The notes under the pieces were generated by a model. That model searched no databases. It saw only the letters and a program-made list of their open reading frames with translations, and was not told the DNA's origin. This document shows positions 1 through 64,000 of a stretch of DNA of 64,000 bases, piece after piece; the first letter of the stretch is position 1; each line of letters begins with the position of its first letter. The position numbers were made by a program, and so were the translations under genes. This DNA is from Mollicutes bacterium Phil14 (GTDB lineage Bacteria; Bacillota_I; Bacilli_A; ML615J-28; CAG-698), in assembly GCA_001940985.1 (NCBI GenBank), contig MSHB01000026.1:2215-66214 (forward strand). The letters run 5' to 3'.

Positions 1-131
1 ATTAAACATCCTATCTCACCATCTTCTTTACTTACTACTGGATATACTCCACAAATAGCTGTCTCAGCTGCTATCTTAAGATCTTCTTCTATATTTTTAC
101 TTTCTTCAGTAAAGTATCCATCGTTCTTCAT
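1..131 (-). CDS. hypothetical protein, N-terminal part only (runs off left edge)
   Basis: ATG at 131-129 and open to the window edge: MKNDGYFTEESKNIEEDLKIAAETAICGVYPVVSKEDGEIG... Below the track size cutoff. Confidence 0.3.
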   Translation of the reverse strand, partial: MKNDGYFTEESKNIEEDLKIAAETAICGVYPVVSKEDGEIGCL

Positions 132-216
132 AAAGTAAAAGTAATTTAATAGTTCTTTAGGATTTTTGTTAGTAATATCTACTATAAATAGAGTACTAGG
201 ATATATATTAGTATAC

Positions 217-1095
217 TTAAATATTTTTATATCTTTCATTAAATTCTTCATGTAAAGGATGAGCTAACTTATAAGCATCAGGATGAGCTGCTTTACTATC
301 TCTAAGTTCAAAGAAATGATCCCAATCTGATAAGAATCCTGTCATTACTAATTCTGTTTTTAAACAGTTAGGTAGCATTGCTCTAGCTTCTTGTGGTTTA
401 AAATCTTGTTTGATCATACTAATATAGTAACCTTCAGCTTCTTTTAAATACATCTGAAAATCTACTTCTTTATCATTCTGAGCACTTACTAAAGAACCAG
501 TCTGTTCTACTGACATATCTCTGCCAGTATACCAACTAGGTTTAATAAAGGTTAGTTCATTACCAAATTTATCTTTACTGTAATTGCAATATCTAGTAGA
601 TTCTTGAGCAAAACTGAATACTCTATGTCTTACAAATTCATGAGATACTCCTCTATCACAAGTAAACTTAACTGTTACTCTTTTCTCATGATATTCAGTA
701 GGTTCACATAAGAACTCTAAATCTTCTAAACAATTATTCTCTACTAGAACTCTAAAATTAGTAGTTATACACCATGCACATACTTTATCTCCAAATTTAT
801 CAGTGAAGATAAAATCATTACATGGAGTTACTTTTGAATATGGATTAGTATTATAATTATTTATTGCATCTGGAGCATAAGTAGTCATTGGTATAGCTAA
901 ATATATAGTACCATGTTCTAACATAGCATGATGACCACTATTAATCATTCTATCAACAAACTCCTTAGCTGAAGTATCAGTAATCTTATCCTCAGATTTA
1001 TAACAAGTTCTACCAGCTCTTTCAATAGCTTTGTATATACCTTCTAAGCCTGGTTCTTGTTCAATAATCTCGTATGATGATTCAATTAGTTTCAT
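217..1095 (-). CDS. thyX: flavin-dependent thymidylate synthase ThyX
   Basis: 292-aa ORF carrying the ThyX signature RHRxxSxxxxSxR (RHRVFSFAQESTRY). TAA stop. Confidence 0.9.
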   Translation of the reverse strand: MKLIESSYEIIEQEPGLEGIYKAIERAGRTCYKSEDKITDTSAKEFVDRMINSGHHAMLEHGTIYLAIPMTTYAPDAINNYNTNPYSKVTPCNDFIFTDKFGDKVCAWCITTNFRVLVENNCLEDLEFLCEPTEYHEKRVTVKFTCDRGVSHEFVRHRVFSFAQESTRYCNYSKDKFGNELTFIKPSWYTGRDMSVEQTGSLVSAQNDKEVDFQMYLKEAEGYYISMIKQDFKPQEARAMLPNCLKTELVMTGFLSDWDHFFELRDSKAAHPDAYKLAHPLHEEFNERYKNI

Positions 1096-1249
1096 TCTTA
1101 TATCTCTTTTTAAGTTTTATTTTAAATAAGTAAGCAAACATGATATCCTTATTATCATTATCATCAGCTATTACTGATTTAGCAAATTTAAAAGGACTAT
1201 TACAGATTACTTCTACTACTTGATAAGGTATGTTATATTTATTGGACAT
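1082..1249 (-). CDS. hypothetical small protein
   Basis: Track ORF 1082..1288 trimmed to the internal ATG (MSNKYNIPYQ...), which overlaps the upstream stop. Confidence 0.4.
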   Translation of the reverse strand: MSNKYNIPYQVVEVICNSPFKFAKSVIADDNDNKDIMFAYLFKIKLKKRYKNETN

Positions 1250-1571
1250 CTCTGTAAAGAAGGACACTCGCTTCTGTGGTTGGGGCATAGTATTTACTAT
1301 TTTCTACTTCTAATATAGACTTGTCAAAAGTATTAGGTCTTATAGCATTTATGATTACAGTATTAGATTCATTACTGTCTTCACAAAGTAAGAGCATTTC
1401 TCTTAACTTATCTAGTTCTTGTTTTGAGTACTTTTTCTTAGGAGCATAAATTGTATTCTCAAATATCGGCTCACCTTTAAAGTAACGAATAAATCGTTTC
1501 CAAAATGTGAAGAAGTTTGTAACTACAATTTCACCATTCCAAGAAATAGTACAAAATTTTTTATTCTTCAT
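1239..1571 (-). CDS. hypothetical protein
   Basis: 110-aa track ORF, tightly packed with its neighbours. No motif recognised. Confidence 0.5.
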   Translation of the reverse strand: MKNKKFCTISWNGEIVVTNFFTFWKRFIRYFKGEPIFENTIYAPKKKYSKQELDKLREMLLLCEDSNESNTVIINAIRPNTFDKSILEVENSKYYAPTTEASVLLYRDVQ

Positions 1572-1932
1572 TAACTTTTAGTATTATACTAATTTGTACT
1601 CGATCTTTAATTAGTTCAGGAATTAATATCTTGTTTACTAACCATTGACCATCTATTTTACCTTTTACTAAGAATCCTAAATCTTTAAATTTACTGAAGT
1701 ATCTGCTTAAATTATCAGGAGTAATACCAGTCTTACTAGTAAGGTATTTGCGGTTCTCTGCACTAATCACATTTTCGTGATATCCTTCTAAGTTAGGTTT
1801 ATTTACTTGTAACTCTATTAAGCAAGATAACAGTTCTAATTCTCTATTAGGTAACTAGATAATTCCATTTAAAGCTTTTAAGAACTCAAAGTAAAGATCT
1901 TTTTTGCTACAGGTCTTAACTAGTTTATTCAT
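1561..1932 (-). CDS. putative winged-helix DNA-binding protein with one in-frame TAG
   Basis: Track ORF 1561..1770 (GTG start) extends in frame through TAG 1855-1857 to ATG 1932-1930. That ATG overlaps the upstream stop (ATGAATAA). Product: MNKLVKTCSKKDLYFEFLKALNGIIqLPNRELELLSCLIELQ... Confidence 0.6.
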
Positions 1933-2329
1933 TAAGTAAATTGTCTATAGTATCTAAAATTTTATTCATATTAAAGTAAACTGTATCCGCTTCTGTTTTA
2001 ATACATGCTGGTACGTTACCTTCATTATATTCTTCAGTCAATGATTTGTGATCTTCAGCGTATTGTTCTTTTAACTGATGAATTGTATCACTAATCTTAT
2101 TGATCTTATTTAGGAGTTCTTCTTCTCTAAGTGACGGTTGAACAATTTCTGTAACAAAGCCTGCATCAACCAGAGTATCCATAATAGAGGGAGAAACAGA
2201 CATATAACGAGCGCAATACATGTCGTTACAGTTAGAGTCCACATCCAGGACGAAATTTTCATCTTCTTCATTAAATAGTTCTCCTTTATTGGCGCAACCA
2301 AATTCTTTAATAACTTTAAACTGTTTCAT
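1925..2329 (-). CDS. hypothetical acidic protein
   Basis: 134-aa track ORF. The antisense ORF 2110..2301 is judged spurious. Confidence 0.55.
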   Translation of the reverse strand: MKQFKVIKEFGCANKGELFNEEDENFVLDVDSNCNDMYCARYMSVSPSIMDTLVDAGFVTEIVQPSLREEELLNKINKISDTIHQLKEQYAEDHKSLTEEYNEGNVPACIKTEADTVYFNMNKILDTIDNLLNE

Positions 2330-2410
2330 AATATATTATTTTGTTTGACTATATAAACGCATATTGCATAAATAGTTTCATTATTTAACATTAGTTAACT
2401 ACTAGACAAT

Positions 2411-2438
2411 AAAAAAGCCCCACTAAAAGTGGAGCTCC
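2411..2438 (-). terminator. rho-independent terminator
   Basis: Minus strand reads CTCCAC-TTTTA-GTGGGG followed by CTTTTTT. It sits just downstream of the 2461 stop. Confidence 0.65.
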
Positions 2439-2460
2439 TTATAATCTAATCAAATATAAA

Positions 2461-2835
2461 TTATTTCTTCTTTTCAACAGCAATTACATCATATGGTTTA
2501 ACTAACATACTGTCTTTGAATAAATCAAACTCTTTAGCAAACTTCTTAGGATAAATGATAGTATCTCCTAAATTTAAAGTAAGCTGATTAGCTTCAAGTA
2601 TCTTATCGTTAGGTAATGCTATAATTATACCTTTTGCTAGATCTGACTCTATCTCTTTACTGGTAGTTTGTGTATCATACTTTTCAAATCCTTCTTCATC
2701 CTTTTCACCAGTAGGTACTTGTTCTGTAATTTCTTTAATGATTTTAACAGCAGGTAAGGGTTTTACTAATATATCTTTTTTAAACTCATAAGGTAGACCT
2801 TCTACCACAGTATCTAATATTTTATCGTTTTCCAT
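2461..2835 (-). CDS. GroES/gp31-like co-chaperonin (tentative)
   Basis: 124 aa. The pattern DILVKP...(acidic loop)...AKGIIIALPND...LGDTIIYPK...MLVKPYDVIAV resembles the GroES fold order. Judged by eye only. Confidence 0.45.
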   Translation of the reverse strand: MENDKILDTVVEGLPYEFKKDILVKPLPAVKIIKEITEQVPTGEKDEEGFEKYDTQTTSKEIESDLAKGIIIALPNDKILEANQLTLNLGDTIIYPKKFAKEFDLFKDSMLVKPYDVIAVEKKK

Positions 2836-2850
2836 TTCTTTTTAAATTTA

Positions 2851-3054
2851 TTATTTATCGAGAGAGTTATATTTTCTAGCAAAGATTACATGATTGTTTT
2901 GGCATATATCTAACCTATCTTGATATTTATAACAATCTATTTTATTCATAAATGCACAACCTACGCAACTGCCTTTACTTAACTCCGGTACTGTTGTATA
3001 AGTTTTATTTTTAAATTTATATTCAATCTTAGAATTCTTGATATTCTTATTCAT
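2851..3054 (-). CDS. small Cys-rich protein
   Basis: 67-aa track ORF with CVGC...C...C spacing. Confidence 0.5.
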   Translation of the reverse strand: MNKNIKNSKIEYKFKNKTYTTVPELSKGSCVGCAFMNKIDCYKYQDRLDICQNNHVIFARKYNSLDK

Positions 3055-3190
3055 TACAAACTAGTTTATAGGTGGGGGAATCCCTTTTACTATAGACCGT
3101 AGAGGGATTAAACTACGTCTACACTACGGTTAGAACCCACAGTGAGCTAGCTTTGCAGCTAAGCCGGGGTGTCCTACGATCTCTTGTACT
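3055..3190 (-). other. structured RNA element (unclassified)
   Basis: Visibly less AT-rich patch. On the minus strand there is a GCAA (GNRA) capped hairpin (GCTTAGCT-GCAA-AGCTAGC), an 8-bp stem CACTGTGG/CCGTAGTG, and overlapping CGTAG/CTACG pairings. Confidence 0.3.
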
Positions 3191-3324
3191 TCGAGCTTAG
3201 TCTCTTCAAATTGAAGCTTATATTCTACTAGATAGTTATATATAATTTCATCATATACTAACCATATTGACATTATAATCATATAAGCTACTATTGCAAA
3301 CATCAAATAAAAATACCAAGGCAT
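3130..3324 (-). CDS. small membrane protein
   Basis: Track ORF with a hydrophobic N-terminus (MPWYFYLMFAIVAYMIIMSIWLV). Its C-terminal 20 codons overlap the structured element, so the true end is uncertain. Confidence 0.4.
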   Translation of the reverse strand: MPWYFYLMFAIVAYMIIMSIWLVYDEIIYNYLVEYKLQFEETKLEVQEIVGHPGLAAKLAHCGF

Positions 3325-3344
3325 ATTAAGCGTCTATTAACATT

Positions 3345-3482
3345 TTAACAATCGTATATCGAAAATCCATAATATCTAAACAGTCTAACTTCTTCTAATG
3401 TATACTTATCCTCTATACAGTTAGCTATATCTAATAAGATGTTAGGTTGTTCATTATAATTAATTAAATTAATCTTAACCAT
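3345..3482 (-). CDS. hypothetical small protein (45 aa)
   Basis: ATG 3482-3480 to TAA 3347-3345: MVKINLINYNEQPNILLDIANCIEDKYTLEEVRLFRYYGFSIYDC. Below the track cutoff. Confidence 0.3.
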   Translation of the reverse strand: MVKINLINYNEQPNILLDIANCIEDKYTLEEVRLFRYYGFSIYDC

Positions 3483-3601
3483 AGTAAGTCATTAGTAATT
3501 CTAAAGTAATAGGACTAACATCATCAGTTTGACTTAATATATAATCTATATCATTCATAATCCGAGTAATAAGTAAGACAAGTAGTATTAGTATTAATCA
3601 G

Positions 3602-3655
3602 TATATATCGATATATATCAGTTATACTGTATTAAACTGTATTGACTGATACAGT
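3602..3655. promoter_or_regulatory. palindrome plus ACTGTA repeats in the divergent control region (operator or origin candidate)
   Basis: Perfect 16-bp palindrome TATATATCGATATATA at 3602-3617. ACTGTATT occurs at 3626-3633 and 3636-3643 (10-bp phasing). Inverted ACTGATACAGT at 3645-3655. A very AT-rich tract follows at 3700-3770. Confidence 0.4.
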
Positions 3656-3954
3656 AACGAATAGAATTAAACTTTGTTTCTCTTTACTATAGTTTGTTAA
3701 CACTTTTTATAAAAATATATGTTTATTTAATAGCTAAAATAAAAAATTATATATTAAAAAATTGAAAGAAGAATCGTGAGCGTGTGGATCTGTACTCAAA
3801 TACGGCCCCCCTACTAAATGTCGACCGAAATACCCCGGTAGGTTGTTTCATCTTAAATTAATTATCATGAGCGATTTAATTACTCCTGAATGGCTGTTAA
3901 GTGATATCGATGATGAATACATCGATTCATGGTTCAATGTGTAAGTAGTCAATT

Positions 3955-4161
3955 ATGGCTACTTACTTTACTTTGTTTGTTCAACTTAAATCATATTATA
4001 TGAAAGTACTATTATCTATCTTGTTTATTATCATATCAGCAGCTAGTCTAGTACTAGCAGTAGCTACTCATAACAGGTATGCTGCAGCAGTCTATATGAC
4101 TCTATTTGCATTCAGTGCATTATGTGTATACGGTATTAATGAATCGGTTAGTAAGCAATAA
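3955..4161 (+). CDS. small membrane protein
   Basis: 68-aa track ORF with two hydrophobic helices. Confidence 0.5.
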   Translation: MATYFTLFVQLKSYYMKVLLSILFIIISAASLVLAVATHNRYAAAVYMTLFAFSALCVYGINESVSKQ

Positions 4162-4355
4162 GCTTGCTAATCGTTTCCATTACTGCTGCCACAAATACAG
4201 TTCTACTGCTAAATAAAGAGTAAGAGTAGTTCTACTTCTGTTAGTAGGTAATAAATGAAGTTTTAGGATAGATGCTGAATCGAGTCCTATTACCCTACTC
4301 TTACTCATCTTTATATTTATTTATGATTTATTAACAGTAAAAAATATTTACAATT

Positions 4356-4607
4356 ATGAAAGAAGAACAACCTACTCAAAACTCTATTCCAGCTGATGTA
4401 CAATTTCCTGTAGATTATCATGAAAACATCAGTATGTTAATAGATATGTTTTTCAAACTAGATGAAAAGGTTTCATCTGGAGAGATGGATATATCTATAT
4501 CTATGGAAGTAATAGCAGAATTACGTAGTCAATTAGACTATGTACAGTGTCTTTATAAGAAAAGAGGTGCTTATATTAATAGGCAATTACCATTAAAAGA
4601 TGATTAA
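4356..4607 (+). CDS. hypothetical protein
   Basis: 83-aa track ORF. TAA stop. Confidence 0.5.
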   Translation: MKEEQPTQNSIPADVQFPVDYHENISMLIDMFFKLDEKVSSGEMDISISMEVIAELRSQLDYVQCLYKKRGAYINRQLPLKDD

Positions 4608-4609
4608 TT

Positions 4610-4699
4610 ATGGGAGACTATGTATTAAAACAGAATGTTGCAATGATATTAATATACTTTGTTATATTTGTAATTGCATATGCTAGTACTAATCGTTAA
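4610..4699 (+). CDS. tiny membrane peptide (29 aa)
   Basis: MGDYVLKQNVAMILIYFVIFVIAYASTNR, starting 2 nt after the upstream stop. Confidence 0.3.
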   Translation: MGDYVLKQNVAMILIYFVIFVIAYASTNR

Positions 4700-5313
4700 T
4701 GAATAGTAAATAATCTTTACAGATTATGGGGCCAGAAAGGCCTCAGCCAACGCCACAAATACAGCCCTTCTTCAAAATAATGCGATATAAAGAAATTTAT
4801 ATTGTATTATATATTGAGTGTGAGATGTGAAGATTTTATGATATCACTTCTTTTCCATCAATACGTTATCATTACTGTCACTGGCGATTTACGTATTTAC
4901 TCAATATATAGCTAAATTTATCCATCTGAGGTTGAGAGTTTGCGAAGTACTAGCACATCAAAGATGGATAAATATTTATATGAACAAACATTTATAAGTT
5001 AAACCAAACTTCGCAATTCGGTAAAATGCTATTCCGAAGATTACAGAGTGCAAACTGTAATACAATGCAAAATACAGATAATAGGAATTAACGGCTTAGC
5101 GATTAATTATTTGCACCGTATTATCTGCGTATGTAAAATGAATGAGTGCCAACTCCAAGGATAGGTAGAACTAATAGAACTAAGCACTATTAGAAAGGCT
5201 TCTATCTATTCTTGTAATATTAATGTAGCCAGCTTTATGCTGAGAGTCCAAAGCCTCTATAAATACAGATAGATATTATCATCACGTTTACTAATCATCT
5301 AAATTTAGAAAAT
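4700..5313 (+). ncRNA. structured RNA or long structured leader (unclassified)
   Basis: No ORF; stops in all frames. Nested stems: 4917-4927/4962-4972 (11 bp), and 5160-5170/5200-5210 (11 bp with 2 G:U pairs valid only on the plus strand) enclosing 5171-5177/5187-5193. Also a CAGATAATA/TATTATCTG stem. Confidence 0.4.
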
Positions 5314-5961
5314 ATGGCAAAATTCGAATTATGCAACCCAGAAATTAAAAAAGTTGCAAAAGGAAACAACGCAGGTAAAGAGTATTTAACTGGTACATTA
5401 TTAAACACATTGGCAATATTAGACAGACCAACAACTCATGTAGAGTTCAATGACCGTCTAGTAGAAATGTACAAACCATTTATTTCAGCAGCAAAAGGTG
5501 GAACTGCTGAAACAGACCAAGAATTACCAGAAAGATTACGATACATAACTGCACACAGAGTAAATTGGCAACCACCTAAAGAGTCAATACCATTCAACCG
5601 CATCTATCTTACAGATGTAACAGATGGTACAGGAAAAACTCATAAAGCCGGAGATACAATTTGCGACCGTAACGGTAACCCAAGGTTATACGAGTCAATA
5701 GTAGTATTCTGTAAGTACTTCAGAGACCCTGATTTTCCAGACAAAGTATCCTATTATGCAGGAGATGAGCCAGACCAAAAAGGTCAAGCTTATTTCGGTT
5801 CATTCTGTATCAAAGCTACCTTACCCAAAACAACAGTTAGCGATGAAGATGAAGGAGCTTACAAAGCACCAACATCAACAACTTCAACTAAAGAAGAGAA
5901 ACCAGCTCTTCCAGACGGTTGGAGATACAATGAACAAGGAATACCAGAACCTATCGCTTAA
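5314..5961 (+). CDS. hypothetical protein
   Basis: 215-aa track ORF with visibly higher GC than its neighbours and a Ser/Thr/Glu-rich C-terminus. No motif recognised. Confidence 0.7.
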   Translation: MAKFELCNPEIKKVAKGNNAGKEYLTGTLLNTLAILDRPTTHVEFNDRLVEMYKPFISAAKGGTAETDQELPERLRYITAHRVNWQPPKESIPFNRIYLTDVTDGTGKTHKAGDTICDRNGNPRLYESIVVFCKYFRDPDFPDKVSYYAGDEPDQKGQAYFGSFCIKATLPKTTVSDEDEGAYKAPTSTTSTKEEKPALPDGWRYNEQGIPEPIA

Positions 5962-6033
5962 TTAATAAGTCCTAGCATTAGCTAGGATTTATTATGTATT
6001 AACTCAAATATCAGATAAATAAGACTGAAAATT

Positions 6034-6258
6034 ATGGAAAAAGAAACTACTCAAACAATAACCAACAACAATGAAATTTGTCAAGGATTATTCGATAATT
6101 TGGATAGTCAAATACTATTATTAAAAGAACTAGATGGATTTTTAAAATCAAGAAAACTACAATCCGGTGAAGCAGCAATATGTATAACACATGCGATAAT
6201 GCATACTGCCGAAACTTTAGCTAATTATTATGATGTAACATATCCTAAGAACATCTAA
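6034..6258 (+). CDS. hypothetical protein
   Basis: 74-aa track ORF. Confidence 0.5.
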   Translation: MEKETTQTITNNNEICQGLFDNLDSQILLLKELDGFLKSRKLQSGEAAICITHAIMHTAETLANYYDVTYPKNI

Positions 6259-6260
6259 TC

Positions 6261-6434
6261 ATGAACAACGTACTAGCATGGATACTTGTAATGATTTCTT
6301 TATCATTAGGTATAGTATTCGCATCTCAAATTAACTGGACATATATGCATGGACTAGCTTCATTATGTTTCTGGTTTATATGCGTATCATTACTTCTTTA
6401 TATCAAAAAACATTCAAAAGATGAAGACGAATAA
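6261..6434 (+). CDS. small membrane protein (57 aa)
   Basis: MNNVLAWILVMISLSLGIVFASQINWTYMHGLASLCFWFICVSLLLYIKKHSKDEDE. Overlaps the next start. Confidence 0.45.
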   Translation: MNNVLAWILVMISLSLGIVFASQINWTYMHGLASLCFWFICVSLLLYIKKHSKDEDE

Positions 6435-6618
6435 AGAATTAATACAGAAAATAAGTTATTGGTGTTTATTAGTATTCTTATCATTAGCTGAATCATCAAT
6501 ACTAATAATGATATACAAAGATACTATAGAGTTAAAACCATCTATGGTATTAGCAGATAGTATATTTGGAGCAGTAATAGCGGGATTAACTTACTTCATA
6601 GTAACAAGAGATGAATAA
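6421..6618 (+). CDS. small membrane protein
   Basis: 65-aa track ORF with two hydrophobic segments. Confidence 0.5.
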   Translation: MKTNKELIQKISYWCLLVFLSLAESSILIMIYKDTIELKPSMVLADSIFGAVIAGLTYFIVTRDE

Positions 6619-6781
6619 TAAATATATCAGATTAAAGTTACTTATCACAGCGATAATGACTATAATATTTATTATTATGGCAATAATAATATTACATAAA
6701 GAACCTTTACCAAATATATTATCTATTATTGCAATAATAGTATCTATTCACAATTTAATAATATTTATGATAACTACTTAA
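6611..6781 (+). CDS. small membrane protein (56 aa)
   Basis: MNNKYIRLKLLITAIMTIIFIIMAIIILHKEPLPNILSIIAIIVSIHNLIIFMITT. Overlaps the upstream stop. Confidence 0.45.
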   Translation: MNNKYIRLKLLITAIMTIIFIIMAIIILHKEPLPNILSIIAIIVSIHNLIIFMITT

Positions 6782-6897
6782 ACCATATCAAAATGGCAAG
6801 AACAAAAACAAAAATAAAAGCAATTAAGATTGCAATTTGCAACTGTAACAAGTTGTATTTTTTAAATTTAAAGTAAAGAACTATTAAATTTAACAAT

Positions 6898-7119
6898 ATG
6901 TTAGAAAAATTACCAAAACAATTACATCAGTATTTAAGACTGACTTATTCTCTTTATAAACAAGATTGTTTAACAATAGATACTGTAACCTCGACTATAG
7001 ATGATATAGTTGTTCTTAACTATGATGTTGATAACTATTGTGAAACAACTAGTGTTATACAAAAAGAATTAGAAGAGAACTATAACCGAGCTACTGATTG
7101 GCGAATCATAGAAGAATAG
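6898..7119 (+). CDS. hypothetical protein
   Basis: 73-aa track ORF. It ends at TAG, so the real C-terminus is uncertain. Confidence 0.5.
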   Translation: MLEKLPKQLHQYLRLTYSLYKQDCLTIDTVTSTIDDIVVLNYDVDNYCETTSVIQKELEENYNRATDWRIIEE

Positions 7120-7317
7120 TTATAGGATTTTTGTTAGCTTATTCCTATAACAGTTCATTTACTGTTAATGGTATTCATGGTATCAATGTGTGTTAGAGTT
7201 TTGTTTTGTCTCATTTTACTAATTGTGCAAAAGAACGACTTTCTGAAAGCTAACATAATACAACTGTATGTGAATATCGTTGTATTAAACTTTTAATAAC
7301 TTTAATTCATAATCAAT

Positions 7318-7911
7318 ATGGCATTAAAAAAAGAAAAGAAACAAGAATTAGAAGAAAAACGTATTAGTCTTTCATTAGAAAAAGAACAATACGAAAAGTC
7401 TAGAAATATAGACTTAATACCAATTCTCAAAAAGATAAAACCTGGAACTATCTTATATTCTCCTATAATTGGTAGATGTAAAGTTACAGATATCAATAAT
7501 GATAATATCTTAATAACTAGTATTAATAATACTAGAGTATTTATTGTACTATTTAAAACAGGTCATCTAAAAGAAATAGCTATTAAATGCGGAGGTGAGC
7601 CACTTTTAAGGCCTAATGAAAATCCAGAAGTAACTTGGGAACAATTACTAGTGAAAAACAAAAGAGATTTAAATCTATTAACTCCAGTTATGTTTAAACA
7701 ACATTTTATTAATGAAGTAACTAATTTTGGTTATTATGCTGGACAAAATGCAGTCTATATAAGAATGCCAAATACTAATGAACACTCACTAACTAAACAT
7801 GTCTGTGATATAATAGTTCCTACTTGTAAATTTAACTTTAAAAATATGTCTTTTAATGCAGAAGACAATTATGGAAAAGCAGATCTTGGAATTGGAGAAT
7901 GTATTATGTAA
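7318..7911 (+). CDS. hypothetical protein
   Basis: 197-aa track ORF preceded by the conserved CATAATCAATATG leader. Confidence 0.65.
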   Translation: MALKKEKKQELEEKRISLSLEKEQYEKSRNIDLIPILKKIKPGTILYSPIIGRCKVTDINNDNILITSINNTRVFIVLFKTGHLKEIAIKCGGEPLLRPNENPEVTWEQLLVKNKRDLNLLTPVMFKQHFINEVTNFGYYAGQNAVYIRMPNTNEHSLTKHVCDIIVPTCKFNFKNMSFNAEDNYGKADLGIGECIM

Positions 7912-7931
7912 ATATGGGAGATTATTCTCCC

Positions 7932-8489
7932 ACTCTTCAGAAAATGACAAACATGTGGGGCGTAAGTAATAAAATAGTATTGTATAATGATAAACTAGCA
8001 ATAGTCATTATACTAAATTGCTAGTATTTTATTATGATCGTGCGGACGTAAAAATCATGTATACTAATAAGGATAATGTGACAGTTATCCTGCTACAGTA
8101 TTAAAACTTTGTGAGAGTCAAAATTGAATCCTTATCATAGAACGTAGAAGGAACAACGTCTTATTAATATATTAATACAGCGGTATTAGTATAGAAATAA
8201 GTTTACTTATATCTATTCATATAAGTAGTAAAATACAAATGTAAAATCCATAGAATAGTATGGCGTCATTAGTTAGTATTCCGATTAGAAAAGACTAGTG
8301 TAGAGAAGTATATGTAACATATCACATTAAACACATGTGCTTAATATGAATATCAAGGCATACCCAGTTCTATGCTAGTCTTACTTTTATTTGTATATCG
8401 TCTGCCAGACTTTATATAGGTGGAGACTTCGGTCAACCCAGGAGAGTACTATGAGAGAGAGCATAGTACTCTTTCCTTTTATTTGTTTT
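7932..8489 (+). ncRNA. candidate discrete structured RNA ending at a strong terminator
   Basis: ORF-free with stops in all frames. Hairpins at 7994-8002/8017-8025, and GAC-TTCG-GTC near 8425. Closed by the 8443-8489 terminator. Confidence 0.35.
8443..8489 (+). terminator. rho-independent terminator
   Basis: 11-bp stem AGAGTACTATG/CATAGTACTCT with loop AGAGAGAG, followed by TTCCTTTTATTTGTTTT. Confidence 0.8.
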
Positions 8490-8596
8490 ATGTTGTGAAG
8501 AACAGTAGCAATGGTTAAAAACAAAGTGACTGAGTATCAATATGATACTAATTAGATGTACTATTAATTTAAATCCTTAGGTACAAAGGTAAATCT

Positions 8597-8770
8597 ATGC
8601 AAGTAAAACAAACAATCAATGGTGTGGAATATATCATCCACATAAACAAAAATTATGGTATATGTGATTTATCACATCGGAGAGAGTTATTAACTAAGTA
8701 TATCGGGCAAGATTTCCGATTAGTATCTGAGAAAGTATTTAAAGATATGAGTACTTCTAATGTTAATTAA
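8597..8770 (+). CDS. hypothetical small protein (57 aa)
   Basis: MQVKQTINGVEYIIHINKNYGICDLSHRRELLTKYIGQDFRLVSEKVFKDMSTSNVN. Ends 2 nt before the next ATG. Confidence 0.4.
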   Translation: MQVKQTINGVEYIIHINKNYGICDLSHRRELLTKYIGQDFRLVSEKVFKDMSTSNVN

Positions 8771-8772
8771 GT

Positions 8773-9336
8773 ATGGAAAAATCAGAGTACAAAAAATTAG
8801 TAGAAGAAGTTATAGCATTTGCAAAGGAAAATGCAGGAAAACAATGTATTATAACAGATAGAAATCTAAGAGAATCAGGTACAATCTGTGGTTATAATGA
8901 ATCTATATCTTCATCAATAGATGAACCTATGCTAATAGTAGCTGTATATGCACCTATAGGATGGAATGTAATAGAATCTGATGATATATTACTATACAAA
9001 GTAAAACAAGATACTAGTATAGTACATGATATGAAAAAGTTTTCTTATTTATATGTACCATTAGATAAAATTAGATTAGTAGAACATAAGAGTAAATTAC
9101 CTGAAGTAGCTAGATACCGCAATCTTACTTTAGGCAGATTAACTCAAATTAAAGCTGCTATTGATTACATTCTTACTAGTTCTCCTGATAAAGTAAGAAG
9201 TACTATGGATGAAGAGAAGGAAGACTTATTACGTATTAAATATGCTCTACAAGATGTAGTTAGTATGTGGAGATACAATACTAAAGTATTATTAGAGAAA
9301 ATTAAAAAGGATCAAGAAGATGGCAAGTGGAAGTAG
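8773..9336 (+). CDS. hypothetical protein
   Basis: 187-aa track ORF. Terminal codon is TAG. Confidence 0.6.
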   Translation: MEKSEYKKLVEEVIAFAKENAGKQCIITDRNLRESGTICGYNESISSSIDEPMLIVAVYAPIGWNVIESDDILLYKVKQDTSIVHDMKKFSYLYVPLDKIRLVEHKSKLPEVARYRNLTLGRLTQIKAAIDYILTSSPDKVRSTMDEEKEDLLRIKYALQDVVSMWRYNTKVLLEKIKKDQEDGKWK

Positions 9337-9619
9337 AAAAGCAATTCAAGATTTACTACCATACGCATGGGAAGTAATCTTACGCAAGCATCATTTACTA
9401 TCACACTTTTGTGAAAGTCTTTATCAAACGATGCCTAAAGGATGGAGAAATAAATATTATTACAAAAATATTTTAACTCGTGCTAAGTGTTGGTACAAGC
9501 TACCATTTACTACTATTATCTACAGAATACCTAATCTTATGGATCCTATAAAGTACCCTGAGAAACTTTGGTTAGAAATCAATGATGAAATTAATCAACT
9601 TTTAAATAGAGTAAAATGA
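9320..9619 (+). CDS. hypothetical protein
   Basis: 99-aa track ORF. TGA stop overlaps the next ATG. Confidence 0.5.
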   Translation: MASGSRKAIQDLLPYAWEVILRKHHLLSHFCESLYQTMPKGWRNKYYYKNILTRAKCWYKLPFTTIIYRIPNLMDPIKYPEKLWLEINDEINQLLNRVK

Positions 9620-9867
9620 AACTAGTAGCATCTTTCTTTTATGGTATACTAACAACACTAGTTATACTAATAACAACTATAAGATACACACATTATAGTT
9701 TTATAGATGATTGGACAGCTTCTCAGTTAAAATACGGAGATTATAGTATATATTGGTATTGGATAGTACTAGTTATATATACTATGTGGTTAGTATTTAC
9801 TATTGAATCTATACTTAGTATCTTTAAACATAATAAAGATGAAAATATGTCGAAAACTATGGAATAG
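9616..9867 (+). CDS. small membrane protein
   Basis: 83-aa track ORF with two hydrophobic helices. Terminal TAG, with TAA 6 codons later. Confidence 0.5.
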   Translation: MKLVASFFYGILTTLVILITTIRYTHYSFIDDWTASQLKYGDYSIYWYWIVLVIYTMWLVFTIESILSIFKHNKDENMSKTME

Positions 9868-10006
9868 TTATCTAAGACAAATAGATAAAATCTTTGATTT
9901 TGCAGAGAATAATCCAAAAACAGTATTCGTTATATTCATTATTATATGTATAACTATACTAGTTATTAACATTGAGATTTTAGTACCATATTTATTAAAC
10001 AATTAA
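9803..10006 (+). CDS. small membrane protein (uncertain)
   Basis: 67-aa track ORF that overlaps the previous gene by 65 nt. Confidence 0.3.
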   Translation: MNLYLVSLNIIKMKICRKLWNSYLRQIDKIFDFAENNPKTVFVIFIIICITILVINIEILVPYLLNN

Positions 10007-10020
10007 AACATTTATCAAAA

Positions 10021-10425
10021 ATGAGAAATTATTTTGCATTATGCATTGCAGGTATTATTGCTATGTTTATTATAGCAGTTACCTTTGAGAGTTGTAAGCC
10101 TAAAACAGGCAATAATTCACAAGAACAAAACGATTTACCTACTTTCGAAACGGATACTGTAGAAACAGCTCCGTTAACTGTCGCAGAAGTTTTACAGCGG
10201 CGAGATGATATGAGACTATGTGAATACGAAGATTCTATTTGGTTAACAATGCCAGATGAAATTATTGTACAAATCTGCGTAAATAAAGGCACAGATTTAT
10301 CGCAATATGAAATCGTAGAAACATATTTACAGAATAAAGAATTTTATGATGGATTCGTTAAAGGCTCAAGATACGTAAAAGAGCATAAAGAATCTGATAT
10401 TCCTATAACAGATAGTATAAAATAA
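10021..10425 (+). CDS. putative lipoprotein
   Basis: 134 aa. The N-terminal hydrophobic signal ends ...AVTFESC, which is lipobox-like. Confidence 0.55.
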   Translation: MRNYFALCIAGIIAMFIIAVTFESCKPKTGNNSQEQNDLPTFETDTVETAPLTVAEVLQRRDDMRLCEYEDSIWLTMPDEIIVQICVNKGTDLSQYEIVETYLQNKEFYDGFVKGSRYVKEHKESDIPITDSIK

Positions 10426-10430
10426 CGCCT

Positions 10431-10673
10431 ATGAAACAAAAATTAGCATCCCTATTATGTGCTATATTTGGACATTCATGGGAAACATTTGATACCTTGA
10501 ACGCTAGTAGATCTATTGCAGATCGTACTTATTGTTCTAGATGTGGGATAAAATATCACACTCATATCTTTCGTCGTATAAATAAAGAGAATCAAAAAGA
10601 AGAATTTCATCGTGATCCTCAAGTTAGGTATAGAAACCTAACTGAATATTTTAAGAAAACTTCAAACAAATAA
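10431..10673 (+). CDS. small Cys/His protein
   Basis: 80-aa track ORF with C..H...C..C spacing. Confidence 0.5.
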   Translation: MKQKLASLLCAIFGHSWETFDTLNASRSIADRTYCSRCGIKYHTHIFRRINKENQKEEFHRDPQVRYRNLTEYFKKTSNK

Positions 10674-10677
10674 TAAT

Positions 10678-11088
10678 ATGAAAGTAGTAGTTTTTTGTGT
10701 ACCAAACCACATTTCTGAATCTGATTTAGCAAATGCTATGGAAGAAATGTTATGCAACTTAGATTGTTGCGTAGGATTTCATGTATTAACTGATAATGAT
10801 TCTGTTCCTAAGATTAAAGGAGTAAAATCAAAAGGTAGAACAGCTCTAGAAGAGTTATTCAAAATATGTGGAACTCCAAACACTTATTCTTCAAATAAAG
10901 AATTTCTTGCTAAAGTAAGAGAAGTTCTTCTTAATAGAGGAGGAACAATTAACTTAGAATTAGCTAATATTATAGCTGATCCTAGGTCTTTTACTAAGAG
11001 AGATCAACAATTCTTAAACAATAATAAAGGTAATATGATTATTGATTATTGTAGAGCCTTTATTGCATTATTTGAAGATTTAGTATGA
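10678..11088 (+). CDS. hypothetical protein
   Basis: 136-aa track ORF. Confidence 0.6.
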   Translation: MKVVVFCVPNHISESDLANAMEEMLCNLDCCVGFHVLTDNDSVPKIKGVKSKGRTALEELFKICGTPNTYSSNKEFLAKVREVLLNRGGTINLELANIIADPRSFTKRDQQFLNNNKGNMIIDYCRAFIALFEDLV

Positions 11089-11444
11089 TAAGTAGAAAAC
11101 AACGAGCATTAGCTAAAAGAAATCAAATCCTATTAAAAGAAAGGTTAAATCGTAATCCTTTAAATGGAAAATTACAACTTACCAAAATTAAAATAGGAAT
11201 AAATCCTAGTTCTGAACTAGAGATGCGTAAAGTACTCTATCAAGTAAGACAAAAAGAAATTAGAGAAGCAGAGAAGCTTAGAAAGCTTCAAGCTGAAACT
11301 AAAAGATTTTTAGGACTTGATATATATTATGATAATTTATTAACTTACGATAATTCTCCAAAAGATGACGGATTAAGTTGTAAAGAACGTCGTTTAATGA
11401 AGAAATACGGAGTTAAACGATATCATAACATAAGTATAGCTTAA
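11085..11444 (+). CDS. basic hypothetical protein
   Basis: 119-aa track ORF. Its ATG overlaps the upstream TGA. Confidence 0.55.
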   Translation: MISRKQRALAKRNQILLKERLNRNPLNGKLQLTKIKIGINPSSELEMRKVLYQVRQKEIREAEKLRKLQAETKRFLGLDIYYDNLLTYDNSPKDDGLSCKERRLMKKYGVKRYHNISIA

Positions 11445-11510
11445 ACTTAAAACAAAATAAGCTTTATTCATAAAAATCAATTTTATTAACAATTTAAATT
11501 ATCAAAAATT

Positions 11511-11978
11511 ATGAAACAAATTGCATTAAGAATGGCAGCAGTAGCTCCTTACATGAGATTTATCACAGCAGACGATTCTCTCAAAAATGTAGACGGTTTT
11601 TCAAATCCTAATTCGGAAATCATGGATGAAATCCGAAAAGAAGAAGAAGAACGTGAACGTGAAGAGAAAAAGAATGCTGCTAAAATCCAGTTACAAATCG
11701 ATACTTTCGAACAAGAGCTAGCCGCTATTGAACTTCGTCAAGCTCGTGCAAAAGAGGAAGCTAAAACAAAAGCTTTAAAAGCTCGTACGGACGAAAACGA
11801 AAAATATATGGCCGGCGGAAAAGATACCGAAGACCATAAGAAAGCAATTGCAGCAATTGAGGAAGAATATGCTAATAACGTTCGGAAAGCAGATACCGAA
11901 TTCAACAAAGCATATCAGAATCTCAAGGCTAAGAATCCTATGGGGTATTCCCGTAGCTCTCGTAGTTGCCGTTGGTAA
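11511..11978 (+). CDS. coiled-coil hypothetical protein
   Basis: 155-aa track ORF, E/K/A-rich and visibly less AT-rich. Confidence 0.6.
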   Translation: MKQIALRMAAVAPYMRFITADDSLKNVDGFSNPNSEIMDEIRKEEEEREREEKKNAAKIQLQIDTFEQELAAIELRQARAKEEAKTKALKARTDENEKYMAGGKDTEDHKKAIAAIEEEYANNVRKADTEFNKAYQNLKAKNPMGYSRSSRSCRW

Positions 11979-11998
11979 AATTACGAACTAACTATTTA

Positions 11999-12298
11999 CT
12001 TATCAGTACCTTGTGTCACGATAAGAAAGAATATATTCTAATCATGCATACGGGGATTTTGCAATTACCTATGGAGCTATTCACAGAATATAAACTTTAA
12101 TACTCAGTATATACTTCGGTGTATACTGAGTAGATAAATAGAAAACGTGCCACTGATCATGTGCCTAAAGATCTAAAGGTATTCCTCAGTGTTAGGAATA
12201 TGCTTCTAACTATAAGTACCTTGTGTCAACATAGTTAGACTAGTCTTATGACGATAAACAGAAATCTATCAAGAGTTATATATGAGTACCTCGTGTCT
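11999..12298 (+). repeat. three copies of AGTACCTYGTGTC, two displayed in hairpin loops
   Basis: Copies at 12005-12018, 12215-12228 and 12285-12298. The first two sit in loops of the stems CTTATC/GATAAG (11999-12025) and CTAACTAT/ATAGTTAG (12206-12238). Confidence 0.6.
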
Positions 12299-12492
12299 AA
12301 AGTTCAATTGAGTCCCTTCAAGGTGAGCACTTGCTTTACATATATAAATCAAAAAACAATGTAGTAATTATAAGAAGAGAGTGTCTAGTACCTATAGTAT
12401 TATTATTTACTGTGATGGTAAATAATAGACTATACTCAACTTATAAATACATATTATAAAGTATAGAGTTCTTGATTGAGCTCTATACTACT

Positions 12493-12651
12493 ATGAACAG
12501 AGGAAGACATAAAAGCTTGAAAAAGAAGATTAAGTATATGTCAAATGAACAGATGCTTAAAATGTTAGAAGAAATGAACAATATTAAAACTGATTGTAAA
12601 GAATTTATTGAGCAATGTATTGTTTACTCTAACTATAGTATTAAAAAGTAA
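12493..12651 (+). CDS. hypothetical small protein (52 aa)
   Basis: MNRGRHKSLKKKIKYMSNEQMLKMLEEMNNIKTDCKEFIEQCIVYSNYSIKK. The first 20 nt are identical to the start of 13563..13832. Confidence 0.4.
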   Translation: MNRGRHKSLKKKIKYMSNEQMLKMLEEMNNIKTDCKEFIEQCIVYSNYSIKK

Positions 12652-12957
12652 AACGACTGTTAGGTCTATGAATCACTGTTTGGACACGGGTTTGATTCCC
12701 GTCACCTCCACGAATATGTTTCGATTAAGAGAGAGAGTCTACCGTTTAATGCATTTCATACGACTCAGTGAGATTTCTCACTTAAACTGAATAGAAATGC
12801 ATTATTTTAATCGGGGGTGAATGAGTTTGACAGGCAGAATGTGAAGTAGAATAGGTCGCATGCAGATAACTGGCAACACAAGTTATGTAACGGATTATAC
12901 TCGTATTGCAGCGTAATATGAGAATCCAACGGCTAAGCTAATGTCGTAAAAAGCTGG
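12652..12957 (+). ncRNA. ssrA: circularly permuted (two-piece) tmRNA-like gene
   Basis: The upstream piece ends GGAC-ACGGG-TTTGATT-CCCGT-CACCTCC-A (12682-12710). The downstream piece starts GGGGGTGAATGAGTTTGACAGG (12813-). The two strands form a 7-bp acceptor stem with G3:U70 and discriminator A. Tag-like frame at 12872-12916: GNTSYVTDYTRIAA-TAA. Confidence 0.7.
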
Positions 12958-13030
12958 AGTACTATAGTTGTAATTGGTAAAATATAACACTGATAAAGTT
13001 AAGTTACAGGTTCAAATCCTGTTAGTACTA
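12958..13030 (+). tRNA. tRNA-Ile (anticodon GAU)
   Basis: Acceptor AGTACTA/TAGTACT. T arm ACAGG-TTCAAAT-CCTGT. Anticodon loop CTGATAA, with an A:A mismatch closing the stem. Hand fold, 73 nt. Confidence 0.7.
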
Positions 13031-13060
13031 CTATAAAATTAATCAATAATTTAAAACACT

Positions 13061-13546
13061 ATGGCGGAAGATATAGAAGATAAAACACTTGAAGATCCTG
13101 CATTTTTATCCTTTTTTAATTCAATCATGAGTATTATATGTAATACAAAAGGTAAAGAAAAAGCAATAAGAGTTAAAGAGAAAATAAATTGCTATTTACG
13201 GTCATTACAAGTAGATGGACAAATTAAAGGATTAAAACCTTTAACGATTAAAAAGTATGATGTAATTCGTACCATAATAGGAAAAATGAATCATTATTCA
13301 ATAGTATATAAAGTAGATAATAAAAACAAACTACTCTGGGTAGTTCCAATTACTACATCTTCTACTTACTTATTTAAATTATGGGAAGTTAAGAGTAGAA
13401 TATATACTGGATATTATGGTAATTGTATTTATTTCGTACCTATGAATGGAGATTATAATTTCTGTAATATATTTGACAATAAAATTGATTTTAATAAATA
13501 TATGAAAGAACTAAAAACTTATTACAAAAAAACTTTATATTTATAA
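13061..13546 (+). CDS. hypothetical protein
   Basis: 161-aa track ORF. Confidence 0.6.
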   Translation: MAEDIEDKTLEDPAFLSFFNSIMSIICNTKGKEKAIRVKEKINCYLRSLQVDGQIKGLKPLTIKKYDVIRTIIGKMNHYSIVYKVDNKNKLLWVVPITTSSTYLFKLWEVKSRIYTGYYGNCIYFVPMNGDYNFCNIFDNKIDFNKYMKELKTYYKKTLYL

Positions 13547-13562
13547 GAATAGTTAATTCATT

Positions 13563-13832
13563 ATGAACAGAGGAAGACATAATAGTAAAACTACTCCAGG
13601 TACAATCATAACAAATTTCTATAGGAAATATCCAAGAGCTAAACTTTTATTTATAGAACAAGATTTACTTAAGATATTATATTATCAAAAAAAATGTGGA
13701 AATAATCCTGATCTAGAAATATTTATAAGTGACTATTACAGAGGATATACAAGTGGAGGATTTAACTGGGATGATACTAAAGAAAAATATCCTTATTGGT
13801 TAAAAGTAATGGAAAACTTCAACATATTATAA
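13563..13832 (+). CDS. hypothetical protein
   Basis: 89-aa track ORF with an MNRGRH start shared with 12493..12651. Confidence 0.55.
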   Translation: MNRGRHNSKTTPGTIITNFYRKYPRAKLLFIEQDLLKILYYQKKCGNNPDLEIFISDYYRGYTSGGFNWDDTKEKYPYWLKVMENFNIL

Positions 13833-13847
13833 TAATAAATAAAGAAG

Positions 13848-14036
13848 ATGGAAGAATTATTTGAAATTACTAGTTGGGTTACATTCAAGAAGCCTGGACT
13901 AAAAAAAGAGATCATTGAATTAAGTAAAACATGTGCTGATGCAGATGAGTTTAAATCTAAACTTCAAGATCGCTATCAGGTCAGTTTATCTACTGCCTAT
14001 ATCTTATCAAAAAAGTTTTATAAACCTCAAAATTAG
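13848..14036 (+). CDS. hypothetical protein
   Basis: 62-aa track ORF. Ends TAG, immediately followed by TAA. Confidence 0.5.
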   Translation: MEELFEITSWVTFKKPGLKKEIIELSKTCADADEFKSKLQDRYQVSLSTAYILSKKFYKPQN

Positions 14037-14045
14037 TAAATAATT

Positions 14046-14504
14046 ATGAAATTGTCAGATGGAGTATGGATGGCACAAGGCCCATCTCAAAATGTGATTA
14101 TTAAAGTAGTAGGAGAGCAACCTTTTATTAAAATAGTAAAAGGAATACTTATGAATGATTTCTTTAACTATGGAAGAGTAAAAGAGCTTAGTGAGAATAG
14201 TTTAGAGATCCAACATATTCTTCAAAACCCAAGCTTATATAATTTTGAGCATTTAACAGTATCTCAAGCAGTATTAGACACTATTGGTGTAGGAACTCGC
14301 ACTTTTCAAAAGTGGGAAAATCTTACTGATGAAGATGTAAAAGAATTAGTAGAACAATATCAGAATCATTTGAAGATATATGGTGATACTAATGATGCCG
14401 CATTTATCATTAAGATGTGTAAAGAATTCAGGATTACTACTGGTCAAGCTAGTAATATCCTTGAAAATAAAGTAAAACGAATATTAAGTTTTACTTTCGG
14501 GTAG
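14046..14504 (+). CDS. hypothetical protein
   Basis: 152-aa track ORF. Ends at TAG, with TGA 5 codons later. Confidence 0.6.
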   Translation: MKLSDGVWMAQGPSQNVIIKVVGEQPFIKIVKGILMNDFFNYGRVKELSENSLEIQHILQNPSLYNFEHLTVSQAVLDTIGVGTRTFQKWENLTDEDVKELVEQYQNHLKIYGDTNDAAFIIKMCKEFRITTGQASNILENKVKRILSFTFG

Positions 14505-14508
14505 TATC

Positions 14509-14955
14509 ATGGAAGCAATTGATATTATTAACAGAAGTCTAGAAGAACCTTTTTTATTTCCATTAGATTATATTAATATAATAAATAAGGAATTAATAAC
14601 AGAAGTATATCTGAATGATGAATTTGATTATCATTTATATGGTAAAAATGAGTATTATTTAAAACGTATAGAAGAGTATCAAAAGATTATTAAATGGATG
14701 ACTTCTAAATTATACTTTCCTTTAATTAAAGCTGCAATACAAGGAGATTCTATTGCTATAGCTACTTCTACTACTAAAGTTAGATTAAGAATAGCTACAA
14801 ATATGGTAATGAAAATTCCTGATCACAAAATTAGTAACTTTAAAAGATTAAGTAATTCTATAAAATTAGATACTGTAGAATATATAACTCAAGCATATTG
14901 GAATAGACAAATAGCTTGTTCAGATTATTATTTTAAGTATCAGGTTCCATTCTAG
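14509..14955 (+). CDS. hypothetical protein (may extend to 15018 if TAG is read through)
   Basis: 148-aa track ORF ending at TAG 14953-14955. The frame stays open for 20 more codons to TGA 15016-15018, which overlaps the next ATG as ATGA. Confidence 0.6.
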   Translation: MEAIDIINRSLEEPFLFPLDYINIINKELITEVYLNDEFDYHLYGKNEYYLKRIEEYQKIIKWMTSKLYFPLIKAAIQGDSIAIATSTTKVRLRIATNMVMKIPDHKISNFKRLSNSIKLDTVEYITQAYWNRQIACSDYYFKYQVPF

Positions 14956-15014
14956 AACTATGATAGTAGTTGTTGGTTTAACTACTATCAACAAATAACC
15001 ATTAAATTAGCACT

Positions 15015-15566
15015 ATGAAAGAAGAAATAATTCAATTAGTAGAGCAAGCTAAAAATGGTGATGAAAGATCTTTCAATAAACTTTATACATATTATAAACA
15101 AACTATATGGTATACTATATATAATATAGTAAAGAATGTAGATGTTACAGACGATCTGTTATCTGTTGTATTTACTAAAGCGTACGAAAGATTATCTTCT
15201 TATATACAACACATTTCATTTGAGATGTGGCTAAAGACTATTGCAATAAATAGTTCTATAGATTATATAAGAAGAAACAAACAAGAACAATTAAATAACT
15301 ATATTGACGATGAAGACTGTAAAATACAACTAGATAGTTGTGATAATAGTCCTGAAGATAAACTAGTAATAACTGAAAAGTTAAAATTAGTTCAGGAAGC
15401 TATGACTACTCTTCAAAAGAAATATAGAAATTTAATTGAACTACGATTAGAAGGTAAATCCTATAAGGATATTGCTGAAGAGCTTGCTCTATCAGAATCT
15501 AGAGTAAAATCAGATTTAAATAAAGCAAGACAACAATTAAAGAAAAAGATTTCAAAAATTTACTAA
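15015..15566 (+). CDS. ECF-type sigma-70 family RNA polymerase sigma factor
   Basis: 183 aa. Region-2-like DDLLSVVFTKAYERL...WLKTIAINSSIDYIRR. Region-4 HTH-like YRNLIELRLEGKSYKDIAEELALSESRVKSDLNKARQQLKK. Confidence 0.8.
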   Translation: MKEEIIQLVEQAKNGDERSFNKLYTYYKQTIWYTIYNIVKNVDVTDDLLSVVFTKAYERLSSYIQHISFEMWLKTIAINSSIDYIRRNKQEQLNNYIDDEDCKIQLDSCDNSPEDKLVITEKLKLVQEAMTTLQKKYRNLIELRLEGKSYKDIAEELALSESRVKSDLNKARQQLKKKISKIY

Positions 15567-15579
15567 TATCTAACAAACT

Positions 15580-15942
15580 ATGACACTTATTTATTTGTTG
15601 TCAGCATTTATAGTAATCTTCATTATTTCGCGACTAATGAAGACTAACAAAATAGATGCTTTTACTAGAATGCTAAGCATGCTAGGAATTGGTTTATTGT
15701 TAGGTGCATCATCTAGCTATATAGTTAAGTCTATTAGCACAGATGTTGAGAAAGCTGTAGTAGGTATTACTGCTTCTAGTCCCATGCAATCTTCATTACA
15801 TTCACCTGTTGTAGGGAGTGTATGTAATACAGATGAAATTGCAGGTCAGGACACTATAATAGAAGTTGGCACAGTAGTACCTGAAACAGAAGGAACACCT
15901 TGCAAGTTAACAAACTTATCTGAGATTCAAGATGATAGTTGA
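15580..15942 (+). CDS. membrane protein, possible anti-sigma partner
   Basis: 120 aa with two N-terminal hydrophobic helices. Located immediately downstream of the sigma factor. Confidence 0.45.
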   Translation: MTLIYLLSAFIVIFIISRLMKTNKIDAFTRMLSMLGIGLLLGASSSYIVKSISTDVEKAVVGITASSPMQSSLHSPVVGSVCNTDEIAGQDTIIEVGTVVPETEGTPCKLTNLSEIQDDS

Positions 15943-16030
15943 ACTAGAACTTTATTCTAGTGTAAATTATCAAGTTATTAACCTTTTAAATTGTTAAATT
16001 TTTATTAATACATTAAAATTCATAATCAAT

Positions 16031-17698
16031 ATGAGTAAAGCAAAGAACAAAGCTAAGTCTAACTTAGCTCAACGTAACAAAGAAGCATTAGCAAAGGCTA
16101 AAGCTGCAGTAAAAACTACTAAAACCGTAGAGAAAACTGAAACTAAGGAAAAGAAGGACGAAACAGTTAAATCTGAAAAGGTTCTTCCACCATATGATCA
16201 TGCAGTCCTTATAGCTAAGGATCCAGAAAAGTATACTGTCAAGGAAGTAAGAGAATTTGTTGATGACAAAAAGATTCATCAAATTTCATTCTCTTTCGTA
16301 ACCAAAGACGGTAAAACAGAAGGTAATATTACATTCCCGAAATCTTGTCTGAAAGAGGGTGATAGTATTACTATTACTGTACCATTAGCTACAGAGACTA
16401 AAACAGAAGAGAAACCTGCTTCTAAGGCTAAGGTTGATACTAAACCCGAACCTAAGGAAACAAAAGTTGATCCTAATGCTGCTAAGCAACAGAAACAACC
16501 GAAACAAAAGAAAGAAGAGATTCTTGTCCCGGAAGAGGTTAAACCCGAACCTAAGAAAGAAGAGGTTAAATTGCATACTGATAACTTAGTAGCAAAAGTT
16601 CATAACATTCCGAATTTAGGACGAATTGATGAAAATCATCAAATTGAGTTCTTGAATATGTTACGGAGTGATTTAGCTAAAGAAGATCACTCAATGGGTG
16701 AAGAACTGAAAGCTGGGCTTAATGAAGTTTATCAGGTAGGCCGGATGCAGATGGTAATGATCTATGCTGCTCAGTTAGAGAAAGAAGGAAAAGCAGTACT
16801 AGGAGGAGAAACAATTCAGAAAGAATTATTTCCTCAAGTAAAGAAAGCTTATCTTGATTTCTTCGGAGTAACAGTAAAAGCTCTTGAATCAAAGACTGAC
16901 GATTCACAGCTTCAGATTAAATTCGAAGACATTCCTAAGGATGTAAAAGATGCAGCTAAAGCAGATGCTAAAGCTCCAGAAATATTTGATATCCCGGAAG
17001 CAGATCCTAATTTATCCGAAGAACAAAAACTTGAAGTACTTCGGAGTATTATGAAACGTACTAATGCTTCGGAAGGATCTAAACGTTCAGCAGATCGAAG
17101 AGGGTTAAACCTTGTAGATGCTATTGAATGGGCACGGAAAGCTTTCGAGATTAAGTCTGAAGAACCAGCAGCTACTGTAGCATTATTGTGTGAGAAGTTT
17201 GGAAAAGACTCAAGCGCACTGCTTCTGAAAGGATTTACTGGTATGTCTTACTCAGGTTTGCTATCAAACAATACTCCGTTAATTCCTCATGCTATCTTCT
17301 CAATGTCATTGAAAGAAGTAGGTTTTAACGATAGTCAGATAGCTAACGTTGTACGTACTTTCTGTGTAAATGCATTAGAAAATACTAGTAAAGATGAAAA
17401 AGAGTTTACTCAAAAAGTAGCTCCAGTTAATAACCTTCTAAAGTACAGTACTACTGAAGAAATCATTCAGAGTATCTTGGACAAACAAGAGGCAATTCCT
17501 CTAGCTGTTGATGGATTGCCGAAAACTAAGAACAGCAATATAAACGGAGCTAAAATCTATAGCACATATGTAAATATGATTGGCTCAGATTCTCCTGCTA
17601 TTATTAGCGAGAAACTGAAAGAAGTAGCTCAGTATTATACAAAACCGTTAGGTAGATTAGCTAATTATAAAGACGAATCTGCTTATTCAAAATCATAA
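16031..17698 (+). CDS. hypothetical protein with K/E/P-rich N-terminal half
   Basis: 555-aa track ORF preceded by the CATAATCAATATG leader. Antisense track ORFs inside it are judged spurious. Confidence 0.75.
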   Translation: MSKAKNKAKSNLAQRNKEALAKAKAAVKTTKTVEKTETKEKKDETVKSEKVLPPYDHAVLIAKDPEKYTVKEVREFVDDKKIHQISFSFVTKDGKTEGNITFPKSCLKEGDSITITVPLATETKTEEKPASKAKVDTKPEPKETKVDPNAAKQQKQPKQKKEEILVPEEVKPEPKKEEVKLHTDNLVAKVHNIPNLGRIDENHQIEFLNMLRSDLAKEDHSMGEELKAGLNEVYQVGRMQMVMIYAAQLEKEGKAVLGGETIQKELFPQVKKAYLDFFGVTVKALESKTDDSQLQIKFEDIPKDVKDAAKADAKAPEIFDIPEADPNLSEEQKLEVLRSIMKRTNASEGSKRSADRRGLNLVDAIEWARKAFEIKSEEPAATVALLCEKFGKDSSALLLKGFTGMSYSGLLSNNTPLIPHAIFSMSLKEVGFNDSQIANVVRTFCVNALENTSKDEKEFTQKVAPVNNLLKYSTTEEIIQSILDKQEAIPLAVDGLPKTKNSNINGAKIYSTYVNMIGSDSPAIISEKLKEVAQYYTKPLGRLANYKDESAYSKS

Positions 17699-17703
17699 TC
17701 AAT

Positions 17704-18087
17704 ATGATAAAACGTCTAAACATGTTCATAATGCTAGGCATTATGGCATTCGGAGGAATCATTGCATATAGTGGATCTGATCAATCTACTGTAAAAGCAG
17801 AAATAATTCCTAAATATCGTGAAATAGCAGTACTTAAACCAGTAGAAGTACCTACTATTAATGTTGATTTAAATACAAATACTATCGCAGTAGAAGGTAC
17901 ACCTACAGCAACAGTAAACATAAATCAACCAGAGCGAACTATAGTTAAGTGGAAAACAAAAATAGTTGAGAGATTTGTACCTTTCAACTATCCTAATGTA
18001 GATGCTACTAAGCATACATTACCTGTTTTAAACTTACCTAAAACAAGTGTAATAGATAAAATTGACTGGAAGTATGAAAGACCATGA
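17704..18087 (+). CDS. membrane-anchored hypothetical protein
   Basis: 127 aa with an N-terminal hydrophobic anchor. Preceded by the CATAATCAATATG leader. Confidence 0.6.
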   Translation: MIKRLNMFIMLGIMAFGGIIAYSGSDQSTVKAEIIPKYREIAVLKPVEVPTINVDLNTNTIAVEGTPTATVNINQPERTIVKWKTKIVERFVPFNYPNVDATKHTLPVLNLPKTSVIDKIDWKYERP

Positions 18088-18481
18088 TAAGCTAGTTGTA
18101 CAGCACATGTTGCGTACTTCTAATGTCATATTGCATTTAAAAAATAGTAGAGTTGAGCTACAAAAAGCTAACTCTGCTATGCCAATAGATATAGTAGGAG
18201 GACGAACAAATTACGAGAATCAGGCAGGAATCAATCGTAGGATTCTTGAAATACAAATGCTTGAACAAAGCATGATGCATCGTAATGCAAAACTATTTAA
18301 GACGTTAAGTGGCTTTGACAGTTCTATAATGGACCCTATCAGTTTTATATCTTCGTATGATATAAAACAGAAAGTTGTTGATATCGTTAAGAATACTAAA
18401 TATGTTGGTTACTTAGATCTTAATACTGGAAAGATCCAAGTTATCGGAGAAGATAAACCCGACACGCAACTAGAGCAGTAA
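18074..18481 (+). CDS. hypothetical protein
   Basis: Track ORF 18062..18481 trimmed to its first ATG (MKDHDKLVV...). Confidence 0.55.
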   Translation: MKDHDKLVVQHMLRTSNVILHLKNSRVELQKANSAMPIDIVGGRTNYENQAGINRRILEIQMLEQSMMHRNAKLFKTLSGFDSSIMDPISFISSYDIKQKVVDIVKNTKYVGYLDLNTGKIQVIGEDKPDTQLEQ

Positions 18482-20373
18482 AGCGTGTAATAAGAGCTAT
18501 AAACTGTATCGTTAGCAGCGTAACTGCTTCGCCCACGACACTATAATCAAATATAGTTGGGAATGCTGAAAACGTGGTAAGTAAGCATTAATAGCACAGA
18601 ATGTAATGAGGCTTAAGTCATAGCTACAACTATGCTAAGTAAACGATTGCATAATAACTTGTTCGTGTCGAATTTGCTATTTAAGACTGAAGAAACGACG
18701 AGAGAGAGGGAGAGCGTGAGAAACCCTCGGTGAGAACCACTTGGTGACTGAAGACGCAACATAGAAATCAGCAGATCTCTATAGTTAAACATCTCAAGGT
18801 ATCGTTAATACATCCGAATCCTTACAATCAAGTAAAAATCAAAAGGGGATGTTACCTTAAACACGAGCTGCAAGAGTCGGAAAGGCCGACTATAAATAAA
18901 ACATTAATGACTCCAAATCATTAATGCTAAAACTTACAGACATACTAACGTCTTAGGGAAGCTCCAAACTTTCCTTGTGGTAAAAATATCACTAAAATAT
19001 TTATGCTACCATAGTGTTCAGTCCTGGCCTTTATTAGGATAGAAGGATGTATGAAGGTGGTGACAATTATATTATAATACTGTTTAATAATATGATAAAG
19101 TGAGAAGTAAATTACGTGCTTTATAGCTGAGAAGCTATGATCCATATATATTGCCTTGTTTGTATAAAGCAACATATATGATAGATTACCTCGATTAGGT
19201 GCCAAACCTATGCGTAATGTTAGTAATAAGGATATACATTCCAGTATATAGATAAAATACTACTAATCCTAAGTTTATTAAAATCATATTGTGAGATATG
19301 AGTTCTCAGTTGAATGGGATTGTGTAATTTTGAGTAATATATTGTCTAAACTCAGTTTCTACTTATCTGAGTATAAATCCTAGAGTGCTTTGCAACAGGT
19401 CATAAAGTAGATATGGGATGAAGAGCCAGAAAACTCTATTTCGTTAACGTAATATCGATAAGCATAAGGTATAAGTTATAATTAGTGGGAGATAACCCCG
19501 TGACAAAATCGATTTGAGTATTCGAAAAATACTAATATTATAAGATTTCTAGGCCAAGTCAAGTAGATGTACAAGACTATGAGCTAATAGAAAGACATAA
19601 TAAAGAAGCTTATTGTTTAACTTAATAACCAATGAGGAAGTTCAATGGAAGTAGTACGCTACATCACCACCCTCGACTGTACAATATAATTGCTGTAAAC
19701 GAAACTTATGTGCCGCAACACATATTAGTAGGTTCGCTGATACCTTCATTAAGGTTGAATGAGTGGAAATCTCATAAATTATGTGCAGAATAAGAACGAA
19801 GTCGTAGATAACACGCAGCCGTAGAGTAAACTACAGGCTATATGAAAGTGGGTGTTTTGAAACATAAACAGCTTTAAATAAAACCGGTTACACTATAATC
19901 GATAAAAATACATCCTGTCTCGATGTAATATTATATAGTAACATACTACATTAGTAGAAGCTTAAAATAAGCTTATGTTTACTTCGAAGTGTACAATAAC
20001 ACTTAGCAAGCACGTTTTTAGGTATTTCCTGTTAGGCTTGTAAAACAATCAGATAAACCAATTATCTTAAGGGGTATATATCTCATACCGTTTGAGTCCC
20101 CGTTATATGCACATATGATTACATATCCCTAGAATATAACTACGATAATCATTAACAAACAATTTCAAAAGAATTTCAAAACAATTACAAACTTATGTAA
20201 GCAGAAATCTCATATAATATCAAAGTAATGTAGAGGTAAATAAGTATCAAATGACGAGTTTTATCATACAATATCAGGTATTTTCAAAATAGCTACTATA
20301 GGATATCCATTGAATTGGAAGTATTATATATACTAAGAGATCTATCTATATAGTATGCAGGAGTAAAGAGTAT
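18482..20373 (+). ncRNA. 1.9 kb ORF-free block, candidate large structured RNA(s)
   Basis: TAA, TAG and TGA are frequent in all six frames. Visibly less AT-rich than the coding flanks. Many local stems, for example 18875-18891, 18902-18926, 19123-19138 (GAGA loop) and 19143-19180. Strand inferred from G:U pairs. Confidence 0.4.
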
Positions 20374-20400
20374 TTGCTTACTTTAAAAAGAATAATCATT

Positions 20401-20964
20401 ATGGAAACAGTATATCAAAACCAAATTAGTCCTAAATTGGAAGCCCGTTTACGGGAAGTACGGAAAATTATTAGCGACATGGGTAGCATGTTAGGCAAAA
20501 CAATTTGTTATTTGCAAGTAGATAATGTTGATCTGTCTCACAAAGAGAAAGAAATCAACAATAATCACCCACGGCTAGTTGTTCCGTTATTGAAGTTTAT
20601 GGTAAATAGTATTACCATTAGCGAACAAAAGATTTTAACGATTGGAGATGATGTCTATCTCGAATTTAATGGTAAAGAGAACTTACGGGCAAAGATTATA
20701 CAGAATCCTAAATTCTTTGCAGATGCTAGCGATAATGCTATTATCGAAGAAGCAGTAGAACGGGCAATGAATGGAGGTACACCGATTTTCTTTGCTAACC
20801 GGCAGAAATTAACTGCTGAAGCGAATTTCCGGAACAAACAAGAGATGGAGAAAGCAGACCGTCTTGCTAACGAATTCTTACAACAAGCACAGTTGTTGAG
20901 TGATCTTACGAAAGCTCAGGAACATGACTGTGAAGAGTATTACAAACAATTAGGTTTAGTCTAA
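20401..20964 (+). CDS. hypothetical protein
   Basis: Track ORF trimmed to its first ATG (METVYQNQISPK...). Visibly higher GC. Confidence 0.65.
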   Translation: METVYQNQISPKLEARLREVRKIISDMGSMLGKTICYLQVDNVDLSHKEKEINNNHPRLVVPLLKFMVNSITISEQKILTIGDDVYLEFNGKENLRAKIIQNPKFFADASDNAIIEEAVERAMNGGTPIFFANRQKLTAEANFRNKQEMEKADRLANEFLQQAQLLSDLTKAQEHDCEEYYKQLGLV

Positions 20965-20978
20965 AACTTTTATAGCTT

Positions 20979-21518
20979 ATGAATACTACTGTAAAAATAG
21001 ATAGTTTTCATAAAGCACTACTCAGCTTAATTCTTCAAAACAAATACGTACGAAATAATATCTTGATGGGAGATAAACTTGCTGGTGAAATAGAGATTCA
21101 TGACGATGGGTCTATACGAATCTATACAAAACAGCGTAAATTTAAATGGCTATGTGTGATATTTGGAGATTTTGTAGATAAAAGCTTTAGAGATCTTGCC
21201 CTTACTCTTATTGATGTAATAGCAGGGCCTGATAATTCTTCTAATAAACGGAACTTTGATGGAATGACCCGTGAATTCATGAAGAATGCTGTAAGAAAAC
21301 TAAATTATGAATACGTAATCGATATGCTTTTCGATGTGCTAAGAGTTGGTGTACGAGATGGAGAATACACTAGCAAATATCTAGCAGATCCTGAAGATGA
21401 ACAATACCAAAGGGAACACTCTTCTAGAGTTGGAACTTTTAGTAGGATGCGTGGATATGCACTGCTTAACAGCGGTGAACCGTTAGGAGATGTGGAACTC
21501 TTTATTAAAAGACCATAA
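20979..21518 (+). CDS. hypothetical protein
   Basis: 179-aa track ORF. Confidence 0.65.
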   Translation: MNTTVKIDSFHKALLSLILQNKYVRNNILMGDKLAGEIEIHDDGSIRIYTKQRKFKWLCVIFGDFVDKSFRDLALTLIDVIAGPDNSSNKRNFDGMTREFMKNAVRKLNYEYVIDMLFDVLRVGVRDGEYTSKYLADPEDEQYQREHSSRVGTFSRMRGYALLNSGEPLGDVELFIKRP

Positions 21519-21529
21519 AACTATTTTAT

Positions 21530-21560
21530 GAGTTCTGATGGGGAACTCTATTTTTCTTTC
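21530..21560 (+). terminator. rho-independent terminator
   Basis: GAGTTC-TGATGGG-GAACTC followed by TATTTTTCTTTC. Confidence 0.6.
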
Positions 21561-21753
21561 ATAATTTCAATTTAAGACTATATTATGATGGGTAATATAG
21601 TTATATCCGAGTGATAATACTACTAAGATAGTTAATAAGGCAAGCTACAAGAAGAAGACGTAGCTATCTTTTCGATGAGAGCACTCGGACTATTTACAGG
21701 TAAACGATTTCTAATATAAAATAGTATTAATCATTTAAAACTCAATATATATT

Positions 21754-22248
21754 ATGAAATCAAAAGCATTTATTATAAAACGTAACGAAATATCTCAAGA
21801 ATTAACTAATTATTGGAAGATAATGCATGTTCATAATGTTCTTAATAAGAATTATGAGCGTAAATATAACTTGAAAGAGATATATTCTAATATTAAAACA
21901 TTATCTGAAGAACGTGCTTTAGTAAAACTAAAGTTACAAGCAATTAATCTTGGACTGAAGAAGTTTAGCGACTTACCCGCAGAATGTAATCAGTTTAATA
22001 TATTTCGTCTAGGAGAGCTCAAAGAGCTCAAGAAGCAACTTGGACTAATTAAAACTATTAATCCAGTCCTAAAAGCGAAGAAAGGTAAGAAAGCTTTAAA
22101 TCGTACAGAAGAGTTAACAGCTAACTGGATTAAAGCTCGTATTAAGGAACTAGATTTAGAAATCCTTGAACTAAGTGAGAAGTTGGAGAAATTTAATGAG
22201 GAGACAGATTTTGATGATGAGTGTGCTCCAATGGTTCTTGCTGCATAA
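21754..22248 (+). CDS. hypothetical coiled-coil protein
   Basis: 164-aa track ORF. Confidence 0.6.
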   Translation: MKSKAFIIKRNEISQELTNYWKIMHVHNVLNKNYERKYNLKEIYSNIKTLSEERALVKLKLQAINLGLKKFSDLPAECNQFNIFRLGELKELKKQLGLIKTINPVLKAKKGKKALNRTEELTANWIKARIKELDLEILELSEKLEKFNEETDFDDECAPMVLAA

Positions 22249-22258
22249 TAGTTATACT

Positions 22259-22546
22259 ATGGAAAAACAAAATCATGAAGCATCTAGGTATTTATGGAGT
22301 TTAGAGAAGGACGGTTTAATTAACGTTCTTGGAACTTCTCCAGAAATAACAGATGCTGTTAATAATTTAATAGAAGTAGTTGATCCTAAGATAGAAGATT
22401 ATTCTCTTACTTATGAAGAATTTGTAAGTGATATAGCTAATGAATTTGAAAAAATTATAGCTGATGAATCTGCTATTGAAGAAAATCGAGCTATTAATAT
22501 TAATAAATTATTAACTAATTTAACAGAGAAATATAAAATAGGATAA
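22259..22546 (+). CDS. hypothetical acidic protein
   Basis: Track ORF 22175..22546 trimmed to the ATG after the upstream stop (MEKQNHEASRY...). Confidence 0.55.
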   Translation: MEKQNHEASRYLWSLEKDGLINVLGTSPEITDAVNNLIEVVDPKIEDYSLTYEEFVSDIANEFEKIIADESAIEENRAININKLLTNLTEKYKIG

Positions 22547-22581
22547 TGTCCTAAATTTTAACTTATAAAAGTATAATCAAT

Positions 22582-23376
22582 ATGAAAAAGATATCACAAG
22601 ATTGGGGAAAGAAAACAGTATTAAAAAATGAACCAGTATTACCAGAAATCAGAAGTTATAAACCTAAAGCAGATAAAGGAGTAAAGACAGATATTGTCTT
22701 TAAATGGTCTAAAACTGCATTAGAAGCAAAGCAGAGTTTACAAGATCAGAAGATTAGTAAACCTATTATTTATAATTCTAAAGATGGAGTTAGTAAAACT
22801 TTTAATATAAAGTCTTATCCTAAACTAAAAGATTTAACTTTCAAAAAACCTGAAGTTAAAGAGTATATTTTACCTAGTAGAGAGGATAGAAAAAAGGCTA
22901 AAGAAGAAGCTATTAATAAGCTCACTTTTAGTAAGTTGCATCATAAATTAGTAGCAGGATTATATATTAATCCATTCTCTGCAGAGAGACGAATGAAGCA
23001 GAGAGCTGAGCAAAATGCTCACAACTTAAAGATTGAAAAACTTGCTGAAGAGTTACGAAATCGTAAACTAAGTAGATATAAGTATCGTTTAGAGACAATC
23101 TGTGATACAGTAGATAAAGGTTTACATCGAGCTTTCGTAAATTATAGTAGTCAGAAAGAGAATGTTCTGATTGATAGTATTACTAGATTAGCTAAGAAAT
23201 ATGCTAAGAGTTTAACTAACTTTAGTCATATGAAATTAGTAGATAATATTACTAGTAAGCTAATTCATGTTAGCACTGGCGGAGTAGATGAAGACAAGGA
23301 GAATATGCTCAATAAGCTAAAACTAGATAGATTACATCTAGAATATCCAGATTACTACGCTGATAAAGCAGCATAA
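22582..23376 (+). CDS. hypothetical basic protein
   Basis: 264-aa track ORF preceded by TATAATCAATATG. Confidence 0.65.
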   Translation: MKKISQDWGKKTVLKNEPVLPEIRSYKPKADKGVKTDIVFKWSKTALEAKQSLQDQKISKPIIYNSKDGVSKTFNIKSYPKLKDLTFKKPEVKEYILPSREDRKKAKEEAINKLTFSKLHHKLVAGLYINPFSAERRMKQRAEQNAHNLKIEKLAEELRNRKLSRYKYRLETICDTVDKGLHRAFVNYSSQKENVLIDSITRLAKKYAKSLTNFSHMKLVDNITSKLIHVSTGGVDEDKENMLNKLKLDRLHLEYPDYYADKAA

Positions 23377-23436
23377 GATATTTTCATATAATTATAGATT
23401 TATATCAAGGTTTGTAGAGTACCTTAAACTCTACAC

Positions 23437-23510
23437 GATTCTGTAGCTCAATTGGATAGAGCAACGCCCTTCTAAGGCGTCGGTTTTGCGTTCGAGTCGC
23501 AACAGAATCA
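23437..23510 (+). tRNA. tRNA-Arg (anticodon UCU)
   Basis: Acceptor GATTCTG/CAGAATC. D arm GCTC-AATTGGATA-GAGC. Anticodon arm ACGCC-CTTCTAA-GGCGT. T arm TTGCG-TTCGAGT-CGCAA. Confidence 0.85.
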
Positions 23511-23524
23511 CTAATTTATATTTT

Positions 23525-25462
23525 ATGAAGGTTAGAGGAAAAACAGTATATGTATATGATATAGAAGTATTTCAAAATGTATTTCATTGTACAGTAAAGA
23601 ATACTGAAACAAAAGAATATTATAAATTTGAAATATCTAAAAGAAAGAATCAACTGAAAGAACTAGTTGAATTCTTTTATACTATTAAGAATAAATATAC
23701 GTTAGGAAATCTATATACTACAGAAATCCAGTTAGATACAGATAAGATATTTGCTGGATATAATAATCTTCATTATGATAACCCTATTATTAATTATATT
23801 ATAGACTATTATGAAGTAATGAGTAATAAAAATTATTTATCTATTTGTAATAGTATATATAATTTAAGTAAAATAATAACTACATCAAAGGATGATATTT
23901 CTCTTTGGAAGAAGTGGAAATATATGATTAAGTTTGAATCTTTTGATATACTTACTATGTTATACTCACAAAAGTTACGTGTTGGATTAAAAGAAATTCA
24001 AGTAACTATGCAGTACAAAAATGTACTAGAATTTAATCATGATTGGTCATTGCCTTTAGAGGTTGATTTGATTGATGAAATGATTGAGTATAATATTAAT
24101 GATGTAGATTCTACTGAAGAGTTATTAAATAGGTGCAAAGATCAAGTAGATTTAAGAATAGCTATTGAAGACGAATATGGAGTACGAGTACTAAGTAAAG
24201 ATGGAGTAAATATTGGTATGAAGATACTTACTCAAAAATATCTTGAAAAGACAGGTTTAACTTGGTGGGATATAGAAGGACTAAGAAGTCCTGCTGATTT
24301 TATTGATTTAAATAAAGTAATATTACCATATATTGAATATAGAGATCCAATACTTCAAAAAGTTTTATCTGATATGAAACAACAAGTTGTTTCTCCAGGT
24401 AGAAAAGGATATGAAAATAAATTCATATTTAGAGGATTAAGATATTCAGTAGGAGTTGGAGGTATTCACTCTGTAAATAGTCCAGAAATAATTATTCCTA
24501 AAGAAGATGAAATGCTGATAGATATAGATGTAGCATCGTTGTATCCAAGCATGATCATAGAATATAAGTTTTATCCAAAGCATTTGGGACCTGAGTTCTT
24601 AGAAGTATATACTCAGATTAAGAACGAACGAATTGAAGCTAAGCATAAAGGAGATAAAGTTAAGAGTGAAACTCTTAAATTAGCTCTTAATGGACTTAGT
24701 GGTAATCTGCAAAATGAACATAACTTTTGTTATAGTCCATTTACTGTAATGCAGATTAGAATAAACGGTCAGCTATTATTGTTAATGTTAGCTGAATCAT
24801 TATCAGATTTAGGTTGTAGAATAGTACAAGCAAATACAGATGGGTTGTTTGTATTATTAAAGAAAGATATATATAGTAAAGTACAAGAAGTATGTAAGGC
24901 TTGGGAACAAAAGACTAAGCTTACTTTAGAAGAAGAACGTTTTGAAGCTATGTATCAATATGCAATTAATGATTATATTGCAGTAGAAGAAGGATATAGT
25001 AGTAGCAAAGACAGAAAGCTTATAAAGGAGAAAGGAATGTTTATTACTAAAGTATTATTAGGTAAAGGCATGTCTGCAAAGATAATTCCTGAAGCTATTG
25101 AAAGATACTTTGTTGATGGAATTCCTATAAAAGATACTATATATAACTGTAAAGATATTAATAAATTTCTTACTTACCAGAAAGTAGATAAGAAATTTAG
25201 TGTTGAGTATAATAATAATTTAATTCAAAGAATTAATAGATTCTATGCATCTACTAACGGACCTTATTTATTTAAGTGTGAAGTAGATAGTGAAGGAAGA
25301 AGAAGTAATTATACTAATTTATTAGTAGCTTCTGGTGTTACTATACTTAACAAATTTGATGATAAACCTATTGAAGAAAGAAAAATAAATTATCGGTACT
25401 ACATAACTGAGTGCCAAAAGATAATAGAAGAACTCAAACCAAGACAAATGAGCTTATTCTAA
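23525..25462 (+). CDS. family B DNA polymerase
   Basis: Exo motifs YVYDIEV, YNNLHYDNPI and YNINDVDST. Pol motifs DIDVASLYPS, KLALNGLSGNL and QANTDG. The start was moved to ATG 23525 because the track N-terminus overlaps the tRNA. Confidence 0.85.
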   Translation: MKVRGKTVYVYDIEVFQNVFHCTVKNTETKEYYKFEISKRKNQLKELVEFFYTIKNKYTLGNLYTTEIQLDTDKIFAGYNNLHYDNPIINYIIDYYEVMSNKNYLSICNSIYNLSKIITTSKDDISLWKKWKYMIKFESFDILTMLYSQKLRVGLKEIQVTMQYKNVLEFNHDWSLPLEVDLIDEMIEYNINDVDSTEELLNRCKDQVDLRIAIEDEYGVRVLSKDGVNIGMKILTQKYLEKTGLTWWDIEGLRSPADFIDLNKVILPYIEYRDPILQKVLSDMKQQVVSPGRKGYENKFIFRGLRYSVGVGGIHSVNSPEIIIPKEDEMLIDIDVASLYPSMIIEYKFYPKHLGPEFLEVYTQIKNERIEAKHKGDKVKSETLKLALNGLSGNLQNEHNFCYSPFTVMQIRINGQLLLLMLAESLSDLGCRIVQANTDGLFVLLKKDIYSKVQEVCKAWEQKTKLTLEEERFEAMYQYAINDYIAVEEGYSSSKDRKLIKEKGMFITKVLLGKGMSAKIIPEAIERYFVDGIPIKDTIYNCKDINKFLTYQKVDKKFSVEYNNNLIQRINRFYASTNGPYLFKCEVDSEGRRSNYTNLLVASGVTILNKFDDKPIEERKINYRYYITECQKIIEELKPRQMSLF

Positions 25463-25516
25463 CAAATAAATTTCAAATCGTATCAAACTAGCTCATATTT
25501 TAAAAATATAAAACTT

Positions 25517-26083
25517 ATGATCCTAGAACTAGATACAGATTTATTCAAGATATTTGGAGATATATCTATAAATCAATTAGTATTTTTAACCCTAGTAATG
25601 AATGATAATCAATCAAATAATCAAGACATTCACGAATTTCTCAGCCGAATTAGTGAGGATGATATACTAGAGTTAATCAACCATGGCTACATTGTAGTTA
25701 CTACTACTGACAATGAAACCATTTATAGTCTTACTGAAGAGTATAAAGAAAAAGTTAAACCAGAGAAAACTTGGTTTGATTATTTCTATGAACTTTATCC
25801 AGTATATGTTATTAGACCTGACGGAACTAAAGGTTTTTTACGAGCTAATGTAAATAAGTGTCGTAAAGAATATAATAAAGTTGTTGGTAAATCTAAAGCT
25901 ATGCATCAACATATATGCGATTGTCTTACTAAAGAAATCAATTATAAGATGGATACTGGCAATATTGGATATATGAAGACTATGTGGAAATGGATCACTC
26001 AAAAAGAGTGGGAAGCTATGGAAGAAGCAAACAATATAGAAACTGTAAAAGATGAGGAGGAGTATGGAAATGCCCTTATTTAA
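25517..26083 (+). CDS. hypothetical protein (replication module)
   Basis: 188-aa track ORF. Confidence 0.6.
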   Translation: MILELDTDLFKIFGDISINQLVFLTLVMNDNQSNNQDIHEFLSRISEDDILELINHGYIVVTTTDNETIYSLTEEYKEKVKPEKTWFDYFYELYPVYVIRPDGTKGFLRANVNKCRKEYNKVVGKSKAMHQHICDCLTKEINYKMDTGNIGYMKTMWKWITQKEWEAMEEANNIETVKDEEEYGNALI

Positions 26084-27014
26084 GACGATACAGGAAGTTT
26101 CAGTTGAAGCTGTAGACTATATTAGAAAGAGAAAAGATCATACAATAGATCCGCTTAAAACACGCTGGAAGAAGTTTAATAAAGTGTGTTGTGGAGGTAT
26201 TGAACCTAATATGATCTTTACTATTGCCGGTGGTTCTGGTAGTGGTAAATCTGCGTTTGCTAATACATTGAGTTTTGATTTAATAGATCTTAATCCTAAA
26301 CAGGATATAGTTGTTCTTAGTTTTTCTTTTGAAATGTTAAGTTATCGAAACGTAGGACGTGCGATAAGTAACAAGATGAGAAAAACAACTTCAGAGTTAT
26401 ATAGTGCTGAAGTAGATTTATCTGATGAAGACTTTATACAAGTAAAGGAAACAGTAGATGAAATTAGTGAGTATCCTATATACTATGTAGATACTCCTAT
26501 GAACGTAGAGAAAATAGAACAAACTATAAAATATTTCCATGAGAATATTGCTAAAAATAAATGGTTGATCGTAATTCTAGATCATACTTTATTAGTTGAA
26601 GGCGATAGTGAACGTGGAACAATAGTCGATTTACAGAAAATGTTTATTCGTATTAAGAAATTAAAAAATACTAGCATTATACAGATTTCACAGATGAATC
26701 GAAATATTGAACAACCTGAAAGGCTTAATAATCCAAGCAGTCACTTTCCAATGAGAAGTGACTTAGCAGCATCAGATGCAATTTTTCAAGCAAGTGACTA
26801 CGTTATAGCAATTCATAGACCTGAATTATTAGGTCTTTCTATATATGGAAGTCGACGTTTACCTGTAAAAAACAAGATCTATCTACATTTCTTAAAAGTA
26901 AGAGATGCTGGAGAACCGTGTATATTAGAATTCGATAATGAATTAAAATATGGTAACTTAATTGAATATGCTCTAGATACTGAAAAAGAACCAAAAGTAG
27001 TATTTAAAAATTAA
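26052..27014 (+). CDS. DnaB-like replicative helicase (RecA-fold domain)
   Basis: Walker A AGGSGSGKS, Walker B LIVILDH, and an ISQMNRNIE motif typical of the DnaB C-terminal domain. The exact start is uncertain (ATG 26052, or 26067/26073). Confidence 0.75.
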   Translation: MRRSMEMPLFKTIQEVSVEAVDYIRKRKDHTIDPLKTRWKKFNKVCCGGIEPNMIFTIAGGSGSGKSAFANTLSFDLIDLNPKQDIVVLSFSFEMLSYRNVGRAISNKMRKTTSELYSAEVDLSDEDFIQVKETVDEISEYPIYYVDTPMNVEKIEQTIKYFHENIAKNKWLIVILDHTLLVEGDSERGTIVDLQKMFIRIKKLKNTSIIQISQMNRNIEQPERLNNPSSHFPMRSDLAASDAIFQASDYVIAIHRPELLGLSIYGSRRLPVKNKIYLHFLKVRDAGEPCILEFDNELKYGNLIEYALDTEKEPKVVFKN

Positions 27015-27026
27015 AAAGGCTGAATT

Positions 27027-27581
27027 ATGAAATCATTTTATTTTAAACTTCCTAGTAAGAAACAAGATAATAACGGTACTTTGAAAGAGTACATCATTAA
27101 TAAAATCGCTGATAAATATCCATGGTTGTCTATGGATGGTATTGATGGACCGAAATCCTATTCTAGTCTGCAATATGCAGGACCAGAAGATTATATTGCA
27201 TTTGATGCATCACCTAAATATGATGTATGTGCAGTTCGTCCGTATTCATGGGAACAGTATAAACCGTCTTGTCCGTGTTATAAATGTCCGTTTGATATCT
27301 TTGATACAACGAACAAATATGATTTAGCAAGCGAGTTTGATATTGCTATGAAAAAACTAGATGAATATGCATATAACAAAGGCTATTATGATAAAGGATA
27401 TGATTATAAGTGGTTCGGATTACCAGTTAAAGCATACCAAAACTTCATACAGGTTGGAAATACCTTTATTCCTAAAAAGAATAATACTTATATTATTCCT
27501 TCTGATTTGAGTATTGAACAAAAAACAACAATTAATAATGTTATTATTAATATTTATAACATTATTAATGAAGCAGCATAA
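27027..27581 (+). CDS. hypothetical protein
   Basis: 184-aa track ORF. Confidence 0.6.
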   Translation: MKSFYFKLPSKKQDNNGTLKEYIINKIADKYPWLSMDGIDGPKSYSSLQYAGPEDYIAFDASPKYDVCAVRPYSWEQYKPSCPCYKCPFDIFDTTNKYDLASEFDIAMKKLDEYAYNKGYYDKGYDYKWFGLPVKAYQNFIQVGNTFIPKKNNTYIIPSDLSIEQKTTINNVIINIYNIINEAA

Positions 27582-27592
27582 TTTAATTATTT

Positions 27593-28333
27593 ATGATTTT
27601 ACCAAAAGAACGGAGTATACCTCAAACAAATAATCCTAAATTTCTTATCTTATTTGGTAAACCAAAATCAGGTAAGAGTACTTTAATAGCTGGACTTGAA
27701 AGTAATTTAGTTATTGATTTAGAGAATGGTTATAAGTCTCTTTCCGTATTAGCTATTCAAGCAAGAGGAATTAAAGATTTCTCTGATATAGCTAATTCTT
27801 TAAGAGAAGAAATGAAGAATAATGGAGGTAAATTTCCATACAAATATATTACTATTGATAATGCTACTAGACTTGAAGAAATGTGTCTAAGTTATGCAGT
27901 AACTCTGTATAAACAAACTCCAATGGGAAAAGCGTATACTGGTACAGATGTACGCACTTTACCTAATGGAGCTGGATACTTATATTTAAGACAGGCAGTT
28001 AAGAAAGTAATAAGTATGTTTAAAGAGCTGTGTGATACTTTAATTTTAGTTGCTCATGTTAAAGAAAAGATGATCAACAAAGATGGAGAAGAGCTAAGCG
28101 AAATGTCAATCGACTTAACTGGAAGGTTAGGTGATATACTTTGTGGAGAAGCTGATGCTATTGGATATGTGTATCGTAAGAAAAATGAGACTATTGTATC
28201 ATTTGAAGGTGGTGAATATACTATACGAGAAGCAAGAGCTTTACATTTGAGAGGAAAGAAGATAGTAGTAGCTACTAGTGATGAGGATAACAAAGTTACA
28301 GTAGATATGACAAAAATATTTTTACCAGAATAA
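27593..28333 (+). CDS. RecA-like ATPase (AAA_24 / Sak4-like)
   Basis: Walker A FGKPKSGKST and Walker B-like ITIDNAT. Size and position in the replication module fit phage AAA_24 proteins. Confidence 0.6.
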   Translation: MILPKERSIPQTNNPKFLILFGKPKSGKSTLIAGLESNLVIDLENGYKSLSVLAIQARGIKDFSDIANSLREEMKNNGGKFPYKYITIDNATRLEEMCLSYAVTLYKQTPMGKAYTGTDVRTLPNGAGYLYLRQAVKKVISMFKELCDTLILVAHVKEKMINKDGEELSEMSIDLTGRLGDILCGEADAIGYVYRKKNETIVSFEGGEYTIREARALHLRGKKIVVATSDEDNKVTVDMTKIFLPE

Positions 28334-28343
28334 TTGAATTAAT

Positions 28344-28940
28344 ATGTACGATAAAAATAAAGCAGTTGAGGCTGCAAACAAAAAAAGTGCTTTTGTAGCA
28401 GGAATTAATGATGATGTCAAAGTAGCGTCAGCTAAAGTACAAACTAGTCCTACTGGACTAACCTTCTTAGAAATTACATTCGAGAAGAATGGAAAAGAAG
28501 TAAAACAGACTGAATGGGCTCCAAAGATGGCTCCTTGGATGAAAACAGCAGCAGATCTTGAAGAAGCAGAGAATAGACAATATGCTCGTATGCTTCAGAT
28601 CTTGACTTGTTTCTATCCTGATGAGCAATTAAACTTCGTTGGAGATTCATTTAAAGATTTTGCAGCTTGGGTAGTAGAACTTATTAACAATGCTGATAAG
28701 AATATACTTACTCGTATTAAGCTTGTATACAATAAGAATGGGTTCCTTACTTTACCGAATACATCTAGCAATGATAATAAATTCATTGAAAAGATGGAAA
28801 TTCCTAAAGATAAATCAGAACTCTATATTGGACCGAAAGACGTTATTGTACGTCCTGTTGTTGCAGATGTAGAAGTTCCTGTTGATCCATTCCAAACAAC
28901 AGAGGAAGCAAATGATCCTTCAAGCGACTTGCCGTTTTAA
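28344..28940 (+). CDS. ssb: single-stranded DNA-binding protein (tentative)
   Basis: 198 aa. The acidic C-terminal tip ...DPSSDLPF resembles the SSB D-(I/L)-P-F tail. Located in the replication module. Confidence 0.55.
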   Translation: MYDKNKAVEAANKKSAFVAGINDDVKVASAKVQTSPTGLTFLEITFEKNGKEVKQTEWAPKMAPWMKTAADLEEAENRQYARMLQILTCFYPDEQLNFVGDSFKDFAAWVVELINNADKNILTRIKLVYNKNGFLTLPNTSSNDNKFIEKMEIPKDKSELYIGPKDVIVRPVVADVEVPVDPFQTTEEANDPSSDLPF

Positions 28941-28984
28941 GGATATTTAAAATAAGCTGCCTACGCTAGGCTTTATATAGCGAT

Positions 28985-29016
28985 ACGTGAGTATTAGTAA
29001 TAGTACTCACGTTTTA
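28985..29016 (+). terminator. rho-independent terminator
   Basis: 9-bp stem ACGTGAGTA/TACTCACGT followed by TTTT. It ends 2 nt before the tRNA-Trp. Confidence 0.6.
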
Positions 29017-29018
29017 AA

Positions 29019-29091
29019 GGGTGATTAGTTCAGTAGGAAGAACGCTGGTCTCCAAAACCAGATGTCGGGGGTTCGAATCCTTCATCACCTG
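29019..29091 (+). tRNA. tRNA-Trp (anticodon CCA)
   Basis: Acceptor GGGTGAT/ATCACCT. Anticodon arm CTGGT-CTCCAAA-ACCAG. T arm GGGGG-TTCGAAT-CCTTC. Confidence 0.85.
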
Positions 29092-29107
29092 CATATTTTT
29101 ATAGCAT

Positions 29108-30085
29108 ATGTATGACAAAAATAAAATAAAAAAACCGGTAACTTTAGAATGGATTCTTTCTAGAGTAACTGAGTATGATATATATGCCCATTATATAGGT
29201 CAATTTAAAGTAGGAATGATATATAAGAGTCCTTTTAGAAAGGATAAAAATCCATCATTCGGTATATTTTATTCGAAAAGAACAAAACAACTACTATTTA
29301 AAGACCATGGAACTGGTGAGTGTGGTAATATTATTAAGTTTGTATCTTTACTTAAAGGTATAACTAACTATTCAGATATACTACAAGATATAGTAAATCA
29401 ATTAAATATTACTTCACACACAAAACTCGATAGCTCTAAGCAATATATACCTACAGAAGATACAGTAATTGGTGTTGTACGTCAGGAATTTACTGATATT
29501 GACATCAATTACTGGTCACAATTTAATATTAGTAAAACAACATTGAAGAAATTTAATGTTAATAGTATTAAATATTACTTATGTAATGGTGTAGTAAAAG
29601 GTATATATAAAGATAATAATCCTATGTATGCTTATAAAGTATATAATAACTTTAAGATATATAGACCTTATGGTGATAAATATACTAAATGGAGGAATAA
29701 TCTAACAAGTACTGATATACAAGGACTTCAACAATTACCAAAGAAAGGAGATATACTAATAATCACTAAATCTTTAAAAGACGTAATGTGTTTATACGAA
29801 ATGGGTATACCAGCTATTTCTCCTTCGTCAGAAAGTACTTTTATACCAGAAAAAATATTAGAAAACTTAAAAAAAAGGTTTAAAACGATATTAATATTAT
29901 TTGATAGAGATTCCAGTGGATGTAAAAATTCTATCAAATATAGTAACAAATTCAATTTAAAATCGTTATTTATAAATAAAAAATTTAAATCAAAAGATAT
30001 ATCAGATGCAATAAAAAATAATTCATTTAATGATATAAAAGCTTGGTTTACAAAAGAATTATCTTATGAACGAAATAAAAATTGA
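29108..30085 (+). CDS. DNA primase (Toprim domain)
   Basis: 325 aa. Toprim-like LIITKSLKDVMCLYEMGIPAISPSSE...ILILFDRDSSG. Confidence 0.7.
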   Translation: MYDKNKIKKPVTLEWILSRVTEYDIYAHYIGQFKVGMIYKSPFRKDKNPSFGIFYSKRTKQLLFKDHGTGECGNIIKFVSLLKGITNYSDILQDIVNQLNITSHTKLDSSKQYIPTEDTVIGVVRQEFTDIDINYWSQFNISKTTLKKFNVNSIKYYLCNGVVKGIYKDNNPMYAYKVYNNFKIYRPYGDKYTKWRNNLTSTDIQGLQQLPKKGDILIITKSLKDVMCLYEMGIPAISPSSESTFIPEKILENLKKRFKTILILFDRDSSGCKNSIKYSNKFNLKSLFINKKFKSKDISDAIKNNSFNDIKAWFTKELSYERNKN

Positions 30086-30575
30086 ATGGAAACCTGTTAA
30101 AGAATATTCCGATAGATATTTAATATCAAATACAGGAGATGTATTAAGTTTAAAAACTAATAAGATATTAAAGCAAGAGCTACGTAGAGGGTATTTAAGC
30201 GTACAACTATTTAATGGTAAACGATATAAACATTATTCAATTCATAGATTAATAGCAGATCATTTTATAGATAATCCATATAATTATCTATATGTAAATC
30301 ATAAAGATGAGAATAAATTGAATAATAATGTAAATAATTTAGAATGGTGTACAGCAGCATATAATGTTAATTATGGTACAGCAAAAGAACGAGCTAGAGA
30401 AAAAAAGATTATTGGTGTAAGTATGTTTTTAAAAGATGGTACTTTTATACGTGATTTTGATTCAATCATAACTGCACAACGAATAATGCACATACCAAAT
30501 CCAAACATTGTTAAATGTTGCAAAGGCAAAAGGAAAACAGCAGGAGGTTATATTTGGAGATATATAAACAGTTAA
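30066..30575 (+). CDS. HNH homing endonuclease (NUMOD4 + HNH + C-terminal GGYIWRY)
   Basis: WKPVKEYSDRYLISNTGDV...HRLIADHFIDNP...VNHKDENKLNNNVNNLEW...AGGYIWRY. Overlaps the primase stop. Confidence 0.85.
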   Translation: MNEIKIEWKPVKEYSDRYLISNTGDVLSLKTNKILKQELRRGYLSVQLFNGKRYKHYSIHRLIADHFIDNPYNYLYVNHKDENKLNNNVNNLEWCTAAYNVNYGTAKERAREKKIIGVSMFLKDGTFIRDFDSIITAQRIMHIPNPNIVKCCKGKRKTAGGYIWRYINS

Positions 30576-30586
30576 AAATTGGATAT

Positions 30587-30871
30587 ATGACAGCATTGGA
30601 ATTCAACGATAAGTATGAAAGTTATATTGAAGAAGGCTTTTGCGGCCTAGAATTTGATATACCTAATGTAACTGAGTTCCTAGATAAGATATTTACAGAT
30701 CTTACTAAGATACCTGATTTTAAAGTAAGTCAGATTAAATTAAAATTTCATATGGCTAGATTTTACGCAAATTGTTCAACAACATTATGTAGAATTATAG
30801 AATCTGAAATTGATGAACTAGTTAAACAATATGATTTAGAACAAGAAAGTAAAGAATGCGACAAAGATTGA
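30587..30871 (+). CDS. hypothetical protein
   Basis: Track ORF trimmed to the ATG after the HNH stop (MTALEFNDKYES...). Confidence 0.5.
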   Translation: MTALEFNDKYESYIEEGFCGLEFDIPNVTEFLDKIFTDLTKIPDFKVSQIKLKFHMARFYANCSTTLCRIIESEIDELVKQYDLEQESKECDKD

Positions 30872-31202
30872 GATAGACGGAATTAAGTTTAGATCAAAAC
30901 TTGAAGCATATACATATAAAAAGCTGAAAGAAGTTAAACTCTATGCCGAATATGAATCATAGAAATTTGAGCTTCTTCCAGCTTTTACTTTTCAGGATAC
31001 TAAAGTAAGAGCTATTACTTATACTCCTGATTTTGTAGGAAAAGATTTCATTATCGAATGCAAAGGATTCCCTAATGATGCTTATCCTTTAAAAAAGAAA
31101 TTATTTGAGTATTACTTAGTTACTCATAATATAGATTATAAGTACTATGTAGTACATAACCAAAAAGAGGTTGATCAATTGATTGAATCTCTAAAACAAT
31201 AA
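30831..31202 (+). CDS. DUF1064-like PD-(D/E)xK nuclease with two in-frame TAG codons
   Basis: Missed by the track. MIqNKKVKNATKIEIDGIKFRSKLEAYTYKKL...YESqKFELLPAF...YTPDFVGKDFIIECKG... TAGs at 30837-30839 and 30960-30962. TAA at 31200-31202. Confidence 0.65.
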
Positions 31203-31207
31203 GAATT

Positions 31208-32008
31208 ATGTCAGAATTTATTAAAAGTGGAGATAGAGTAGTGCCAATGCCGCAAGGTTTAATGTATGACTTAGAACCTGGTAGAGTATATGATTTAAAA
31301 ATATATACTAGCTGGGGGGAAACAGTTGAAGCATTAACTTTAAATGGAGAATTAAATACTCCTAAAAAGGTATATGTCACTGATAAGGATGAGCAGTTTG
31401 TTAAAAGAGTTTTAAACGATTTTAATAATACAGCAAAGAATACTACAGGAGTATTATTAGTAGGTGAAAAAGGAACAGGTAAGACTGTAACTGCTAAATT
31501 ATTAGCAGAACGTGGAGGTTTACCTATTATTGTTATGAATCCTAAAACTGAGTTAGATAAAATAACAGGTTTCTTTAAGAAATTTACTACTCCAGTGTGT
31601 ATACTATTTGATGAAGTTGATAAAGAATTTGACACTTCTGAACTATTAACTTTCTTAGATGGATTACAAAAGACTTCTAAGAAATTAGTAATTATGACAG
31701 CAAATGATGAATATGAAATAGATAATTATCTTAAGAACCGATGTTCACGTATTAGATATTATCGTCAGTATAATATTAAAGACGATGCTGAAGAATATGC
31801 TAAACTTATATGTAAAGATAAAGGATTAGATAATGTAGACGAAGTAATAAAATTTATCTTAGATAAGATTTCTTGTCCATCTATTGATAACATTTTATCA
31901 TTTGTTGATGAAATACTTCTTACTAAAGAATATAATTTAACTTTAGATGAAGTGTTAGAATTTATGAATATTAATATAGTTGAGAATGATGAGAGTAAGT
32001 GCGATTAG
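31208..32008 (+). CDS. AAA+ ATPase
   Basis: Walker A GEKGTGKT, Walker B ILFDEVD, sensor-1-like VIMTAN. Ends TAG, immediately followed by TGA. Confidence 0.7.
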   Translation: MSEFIKSGDRVVPMPQGLMYDLEPGRVYDLKIYTSWGETVEALTLNGELNTPKKVYVTDKDEQFVKRVLNDFNNTAKNTTGVLLVGEKGTGKTVTAKLLAERGGLPIIVMNPKTELDKITGFFKKFTTPVCILFDEVDKEFDTSELLTFLDGLQKTSKKLVIMTANDEYEIDNYLKNRCSRIRYYRQYNIKDDAEEYAKLICKDKGLDNVDEVIKFILDKISCPSIDNILSFVDEILLTKEYNLTLDEVLEFMNINIVENDESKCD

Positions 32009-32666
32009 TGATATTCATGGAGATTTAAATATAAAAGTACCTCGGTGTGAGGTACTTTGTATTTGTGGAGATATAGTAGGACTTAATGATCAAAGATCAA
32101 TGGATGCATCTGAACATTGGTTTAAGAATAGATTTGTAGAGTGGATTAATTCTTTACCTTGTGAATTTGTATTAATTGTTCCTGGTAATCATGATTTTTA
32201 TCTTGAAGATCTATATAAAAAAGAAGAGTTAAATACTTTTAATATTGAATTAGCTAAACTAACTAATAATAAAGCAATAGTATTAGTTGATAGTATAATT
32301 GATATTAATGGTATTACTTTTTATGGATGTCCATGGATAAATCCTATACCTTTCCAAGAAGGTAGATGGGCTTTCGTAGAAGATTCAAAGAATATTCATT
32401 ATCAAAGTATACTAGATTGTGATGTATTACTTACGCATGATAATCCTTTTAATAATGAAGACCTTGAATATTGTAGTTTTGGAAAATCAAAAGTACATTT
32501 CTTTGGTCATTGGCATGATGGTGTTGATAACGTTGAACAGAACAAATTTAACGTATCTTACTTAAATGATATGTATAATATCAAAAAGAAGTATAAAGCA
32601 CCTGTAGTTAATATTGAAAAGATTACTGAAGTAACTGTAGTTGAAGATGAAGAAGATGATAATTGA
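31986..32666 (+). CDS. calcineurin-like metallophosphoesterase
   Basis: Motifs SDIHGD, CGDIVG, PGNHDF, THDNP and GHWH, in the canonical order. Confidence 0.85.
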   Translation: MMRVSAISDIHGDLNIKVPRCEVLCICGDIVGLNDQRSMDASEHWFKNRFVEWINSLPCEFVLIVPGNHDFYLEDLYKKEELNTFNIELAKLTNNKAIVLVDSIIDINGITFYGCPWINPIPFQEGRWAFVEDSKNIHYQSILDCDVLLTHDNPFNNEDLEYCSFGKSKVHFFGHWHDGVDNVEQNKFNVSYLNDMYNIKKKYKAPVVNIEKITEVTVVEDEEDDN

Positions 32667-33648
32667 TATTCCTTACTATGAGGATATGTCACGATATTCT
32701 AATAGTGATATTGGATATTTCATAAAAAATGGGCCTAAAGGTCTAAAAGATTATAAGGAAGGAAAAGTTCCTAAAATGGATGCTTCTTTTCTAAAAAAAG
32801 GTACAATGATTCATGAGTATTTACTTCAACCAGAAGAATTCTGGAAAGATTATATTATACTTGAGTTTGCAGTACCTAAAGTAAAACAACAGAAAGATTT
32901 TCTAGAACAGTATTCTACGTATGAATTAACTGATCCTCTAGAAGATAAAGATAAACTAATATTAATGGCTTATAATGCAGCCTATAGTAATAGTAAACCT
33001 GATTCTAAGAAAATTGAAGAAGGTAAAGAGTTGTTAAACTTATATCAAGATTATATTGAATATTTTCGTGCTAAAGAAAGTAAGATAGTAATATCATATG
33101 CTGATTTACAAACGCTTAAGAAGATTAAGGAAAATATTGTAAATCATAAGAAAGCTAATGAATTATTATTTGCACTACCAGAAACATTTGAATCTCATAA
33201 TGAATTTCATATTAACTGGGAAGTACCTAAGTATAATAATATTAAATGTAAATCATTATTAGATAGAGTATGTTTTGATCATGTTAATAAGAAGATTATA
33301 CTTATTGACTTAAAAACTACTCAAAATGTATATAATTTTGCACATTCTGTTGAAGAATATGATTATTATAGACAAATAGCTTATTATGGATTAGCAATTC
33401 AGTGGTATATGCAAGAAGTGTTAAACTTAAATTCTGAGGAATATGAGTTTGAAGCATATATTATTGCTATAGGTAAAGATGCTAATAATGAGATTAGAGT
33501 CTTTGATATGAGTGATAATAAGATCATCAGTGAGAAAGTAGATCTAATTTCAAAAAATCTCAAAACTATTTCAGAACATATCAGTACTGATCAATGGGAT
33601 CACACTTTAGAATATTACGAAGGTGATGGAGTTGAAAAATTGTATTGA
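32647..33648 (+). CDS. PD-(D/E)xK family exonuclease (RecB/Cas4-like fold)
   Basis: Motif ...LLDRVCFDH...IILIDLKTTQN...YYRQIAYY. Located in the replication and recombination module. Confidence 0.55.
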   Translation: MKKMIIDIPYYEDMSRYSNSDIGYFIKNGPKGLKDYKEGKVPKMDASFLKKGTMIHEYLLQPEEFWKDYIILEFAVPKVKQQKDFLEQYSTYELTDPLEDKDKLILMAYNAAYSNSKPDSKKIEEGKELLNLYQDYIEYFRAKESKIVISYADLQTLKKIKENIVNHKKANELLFALPETFESHNEFHINWEVPKYNNIKCKSLLDRVCFDHVNKKIILIDLKTTQNVYNFAHSVEEYDYYRQIAYYGLAIQWYMQEVLNLNSEEYEFEAYIIAIGKDANNEIRVFDMSDNKIISEKVDLISKNLKTISEHISTDQWDHTLEYYEGDGVEKLY

Positions 33649-34106
33649 TGAATAAAGTAAGCAAATTCATTGTTCCATTAATAGATGATAATATAACTGA
33701 AGCAGACTTATCTGAAGAAGCAGGATTTGTAGATGCTTATACAGAAGATAAAAATAGACCTTATTTAGAAGATAAGGTCTTTCTTATGTATAAGCCTACA
33801 CGTACTCAACAATCTTTAGATACTTACTTAAAATTAAGTAAGCTAGATAGTTTGTATAATATTAAGTATATTACTATTAATAGAGAGCATTTTACGATAT
33901 ACTGTTTTGTTACGTTAAATAAGGATATAAATCAACTTAAAAAGGGTAGTAGATTCAAGAGTGTAAATTCAAGAGTCAGAATTCTAAACTTTTGGTCAAC
34001 TAAGAGTGATGACTTAGTTCGAAGAGTTTTTTTGCCAGATTTTCAATTCAATGAACCAATAAGAGAAGAATTACCTGAAGAAGATTATTATCCTTATAGA
34101 CCGTAA
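33645..34106 (+). CDS. hypothetical protein
   Basis: 153-aa track ORF with an ATGA overlap to the upstream gene. Confidence 0.6.
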   Translation: MMNKVSKFIVPLIDDNITEADLSEEAGFVDAYTEDKNRPYLEDKVFLMYKPTRTQQSLDTYLKLSKLDSLYNIKYITINREHFTIYCFVTLNKDINQLKKGSRFKSVNSRVRILNFWSTKSDDLVRRVFLPDFQFNEPIREELPEEDYYPYRP

Positions 34107-34114
34107 TTAAATAG

Positions 34115-34156
34115 AAAAGCCTGATAACTTAATTGTTACCAGGCTTTGTTTTTTTT
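34115..34156. terminator. bidirectional terminator between the convergent modules
   Basis: AAAAGCCTGATAAC-TTAAT-TGTTACCAGGCTTTGTTTTTTTT. An A-run lies upstream and a T-run downstream, between stops at 34106 (+) and 34195 (-). Confidence 0.75.
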
Positions 34157-34194
34157 GGATTGGATCCAACTATTGATAAATGTGACTGAAAATT

Positions 34195-37100
34195 TTAGAA
34201 CATTAATTGATGTTCAAGATAATTACGTTTTGCTCGAACTGTCTATGGATCCCACATTTCAATTAATCCGTGTCCAGGAGATGCTTTAATGATATTACGT
34301 AACACTTTAGGAAATCCTTTATATGCACCACTCTTAACTGTAGCAAACGGATTACCATCACCAAAGTAGTTAGGAATCCATAGTACTTTTAACATATCTG
34401 ATCCAGTTTCAATAACATTTACTGCGGCAGAAGGAGAGTTAAGCAAAGAAGTTAATTCAAAAGGATTATACATAGTACGGAACTCAAAAGCCGTTCTCAT
34501 AGCTACATATGAAGCAGCTTGCAATGCTAAATTGTCTTTATCATCATCTGCTGCTGGAACTAATATTAAGCTTACTAATAACGATAATGCTACAATATTA
34601 CCTAATTCTAATATCACTTTTCTAACATTATACTTCTCATAATCAGACATACTATCATATGTAGCTATCATCTATTTTATTGCTAAAAATTTCTTTTTAC
34701 CAAATCCGCTTTTAATTACATCAGCCGCTGATTGATATAATCCTCTTTCTACTTCGCCAGTATTATAGTTAAATTGAGTACCTTTAAAACGATCTTCAAG
34801 TCCAACTATCATAAAGTTTCTATGCATTACTACAAACTGAGCATAAGCATTAGCGTGAATCTAAGCTCTATCTGTATCAGTTAACATACCATCTATTTTA
34901 CCTGCTAAGGTTTGAGCTTTGTTAGTAACTGCATTTTTAAGTTGTTCTGTTACTAAGTCTTTATATTCATCTAATACTACTAACTTATCATCTTTAATAT
35001 CATACGCATCGTATAACGTTGTTTTAAGCTCTTTCCAGGCACTTTCTCCAGCTTCCTTATTATCTGCATAATATTGAGATAAAAATTGATTCTTGGACAT
35101 GAATTTACCGTCATGTAACTTATAGTTATGATATACTGCTAGTAATACTTGAGATTTAACAGTAAAGTCACCAGCACTATAACCATTAAACCAGAAATGC
35201 TGATTTATAGCTCTCATTGTAGCAGACTGATCTAATCTATCAAATGTTTCCTCATTAGATCTACTTACTTGGTTAAGCTATAATAACATCATTATCTTAT
35301 TCTTATGATTTACATTACCTATATTAGTAACTACATCAGCATAATTAGACATTAATTCTTCTTTAGCAAATGCTATATCACTCTTGTCATAATATCTACC
35401 TAATATACCTTCTATATCAGTATATCCTTGACCAGTTACAAAGTTAGTCATAATAGCCCAAGGATTGAATGCAAGATTTACTTTAGTAACAAATTGATAT
35501 AAGCTTCCTAATGGTTTACTTATATCTCTTCCTCCTATCGTAGTAACATTTTTCTTCTATCCGTATAGATTCATATTAAGTAAATCCTAAGCTTTCTAGA
35601 ATGCACGTAATGTACCAGCAGCTTTCTACTTCTTACCGTCACGCATTTCTAATTGAGATAGTCTCTCAAGTATCATTTCTAGATCATATTGTACTTCAGA
35701 CATATTTCTAAAGTTTTCAGCCATATGATGATACATAATAACTGAACCAACTACATCAGAAGTAATTTTGGTAGGATCATCTAACATCCTCATATATCTA
35801 GTAGGTATATTCTTAATAGGAGATCCATCAGGTCTAGTAGAGTTACTTACATTATACTAACTATCATCGTCTTTAATAGTAAGATTATCTTTAAGTATAT
35901 ATTTGATATTATCTACAGTAAGACCACCTCTACTAAGTAATGTCATATCTCTAGCAGACATCTAAGGTAATTTATATTTATTAGAGTTTGATAAGAATGA
36001 TATTTTCTCATTACTCTATTCCATATCTTTAATTATGGCATCATATAATTCCTTAGCTGAACCTTTTATTTTATTAAATTCTTTTGAATTATCATAGAAT
36101 TCTTTCTTAGGTTGAATATATTCATCTTCATTAGTATTGAATTCATTATCGGCAAATGTAGAAGCTCCATCTAATTCTCTAAAGAATCTACCTGGTACTA
36201 ATCTAGAGTATTTAGACATATACTCATCTTTAGGTTTTAAATAAGTATATCTAGATACTGGAACCATATAACCACTTTGATTTTCATAATGATTTCTCTG
36301 GAACCAATTATCAAAATCAGTAGGTCCTAGATTCTTATATCTATTATAATCTTCGTAATATTGATCAGTTTTAGCTATTTCAGCAAATTCATTAAATTCT
36401 GTTTTTGGACCTTTTACTCTTAAATTAGCAATTTCTTGTTCAAGATCTCTTAATTCTTTTTGCTGTTTTTCTGATAGATCCATATATTCATTAGTAGTAT
36501 TAGGTAATCTATACATTTTAAGTAATTGTTTACGCTTATCTACTAATTTGTTATATTCTTCACTCTATTCAGCTCTTTCTAATTGAGCCAATCTTTCATA
36601 GAATTCATCTGTAAATTCAACTTGAGTATTATATTTTACCCAGTTCTAGAATTCCTTACTTTGTGCTCCGTATTTAGCTGATACCATAGAAGCAGCTTTA
36701 TTGAACTTAGCCATATTAGCTTTATAACTAAGTCCTTCTCCAGTTTTCTTGTAGAATTCTCTTAATTCCTAAGCAATCTGTAAATCTGTACCATCTTTCT
36801 TAGTACCATCATAGTAATATTCAGATGATAAATTCTCTTTTTCTTTAAGTAAAGCATCTAGATTGTTTCTATCTTTATCTGTCATTAATACTGATAAAAA
36901 TATATCACCTCTAGAATATCTATCTAATATATAATTTATCTCTTTCTATACTTCATCTAGAGCATTAACTGTTACTTCAGATAATTTGTTCTTTAGTTCG
37001 TAATATTCAGGAGTATATCTACGATGTGTATATTTAGCATACCATCTATTCATGCGTTTATTGTACTCCTATTTAGTAGAATAATCTGGGAATACTATAG

Positions 37101-38730
37101 ATCCATCTGTATCTATTTCTAATACCATATCTTTTATTACTTTGTCTTGATATGCTTTTTCATCTTGATACATCAAACCGTAGTTTAATGATCTAGTAAT
37201 ATATCCAGTAGGTAATCCATTTTTATCTTTTTCCTAGAACATAGTAGCTACATCCTATCCGAATTCTTCTTTTGCTTTCTTTAGTATGTTAACTAAACTC
37301 ATACCAGCATCATAGGTGTTCCTATTAGTCTTATTCTAAGTATTACGAAGTATATTTTCCATTATTCGTATTACTTCATTACTAGAGTTTGAAGACATTC
37401 CTATATAATATCCTAACCAACTTATATCATTCTTAGGATCTTCTAACCACTGTATCATATCTCCTACAAATGGAGATCCTGATCTAGTAGCATAATCTAC
37501 TAAGAATTCTCTAGTATTATGTTTTAGAATGTAATCAAACTTATCTTGTATCTATTGTAAACTACCTAAGTCAGCACTAACATTTGATACAAACTGTTCA
37601 TAATCTGGTAAATCGTTAAGAATATCAGTGTTATTGATAAGATAAGATACATCTTTCATCATAGGGTAATAGAAGTCTAAGTAATCATGTTTAAGCTAAA
37701 CTAATTGCTTAGAATTGATATTTGATATATCACCATTTAAGAATTGAATAGTAGTAGCCAAAGTATCTTCAACATGATCTACAAACTACATTACGGCTGA
37801 TTTAGAATCTGCTTTATTTAAATCATCTATTAATCTTGATATCTGTTGTTCTACTTCAAGATTACGTTTTCCGTATCTTTTTAAGGTATTTAATCTTGAT
37901 TTTACACCTTTGGTTATCTCTTCGTATAATTTATCTATAGATTCTGCATTTCTACTATAGAAATTATTTTGAAGATGCTATAGTACAGGAGCTTGTTTTA
38001 TAGCACTAATCTCTCTAAGATCCTATCTCGCTAAGTAAGCATTAGTAAGAATGTTCTTTAATTGTTCTTTATCATACTGTTTCCAACTATTATACTTATT
38101 TCTAAGCCAATTAACAAACTTATCCCACCAACTCCAAGCTTCACCTTTTTGCTTAACTGCTTGCTCACCAATAGCCTGTACTAAAGCTTCTTCACTACCC
38201 CATTTATTAATAGCTTCTTGAACAATCTCCGTATCTCTAAATGTATCAATATAATAGTGTGCATATTCATGAGGAATAGTATCTTCACTAGCTAACATAG
38301 CTATTATATCAATCTATTTCTGAGCTTTCATGAATCTACCTTTGAATTCTCCTTCTAAAGGTTTTGATTCAGCTTTAATATTTATGCTTATTTCAGGATA
38401 TAACTCTTTAAGTTTGTAGTATAGTTCATCCTATAACTCTACTACTCTATTCTATAACCAAGCTTCTCGTGCTTCTGCTGTAGCCTAGAATCCATCTGCT
38501 TTTAAGGATTCTTGATCTCTATAAAATCCCAATTTATCTTCAGAAGATGTTTTTTGATAGAACACTTCTTGTTGCTAGGTAAAAGAGCTAGCATCCTAAG
38601 ACGCTAACTCATAATTACCTTCATGCTTGTTCCAGAGATAATATGCAACATTCTCCCCAACTTTATCAACTAAAGTATCAAATTGTTCTTTTACTTCTTT
38701 TAAACTAAAATTTGGACAAAATACTTTCAT
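34195..38730 (-). CDS. 1511-aa late protein with HExxH motif (TAG read as sense, 30 TAGs)
   Basis: Frame-0 fragments 34243..34671, 34861..35217, 36016..36516 and 38023..38298 join through TAG only (checked codon by codon). ATG at 38730, TAA at 34195-34197. HEYAH at 38257-38271. Confidence 0.75.
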
Positions 38731-38732
38731 AA

Positions 38733-41700
38733 TTATTCTCCTTTACATTTGTTTTTAATTTGTTCACCTTCTTCGTTTGCTCTTCTGAATTCATCATTAT
38801 TAATGTCCGATTCTTCTGATAATACACCAATTGTTTTTTCATATACATCTCGAATCGCCTATATACCATCTTCAGATATATTTCTAGTACCAATTCCTGC
38901 AAAATTCTAAGTTAAAGTAGGAGTTTCTGATTCACTCCATTCTCCATCTATATTTTTGTACCATTTGTTAGTCTATTGATCAAATACATAAACAGGTTTT
39001 CCTTCCTGTATAGCCATTTCTACTGCGTATCCAGTTCCTCCAGTAACCATTTTATGTAGAGCTACTCTTGAATCATTTTTCTAATCAGGAAATGCTTTCT
39101 AACCAGACTATATCAAGTTTCCTATAGCATATATAGCATCTGAGTATTTTACCTATGCCCAATTTCTAATTAGTCTACTATCTTTCATTGTTGCATACTA
39201 ATATCCCCAGTTAGCTTTAGCAGCTTCAGCAACTTTGTATCTACCTTCTTCGTAGTCCTATTGAGTTATTTCAACGTTACCATTTGGACTATTGTACTAT
39301 GATCTTTCTCCACTATAATAATGATTTGAAGTTACTCCGTACTATTCTCCAATTTGTGCCCACATTGTATCAGATCCAAGAGCTCCTCCTGAATGATTAA
39401 CAAATCCGTTTAGTTCTGGTTCTTCTTGCATATAGTCATCTAAAGTTTTATCTGTTTCTACTTCTAGATCTTCTAACTTAGTATTATAAATACTATCGTA
39501 TGATTCTATAGACATTGAATCGAAACTTAACAACCCATTGTTACTATACTTTTCATTTAGTAAATCTACAATGTTAAGTCTAGCAGTTTCACTGTTATTA
39601 CTTATCGGGAATCTATTAAATGAGTAGTTATCGGTTCTACCATACTCAGTAATAGTATTACCTTGCATCTTATATCCCTTCTTATCTACTAAGTGATATA
39701 CTGGTATGAATTGAGTATTTCCAGAACGTCTGTGTTTCTATATTGCCATACCTGTTAATTCATATACCATAGTGTTATTAGGAGTATTTTCGTTAAAGTA
39801 TTTAATCTTAACATATGGAGGATATATCGGATATGTTGCTCCTAGAGCATCTGTTTTATATCCAATAGGTTTAATATCATCTCCTCTATAAGAGGTTCTC
39901 ATACCAACAAAAGTTTCTAATATAGGATATTTAATACCAGGTATTTCAGTATATGGGCTATCTATACCAACTAATCCATTATTAACTGTAACTAAAGCCA
40001 TATCTCCATCTTCATTACGTTGAAGTCTTTGAGATACTACATAGTACTTGATGGGCTTTACTAAATTATCATTCTACCAGTTGTTTAAAAATACCTCTTT
40101 CCAACTTATATTAGCAGAACCGTATTTAAATTGCTCTAATTGATGTTCTATATAATCTGCATAACCTATATCTCTTCTCATTTTGTTAGGTAAGTACTTG
40201 AAGAAATTATTCATACCTGCATTATCACCAGAAGTAATAAATGAATAGTAGATTAAATCTCTAGCAAATGTACTTACTTCAGGATCAACACTATCATACA
40301 GTTCTTGCCAGCTATCAATAATAGAATTCTATCCATTAACATCTTGATCAAACATTGAGTAAGTATCAATGAAGTCTGGTTTAGCAAATTTCTTTTCGTA
40401 TTTACCTATATTAGATATCAAGAAGTTAAGTAATGTATTGTTAAGAGTTCCATCAGGATTTAAATATCCTTTAAGTTTACCACTATATATCTTCTACTTA
40501 ATATCTACTAGCCTACTAGCCATAGAGTTTTCACCATACAATAAATCTTTAGCAGTAAGTCCTAACTCTTGCATCTTTTGATTAAAGAATTGAGATTTAA
40601 TAGCAGCTTGCATAGACCCTATAATAGGTTTTAATATCTTAGCATTAGCTGTAGTACGTCTATTTATCTTATCTAATATTAAATCCTATACGTCTAAGAA
40701 TGCCTAGGTATTTCTAATTAACTGATTTTCAAATAGTTTGTTACCAAAATGTATACTGTTTTCACGTTTAGTTTGTAAGAAAGTTTCATTATAAAATCTT
40801 CTTACTTCTCCTGCACCAAATAGTGGGTCAACAGTTAAGTCTTCCATTCCTATATCGTATACCCTTTGTTCTGCAAAGCTATTACCCATTCGTTTGGTAT
40901 CAATCTTAGAATACTTAACTAAATCAGACATTGATTGAGCATATTTACTTAGCTCTTTAAAAGCATAGTATATGTAAATCTACATAGTGTTATAATCAGG
41001 ATCTGTCTCAGACATATTCATTATATTTCTAAGGAAATCCTTCTTAAATAAATCCTTAAACTATATAGATTTAGCATAGTTATCACGCATTACTGCTTTA
41101 AATGCTTTAGATTCAGAACTATTTGGATCATACTTCTTTATTACTTCTTCTATAGCAGCATTTTCTCTTTGACTCTGAGTTAAGTGTTGATCTACTCCAT
41201 ATTTACCTCTAGTTTTTAATACTGCTTGTGCAATATCTTTCATTATAGGTTGATTAAGGAAATAGAATGTATTCTCACCTTTACCCATGCGTAACAGATA
41301 TGCTGTAATATTGTATGTATAAGCATTTACATTCAGTCTAGTAATGTACGGATCTTTAGCTATATCCACAAATGCATTAATCAAAGCTGATAACCAACTT
41401 AATACACGGGTTCTTTCACCACTTCTATTAGATGTAGCATCATCATATATCTTACCAGCATCTACTAAGTCTAAAGCTTTAGTGAACTCATTTTCTACCA
41501 TCTGTAAATGAGTAAGCTAAGTAAGAACATGATGAGCATTGTTCAACGCAAATGGTCCAATACCAGCTTTACCACTAGTATACTCTTCTTTCTTCTATGA
41601 TTGATATTTAGGAGAATATTGGAAGAATGGAGTAACATATTTAGTAGCTTGAATACTTTCAATATCTTTCAATACTGTTTTTACATTCTCAGTATCGTTA

Positions 41701-44700
41701 TCGATTGATATTTTAAGTTCATTAGTATGATCAGTAGTAAGAAGAACTTTTAAGTATTGATCTACTAAGTTGTTCTTATTCTAAGCTTCACTGTTTTCAT
41801 CATGAGTTTTAGAATGATCAAATTCTATCTTATTACCTTCTTTGTCATAAGCATATCTTGATATAAATAACTTATCGACGTCGAAGTCAGAACCAGTAAG
41901 TTTAGTAAATTCTTCAGGTAGTACTACTGTATCACCCATTATTTCAGGTAATACATCAACAAATCTTAATGCTGATATTGACGCTTGAGACTGAGTAGGG
42001 ATACGATAACCGATTGAATTAGCTGTAGAATTCTATCCTATTATATTATGGTCTATCAACCACTGTTTAGCTTGATTAAAAGTAAGTTTATTATAATTAG
42101 GTATTATATGCTTAAATAAGTTAATACTTACTATTGCATCCATACTACCTTCTTCATTAATCATCTTTAATGGTTTACCATCATTCAACATTAAATCGGT
42201 AATATATCTGCTATCATTTGCAGTAATGCCAAATGCTGATCTTTGAATGAATGAACCTCCTGGAAGATTAATATCTATAGTGTGTTTATTTATATAAGCT
42301 ATAAATCTACTCTCAATCCAACTATTCTCTGATAATGCTGATAATGGTAATGACATCTTACCATCTTTATAAGTAAGAGCATTGATAATGTTATCGTTAG
42401 CATCTTGAGTTTCAGCATCAGCTAATAGAGCTTTAGCTAGTTTCTCTTCATTAACACTACCATCAGGATTACATAATTCATTTTCTATAAACTTTCTACC
42501 TATATTAGATAGAGCATTCATAGAAGCAAATACCTCATTACGTATCTATTTTCCAGTGGATTCTTTATCTTTACCATATCTTTCTTTCATACCAAGATTT
42601 GATAAAGCTACTTTCTACATCTGAGTACCTAACATTGATTCCTCATGAGTGTGAGGATCTGTCTTTAACTGATGTCTTAGATATTTAAATGGTTGTTGAT
42701 AAGTAGTAAGTTTAGATAAATCTGCTATATTACCATCTTTAGTATAATAACTCTGAGCGTCTTGAGAACCAGCTTTAACTGCACTATTAAACAAAACCAT
42801 ATCGATATTACGTTCTTTCATAGTATCATAAAGAGCTTTCATATCTCCAGTAGCTACTTGTTTAAATAATGGGAACAATGCCATCTTATCAAAGTAAGGT
42901 ACAGCTAAATCATTCTGGAATCTATTACCAAATGCCATATATTTCAATGGTTTAAGTAAAGCAGAACGCATCTTATTATACAACTTAATATCATTCATCC
43001 AACTATCGTTATCAGATTCAATGATATTGTAAGCTTCTTCTTGTTCTACACCCCATTCACCAATCATACGCATCATATTACGATACATCTTAGGTGTTAC
43101 ATATACAGCTGCATCGGCTACATTTATGCCTTCAGCATAACCCGATGCCTCTTTTTCAGTAGCTATCTCAGCATATTTAACTGCTTCAGGATACTTCTAT
43201 ACTAATTCATCATGAGTAAGTTCTTGTCCTTCCTCATTAAATAAAGCATCTTGTCCGTATAACTGTTTAACTGCTGTTATCACATTACCTCTGAAGAATA
43301 AAGGTTTGATAGTTTCTATGTACATATCAGAACCTTTTTCAAAGTCCTTTAATTCAGTACATGTATATTCAGTAGGAACACCTTCTATATCTAATCTATT
43401 GTTAGTACCAGTAGATGTTAATGCACCTAAACGTTTGATCTTATCTATACTGTTTTCTACTAACCCATTCTCATTATAAGTCCATTTATAATAAGCAGGA
43501 TCGCCATTAAACAGCCTCTCTATTTCATTGATAGATACAATTGTATTAATAGTATTATCTGCTATAATATCAATTATACCTCTGGACAATGCTACATCAT
43601 TTACTTCTTGACCTGTTTGTAGATGTTTATAAGCTCTTTCGTACTGTTGTGAAAAGTCTATCAGTTTAGAACTAAATATTCCATTTGATACATCTATTAC
43701 ACCCAATTCAGCAGCATATGCTAGTTCATCTTCTATTCTCTTTTGTAACAATCTATTCATTATTCTAGCTTGTTCATTAGGAGTTTTATCGAAGAATTCT
43801 TTCTTAGCTAATTTGACTAGTTCTTTAGATGATTTCTTAGGATCAGATAAATCTATGTATACTTCTTTCCAATTACCATTTTCATCTCTCTGATAAGCGT
43901 ATAAACCAGTTAAGAACCTAAATCTAGTTCCATTAGGATCTACTTTATGTTTCTTACCATTCTTATCTGTATAAGATGAATCTGTATGATAATTCTTAAT
44001 CTTTTGATCTTGATTCAATGGTGGATGATATTCATTGTTTTCATCAGTATAACCTTCAAGTTGTTGTATACATTGTTCTACAGCAGCTAAATCTGAGTTT
44101 GCATACTGTATCATTTGATCTACACCATTGCTATCAAATGTCATTATTTCACCGAATCCTGGTATAGTTTGAATATTTACTGGATTGTGGAATAGTTTAA
44201 TACCTTTAATAGTATGATATGTTTTCTTATCAGCTATAGTTGGGAATAATATACGATCGTTAAGTATCAATGTCATTTTAGCAATATAATCTTCCTTAGT
44301 ATTGATACCAAAGTAGTCACTACCTGTATCATTGAATGATGAAGTCTTGAAGTTAACAAGTGTTTCAGCACTAAGTTGAACATTCTCATCTAACATTGCA
44401 TTTAATACTAATGAAGACTGATTGTATGGAACATTCTGTAATTGCATACGAAGTTCTTCATCCGTATTTAATTCACTAACACGATCTGTAGCAAAGTTAT
44501 TCTGTGATTTAGGATATAGTAGATTACCGCCAGCAGCATAACTTCTTAATTCATCTGTATTATTATGATACTGTACATAGTTATTAGCTAACTGTTTAAC
44601 AAATCCATTAGTAGGATATAATTCCTGAGTTCTAACGAACTGCAAATCAGTACCTCTACGTATTTCTAATCCATTCAAAGAAATATTCGGTTGTAAGAAT

Positions 44701-47700
44701 CTAGATAAGGTATTAAGTAGATTGTACATACCACCAAATGCTCTAGAATCCTAGGTAGTAAGGAACTAAGTTAATCTGTTCTTATCGTTACTTTCGGATG
44801 TACCATATACAGGTTCTTTTAATATAGTATCTATAGTTCCTACGTCTACAGTAATACCTAACATATTAAGAATCTTAACTATATCATCTTTAGCCTTAGC
44901 TATACCAAAAGGGGTATTTAAGTCATACGATTGATCTCTTACTACGTAAGGTTTGTTATCTACAAAAGCTTTTACTAACGAATTATATCTATTTATAAGT
45001 TGACGTAAAGTATTCTATCCTGTATTAGACCATTGTACATTACCATCCTTATCATAAGTAAATATAGATTCCTTCATTAACTATTGAGCCCATTGAGTAG
45101 GTATAACTCTAGATTTAATATCTACTGTATTATCTATAATATTTACAGTATTATTACCACTTTCTAATTCTTGAGTCTTAATAGTTAGGAATGTATGTAT
45201 ATGAGAATGAACTACACTATAAATCTAAGTAAGTAACACTTCAGCATCCATAGCTACTTTATGATCTTGACTCTTAGAATTAGTTATTACCTTATTCAGT
45301 TTATCTCTAACTGATGCGTACAATAAATTATTCTCTGCCAGCTTACTTACTTTCTGTTGTAATTCTAATATTGAATTACAATTGTGTAAATCATTAAGCA
45401 CTATATTCCAAGTAATAGTAGGATCAACAAATTGTGGTAAATTAGTAAGCGGATCTTTCTTTAGTACTACTTTACCTTCACTATTATAAGTATAAGCAGG
45501 TATTGTATTGAAGAAGAATTTAACAGCTGCGGGAGCATTATCATACAATGACGCTTCGTATGCAGCTTTAGTATGTTCACCTATATCATTATTACCATTA
45601 TCTCCAGCATCATTAGCCTATTCTTCAGCTTGAGCTTCTTTATTAATCATTTTAATCTAAATGTTACTAAGCTTCTTTGCTAAATCTTTAGCAAATACGC
45701 TGTTCCATTTATCGTATATCTCTTTAAATACTTTGTTATCACTACCTTTAAATAGATCTCTAACCTAATTTAAATCGATATTATCAACGTGATTAAATAT
45801 GTTTGATATTTTGTTTATATCAGATTGTAGTTTTAACTGCTAAGTAATAGTAATATATACTAAACTATTTAATATTTCATCATAAGCATAGCGAGTTGGG
45901 ATAGAACTCATTTCCTATCCTCTTACTTCAAAGTTAGCTCCTTCTGAGTATAACTTAGTAAACCTATCTATATTCTACTGATTAGGTTTAACATTAGCAA
46001 ACTTACCATAATTAATATCATAGTACAATTTAGCTAATTTTAAATTACCTACCTTACTCCAAACTTTAATAAAATTACGTATCTTTCTAAACCAACTTCT
46101 AGCTTGAAAGTCAGTATTTCTGATATTATCATCTAACATGAACTCTTTAAAGTCTTCAGCTAGTATTTCATCTATCTAAACATCAGAAAGATCTCTTCCA
46201 TATTTCTTTCTAGCTCTGCTGAATATAGCTTCACGTTTCTTCTCATTAATAAGTAAGTTAGATACTCTGTGCCATGCTTCATGATATTCTGTACCTTCTG
46301 GAGCTAATTCTGATAATGCTATAGAGTCTAATTTACTCTTACCTAATACATAAGTACCAGCTCTAGTAATCTCTATAACACTTTCAGATGTTTCAGTATC
46401 TACTCCTAATACTCTATTTATATATGACTTGGCGTGTTCCAGATTTATTTTATTATCTTGTAGAGTGGTAGTCGCATAATTTGCTCCAGGTTCTAGATCT
46501 GAGAATAAATCATCTAATGATACTGAGGAAGTTGGATCAGCTTTCTGTTCTGTAGGAGCTTCTTCAGTAGCTACATCAAATTGATTAGAAGCTACTTTAT
46601 CTACTAATGCTGCATCTTTGAAATAAGTACTAGCATTTCTTAATCCTATAGTATTAGTTTGTATTATACCTTGATGTATATACCAACCTAGCATACTTAT
46701 ACCTTTAGGGTATTTAGGATTATTTACAAATTTATCTCCTTGTTTAGCTAATCCTACTTGTTCTAAAGTAAACTCAAGTTCACCAGGAACTATAGTTAAT
46801 TTATCTGTTTTATTAGTTAAGAACCAAGCTCTAAGACCGTTAAATGGGTTACCTTCAGCACGTGCAGCTCCATAATAATTAAATAAAGCATTAGATTCTA
46901 CTCTGAATGTTAGATTATTCATTATATAATCTAAAGCTTGCTATCTAGTAACTGGATCTGAATTCAGTTTTGCAATGTTGAATACATTACTACCAAGTAT
47001 TAAGTTACCTTCTGTATCTAATGAGAACTGTTTTCTAATACGAGCTTGTCTTTGTTCTTCGCTATATCTATCTCCAAGATTTCCTACTAAAGTATCTGGT
47101 CCACTGTATACTAACATGTCCAGTAATTGTTGAGGAGTAAATGGAGTTCTAACATTCCCTATAGTTACATTGGTATCTTTAGATAATATCAAATCTAATA
47201 CTAATTGTGCTATACCAGGTTTATCTCTAAAGGTTGCAACACTTGATTGTGCTATAGCGTATTTAACTTCTGTACTTTCATTATGTTTGACAGGTATTGC
47301 CCACATAGGTTGACCTAACCAACTACCGTTACCTCTTACTACTAATCCAGCAATACGTATCTGACCATTAGGACCTCCAGTAGCTATACCTATTCTAGTA
47401 TTGTCTGCAGTAATATCCATTGGAGATAATGATTGATTCCATAATGGAGATTGATTAATTGGCATTCTAGAATCTGAATTAACAAATAATCCATTAGTTC
47501 TAGCTAATCCAATTAATTGTATTTCCTTATTAGGATCTTGTTTTACTTGCTTTATCATCTCTCTCAGTTTATCCAGTAATTGGACATTTGATTGAGACGG
47601 TAACATTTTAGTTTTTATATCCTTACCTTTGTAATGGAATGTAACAATTATATCTCCATCTACTTCATCTACAGTAATAGTAGAATCGGTAATGAAGTCA

Positions 47701-50700
47701 GGTTTAACTGAGTTTTCTATATAGTCTTTATTCTCCTCAAATGTAGCACCAACTATCCCATCTAATTGTGCATCTTGAGTTCTACTATATGATATTATTT
47801 TACTCTTAACAGATTCAGATTGTTGTTGTGATTCAATAGAATCTAATATCTCATCAATCTATTGACTTATACTATTTATTCTATTTACTATAGGAGTAAG
47901 CCTTCTACCATCTTCTACATCGAATATACCATTGATAAGACTATCTCTATTAGATATTAAATCGTCATATAAAGTAAGCAACTTATTTTGTTCTTCAGTA
48001 AGAGGTTCTTCTTGTAAAGCATCAAGATCTTGTTCTAAGAAGTATCTATCTCTATTATTAGTATTATATTTCCAAGAATTATCAGGATTAATTAATTGAT
48101 CTAGTATAGCTGGAGTTAATGCTTTATATACTTTAGATACTTCATCGTTCGCTCTTTGAATTGCTCTACCGTATGAATTATCAGTAAACTATTGATCCGG
48201 TTGCATACTTAATTCTTCATCTGTGTATGCATCAGGATTCTATAATTGAGCTCTAGTTTTATCTAACGATCTCTGTGATTTGTTAACCTTCTTCTATCCA
48301 ATAGTTACCTTCTTACTTCTTTTTTCGATTATCTTATTTCTAAGATCGTCTAATTCTTTCTGTTGTTGATTATCTATTTTAGCTTGATTCTTCTATTCTA
48401 CTTCTATTGCCTATTCTATAGGTTTTTCTTCAGTAGATATAGGAGTTTCTTCAACATGTTTAGTTTCCTATTCTTGATCTTTAACATCAGGAGTAGGTTC
48501 AGGCTTTTCTTCTATCTAAGCAGGAGGTGTTTCTATTATAGGTTCTATTTCAGGCTTAGTTTCAGACTTAGGTGTATCTTGTACCTCTGGAGTAATAACT
48601 TCAACTGGTTCAGGATTTACTGGTTCAGGTATAGGATCTTCTTTTATTTCAGTAGCTACGGTAGGCTGTTCTAATGGAATAACTTGTGCATCCTACTAAC
48701 TTATACCTTCATGAGCATCTTGAATTCTTTCTTGAAATTCTATATCATCCTTCTCAGCTTTAGTCATCTTATTCAGTCTAGATTGAATCTCTTTTACATT
48801 AGCATTACCTAACTTCTTACTATCGAATCCTAGATCTTTAAGAGCATTCTAAGCACGAGTTACTTCTATATAATGAGGTATAAACGATTCATACGCATCA
48901 GCTATTTCATCAGATGCAGATAACAATTGTGTATCTTCTTCTGCTAATTCCTATCCGTCTACGTACTTATTTAAAGTCTTAATACGATCATCAATAATCT
49001 TAGTTACTTCATCAATATCTAACTTATTAGTAGTAATACCTAATTTACCTAGTTCTTCACTATCTTCTTTGATATTATCAAACGCTTGTTTGTATTTCTA
49101 TAAAGCTTTAAGTTCACTAAGACCTCTAATCATATTAATCATAGCTTGCTTAGATTCTGCTGCCTTAGGATCTTCTCTATCTATTACATAAGTATTAAGA
49201 TAATCTTCTAATTGAGATTCGTCAATCTTTATATCTAAGTCTCTTACAGCTTGATCATATGTATCTCTAGCATCATTGTACATTTGATTATAGTAATCTA
49301 CCATAGATACTAATCTGTTGTACTCTTCACTGTTTGTATTGATGCCTAATTTATCTGTAGCTAACGTTTGTAGTGCTTTACTATTAGCAAGAGTCATAAC
49401 TCTAGCAGCTCTCTTCTTTTCAGCATCTATCATATCAGCATCAAATCCTTCGATACCTTTTAATTTATCAAAAGATTCTAATACTTGTCTAGTCTTACCT
49501 CTTACTGCTTTATCTGCATAATATTGATTCTTACGTAATAGATCTTTTTCGTACAGTCTATCAGTCATAGCCATCTCTGATACAAACTTATCAGCTGCCA
49601 TCTGTTTAGATGTCTATACTGCTCCACCTATAGTTCTAATAGAGCCAGTCATCAACATACCAAGTAAGCTACCACCTCTTGCATTCTCTAACCATTCTGG
49701 GTCAGACGATAATGCTGTATCCCACGGAGCATAGAATGAGTATAATGATTTAGTACCTTGACCTAAGTTATTAAGTACACTATCAAATATAGTATGATCA
49801 TCACCATACTTCCCTTGCATATATCTTTCACCATTCAAGTACTGATTACTCTCTTCCATCATTTCTGATGCTGAAGAAATCATTGTTCTAGTAGGTACAT
49901 CCAATATATAGTTACGTAAAGTACGTCTAGATAATCCTTCTACTGTTTTGGCTTTACCAAAATTAGTCAAATCGGTTATACGATGTCTTAATCCTTCATA
50001 CAACTGTTCACTCTTAGTAGCTAACTTCTTGGCTTTATTTCCTAATTTACCTAACTTAGCTAATGAACCAATCGGTAATATGATCATTGCTGTTTCTAAA
50101 GCTTCACTGCCCATAACAGCCACCATATCGTCTTGATATAATTGATTAAGTCCTTTAAATGCAGATAATCTATTCTAATCAAATTTAGGATCTTCTACAT
50201 CGATAGAACCACTTAATATTAAATCTAGTTTCTCATCATCAGTAAATTGAGCATACTGAGGATTAGAGTTTACTTTACTTAATATCTTACTTAAAGATCC
50301 GTCTGCTTCACTTAGTTGTTTTACTTGATCTCGGTAATGCTGATACATTTCAGCTTTATTCTCTTCAGTAGCCCCATACATACCCAAACCAAAAGTACTA
50401 GCTGCTCCTAATGCACCAACTACAAGTGGTGCAGCAGTACCTCCAGTTAATCCAATAGCAGCGGAAGTTCCTAAACCTACTGTCCATGCAGCAAGTGTAG
50501 TCTTCCAAGAAGAAGAAGAAGATCCAATTAAACCAGGTACTCCATATAAATAAGTATCTACATCAGTAAAATCTAAATCATTATCCTACTGCTTCTATTC
50601 AAAATAAGAACTTAATTTATGTTTATTCTTCCAATGTTCATTAGCCTGTTGATATTCTTGAACATCTGCTGCATTACTATCTATTTCTTGATTTAAGTAA

Positions 50701-51287
50701 TCGTTATATTTCTATAACATATCATACTTAGTATCATCAGATACTCTAGTAAATCCTTTTAAAGATGGAGCAGTACTGAATAGATTCATATCTTCTGATT
50801 CCATTACTATCTTTTCATAACTAGGACGTAATTCTCTATTACGTTCTATTAATTGTGATAGCATGTTTCTTTTATTAGGATCTGCATTTAAATCAGGATC
50901 TCCCTATAATTGAGAAATCTATTGAGCATTAGATACGTATTCATAAGAGTTATTTACATCATCTCTCTTCTATTGGAGATTAATAAGATCTGCTCTTCTA
51001 CTATCTATATTAGTATCATTCTATTTTACTTTCCAGTCAGTAAAAGCATCTTTTAAATAATCCATAACTCCATAATCATTAGGAGCTTTACCTTGAGCTT
51101 CTAACATCTAGAACTTCCACGGATCATCTTCTACATCCTAAGTACTAATATTACTAGCATCGATATAATTAAATCTGCCATTATAATCAACAGGTGCAGA
51201 TACTAATGGAGTCTGATACGATTGTTGTATCAGACTATTCATTATTGCTTCTTTAACTGGATCTATTTGTTTCTTCTTCTTTGCCAT
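38733..51287 (-). CDS. giant 4184-codon multidomain protein including an RNAP-like DPBB (TAG read as sense, 63 TAGs)
   Basis: 18 same-frame track fragments from 39342 to 50387 join through TAG only. ATG at 51287-51285, TAA at 38733-38735. Motifs: GYRIPTQ...LTGSDFDVDKL (DFDVD at 41874-41888), HEAWH at 46269-46283, and HSGGALGSD near the C-terminus. Confidence 0.75.
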
Positions 51288-51289
51288 AA

Positions 51290-53155
51290 TTATTGTCTTG
51301 TGAACGTTCTAATTGTCATGTCAGTTCTATCACCAGCGTTAACGCTTGTACCAAAATATCCTTTGTTAACTCCTAAACTTACGTTATCTACTGTGTAATC
51401 ATCATTAGATAGTGGTACATATACTTCAAACCTCATTTGTTTAGTATCAGAATCATATTCACCATTTAATGCTTTTACTGCCTGTTCTACATCTGTACCA
51501 TTAAATATACGTTCAGCTCCCTTAGGTATCCACATTAATGGATAAGTTAGAGTAGTAAACCAGCTTTCTTCATCTACGTCTGGTACTACAGCCGTTCCTT
51601 TCATGTATAATCTAGTATTTCCAGGAGCATAAGGGTCTGCTACAGATAATACTCTACCACTAGGTATTATTGATAAATCTTTAGCTCCAGATGTAATAGT
51701 TTTAATTAACTCATTATCTGCTCCAGGTATTTTGCCCTACATGTTAAGTAAACTAGCAGCTAATTGTTGAGGTAACAATACATCAGCTCCATTTTTAACA
51801 ACCGCTTCTCTTTTACCTAACGGACTTGTAACTTCAGTTCTAGCTCCAGTTAAATATTTAGTTATAGCAGCATCAGATTTACTATTAGTATCGTACCCAC
51901 TTCCACTCATATTATCAATCAAGTCTTGAGATACTTTATTAAATTTCTGAGCATCTACTTTGCCTTTAAAATTATTAAAATCTTCAGGTTTAATAGAACT
52001 ACCATACATGTTAGCAAACTCTTTTCTATTTACTGTAGCCTGATGTTGTCTAGCTTGCTAACTAGCTTTATCTATAATAGAACTTAGTTGTTGTAATTGT
52101 TCTGGAGAAGCCCCTCCATTTATAGCATTCTGATATTCTTCCATAGCTTGAGTAGCAAGGGAAGTATATTGAAGAGCTTTTGTTTGGTCTTCTTTATAAT
52201 CTGCTCTAGTAGGGTCTTGTATGTTCTTTCTAGCGTATCTATTAAAATCCTTATTAACGGAGTTTGTAAATTTCTCATAATCTGTCAAATAGGATTGAGT
52301 TTGACTATCAGCTCCAGCGCCTGTCATTCTAGCTTTAGCGTTTAATACTGCCATCTATAAAGAATAAGGATCCACTGTTTCAGTAGGCCTAAGAGTTTTG
52401 TCTATATTAGCAGCTACTATCATGTCTTTAAACATCTGTTGTGCTAAAGCAGGATCTCCTCCAGCTCTTTGTAACATCTGTTTATAATACATCTGACCTT
52501 GTGGAGTATTTATCAAATCACTTTGATGAGCTTCTGCTACTGCACGTAAGTCCCCTTCAGTATTACCTACTCTATTATATCTAATTCCATTACGATATAC
52601 AGGATCTAATGCTCCAGGTTTAAGATTATCAAAGTATTGCTTACTTAATTCAGCAGCTGACATGTATGGAACAGGATTTAAATCATCGAATACTTTATTG
52701 TTTCCTAAAGTATCGTAGTTACTAAAATCAACATCATGCCATTCAGGATTGTATCTTCCATTTAATAGTAACTATTGATTTAACTTCTATCTCTATACCA
52801 TAGCGTCTCTACTCTATTGTAGTTTAGCTAATTCTGCATATGGTCTACTATTAATGAAAGCTTGCATCTCCTATCTACCTGTAGCGGTTTTCAACAAGTC
52901 TGGATTCTATGCAAACTTCATAGCAATTTCTTTTGCTGGTTCGATAGTTAATTCATTATATCTCTGCATATCTATTGCAGAAGGAGATTGAAATTCACGC
53001 CACTTACTGAGATTATTACTAAATTCTTGTTGAGCCTAATCTACTCTATTGTTGTATTCTCTACCTACTTGATATAACTAATCAAATGGTATTGGTACAT
53101 ATTGACTAACATACTGATAGTCACTAGGTTCATAATATCTATTTACTGATGCCAT
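51290..53155 (-). CDS. 621-aa late virion-module protein (11 TAGs)
   Basis: Frame-1 fragments 51290..51604, 51737..52009, 52058..52354 and 52355..52663, plus the upstream part, join through TAG only. Starts MASVNRYYEPSDYQYVSQYVPIPFDq... Confidence 0.7.
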
Positions 53156-53157
53156 AA

Positions 53158-55344
53158 TTATCCTAACGAATTATATAATTTACTTACTACATCACTAGCA
53201 GAACCATAGTTGAAGAACTCTCTCATATACTCTAGTAACGCTTTATCTTTCTTACCTAACTTCTTATCTCTTGCCATATTAGCAAATACATTGTACATGT
53301 TGTTACGTCTACGATCATTAGTAGTATCTGCTACTCCTTTATTCCTAGCATACTCATCTGCTGCTCTATGTCTAGCTTCAGCGTCATATTGGTTACGAGT
53401 ATTAGCTATTTGTGCATTCTGGAATGCTAATTGATTTTCTACATTATTCTTTTGAGAATAAGCATCTGCTACTGCTCTATTTCTAGCATTACCCGATTGA
53501 ATTCCTAATGCTAAACTAGCTCCAGTTCTAGGGCTTACTCTAGAAGCATTATATCTATTCATAGAGTTAGTTAAATTAGCTTCTCTGATCAAAGGATCTA
53601 TATTGTATTCAGTAGGACCATAAGTTGGTTCATAAGTGTATGTATTTACTGGATCTGGTTTAACACTACCTCTTATTGCTCCAGCCATATTAGCTAAATC
53701 TCCCCAATCAAATGGGAATGAATTATCTGGACTATCATTACGATAATCAACATATGTTTGTGGAACTGGAGATGTTACAGTCTTAACGCTTCTAGGATCT
53801 AGTCCACTCTTATCATAATTGAAAGATGGGTTTAAATCCGGCATAGCAACTATAGGAGATTGTGGAGAAGATGATTCTATGACATTTACTCTTGCCTGAT
53901 TTCCTCTAACTCTAGGTTGTACTGATACTGGTGCAGATTGCTGTGTAGTAACAGTAGTTTGAGGAGCATTAACTGGAGACGCATATGTATAACCATCTAT
54001 ACTTGTAGGATAGGTCTGTGGCAACGGAAGTCCATTTGTACCTATTACTCTAGCTCTAGCGTTCATTCTATCTAGACCATGTTCAATCATGTTAGAAGTT
54101 TGAAGAGAGTTGACCTAACTGTTTCTAATATTATTAATCTGTTGTGCAGCAGATAATTTTCCGTTATTAACAGGTTGAGGCATAGCTCCATAATCTTGAC
54201 CAGGAACAAATCCTCTCATTAACTCTTCCCAATTTACTCCTAAACCAGAATTACCAGTCTATGCTTCAGGTACTCCTTTCTTACTTTCTTTTTTGCGCAT
54301 TCCTCTCTTACTCTTTATCTATTCTTGAGTAGCTAGTAATGCATCGTAAGCAGCTTGATTATTCATATCATTAAGCTTCTTACTATTTTCTGCAAATCTA
54401 TCTTTACCGTATTTTCTTGTTTTCATAATCTCTTTACCTGTTTCAGCGAAAGTCTTCTTTGTACCAGGTACTTTCATTTTATCGCTTAATACTTGCGTAC
54501 CAACAGGTACGTTTAATAAATTACTATCAGTAGGTTTACCTTCTTCTGGTATCTCACTTATCTATCCGTCTGGAGTTCTTATTAACTCTCCGTCATCTAA
54601 GTAAGCTAACGTAGTTGGTATAGTACCACCTTTAGCTGCCATAACGGTTTGTCTACCAACTCCTGGTTGAGTATAGTAATCAGCAGCCATCTAATCAGAT
54701 ATCTATTGTTGATACATACCGTCTTTTACATTACGAGCTCTATACTGTAGATATCCTTTACTGTGTCCAGTACCTAGTAAACCATTTAAACCATTAGGAC
54801 CTTTTATATCACCAGTCATTGGATCTACCATACCAGGAGTACCAATAGAACTAGTAATAGCTCCTACAGCTGCACCACCTATTGCTCCTGCTACATTACC
54901 AATACCAGGAATAATAGTACCTATAGCAGCTCCTGTAGCTGCTCCTGACATAGCTCCACCCAATGGGTCTACTACACCAGTCTTAGCTGAATTAACTGCA
55001 TTAGCACCAAAATCATAGATACCCTTTGCTGCTTGAACATATGGGACAGCTGTAGTAGCACTACTTACTCCAAGTTTACTTAACCCAGAAGCTACACCTT
55101 CTGCTGCTCCTAATGCTTTCTATGCGCCGTCACCTTTGGTGTTCATAGCTCCAAATATGTCTGTTAAAGCACTAGCATCATTAAGTAATCCTTGGGCTCC
55201 ATACCTAAAATCCCATCCTTTATTAATCTTATTTAATACATTGGGATCAACAGCATATCCTGCAACTGGACTAGTTATAGTATCAGGTAATACCGATGAA
55301 GTACCTAGTGCACATTTCTTTATTTTTTTATTCTTCTTTTTCAT
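53158..55344 (-). CDS. 728-aa late protein with basic/Cys N-terminus and Gly-rich segment (7 TAGs)
   Basis: Frame-0 fragments 53158..54090, 54703..54963 and 55120..55344 join through TAG only. Starts MKKKNKKIKKCALGTSS... The GAMSGAATGAAIGTIIPGIGNVAGAIGGAAVGA segment is glycine-zipper-like. Confidence 0.7.
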
Positions 55345-58300
55345 TATAACATCGAATATCTATATGTTGTACTAATATAAGGTATTTTGAATTCTTTGTC
55401 ACCATTGCAATTAAATGTATAGTTACATACTAGATACTTACCTCTCATTCTACCTAAGAATGATTTACTTTCTTTAGTCTATTCAGCACTAACATCTTCT
55501 CTTGGTATATAGAATCTATAGTTATCTTCTCTGTTCTCTATTTTACTTTGATCTAACGATAACGACTACTGAGTTTTAGTATCAAAATGAACATCTGTTA
55601 CAATATCGTTCTATTCTAATTCCCCAGTAAACCATACATTATCAAATACTTTAGTGTTCTATGCATCTTTATTTACTATGAATTGCATAGTACATATTCT
55701 ATCATACGGTTGTCTATTATCATTCTAATATAGATCATGAATGTAATTTAACTTACTATCTTTAAATGTAGTAATTCTATCGGAGAACGTCACTTGCCTA
55801 TCAAAGTCGTGATTATAGTAAGAAGTAAACGCTTGAAGATTCTCATTATAAATCAAAGGTTTATCTTTTACTTTAATCCACACTTCATTATATTTCTTAT
55901 CATATAATGATACAGGTATTTTATTCTCTTTAATATCTTTACGTTCATCCTGAGTAAGTGAATTTAAATCAGATTGTACCTATTTCTATTTAGATATAAT
56001 TTTAAATCCATCTCCATATGAACATATCTCATTCTTATCATAATCATACCAGTATAATTGAGCATCAGTAGTAACAATACTCTTATCATTAATAATAGAT
56101 GAACCGTTTTTAGTTATGATAGTATCATATCTAGGAAGTACTCCTCCTGTACCAAGTACAAGTTCAGCTCCACTGCTATCTGTAATAAGAGATCTATCAT
56201 TAACACTAAGTACCCCTACAGAACTATCTGTCCAATAGAATAGTTTATTACCAAATGATTTAATATTAGTTAACTCACCGTGATTAAAATCAACATCTAT
56301 ATAATTAGCAAATTTAAAATCACTCCACGAGTCTATTATTTCATCAGAAGTTTTCTACTCTGAAGCGTGAACTCTATTATTATATTGTTTATGTGATTCA
56401 TCATACAAACCTGATTCTACATAAGATAAAGATGTACCATCAGCTGAGTATGCATCATTATATCTGTATAAAGGTTTATCCTATATATAATTAGTATGAG
56501 CTACAGGATTATCTTGAATTAACCACGCTGTAGCTGGTTGTATATCTATTAGATTACTATAACTTTGATCTGAACGTAAATTTAAATTATATATTGTTTC
56601 TAACGGTATATAACTGTTTATAGTTTTGTTTCTATCTGCATAACTTAATACGTCATTTCTATGTTGATAAATAGAAGTAGTTAAGTGGTCAAATACACAC
56701 AAATAGGTATCTCCACCGTAACATGTACATGTTGTAGTACCAGCTAAATTATAACATCCAGTAGATATGTATATTCTACTTCTTCTTGCATTATAAGTAT
56801 TTCCTCCGTATTGATTTACAGCAGTATTATATATATTACATAATGCTGCAGTATTAGCTTTACCAAAAGTTTGTCCGTCTATATTATTTGCAGGATAGTC
56901 TATATACTAAGAGATAGGAGCAGTATCAGAATTTCCGCTTAATCTACTTAACGCTACGATAAGCGACCTTCCGTGCTTACTATAACTCCATTTATCACTA
57001 CCATCGTCAAAATATGATATATTAAGATATAAACTATTACTTATTTGCTGAGTGTATGAAGTAACAACAGAAGATTCTTGTATATCTACTCCTGGATCGA
57101 ATCCGTCTATTCTGGTAGCTATACAATCTTCAATTCTATATAATTTGTTTCCGGTATCTCTGATAGGCTTAGCGAAATAATAATATTTCATTGTGTTAGC
57201 TGCTATTTGTCCATATTCACCTAACATTGCTCCAACATCCTTATAATATATGTCTGATAATCCTGGACGATGATCACTAGCATACTAACTAGTAGATACT
57301 CCTTCTAGATAAGCAGCGTTACCCACATTTTTATTTTGATTAATGTTATTAAGAGTTTTAGTATATTTCCAATATCCTAAAGTAAAAGTAGCAGAAGCTT
57401 CTTTCTTATTATGACCAGTTTTTAAATCTTCTGGAAGATCATTAGAACGATACCCTGAATACGATGCCGTATATCCTATTACTTTAACGTTGTTAGAAGT
57501 GACATAATCTACTGAAGATTCTGGAGCAAAAGATCCTTCTGGACATATTAGTTCATATATATTCTTAGATCTAGTAGCTACTGCCTAGTTGGTATCATGC
57601 TCTTCTTTTAATATCCACCACCTTATGCGCTATAAATTATCTTCATCCATAGTAGAATTAATACCTTGATCACTTCTACGTTGAGTGTAAGGCCAAGGGT
57701 GAGGTAATAATCCAATATTACCTAGAGCTGTAGGATAAATAGTTTTACTAGGATTCCAAGTATTACTTAATATACCTTGAGTTAATACGGTTCTATCTGC
57801 TTTAGTTCTATCACATCGTACTATTTCATATGCTACTACATTCTTGGGTAAGTTCTTTACTTCAAACTCTAATCCTAATGCGTAACCTACTAAGTCTACT
57901 GTTTTATTAAGTAACTTAGAATACCTACCACAGTGATAAGGATCTATATAATCTCTAGGTACAGTAGATACATCATATGATGCATATTGACTAGGCATCT
58001 TAATATCTGCAATCCAATGTACTGGAGAAGGTTGAGACTTACTATTATAAAATACTATACCAAATGAATATACTTCATCTCTTTGATACCCAGTACAATC
58101 TACGCATGTAGCAGGATCTGAGTAGTTAGGTATAGTCTTTTTAGTTACTGTCTTACTTGTAGTACCGTCATCTAATCTATAATATCTTCTAGTATTATTA
58201 ACCTGCTTTACTGATAATTTATTAGTAGTAGCAGGTTTATTAGTTTCTGCTTGTTCATCTGACAATATTACTTCAGTAAATACGAACTTATAAGATACAT

Positions 58301-59558
58301 TCTTACCAGTACCTCCTAAGTATAAGTTGTTGTTACTATCTACTCCGTATACATATTTTTGACCATCATCTAATCCTATTAGTATGTTACTAGGATTAAT
58401 ACAATCGTGATCTTCAGATGGATAATTACCATTGATGCTACCGTCAGATCTCAATGTACCACTTATAGTACCATTGGCACTATCTTGTAGTTGTACGGAT
58501 CTATATTTATCACATCTAAATGCTCTAGCATCGTAGTCTTCTATATCAAACGTTAAGTCCTTTAGATTAGCACTAAATAATCTGTCTCCATGCTTCTCTA
58601 TTATCTATGCAGAAAAAGAGTTACCTATTATATTAGAGAACTCTTCATTTGGAACAGTAGATATACTACTTCTACCTGAATCATTATAAGTTATTTCATT
58701 ACCTACGATCTTCTATTCTAATATAATATTTATAGTAGGAACAGAACTATCATTAGTATAAGTAACTCGATATATACGAATATAATCAAATGATTTTACT
58801 TCTTCTCCTACTTTAATAGATATAGTACATCCTTGTTTACTAATATCATCTGTAGGTAATCCTAATATAGAATTAGAATCTGTACTATAATTAGTAATAG
58901 GAATAATATTACTTAATGGAGATAATGCTGTTCTAGTACCATTTTTATGAAATAACATATAAGTGTATTGTACTTTACCAGCTAGTAATACTCCTTCACA
59001 ATATTCTACAAATATAGGTTGTGTTAGATTAGAATTAGGATGTATATCAAACTATTCTGCAGTAGTAACATTAGGTATATTATCATTGATATTTACTACT
59101 TTAATTTCAGTCTTTCCATCTGATATATAAATATTACTAACTGAAGTAGATTCATAGTTTGAAACCATAGTTACTTCACTAGTTATACCTAAATCAAAAT
59201 TTATGAAAGGATCTTTTAAACAGTATAGTTGTCCATCTTCAAATCCTACTATTATACGTAGCTTATTTACATTGTTTACTCTAGTTAATACTACAACACA
59301 GTCCCTAGCCTTACCTCCTTCGTAATCTTTATCGTATATTTTAGCTTCTACACTACCTAATATCATTTCATTAGTAGCTAATACTTGATTATACTATCTA
59401 ATATGATCTCTAGGTTGTATATAACCAGTACTACCATTATCATTAGTAATGACTCTAATATCCTCAGCATATCTATATGATTGTTCTTTAACCATATATT
59501 CACTACTGTCTCTATCCATTCCACCAAGGAAAGTGCTTGTTTGTGAATTAGCTGCCAT
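55344..59558 (-). CDS. 1404-aa late (tail-module?) protein (17 TAGs)
   Basis: Frame-2 fragments 56481..56702, 56907..57227, 57630..58454, 58713..58958 and 59052..59366 join through TAG only. ATG at 59558. TAA at 55344-55346 overlaps the next ATG (TAATG). Confidence 0.7.
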
Positions 59559-59559
59559 A

Positions 59560-60474
59560 TCAATATATATTAGAATTATATACTATTTGTCTATCTCCAG
59601 TAGTACTGTAGAAGGTATCGTGCTCGTTTACTTCTGGAATTAAAGTGTGCCATATATTCTTAATAGACTCAATATCTCCCTAATCTGGAAGCATAGACTC
59701 TGCATATGCTTGTTTTCTATAGAAGTTCCAAGATGACTTAGCAGTCATATACAGCTCTCTAAAGTTCTTATCTCCTTTAGTCCATTCAATAAAGAACAAT
59801 TTCATTGCACAATACCAGTATACAGCTTCAAAGTAAGAAGGATTATCTGGTATAAGAGGCATACCTTCATCATCTAGATACTCTCCGTAGTATGATAACT
59901 TTACAAATCCATTAGGTACATTACAATAAATATATCCTGGTTTTAAATCATACTATAGTGAGTTACTAAAATTAGTTGAATTTGCCAAACCTTTTATCTT
60001 ACCATTCTTACTATCTACAGTATATTCATTAAGTAAACAACTAAGTGTTTCTCTTAAGTTAGGATCTTCGTTTAATTTAGCTAACGCATCTTTATCGTTA
60101 GTAAGATTAAACATATTCTTAACTAATGGAAATAAAGCAGTATCATGTACAATCATTTTGGGACATTCTCCTTTACAATGATTAAATACACTAAATGATC
60201 CAGTTGCTTTACGCATTGGTAACCAACCATTACAATTGCAGAATGAAAAAGCTACATTATCTAACTGAATAAGACCACAAGGTAACTTAGCTTGATATCC
60301 ATTAACTGGTACAACTGTTACTTTATGATCTAACTAATTAACTGATCCTATTTTGTGCAAAGCTTCAAAAATCCACTCAGTTATATCTGTTATCTTTATC
60401 TTATTTTCATCCAGATTAAGGTCAGCAATTATTTTTGCTATGACAGATTTTACTGTCGCTAATTTGTATATCAT
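59560..60474 (-). CDS. 304-aa late structural-module protein (3 TAGs)
   Basis: Frame-0 fragments 59680..59862 and 59953..60216 join through TAG. Starts MIYKLATVKSVIAKIIADLNLDE... TGA at 59560-59562. Confidence 0.65.
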
Positions 60475-60938
60475 ATTTCCTGATAATCTGTTTGTTTTGT
60501 CTTAATCAAAGTTGCTAATCTTCTTTTATTTGATCTAGTAAGAACCATCATATATTTAGTCTTATTTGGTACGATCATATCTAGTTTACTCCAATGAGCT
60601 CTATATTTAAATCCATCCGAATGCTAATTATCTAATAGTATTAGTTTATTATACTATTTAGTTAACTAATAATCTATTCTAAGACTTCTTTTATCATAAT
60701 ATTTTGGTCTACTTTTTATAATCTATAGAGTTCCTAATCTGTATGGTAACTTAATCTATTTACCTTCTTCAATAACCTAATCTCTTAAGTACTAAAAGTA
60801 ACTAGTTACTATCTATCTATATGTATTATAATCTATATCATATATAGTATTAGGTTCAATATCTTTTAAATAGGAATTATAAAAAGATGCAATTGTGTAA
60901 GACTTTGTTTTATTTGCTGTTTTGTTTATTTCGTTCAT
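60471..60938 (-). CDS. 155-aa late protein with 8 in-frame TAGs
   Basis: Invisible in the track. ATGA overlaps at both ends. MNEINKTANKTKSYTIASFYNSYLKDIEPNTIYDIDYNTYRqIVTSYFqYLRDqVIEEGKqIKLPYRLGTLq... No in-frame TAA or TGA. Confidence 0.6.
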
Positions 60939-61603
60939 CTCCTTATACTTCGATACATATTTGGATTGTAACTGTTTTGAGTATCATCCTTACTATCATT
61001 AGTTGTATCAGAAACCTCTTGTCTCATAGTAAGGAAATCTCTAGTAAAGATTAACTGTTTAATAGTACCCCACATATATGACGGAATAGGATATTTATCT
61101 TTACTTGGATCGTAACAGTATTTTAACTCAGTAGGATCTTCAGCTATTACTTTTACTTCTATATTCTCTAGTACATTAGAATCACCTTCTACATAAAGCT
61201 TCTTATCTTTTAAGTAAGCAATATAATGACTACAGGTATATTTTCTGTGTCTTTGGTATTTCATTTTAGTCTCAGAACCTATCTATATCACATTCCCGAA
61301 CATATCTTTTACAGATAATACTGCAGGTTTACCTCGTGCGCTAAGTAAAGAAGGTAGGTCTTCTTCAGTAACATATTCATAGTGTCCAGGTTCATCCTCT
61401 GTTCGTTCTAAATGCATAATAATAGTCTGAGTGAATTCATCATCTAGTTCTTCATCTTCCTTATCTATCTCCTACTTAATAAGATAAGCTCTGTATGACT
61501 AGATCCATAATTCAATTTGGTGTCGACTTAACTTTTCACTCTCAGTAATCTAATTATTACGAGCTTCAAGTAAGACATCATCAACAAGCTCATTAAGCGT
61601 CAT
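60935..61603 (-). CDS. 222-aa late protein (4 TAGs)
   Basis: Track ORF 60935..61264 extends in frame through TAGs at 61283, 61472, 61499 and 61550 to ATG 61603. Starts MTLNELVDDVLLEARNNqITESEKLSRHQIELWIq... Confidence 0.65.
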
Positions 61604-61723
61604 ATTTAATACGTATTAAAATTATATAATAGCTGTAGAACGCATTTTAAGGCTCTCTGTGAAGTTTAGATATATTTTCTGTACATTTGGTCGATTAAAC
61701 TAATAGCGCTTCTTAAAACTAAG

Positions 61724-61756
61724 TATAATAAAAAAGGGCTGCTATTAAGCAACCCT
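61724..61756 (-). terminator. rho-independent terminator
   Basis: Minus strand AGGGTTGC-TTAATA-GCAGCCCT followed by TTTTTTATTATAC. The TAA of the upstream gene lies in the loop. Confidence 0.7.
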
Positions 61757-62167
61757 ATCATTATTGACTTCTAACTAGTCAAGTATTTCCTTACATCGAT
61801 TCATCTCCTATTCATATTTTGTCATTGATTCTAATTTAGCTTTACATTCATTGTAGTTTCTCCTAACTGAATCGATAACGTGCTACTTCTCAGTAGCTAT
61901 AGTAAGACCGATGTTCTAGTCTATCATACTAGACTTATCAGCCTATACACTTAACTTTTTTACTTCTCCATCACAAGTAACAGTGATGTCTACCAATTTT
62001 CTCCTAGGTTGACCTGGTATTGGGAACTGACCTTGTTGTAGTGGTTCATCGTATGGCATTGATACTTGTGTAACAGTACCTATACAAAACTAGGTTATCT
62101 TTTTAAATGTACCTAGTACTTCTAATATGTAGACTTGATCGTCTATCTTTAACTGATTAAATGTCAT
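61745..62167 (-). CDS. 140-aa late protein (6 TAGs)
   Basis: Invisible in the track. MTFNQLKIDDQVYILEVLGTFKKITqFCIGTVTQVSMPYDEPLQQGQFPIPGQPRRKLVDITVTCDGEVKKLSVq... No in-frame TAA or TGA. Confidence 0.6.
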
Positions 62168-62180
62168 AATTATATTGATT

Positions 62181-62201
62181 TAAAAGGGCTCCGAAGAGCC
62201 C
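62181..62201 (-). terminator. UUCG-capped hairpin plus U-run (terminator or attenuator)
   Basis: Minus strand GGGCTC-TTCG-GAGCCC followed by TTTTAAATC, between the stop at 62207 and the ATG at 62167. Confidence 0.6.
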
Positions 62202-62206
62202 TATTG

Positions 62207-62626
62207 TTATGAAGCAGGAGCTGTTATAGTAGCTGGATATGCATTCATTAATTGGTATGATCCACTACACTTATTATAGTATATTAGATATCTACCATTC
62301 ATTTGCAAATCACCAGCCTATACGTCCTCCGCTAAAGCATTATGCAAAGTAGTTTGAACTGTTCCCTCAGAATCTTGATCTGATAAAGCTACAGGTAATG
62401 AAAAGTCAGGAGTAGATACTTGCTGTCTTACATCAAGAATGAATAAACCTTCTTTAGGGAGACTAGCAAATTCTTTATGACTAATATCATATCTTACTTG
62501 TGTAGCTGTAGTAAGCACATCTACTGTCTTTATTACTGGTATACCAGCTAGTGTACGTACTCTTTTACGAGGAAAGAATGGTACAAATGGGAACATTGCA
62601 GGTTGAACATTATAGAAAGGATACAT
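62207..62626 (-). CDS. 139-aa late protein (1 TAG)
   Basis: Track ORF 62318..62650 extends through TAG 62318 to TAA 62207-62209. The start is set at ATG 62626, which is preceded by AAGGAGGT. Confidence 0.6.
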
Positions 62627-62643
62627 AGTTACCTCCTTTCTTA

Positions 62644-63615
62644 TTAGCAACCACAGCTGTTATAACCACTGAATGCAGCATCACCAGCATAAGCACCAAA
62701 TGCTGCAGCACGATAAACTTCTGGATTGTATACAGATAATTGAGGATAAGGAACGCTTACTGTATTAGGTAATTTACACTTAATACCATCTACATCAGTT
62801 TGTAATGCATTCAGTTTAGTAACTATCGGAGTAGTTGCTTGACTGATCATAGAACCGAACGTAGCTGTTTGATGTTCCTGACTTAATTGACTCAACAAAG
62901 TTGAATTCTTTTCACGTAAGCCATCAATCTTGTCAAGTAATGCCTAGTTCTACATTGCGTCAAGTTTAGCTAAAACTGCATTAGTATTAGCTGTGCCATT
63001 ATCACGCAAAGATAATGCATTACTATTCATAGTATTTACTAAGTTATTAGTTTGATTGCATACTGATAATTGATTTTCATAACCCATCTTGGTTATGTTA
63101 AGGTTAACTCCATCGATAGATCTTTGAGTTGTGCAGCAACAGTTAGCCAACTGAGAAGCAAGGTTAGCATTACCAGAAGTAATAGCATTAATAACCTCAC
63201 AGCTAGATAACTTAGTATCACAAGCAATCTGATTTACACTTGAATTGATGTTACTCAATGCAGTCTGAACAGCATTGATATCACAATTAAGAGTAGTAGA
63301 CAAGCTACTGATAGCTTCTTTGTTACCATTGATAGCTTGCATTAATAGATTAGTGTTAGCGTCAGTGTTCAATTCAGAAGCTAATCTACCAGCATTCTGA
63401 CCATTACCACCGAAACCATTACCACCGAATCCACCCCAGCAGAAGAAGATAAGGATAATCCATATCCACCACATACCGTTGTTTCCTCCCATGCCACCAT
63501 TGTTCATCATAGCCATGAGAGCTGCAGGGTCCATTTTACCATTATTCTGCATTAACGCTGCAATACCTGGATCTATACCAGAGTTCTGTACATAAATTTT
63601 TTCAGGTTCGTACAT
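62644..63615 (-). CDS. 323-aa membrane-anchored, Gly/Asn/Cys-rich protein (2 TAGs)
   Basis: Track ORFs 62950..63615 and 62644..62898 are one frame-0 gene joined by TAGs at 62950 and 62944. Hydrophobic MWWIWIILIFFCWGGF segment. Confidence 0.65.
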
Positions 63616-63637
63616 AATTATTTATAATTTTGATTAA

Positions 63638-63976
63638 TTAATATCTTGATGATCTTCTTTCACGCATTTGACCTCTACGTTCATAACGATAATCTCTATC
63701 ATCATCTTCGTAATCGTCGTCTTCGTATCTACGTTTTGATTTAGCACGTCTTGCGTAATTGTAACGGGAGTATTCTTCTTCATCTTCATCATCTTCATCT
63801 TCTTCAAGAAACTCATCACGTAACTTATCACACATAATGAAACAATAGTAATACCACATCTTTCCTTCATCTATGTCTTTATCACATAGCCACGCTTCTG
63901 CTAATTTAGCAAAGCATCTTAAGTGGTCACTATTTGAGATAGTATTGATTACTTTGTAGTAATCTGAGTAAACCAT
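63638..63976 (-). CDS. 112-aa protein with highly charged D/E/R tail
   Basis: Track ORF. The overlapping 63634..63870 ORF is judged spurious. Confidence 0.55.
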   Translation of the reverse strand: MVYSDYYKVINTISNSDHLRCFAKLAEAWLCDKDIDEGKMWYYYCFIMCDKLRDEFLEEDEDDEDEEEYSRYNYARRAKSKRRYEDDDYEDDDRDYRYERRGQMRERRSSRY

Positions 63977-64000
63977 GTTTAATGCTACATACCAGTCATA

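What the first reader, a model, noticed from the sequence alone, without database searches (positions are those of the whole stretch)
38733..51287. A single 4184-codon ORF fusing several functions, including the RNAP-like barrel
Once TAG is read through, one uninterrupted frame runs from ATG 51287 to TAA 38733, with 63 TAGs and no TAA or TGA.

Features in order along the protein:
- Gly/Ala-rich hydrophobic segment (about 50400-50520)
- P/E/T/K-rich linker (about 48363-48662)
- HEAWH zincin-type motif (46269-46283)
- RNAP beta-prime-like DPBB with DFDVD (41874-41888)
- DprA/SLOG-like C-terminus

CrAss-like phages are known to encode very large virion-packaged proteins, including an RNAP that is injected into the host. 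As far as I recall, a single polypeptide of this length combining these modules is at the extreme end. It may be proteolytically processed, and the internal HExxH is a candidate for that.
Basis: partly seen in the sequence, partly recalled or inferred. Interest (0 to 1): 0.65.

Follow-up and report, generated by a model that had tools for sequence, protein, structure and literature searches.

The report
Giant crAss-phage injected RNA polymerase gene
This 4184-codon gene is real and encodes the giant protein that a crAss-like gut phage packs into its particle and injects to start transcription; such fused, TAG-recoded giants are already a known hallmark of these phages, so it is an ordinary new member and not an extreme case.

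Summary
On the minus strand, ATG 51287 to TAA 38733 is one frame of 4184 codons with 63 TAG and no TAA or TGA. Chance would give about 1e-113. Contigs from four public runs cover it without any indel.

TAG reads as glutamine. TAG codons align with Gln in homologues as often as CAA/CAG codons do, including at near-invariant Gln positions.

- The DFDVD region matches the solved phi14:2 gp66 virion RNA polymerase (E=3e-42).
- The HEAWH lies in a module conserved across crAss-like phages (crAss001 gp47, E=6e-18).
- The C-terminus belongs to a widespread ~200-aa DprA-like family.

The "extreme end" claim fails. RefSeq relatives carry the same fusion (cr109_1 4328 aa, cr114_1 4272 aa, p-crAssphage gp44 4070 aa). 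Of 146 library representatives, 120 fuse the HExxH module to the polymerase. Their median length is 4178 aa and the maximum 6581 aa. The literature already describes such fusions and suggests the zincin may cleave them.

Verdict: a new, divergent member (at most 46% identity) of a known kind. The most interesting side result is that the same C-terminal domain also sits inside an unrelated N4-like virion polymerase.

The parts
38733..51287 (-). Whole ORF: 4184 codons plus TAA, 63 TAG read as Gln, predicted mass 475 kDa
   Evidence: TAG=Gln; contigs without indels
48693..51287 (-). N-terminal module (aa 1-865). About 29% identical to the N-termini of cr109_1 gp53 and cr114_1 gp021, with no family assignment. 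Inferred to be the membrane-active / ejection part, like phi14:2 gp65.
   Evidence: BLASTP 68-903; no Pfam or PHROG hit; 25 of 146 representatives share it
50367..50549 (-). Gly/Ala-rich hydrophobic segment (aa 247-307). The hydropathy peaks lie at aa 275-306, giving glycine-zipper-like candidate membrane segments. A second hydrophobic stretch lies at aa 388-407.
   Evidence: Kyte-Doolittle 19-aa windows above 1.4
48363..48692 (-). P/E/T/K-rich low-complexity linker (aa 866-975). The region aa 903-1237 does not align with relatives.
   Evidence: composition; alignment gap
46518..48362 (-). Middle region (aa 976-1590). Conserved only in close Suoliviridae relatives, from aa 1237 onward. Function unknown.
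45888..46517 (-). Conserved HExxH (zincin-like) module, aa 1591-1800. HEAWH is at 46269-46283. The candidate third ligand, Glu1707, is at 46167-46169.
   Evidence: tblastn and BLASTP to crAss001 gp47 (E=6e-18); Y-H-E-x-x-H and E1707 invariant or at least 90% conserved; AF2 model of the 56%-identical surrogate P0121 shows strands, then the HExxH helix, then the Glu helix; Foldseek against PDB negative
45573..45638 (-). Acidic low-complexity stretch EAQAEEQANDAGDNGNNDIGEH (aa 1884-1905). Inferred junction between the gp65-like and gp66-like parts, and a candidate processing site.
   Evidence: pLDDT below 50 at the equivalent residues 357-374 of P0121; spacing to the C-terminus of crAss001 gp47. 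This is an inference only.
43788..45572 (-). N-terminal region of the polymerase part (aa 1906-2500). By position it corresponds to gp66 residues of about 1-810. It is conserved in most fused homologues.
   Evidence: 'post' segment present in 91 of 146 representatives; gp66 residue 811 aligns with aa 2508
39528..43787 (-). Virion RNAP core (aa 2501-3920): both double-psi beta-barrels, the connector, the catalytic DFDVD (41874-41888), and the bridge-helix and trigger-loop region
   Evidence: phmmer against 6VR4, E=2.8e-42; aa 2701-3163 align with gp66 950-1404 and aa 3133-3396 with gp66 1453-1708; gp66 domain limits
38808..39437 (-). C-terminal DprA-like (SLOG-type) Rossmannoid domain, aa 3951-4160. 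Motifs: SGGALGSD (39369-39392) and GGTGYAV (39021-39041). 11 TAG codons.
   Evidence: PHROG 768, E=1.9e-4; 704 homologues at 60-66% identity; invariant motifs; AF2 model with pLDDT 92.9; weak Pfam DprA hits in 3 of 38 members; BFVD hits; PDB Foldseek negative
34195..38730 (-). Downstream separate gene, 1511 aa: orthologue of phi14:2 gp67, crAss001 gp49 and the C-terminal part of p-crAssphage gp44. Strong transmembrane helix near aa 1372-1390. Its own HEYAH at aa 154-158 (38257-38271).
   Evidence: BLASTP to phi14:2 GenBank gp076, E=2e-20; to the p-crAssphage gp44 C-terminus, E=1e-5; 38% identity to cr109_1 gp52 and cr114_1 gp020
51290..55344 (-). Two upstream late genes (621 aa at 51290-53155; 728 aa at 53158-55344, with a Gly-rich hydrophobic stretch). 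By position they are the cargo / ejection proteins that precede the RNAP block.
   Evidence: same gene order in cr109_1, cr114_1 and phi14:2; crAss001 cargo proteins gp45 and gp46 (PMC10172136); no PHROG assignment

Best explanation
This is the late, TAG(Gln)-recoded gene for the virion-packaged, host-injected transcription protein of a Suoliviridae-like crAss phage.

It joins in one 475-kDa chain what phi14:2 encodes as two proteins:
- The gp65-like part: an N-terminal region with Gly-rich hydrophobic segments, a variable linker and a conserved HExxH module.
- The gp66-like part: a single-chain RNA polymerase with two double-psi beta-barrels and the catalytic motif DFDVD.
- An added C-terminal DprA-like accessory domain.

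The third partner (gp67-like, 1511 aa) is the next, separate gene.

Mechanism:
- Shown: the frame, TAG read as Gln, homology of the modules, and synteny.
- Established for cultured relatives: phi14:2 gp65, gp66 and gp67 and crAss001 gp47, gp49 and gp50 are virion proteins. gp66 is injected with the DNA and transcribes early genes.
- Inferred here: the protein can be completed only once TAG is decoded. That probably relies on a phage tRNA(CUA) lying outside the window, as in cr109_1. The protein is stored as capsid cargo, extruded partly unfolded through the tail, refolds, and transcribes the standard-code plus-strand block.
- Open: whether the chain stays intact or is cut near aa 1884-1905 by its own HExxH module. 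I put this at about even odds.
For: - Frame and chance.
- No indels in four runs, and mostly synonymous variation.
- TAG=Gln: TAG at aa 4045 aligns with Gln in 38 of 38 homologues. Across 27 TAG columns in 60 homologues, Gln makes up 19.2%, against 18.0% at CAA/CAG columns and 3.6% background. At aa 3436 Gln is found in 57 of 58.
- RNAP: 6VR4 E=2.8e-42, with DFDVD on DFDID and coverage of both barrels, the bridge helix and the trigger loop. Val at motif position 4 is as in other crAss RNAPs.
- HExxH module: crAss001 gp47 E=6e-18, with a conserved YHExxH...E.
- gp67-like neighbour.
- Same architecture in RefSeq cr109_1 gp53 and cr114_1 gp021, with 69-70 in-frame TAG.
- 120 of 146 library representatives carry HExxH plus RNAP in one chain.
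- Virion and injection biology.
- tRNA(CTA) in cr109_1 just upstream of TerL.
Against: - No tRNA with a CUA anticodon is present in the 64-kb window or in the 2.2 kb beyond its left end.
- No protein-level data exist for this phage, and no Suoliviridae member has been cultured.
- The N-terminal 1600 aa have no detectable similarity to phi14:2 gp65. 'gp65-like' therefore rests on position, the HExxH module and the match to crAss001 gp47.
- Foldseek found no solved-structure match for the HExxH or the C-terminal model.
Confidence: 0.85

Rival explanations
1. Polyprotein reading. The chain is cut, by its own HExxH module or by the prohead protease, into a gp65-like and a gp66-like product (and perhaps a free C-terminal domain), during assembly or after injection. 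Cleavage also frees the polymerase from self-inhibition.
For: - Drobysheva et al. propose this for fused forms and note that gp66's cleft-blocking N-terminal part may be 'refolded or cleaved'.
- Gene boundaries in other phages fall on either side of the HExxH module (crAss001 gp47 ends about 125-240 aa after it; P0233 and P0245 start about 190-220 aa before it). The pieces can therefore work as separate proteins.
- A disordered acidic stretch at aa 1884-1905 sits at the expected junction.
- HExxH and Glu are at least 90% conserved.
- The same module occurs with ART-PolyVal and other effector domains in polyvalent-type proteins.
Against: - No cleavage-site motif or proteomic data exist.
- N4 vRNAP (3500 aa, also with an HExxH subdomain) is described as a three-domain 'beads-on-a-string' chain, and the passages read report no cleavage.
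- The metallopeptidase fold is not confirmed against PDB.
Confidence: 0.45
2. Intact-chain reading. The 475-kDa protein is packaged and injected uncut, like N4 vRNAP. The HExxH module then acts on something else, such as peptidoglycan or a host protein, or is only structural.
For: - The fusion is the majority architecture (120 of 146), which suggests that working in cis is tolerated or favoured.
- N4 precedent of membrane NTD + RNAP + CTD with HExxH.
- Drobysheva et al. also suggest peptidoglycan digestion.
Against: The same as for the polyprotein reading, reversed: the modules are separate genes in cultured relatives.
Confidence: 0.4
3. Artefact reading. The long frame is a mis-assembly or a decaying gene, or TAG is a true stop so the region encodes dozens of small ORFs.
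For: Under code 11 the region breaks into fragments of at most 518 aa. No suppressor tRNA lies in the window.
Against: - P of about 1e-113 for the TAA/TGA-free frame.
- Four independent assemblies without indels, and 34 of 40 variants synonymous.
- TAG aligns with invariant Gln.
- Colinear homologues of 4272 and 4328 aa.
Confidence: 0.02

Closest known systems
cr109_1 gp53 (YP_010112503.1, Buchavirus splanchnicus, Suoliviridae; 4328 aa, annotated 'DprA-like DNA recombination-mediator protein') and cr114_1 gp021 (YP_010112977.1, Aurodevirus; 4272 aa, 'hypothetical protein')
   Same: - Same position in the late block, followed by a gp67-like gene.
- 69-70 in-frame TAG.
- HEAWH and DFDxD conserved.
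- Colinear alignment: 42% identity over aa 1237-4153 (cr109_1) and 1237-3892 (cr114_1), and 28-29% over aa 68-903.
- cr109_1 also has the C-terminal DprA-like domain.
   Different: - Only 42-46% identical, so this is a different genus or higher taxon.
- The linker region aa 903-1237 does not align.
- The cr114_1 C-terminus does not align with the DprA-like domain.
Cellulophaga phage phi14:2 gp65 / gp66 / gp67 (GenBank gp078 / gp077 / gp076); gp66 structure PDB 6VR4
   Same: - Same order of three virion proteins.
- The gp66 RNAP core aligns at E=2.8e-42 with the catalytic motif in register.
- gp67 aligns with the downstream ORF at E=2e-20.
   Different: - Three separate genes of 1797, 2180 and 1421 aa under the standard code.
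- No detectable similarity between gp65 and the N-terminal 1600 aa here.
- No DprA-like domain.
p-crAssphage (Carjivirus communis) gp45 'RNAP associated protein fused to zincin protease' (1957 aa) and gp44 'RNAP catalytic subunit fused to unknown RNAP subunit' (4070 aa)
   Same: - Same colinear module order.
- A polymerase protein of comparable size.
- The gp44 C-terminus is homologous to the downstream ORF here.
   Different: The gene boundary is placed differently. There the polymerase is fused to the gp67-like part and the zincin part is separate. Here the zincin part is fused to the polymerase and the gp67-like part is separate. p-crAssphage uses the standard code.
Coliphage N4 vRNAP gp50 and the N4-like Klebsiella phage Pylas vRNAP (Schitoviridae)
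   Same: - A giant single-chain injected polymerase with a membrane-associated N-terminal part and an HExxH-bearing subdomain.
- Pylas vRNAP carries the same DprA-like domain at aa 983-1160 (E=2e-56).
   Different: - The catalytic core is an unrelated T7-like single-subunit RNAP.
- The HExxH lies C-terminal of the polymerase, and the crAss profile does not match it.
- Module order differs.
Polyvalent proteins of phages and conjugative elements (Iyer et al. 2017, PMC5512222; 2022, PMC9503650)
   Same: A large multidomain protein encoded in the late, virion-protein gene block, combining a metallopeptidase-type module with enzymatic domains. Homologues of the HExxH module co-occur with ART-PolyVal (12 of 70), PD-(D/E)XK and Zeta-toxin/AAA_33 domains.
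   Different: No Pfam polyvalent-protein model hits this protein. The core cargo here is an RNA polymerase, not a set of anti-restriction effectors.

Membership tests
crAss-like virion RNAP (phi14:2 gp66 type, single chain with two double-psi beta-barrels) | Significant sequence similarity to gp66 across both barrels and the connector | tested here: met
   phmmer against 6VR4, E=2.8e-42. aa 2701-3163 align with gp66 950-1404, which spans the connector 1095-1238 and both flanking barrels.
crAss-like virion RNAP (phi14:2 gp66 type, single chain with two double-psi beta-barrels) | Catalytic DFDxD motif with Ile or Val at position 4, aligned with gp66 1361-DFDID-1365 | tested here: met
   DFDVD at aa 3134-3138 aligns with DFDID. 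The Ile/Val rule is stated.
crAss-like virion RNAP (phi14:2 gp66 type, single chain with two double-psi beta-barrels) | Bridge-helix and trigger-loop region conserved | tested here: met
   aa 3133-3396 align with gp66 1453-1708, which covers 1529-1559 and 1598-1636, including the NAFVD-AKDPYI block.
crAss-like virion RNAP (phi14:2 gp66 type, single chain with two double-psi beta-barrels) | Located at the end of the late block between cargo genes and a gp67-like gene | tested here: met
crAss-like virion RNAP (phi14:2 gp66 type, single chain with two double-psi beta-barrels) | Packaged in virions, injected, and Mg-dependent rifampicin-resistant RNA synthesis | not testable with these tools
   Known only for phi14:2 and crAss001.
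Zincin-like metallopeptidase module of crAss gp65 / crAss001 gp47 proteins | HExxH conserved across homologues | tested here: met
   HEAWH in the window, cr109_1 and cr114_1. H, E and H are invariant in 7 sequences and at least 90% conserved in 70. crAss001 gp47 matches at E=6e-18.
Zincin-like metallopeptidase module of crAss gp65 / crAss001 gp47 proteins | Third metal ligand on a downstream helix (gluzincin pattern) | tested here: inconclusive
   Glu1707 (33 residues between the HEAWH motif and the Glu) is invariant or at least 90% conserved. It lies on helix 168-184 of the AF2 surrogate model. No coordinates were available to measure the site geometry.
Zincin-like metallopeptidase module of crAss gp65 / crAss001 gp47 proteins | Zincin fold recognisable against solved structures or curated profiles | tested here: not met
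   - No Pfam hit.
- No PDB sequence-profile hit.
- Foldseek against PDB: best E=0.33.
- The model core has pLDDT 80-95, but the whole 527-aa model has pTM 0.50. A small subdomain could therefore have been missed.
Zincin-like metallopeptidase module of crAss gp65 / crAss001 gp47 proteins | Peptidase activity and its substrate | not testable with these tools
   -
DprA-like / SLOG superfamily Rossmannoid domain | Profile match to a DprA or SLOG family | tested here: inconclusive
   - PHROG 768 'DprA-like', E=1.9e-4.
- Pfam gives nothing for the window protein.
- PF02481 hits 3 of 38 homologues, best 2.2e-4; YAcAr, cpYpsA and LDcluster4 hit single members at E of 0.1 or weaker.
- NCBIfam dprA hits 1 of 38 at 0.054.
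DprA-like / SLOG superfamily Rossmannoid domain | Gly-rich loop after strand 1 and a GGxG-type loop before a late helix | tested here: met
   S-G-G-A-x-G-x-D and G-G-T-G are invariant in 38 homologues. The AF2 model places them after strand 28-31 and before helix 146-155. That these motifs match DprA and LOG signatures is from my own knowledge and was not tested.
DprA-like / SLOG superfamily Rossmannoid domain | Structural similarity to solved SLOG members (DprA, YpsA, LOG) | tested here: not met
   Foldseek against PDB with a model of pLDDT 92.9: best E=0.35, TM at most 0.27. BFVD gives only weak matches to 'DprA-like' (E=0.07) and to a molybdenum cofactor carrier (E=0.14).
DprA-like / SLOG superfamily Rossmannoid domain | Fusion partners typical of viral SLOG domains (NADAR, DUF4326, SF1 helicase) | tested here: met
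   Homologues carry PF08719, PF14216, PF18760 and PF13538/PF01443. This matches the pattern described in PMC9503650.
TAG-to-Gln recoded late genes of crAss-like phages (code 15) | In-frame TAG confined to the late block and aligned with Gln in homologues | tested here: met
TAG-to-Gln recoded late genes of crAss-like phages (code 15) | Phage-encoded suppressor tRNA(CUA) | tested here: not met
   None in the window or in L007. About a third of the genome is not in the window. cr109_1 has one just upstream of TerL. The review notes that only about 40% of TAG-recoded genomes have one.

The most novel reading that the evidence does not exclude
The C-terminal DprA-like domain may be a mobile accessory module recruited again and again to injected polymerases:
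- It ends 13 of 146 crAss zincin-RNAP fusions.
- It sits between the N-terminal domain and the catalytic core of an unrelated N4-like vRNAP (Klebsiella phage Pylas, E=2e-56).
- It is 60-66% identical to free-standing ~200-aa phage proteins, while the rest of the chain is at most 46% identical to anything known.

If the link is functional, the domain acts in the first moments of infection. It could work as a counter-defence enzyme or sensor for NAD/ADP-ribose-derived immune signals, as Iyer et al. predict for viral SLOG domains. Or it could be a single-stranded-DNA handling aid for virion polymerases, which prefer single-stranded or hairpin templates.
Probability: 0.3. Interest if true: 0.55.

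Novelty: new member of a known kind. Interest (0 to 1): 0.25.

Why it matters
It adds a divergent, well-supported example from an uncultured Suoliviridae-like lineage to the known family of giant crAss transcription proteins.

Three points go slightly beyond routine annotation:
- It shows that fusion of the HExxH module to the polymerase is the common state of this family in metagenomes, not an oddity.
- Comparison with phi14:2, crAss001 and p-crAssphage shows one fixed module order with gene boundaries that move. [quoted passage not shown]
- It gives a concrete construct for testing whether the HExxH module cuts the chain: the HExxH module plus the acidic stretch at aa 1884-1905.

The shared DprA-like domain in two unrelated injected polymerases is a small but testable lead.

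Tried and rejected
- Pfam on the whole protein: nothing above noise.
- PHROGs: only the C-terminal domain hits. PHROGs on the neighbouring genes gave nothing useful.
- BLASTP of the N-terminal 2500 aa, and of the HExxH segment, against phi14:2 gp65: no significant match. The HExxH segment against p-crAssphage gp45 gave only marginal hits.
- BLASTP of aa 1700-2635 against the crAss001 gp50 N-terminus: weak (E=0.016). The fusion junction could therefore not be mapped by alignment.
Surrogates P0003 (65% identical) and P0121 (56-57% identical) were folded instead.
- Foldseek against PDB failed for both models. PDB sequence-profile searches also failed. NCBIfam was uninformative.
- The crAss HExxH profile does not detect the HExxH of an N4-like vRNAP. 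I therefore rejected the idea that the two are detectably homologous.
- Search for the suppressor tRNA beyond the window:
  - The contig at the left end adds 2.2 kb and has no tRNA.
  - A look-up by a right-end ORF found nothing.
  - An exact-word scan of IMG/VR found nothing.
- Loci L003-L005 were not exported to the scripting machine. They were compared through the pairwise tool instead.

Full report
**1. The observation**

The reverse complement of 38733-51287 is 12555 nt. It begins with ATG and ends with TAA, and holds 63 in-frame TAG and no other TAA or TGA. With the window's composition (31% G+C), TAA or TGA is expected at 0.060 per codon. A 4184-codon stretch free of both therefore has a probability near 1e-113. 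About 79 TAG would be expected at random, and 63 are seen.

The whole minus-strand block from 34195 to about 63600 behaves the same way. It breaks into fragments under code 11 and opens into long ORFs (1516, 4196, 627, 747, 1428 codons and so on) when TAG is sense. The plus-strand block 5263-34106 is already open under the standard code.

**2. Is the frame an assembly artefact?**

No. Four public runs from one study hold this sequence, and their contigs tile 38000-52000 with no gaps. One run carries a single 29.6-kb contig that differs by 106 substitutions and no indel. Two other runs are identical where they cover it.

Of the 40 substitutions listed, 33 are at third codon positions and 34 are synonymous. 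The six replacements are conservative. That is the signature of a translated frame under purifying selection.

**3. TAG is glutamine**

In the C-terminal domain, the TAG at aa 4045 aligns with a Gln that is invariant in 38 of 38 homologues.

Across the HExxH-to-polymerase region I aligned 60 diverse homologues. At the 27 TAG columns they carry Gln 19.2% of the time. This compares with 18.0% at columns where the window uses CAA or CAG, and 3.6% overall. At aa 3436 Gln is found in 57 of 58, and at aa 3257 in 49 of 59.

No tRNA with a CUA anticodon lies in the window or in the 2.2 kb recovered beyond its left end. The closest annotated relative, cr109_1, has one just upstream of its terminase gene. 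By synteny, that position lies beyond the right end of this window.

A review notes that only about 40% of TAG-recoded genomes have such a tRNA. It also notes that recoding in crAss-like phages is mostly confined to late genes (PMC10136315).

**4. What the protein is**

The region aa 2508-3400 matches the solved virion RNA polymerase gp66 of Cellulophaga phage phi14:2 (PDB 6VR4) with E=2.8e-42.
- aa 2701-3163 align with gp66 950-1404. This covers both double-psi beta-barrels and the connector, with DFDVD on the catalytic DFDID.
- aa 3133-3396 align with gp66 1453-1708. This covers the bridge helix and the trigger loop (domain limits from 10.1101/2020.03.07.982082).

The HEAWH sits in a module of about 200 aa, which is the only part of the N-terminal half conserved across crAss families. 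It matches crAss001 gp47 ('RNA-polymerase subunit', a virion cargo protein) at E=6e-18. YHExxH and a Glu that follows the motif after 33 intervening residues are conserved in at least 90% of 70 homologues.

The next gene (34195-38730, 1511 aa) is the orthologue of phi14:2 gp67 (E=2e-20).

So the phi14:2 trio gp65 (zincin), gp66 (RNAP) and gp67, all of them virion proteins, is present here in the same order, with the first two fused: 1797 + 2180 aa in phi14:2, against 4184 aa here including about 235 aa of extra C-terminal domain.

In p-crAssphage the boundary lies elsewhere. gp45 is 'RNAP associated protein fused to zincin protease' (1957 aa). gp44 is 'RNAP catalytic subunit fused to unknown RNAP subunit' (4070 aa). 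The C-terminus of gp44 is homologous to the downstream gene here (E=1e-5).

The module order is therefore fixed while gene boundaries move.

**5. Is it exceptional?**

No.
- RefSeq cr109_1 gp53 (4328 aa, 70 TAG, annotated 'DprA-like DNA recombination-mediator protein') is colinear with this protein. It is 42% identical over aa 1237-4153, including the C-terminal domain, and 29% over aa 68-903.
- cr114_1 gp021 (4272 aa, 69 TAG) is similar.
- An exhaustive HMMER search used P0121, a 56%-identical surrogate of aa ~1540-2060. It found 569 relatives among 1.84 billion cluster representatives.
- Among the 146 best new representatives, median length is 4178 aa and the maximum 6581 aa. 72 are at least 4184 aa long.
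- 120 of them carry the HExxH module and the polymerase in one chain, and 13 also end with the DprA-like domain. None includes the gp67-like part.

[quoted passage not shown] It gives sizes 'up to ~6000 aa' (PMC10136315). [quoted passage not shown]

It remains untested.

**6. The HExxH module**

No curated profile or solved structure recognises it.

An AlphaFold model of P0121 (70-sequence alignment, mean pLDDT 72.9, core 80-95) shows a small sheet followed by the HExxH helix and a later helix carrying the conserved Glu. That is the order expected for a gluzincin. Foldseek against PDB found nothing (best E=0.33), so the fold assignment stays inconclusive.

Homologues of the module co-occur with ART-PolyVal (12 of 70), PD-(D/E)XK and Zeta-toxin/AAA_33 domains. 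This ties it to the 'polyvalent protein' theme of virion-delivered multidomain proteins (PMC5512222, PMC9503650).

A disordered acidic stretch (aa 1884-1905, pLDDT below 50 in the surrogate) lies where the gp65-like and gp66-like parts should meet. It is my candidate junction or cleavage site. This is an inference only.

**7. The C-terminal domain**

aa 3951-4160 belong to a family of at least 704 proteins. Most are free-standing proteins of about 200 aa and are 60-66% identical to this domain. The rest of the chain is far less similar to its nearest relatives.

Invariant motifs are SGGAxGxD and GGTG. A model of the 65%-identical P0003 is confident (pLDDT 92.9) and has alternating strands and helices.

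Support for DprA/SLOG membership is weak but consistent:
- PHROG 768, E=1.9e-4.
- Pfam DprA in 3 of 38 members.
- BFVD matches to 'DprA-like' (E=0.07) and to a molybdenum cofactor carrier (E=0.14).
- Fusion partners NADAR, DUF4326, ART-PolyVal and SF1 helicase, as described for viral SLOG domains.

Foldseek against PDB found nothing, so I call membership probable, not shown.

The same domain is embedded at aa 983-1160 of the N4-like virion RNAP of Klebsiella phage Pylas (E=2e-56). That enzyme has an unrelated catalytic core.

Within this ORF the domain has the highest TAG density: 11 in 210 codons, or 69% of its Gln codons. It has therefore evolved for some time in a recoded genome.

**8. How it most likely works**

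Established for relatives:
- phi14:2 gp66 enters the cell with the DNA and transcribes early genes. Host RNAP transcribes middle and late genes.
- crAss001 virions hold gp47, gp49 and gp50 as capsid cargo. These proteins must pass through the tail partly unfolded (PMC10172136).
- N4 vRNAP is a single 3500-aa chain made of a membrane-spanning N-terminal domain, a polymerase and a C-terminal domain with HExxH (PMC13434306).

Inferred here:
- The 475-kDa protein is made late, once TAG is decoded.
- It is packed in the capsid and extruded at infection. Its Gly-rich hydrophobic N-terminal part may help at the membrane.
- It refolds and transcribes the standard-code plus-strand block.

Whether it is cut is open. 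I put processing at about 0.45 and the intact chain at about 0.40.

**9. Verdict**

The ORF is a new, divergent member of a known kind. It is ordinary in size and architecture for its family.

Interest is low to moderate. The recurrent DprA-like domain on two unrelated injected polymerases is the one lead worth an experiment.

Noticed in passing
window 7933-8060 (+): Full-length Hatchet ribozyme (RF02678, 95.3 bits against a gathering score of 51), directly downstream of the ORF 7306-7911.
   Followed up: no
window 12652-12916 (+), next to tRNA-Ile(GAT) at 12958-13030: Permuted tmRNA (RF04321, 55.1 bits against a gathering score of 47). ARAGORN also calls a permuted tmRNA at 12621-13007 with tag peptide GNTSYVTDYTRIAA. 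A phage-borne tmRNA in a genome that reassigns a stop codon may be worth a look.
   Followed up: no
window 1-64000; L008 (cr109_1) 11608-11687: The window has tRNA-Ile(GAT), tRNA-Arg(TCT) and tRNA-Trp(CCA) but no tRNA(CUA), although its whole late block is TAG-recoded. cr109_1 has a tRNA(CTA) just upstream of TerL, a position that would lie beyond the window's right end.
   Followed up: partly
window 8767-9336, 14040-14504, 14488-14955, 31187-32008 (+): Four plus-strand ORFs end in TAG and gain only a few codons if TAG is read through. TAG therefore appears to be a stop in the early block and a sense codon in the late block. I did not check whether these ORFs are real genes.
   Followed up: no
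window 38257-38271 (-), within ORF 34195-38730: The gp67-like downstream protein has its own HExxH (HEYAH, aa 154-158) in a variable N-terminal extension. cr114_1 gp020 has HEMLH at aa 186. cr109_1 gp52 lacks most of the extension and has no HExxH.
   Followed up: partly
window 51285-51292 and 38728-38735 (-): Both junctions of the giant gene read TAATTATG: the stop of one gene, two bases, then the start of the next, in a different frame.
   Followed up: no
window 38808-39437 (-): TAG density is 5.2 per 100 codons in the C-terminal domain, against 0.8-1.4 in the segments from aa 976 to 3920 (mid region through the RNAP core). TAG makes up 69% of the domain's Gln codons.
   Followed up: partly
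L006 (Klebsiella phage Pylas) 8986-9519, vRNAP aa 983-1160: The same DprA-like domain is inserted between the N-terminal domain and the polymerase core of an N4-like virion RNAP. This protein also has HELIH at aa 2520, as does the N4 CTD.
   Followed up: yes
NC_055884.1 (cr126_1) 8146-9561: The RNAP gene of cr126_1 is annotated 'DUF1768 domain-containing protein' (NADAR). Other crAss polymerase giants may therefore carry a different ADP-ribose-related accessory domain (from the annotation only).
   Followed up: no
proteins P0316 (6320 aa) and P0318 (6581 aa): The two largest relatives appear to hold two copies of the HExxH module (HExxH at about 750 and about 2500), followed by the polymerase and the DprA-like domain.
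   Followed up: no
window 217-1095 (-); L007 10001-12039: The ORF at the left end of the window is a Thy1 thymidylate synthase (PF02511). The next-but-one gene downstream has a dGTP_diPhyd_N hit (PF18909).
   Followed up: no
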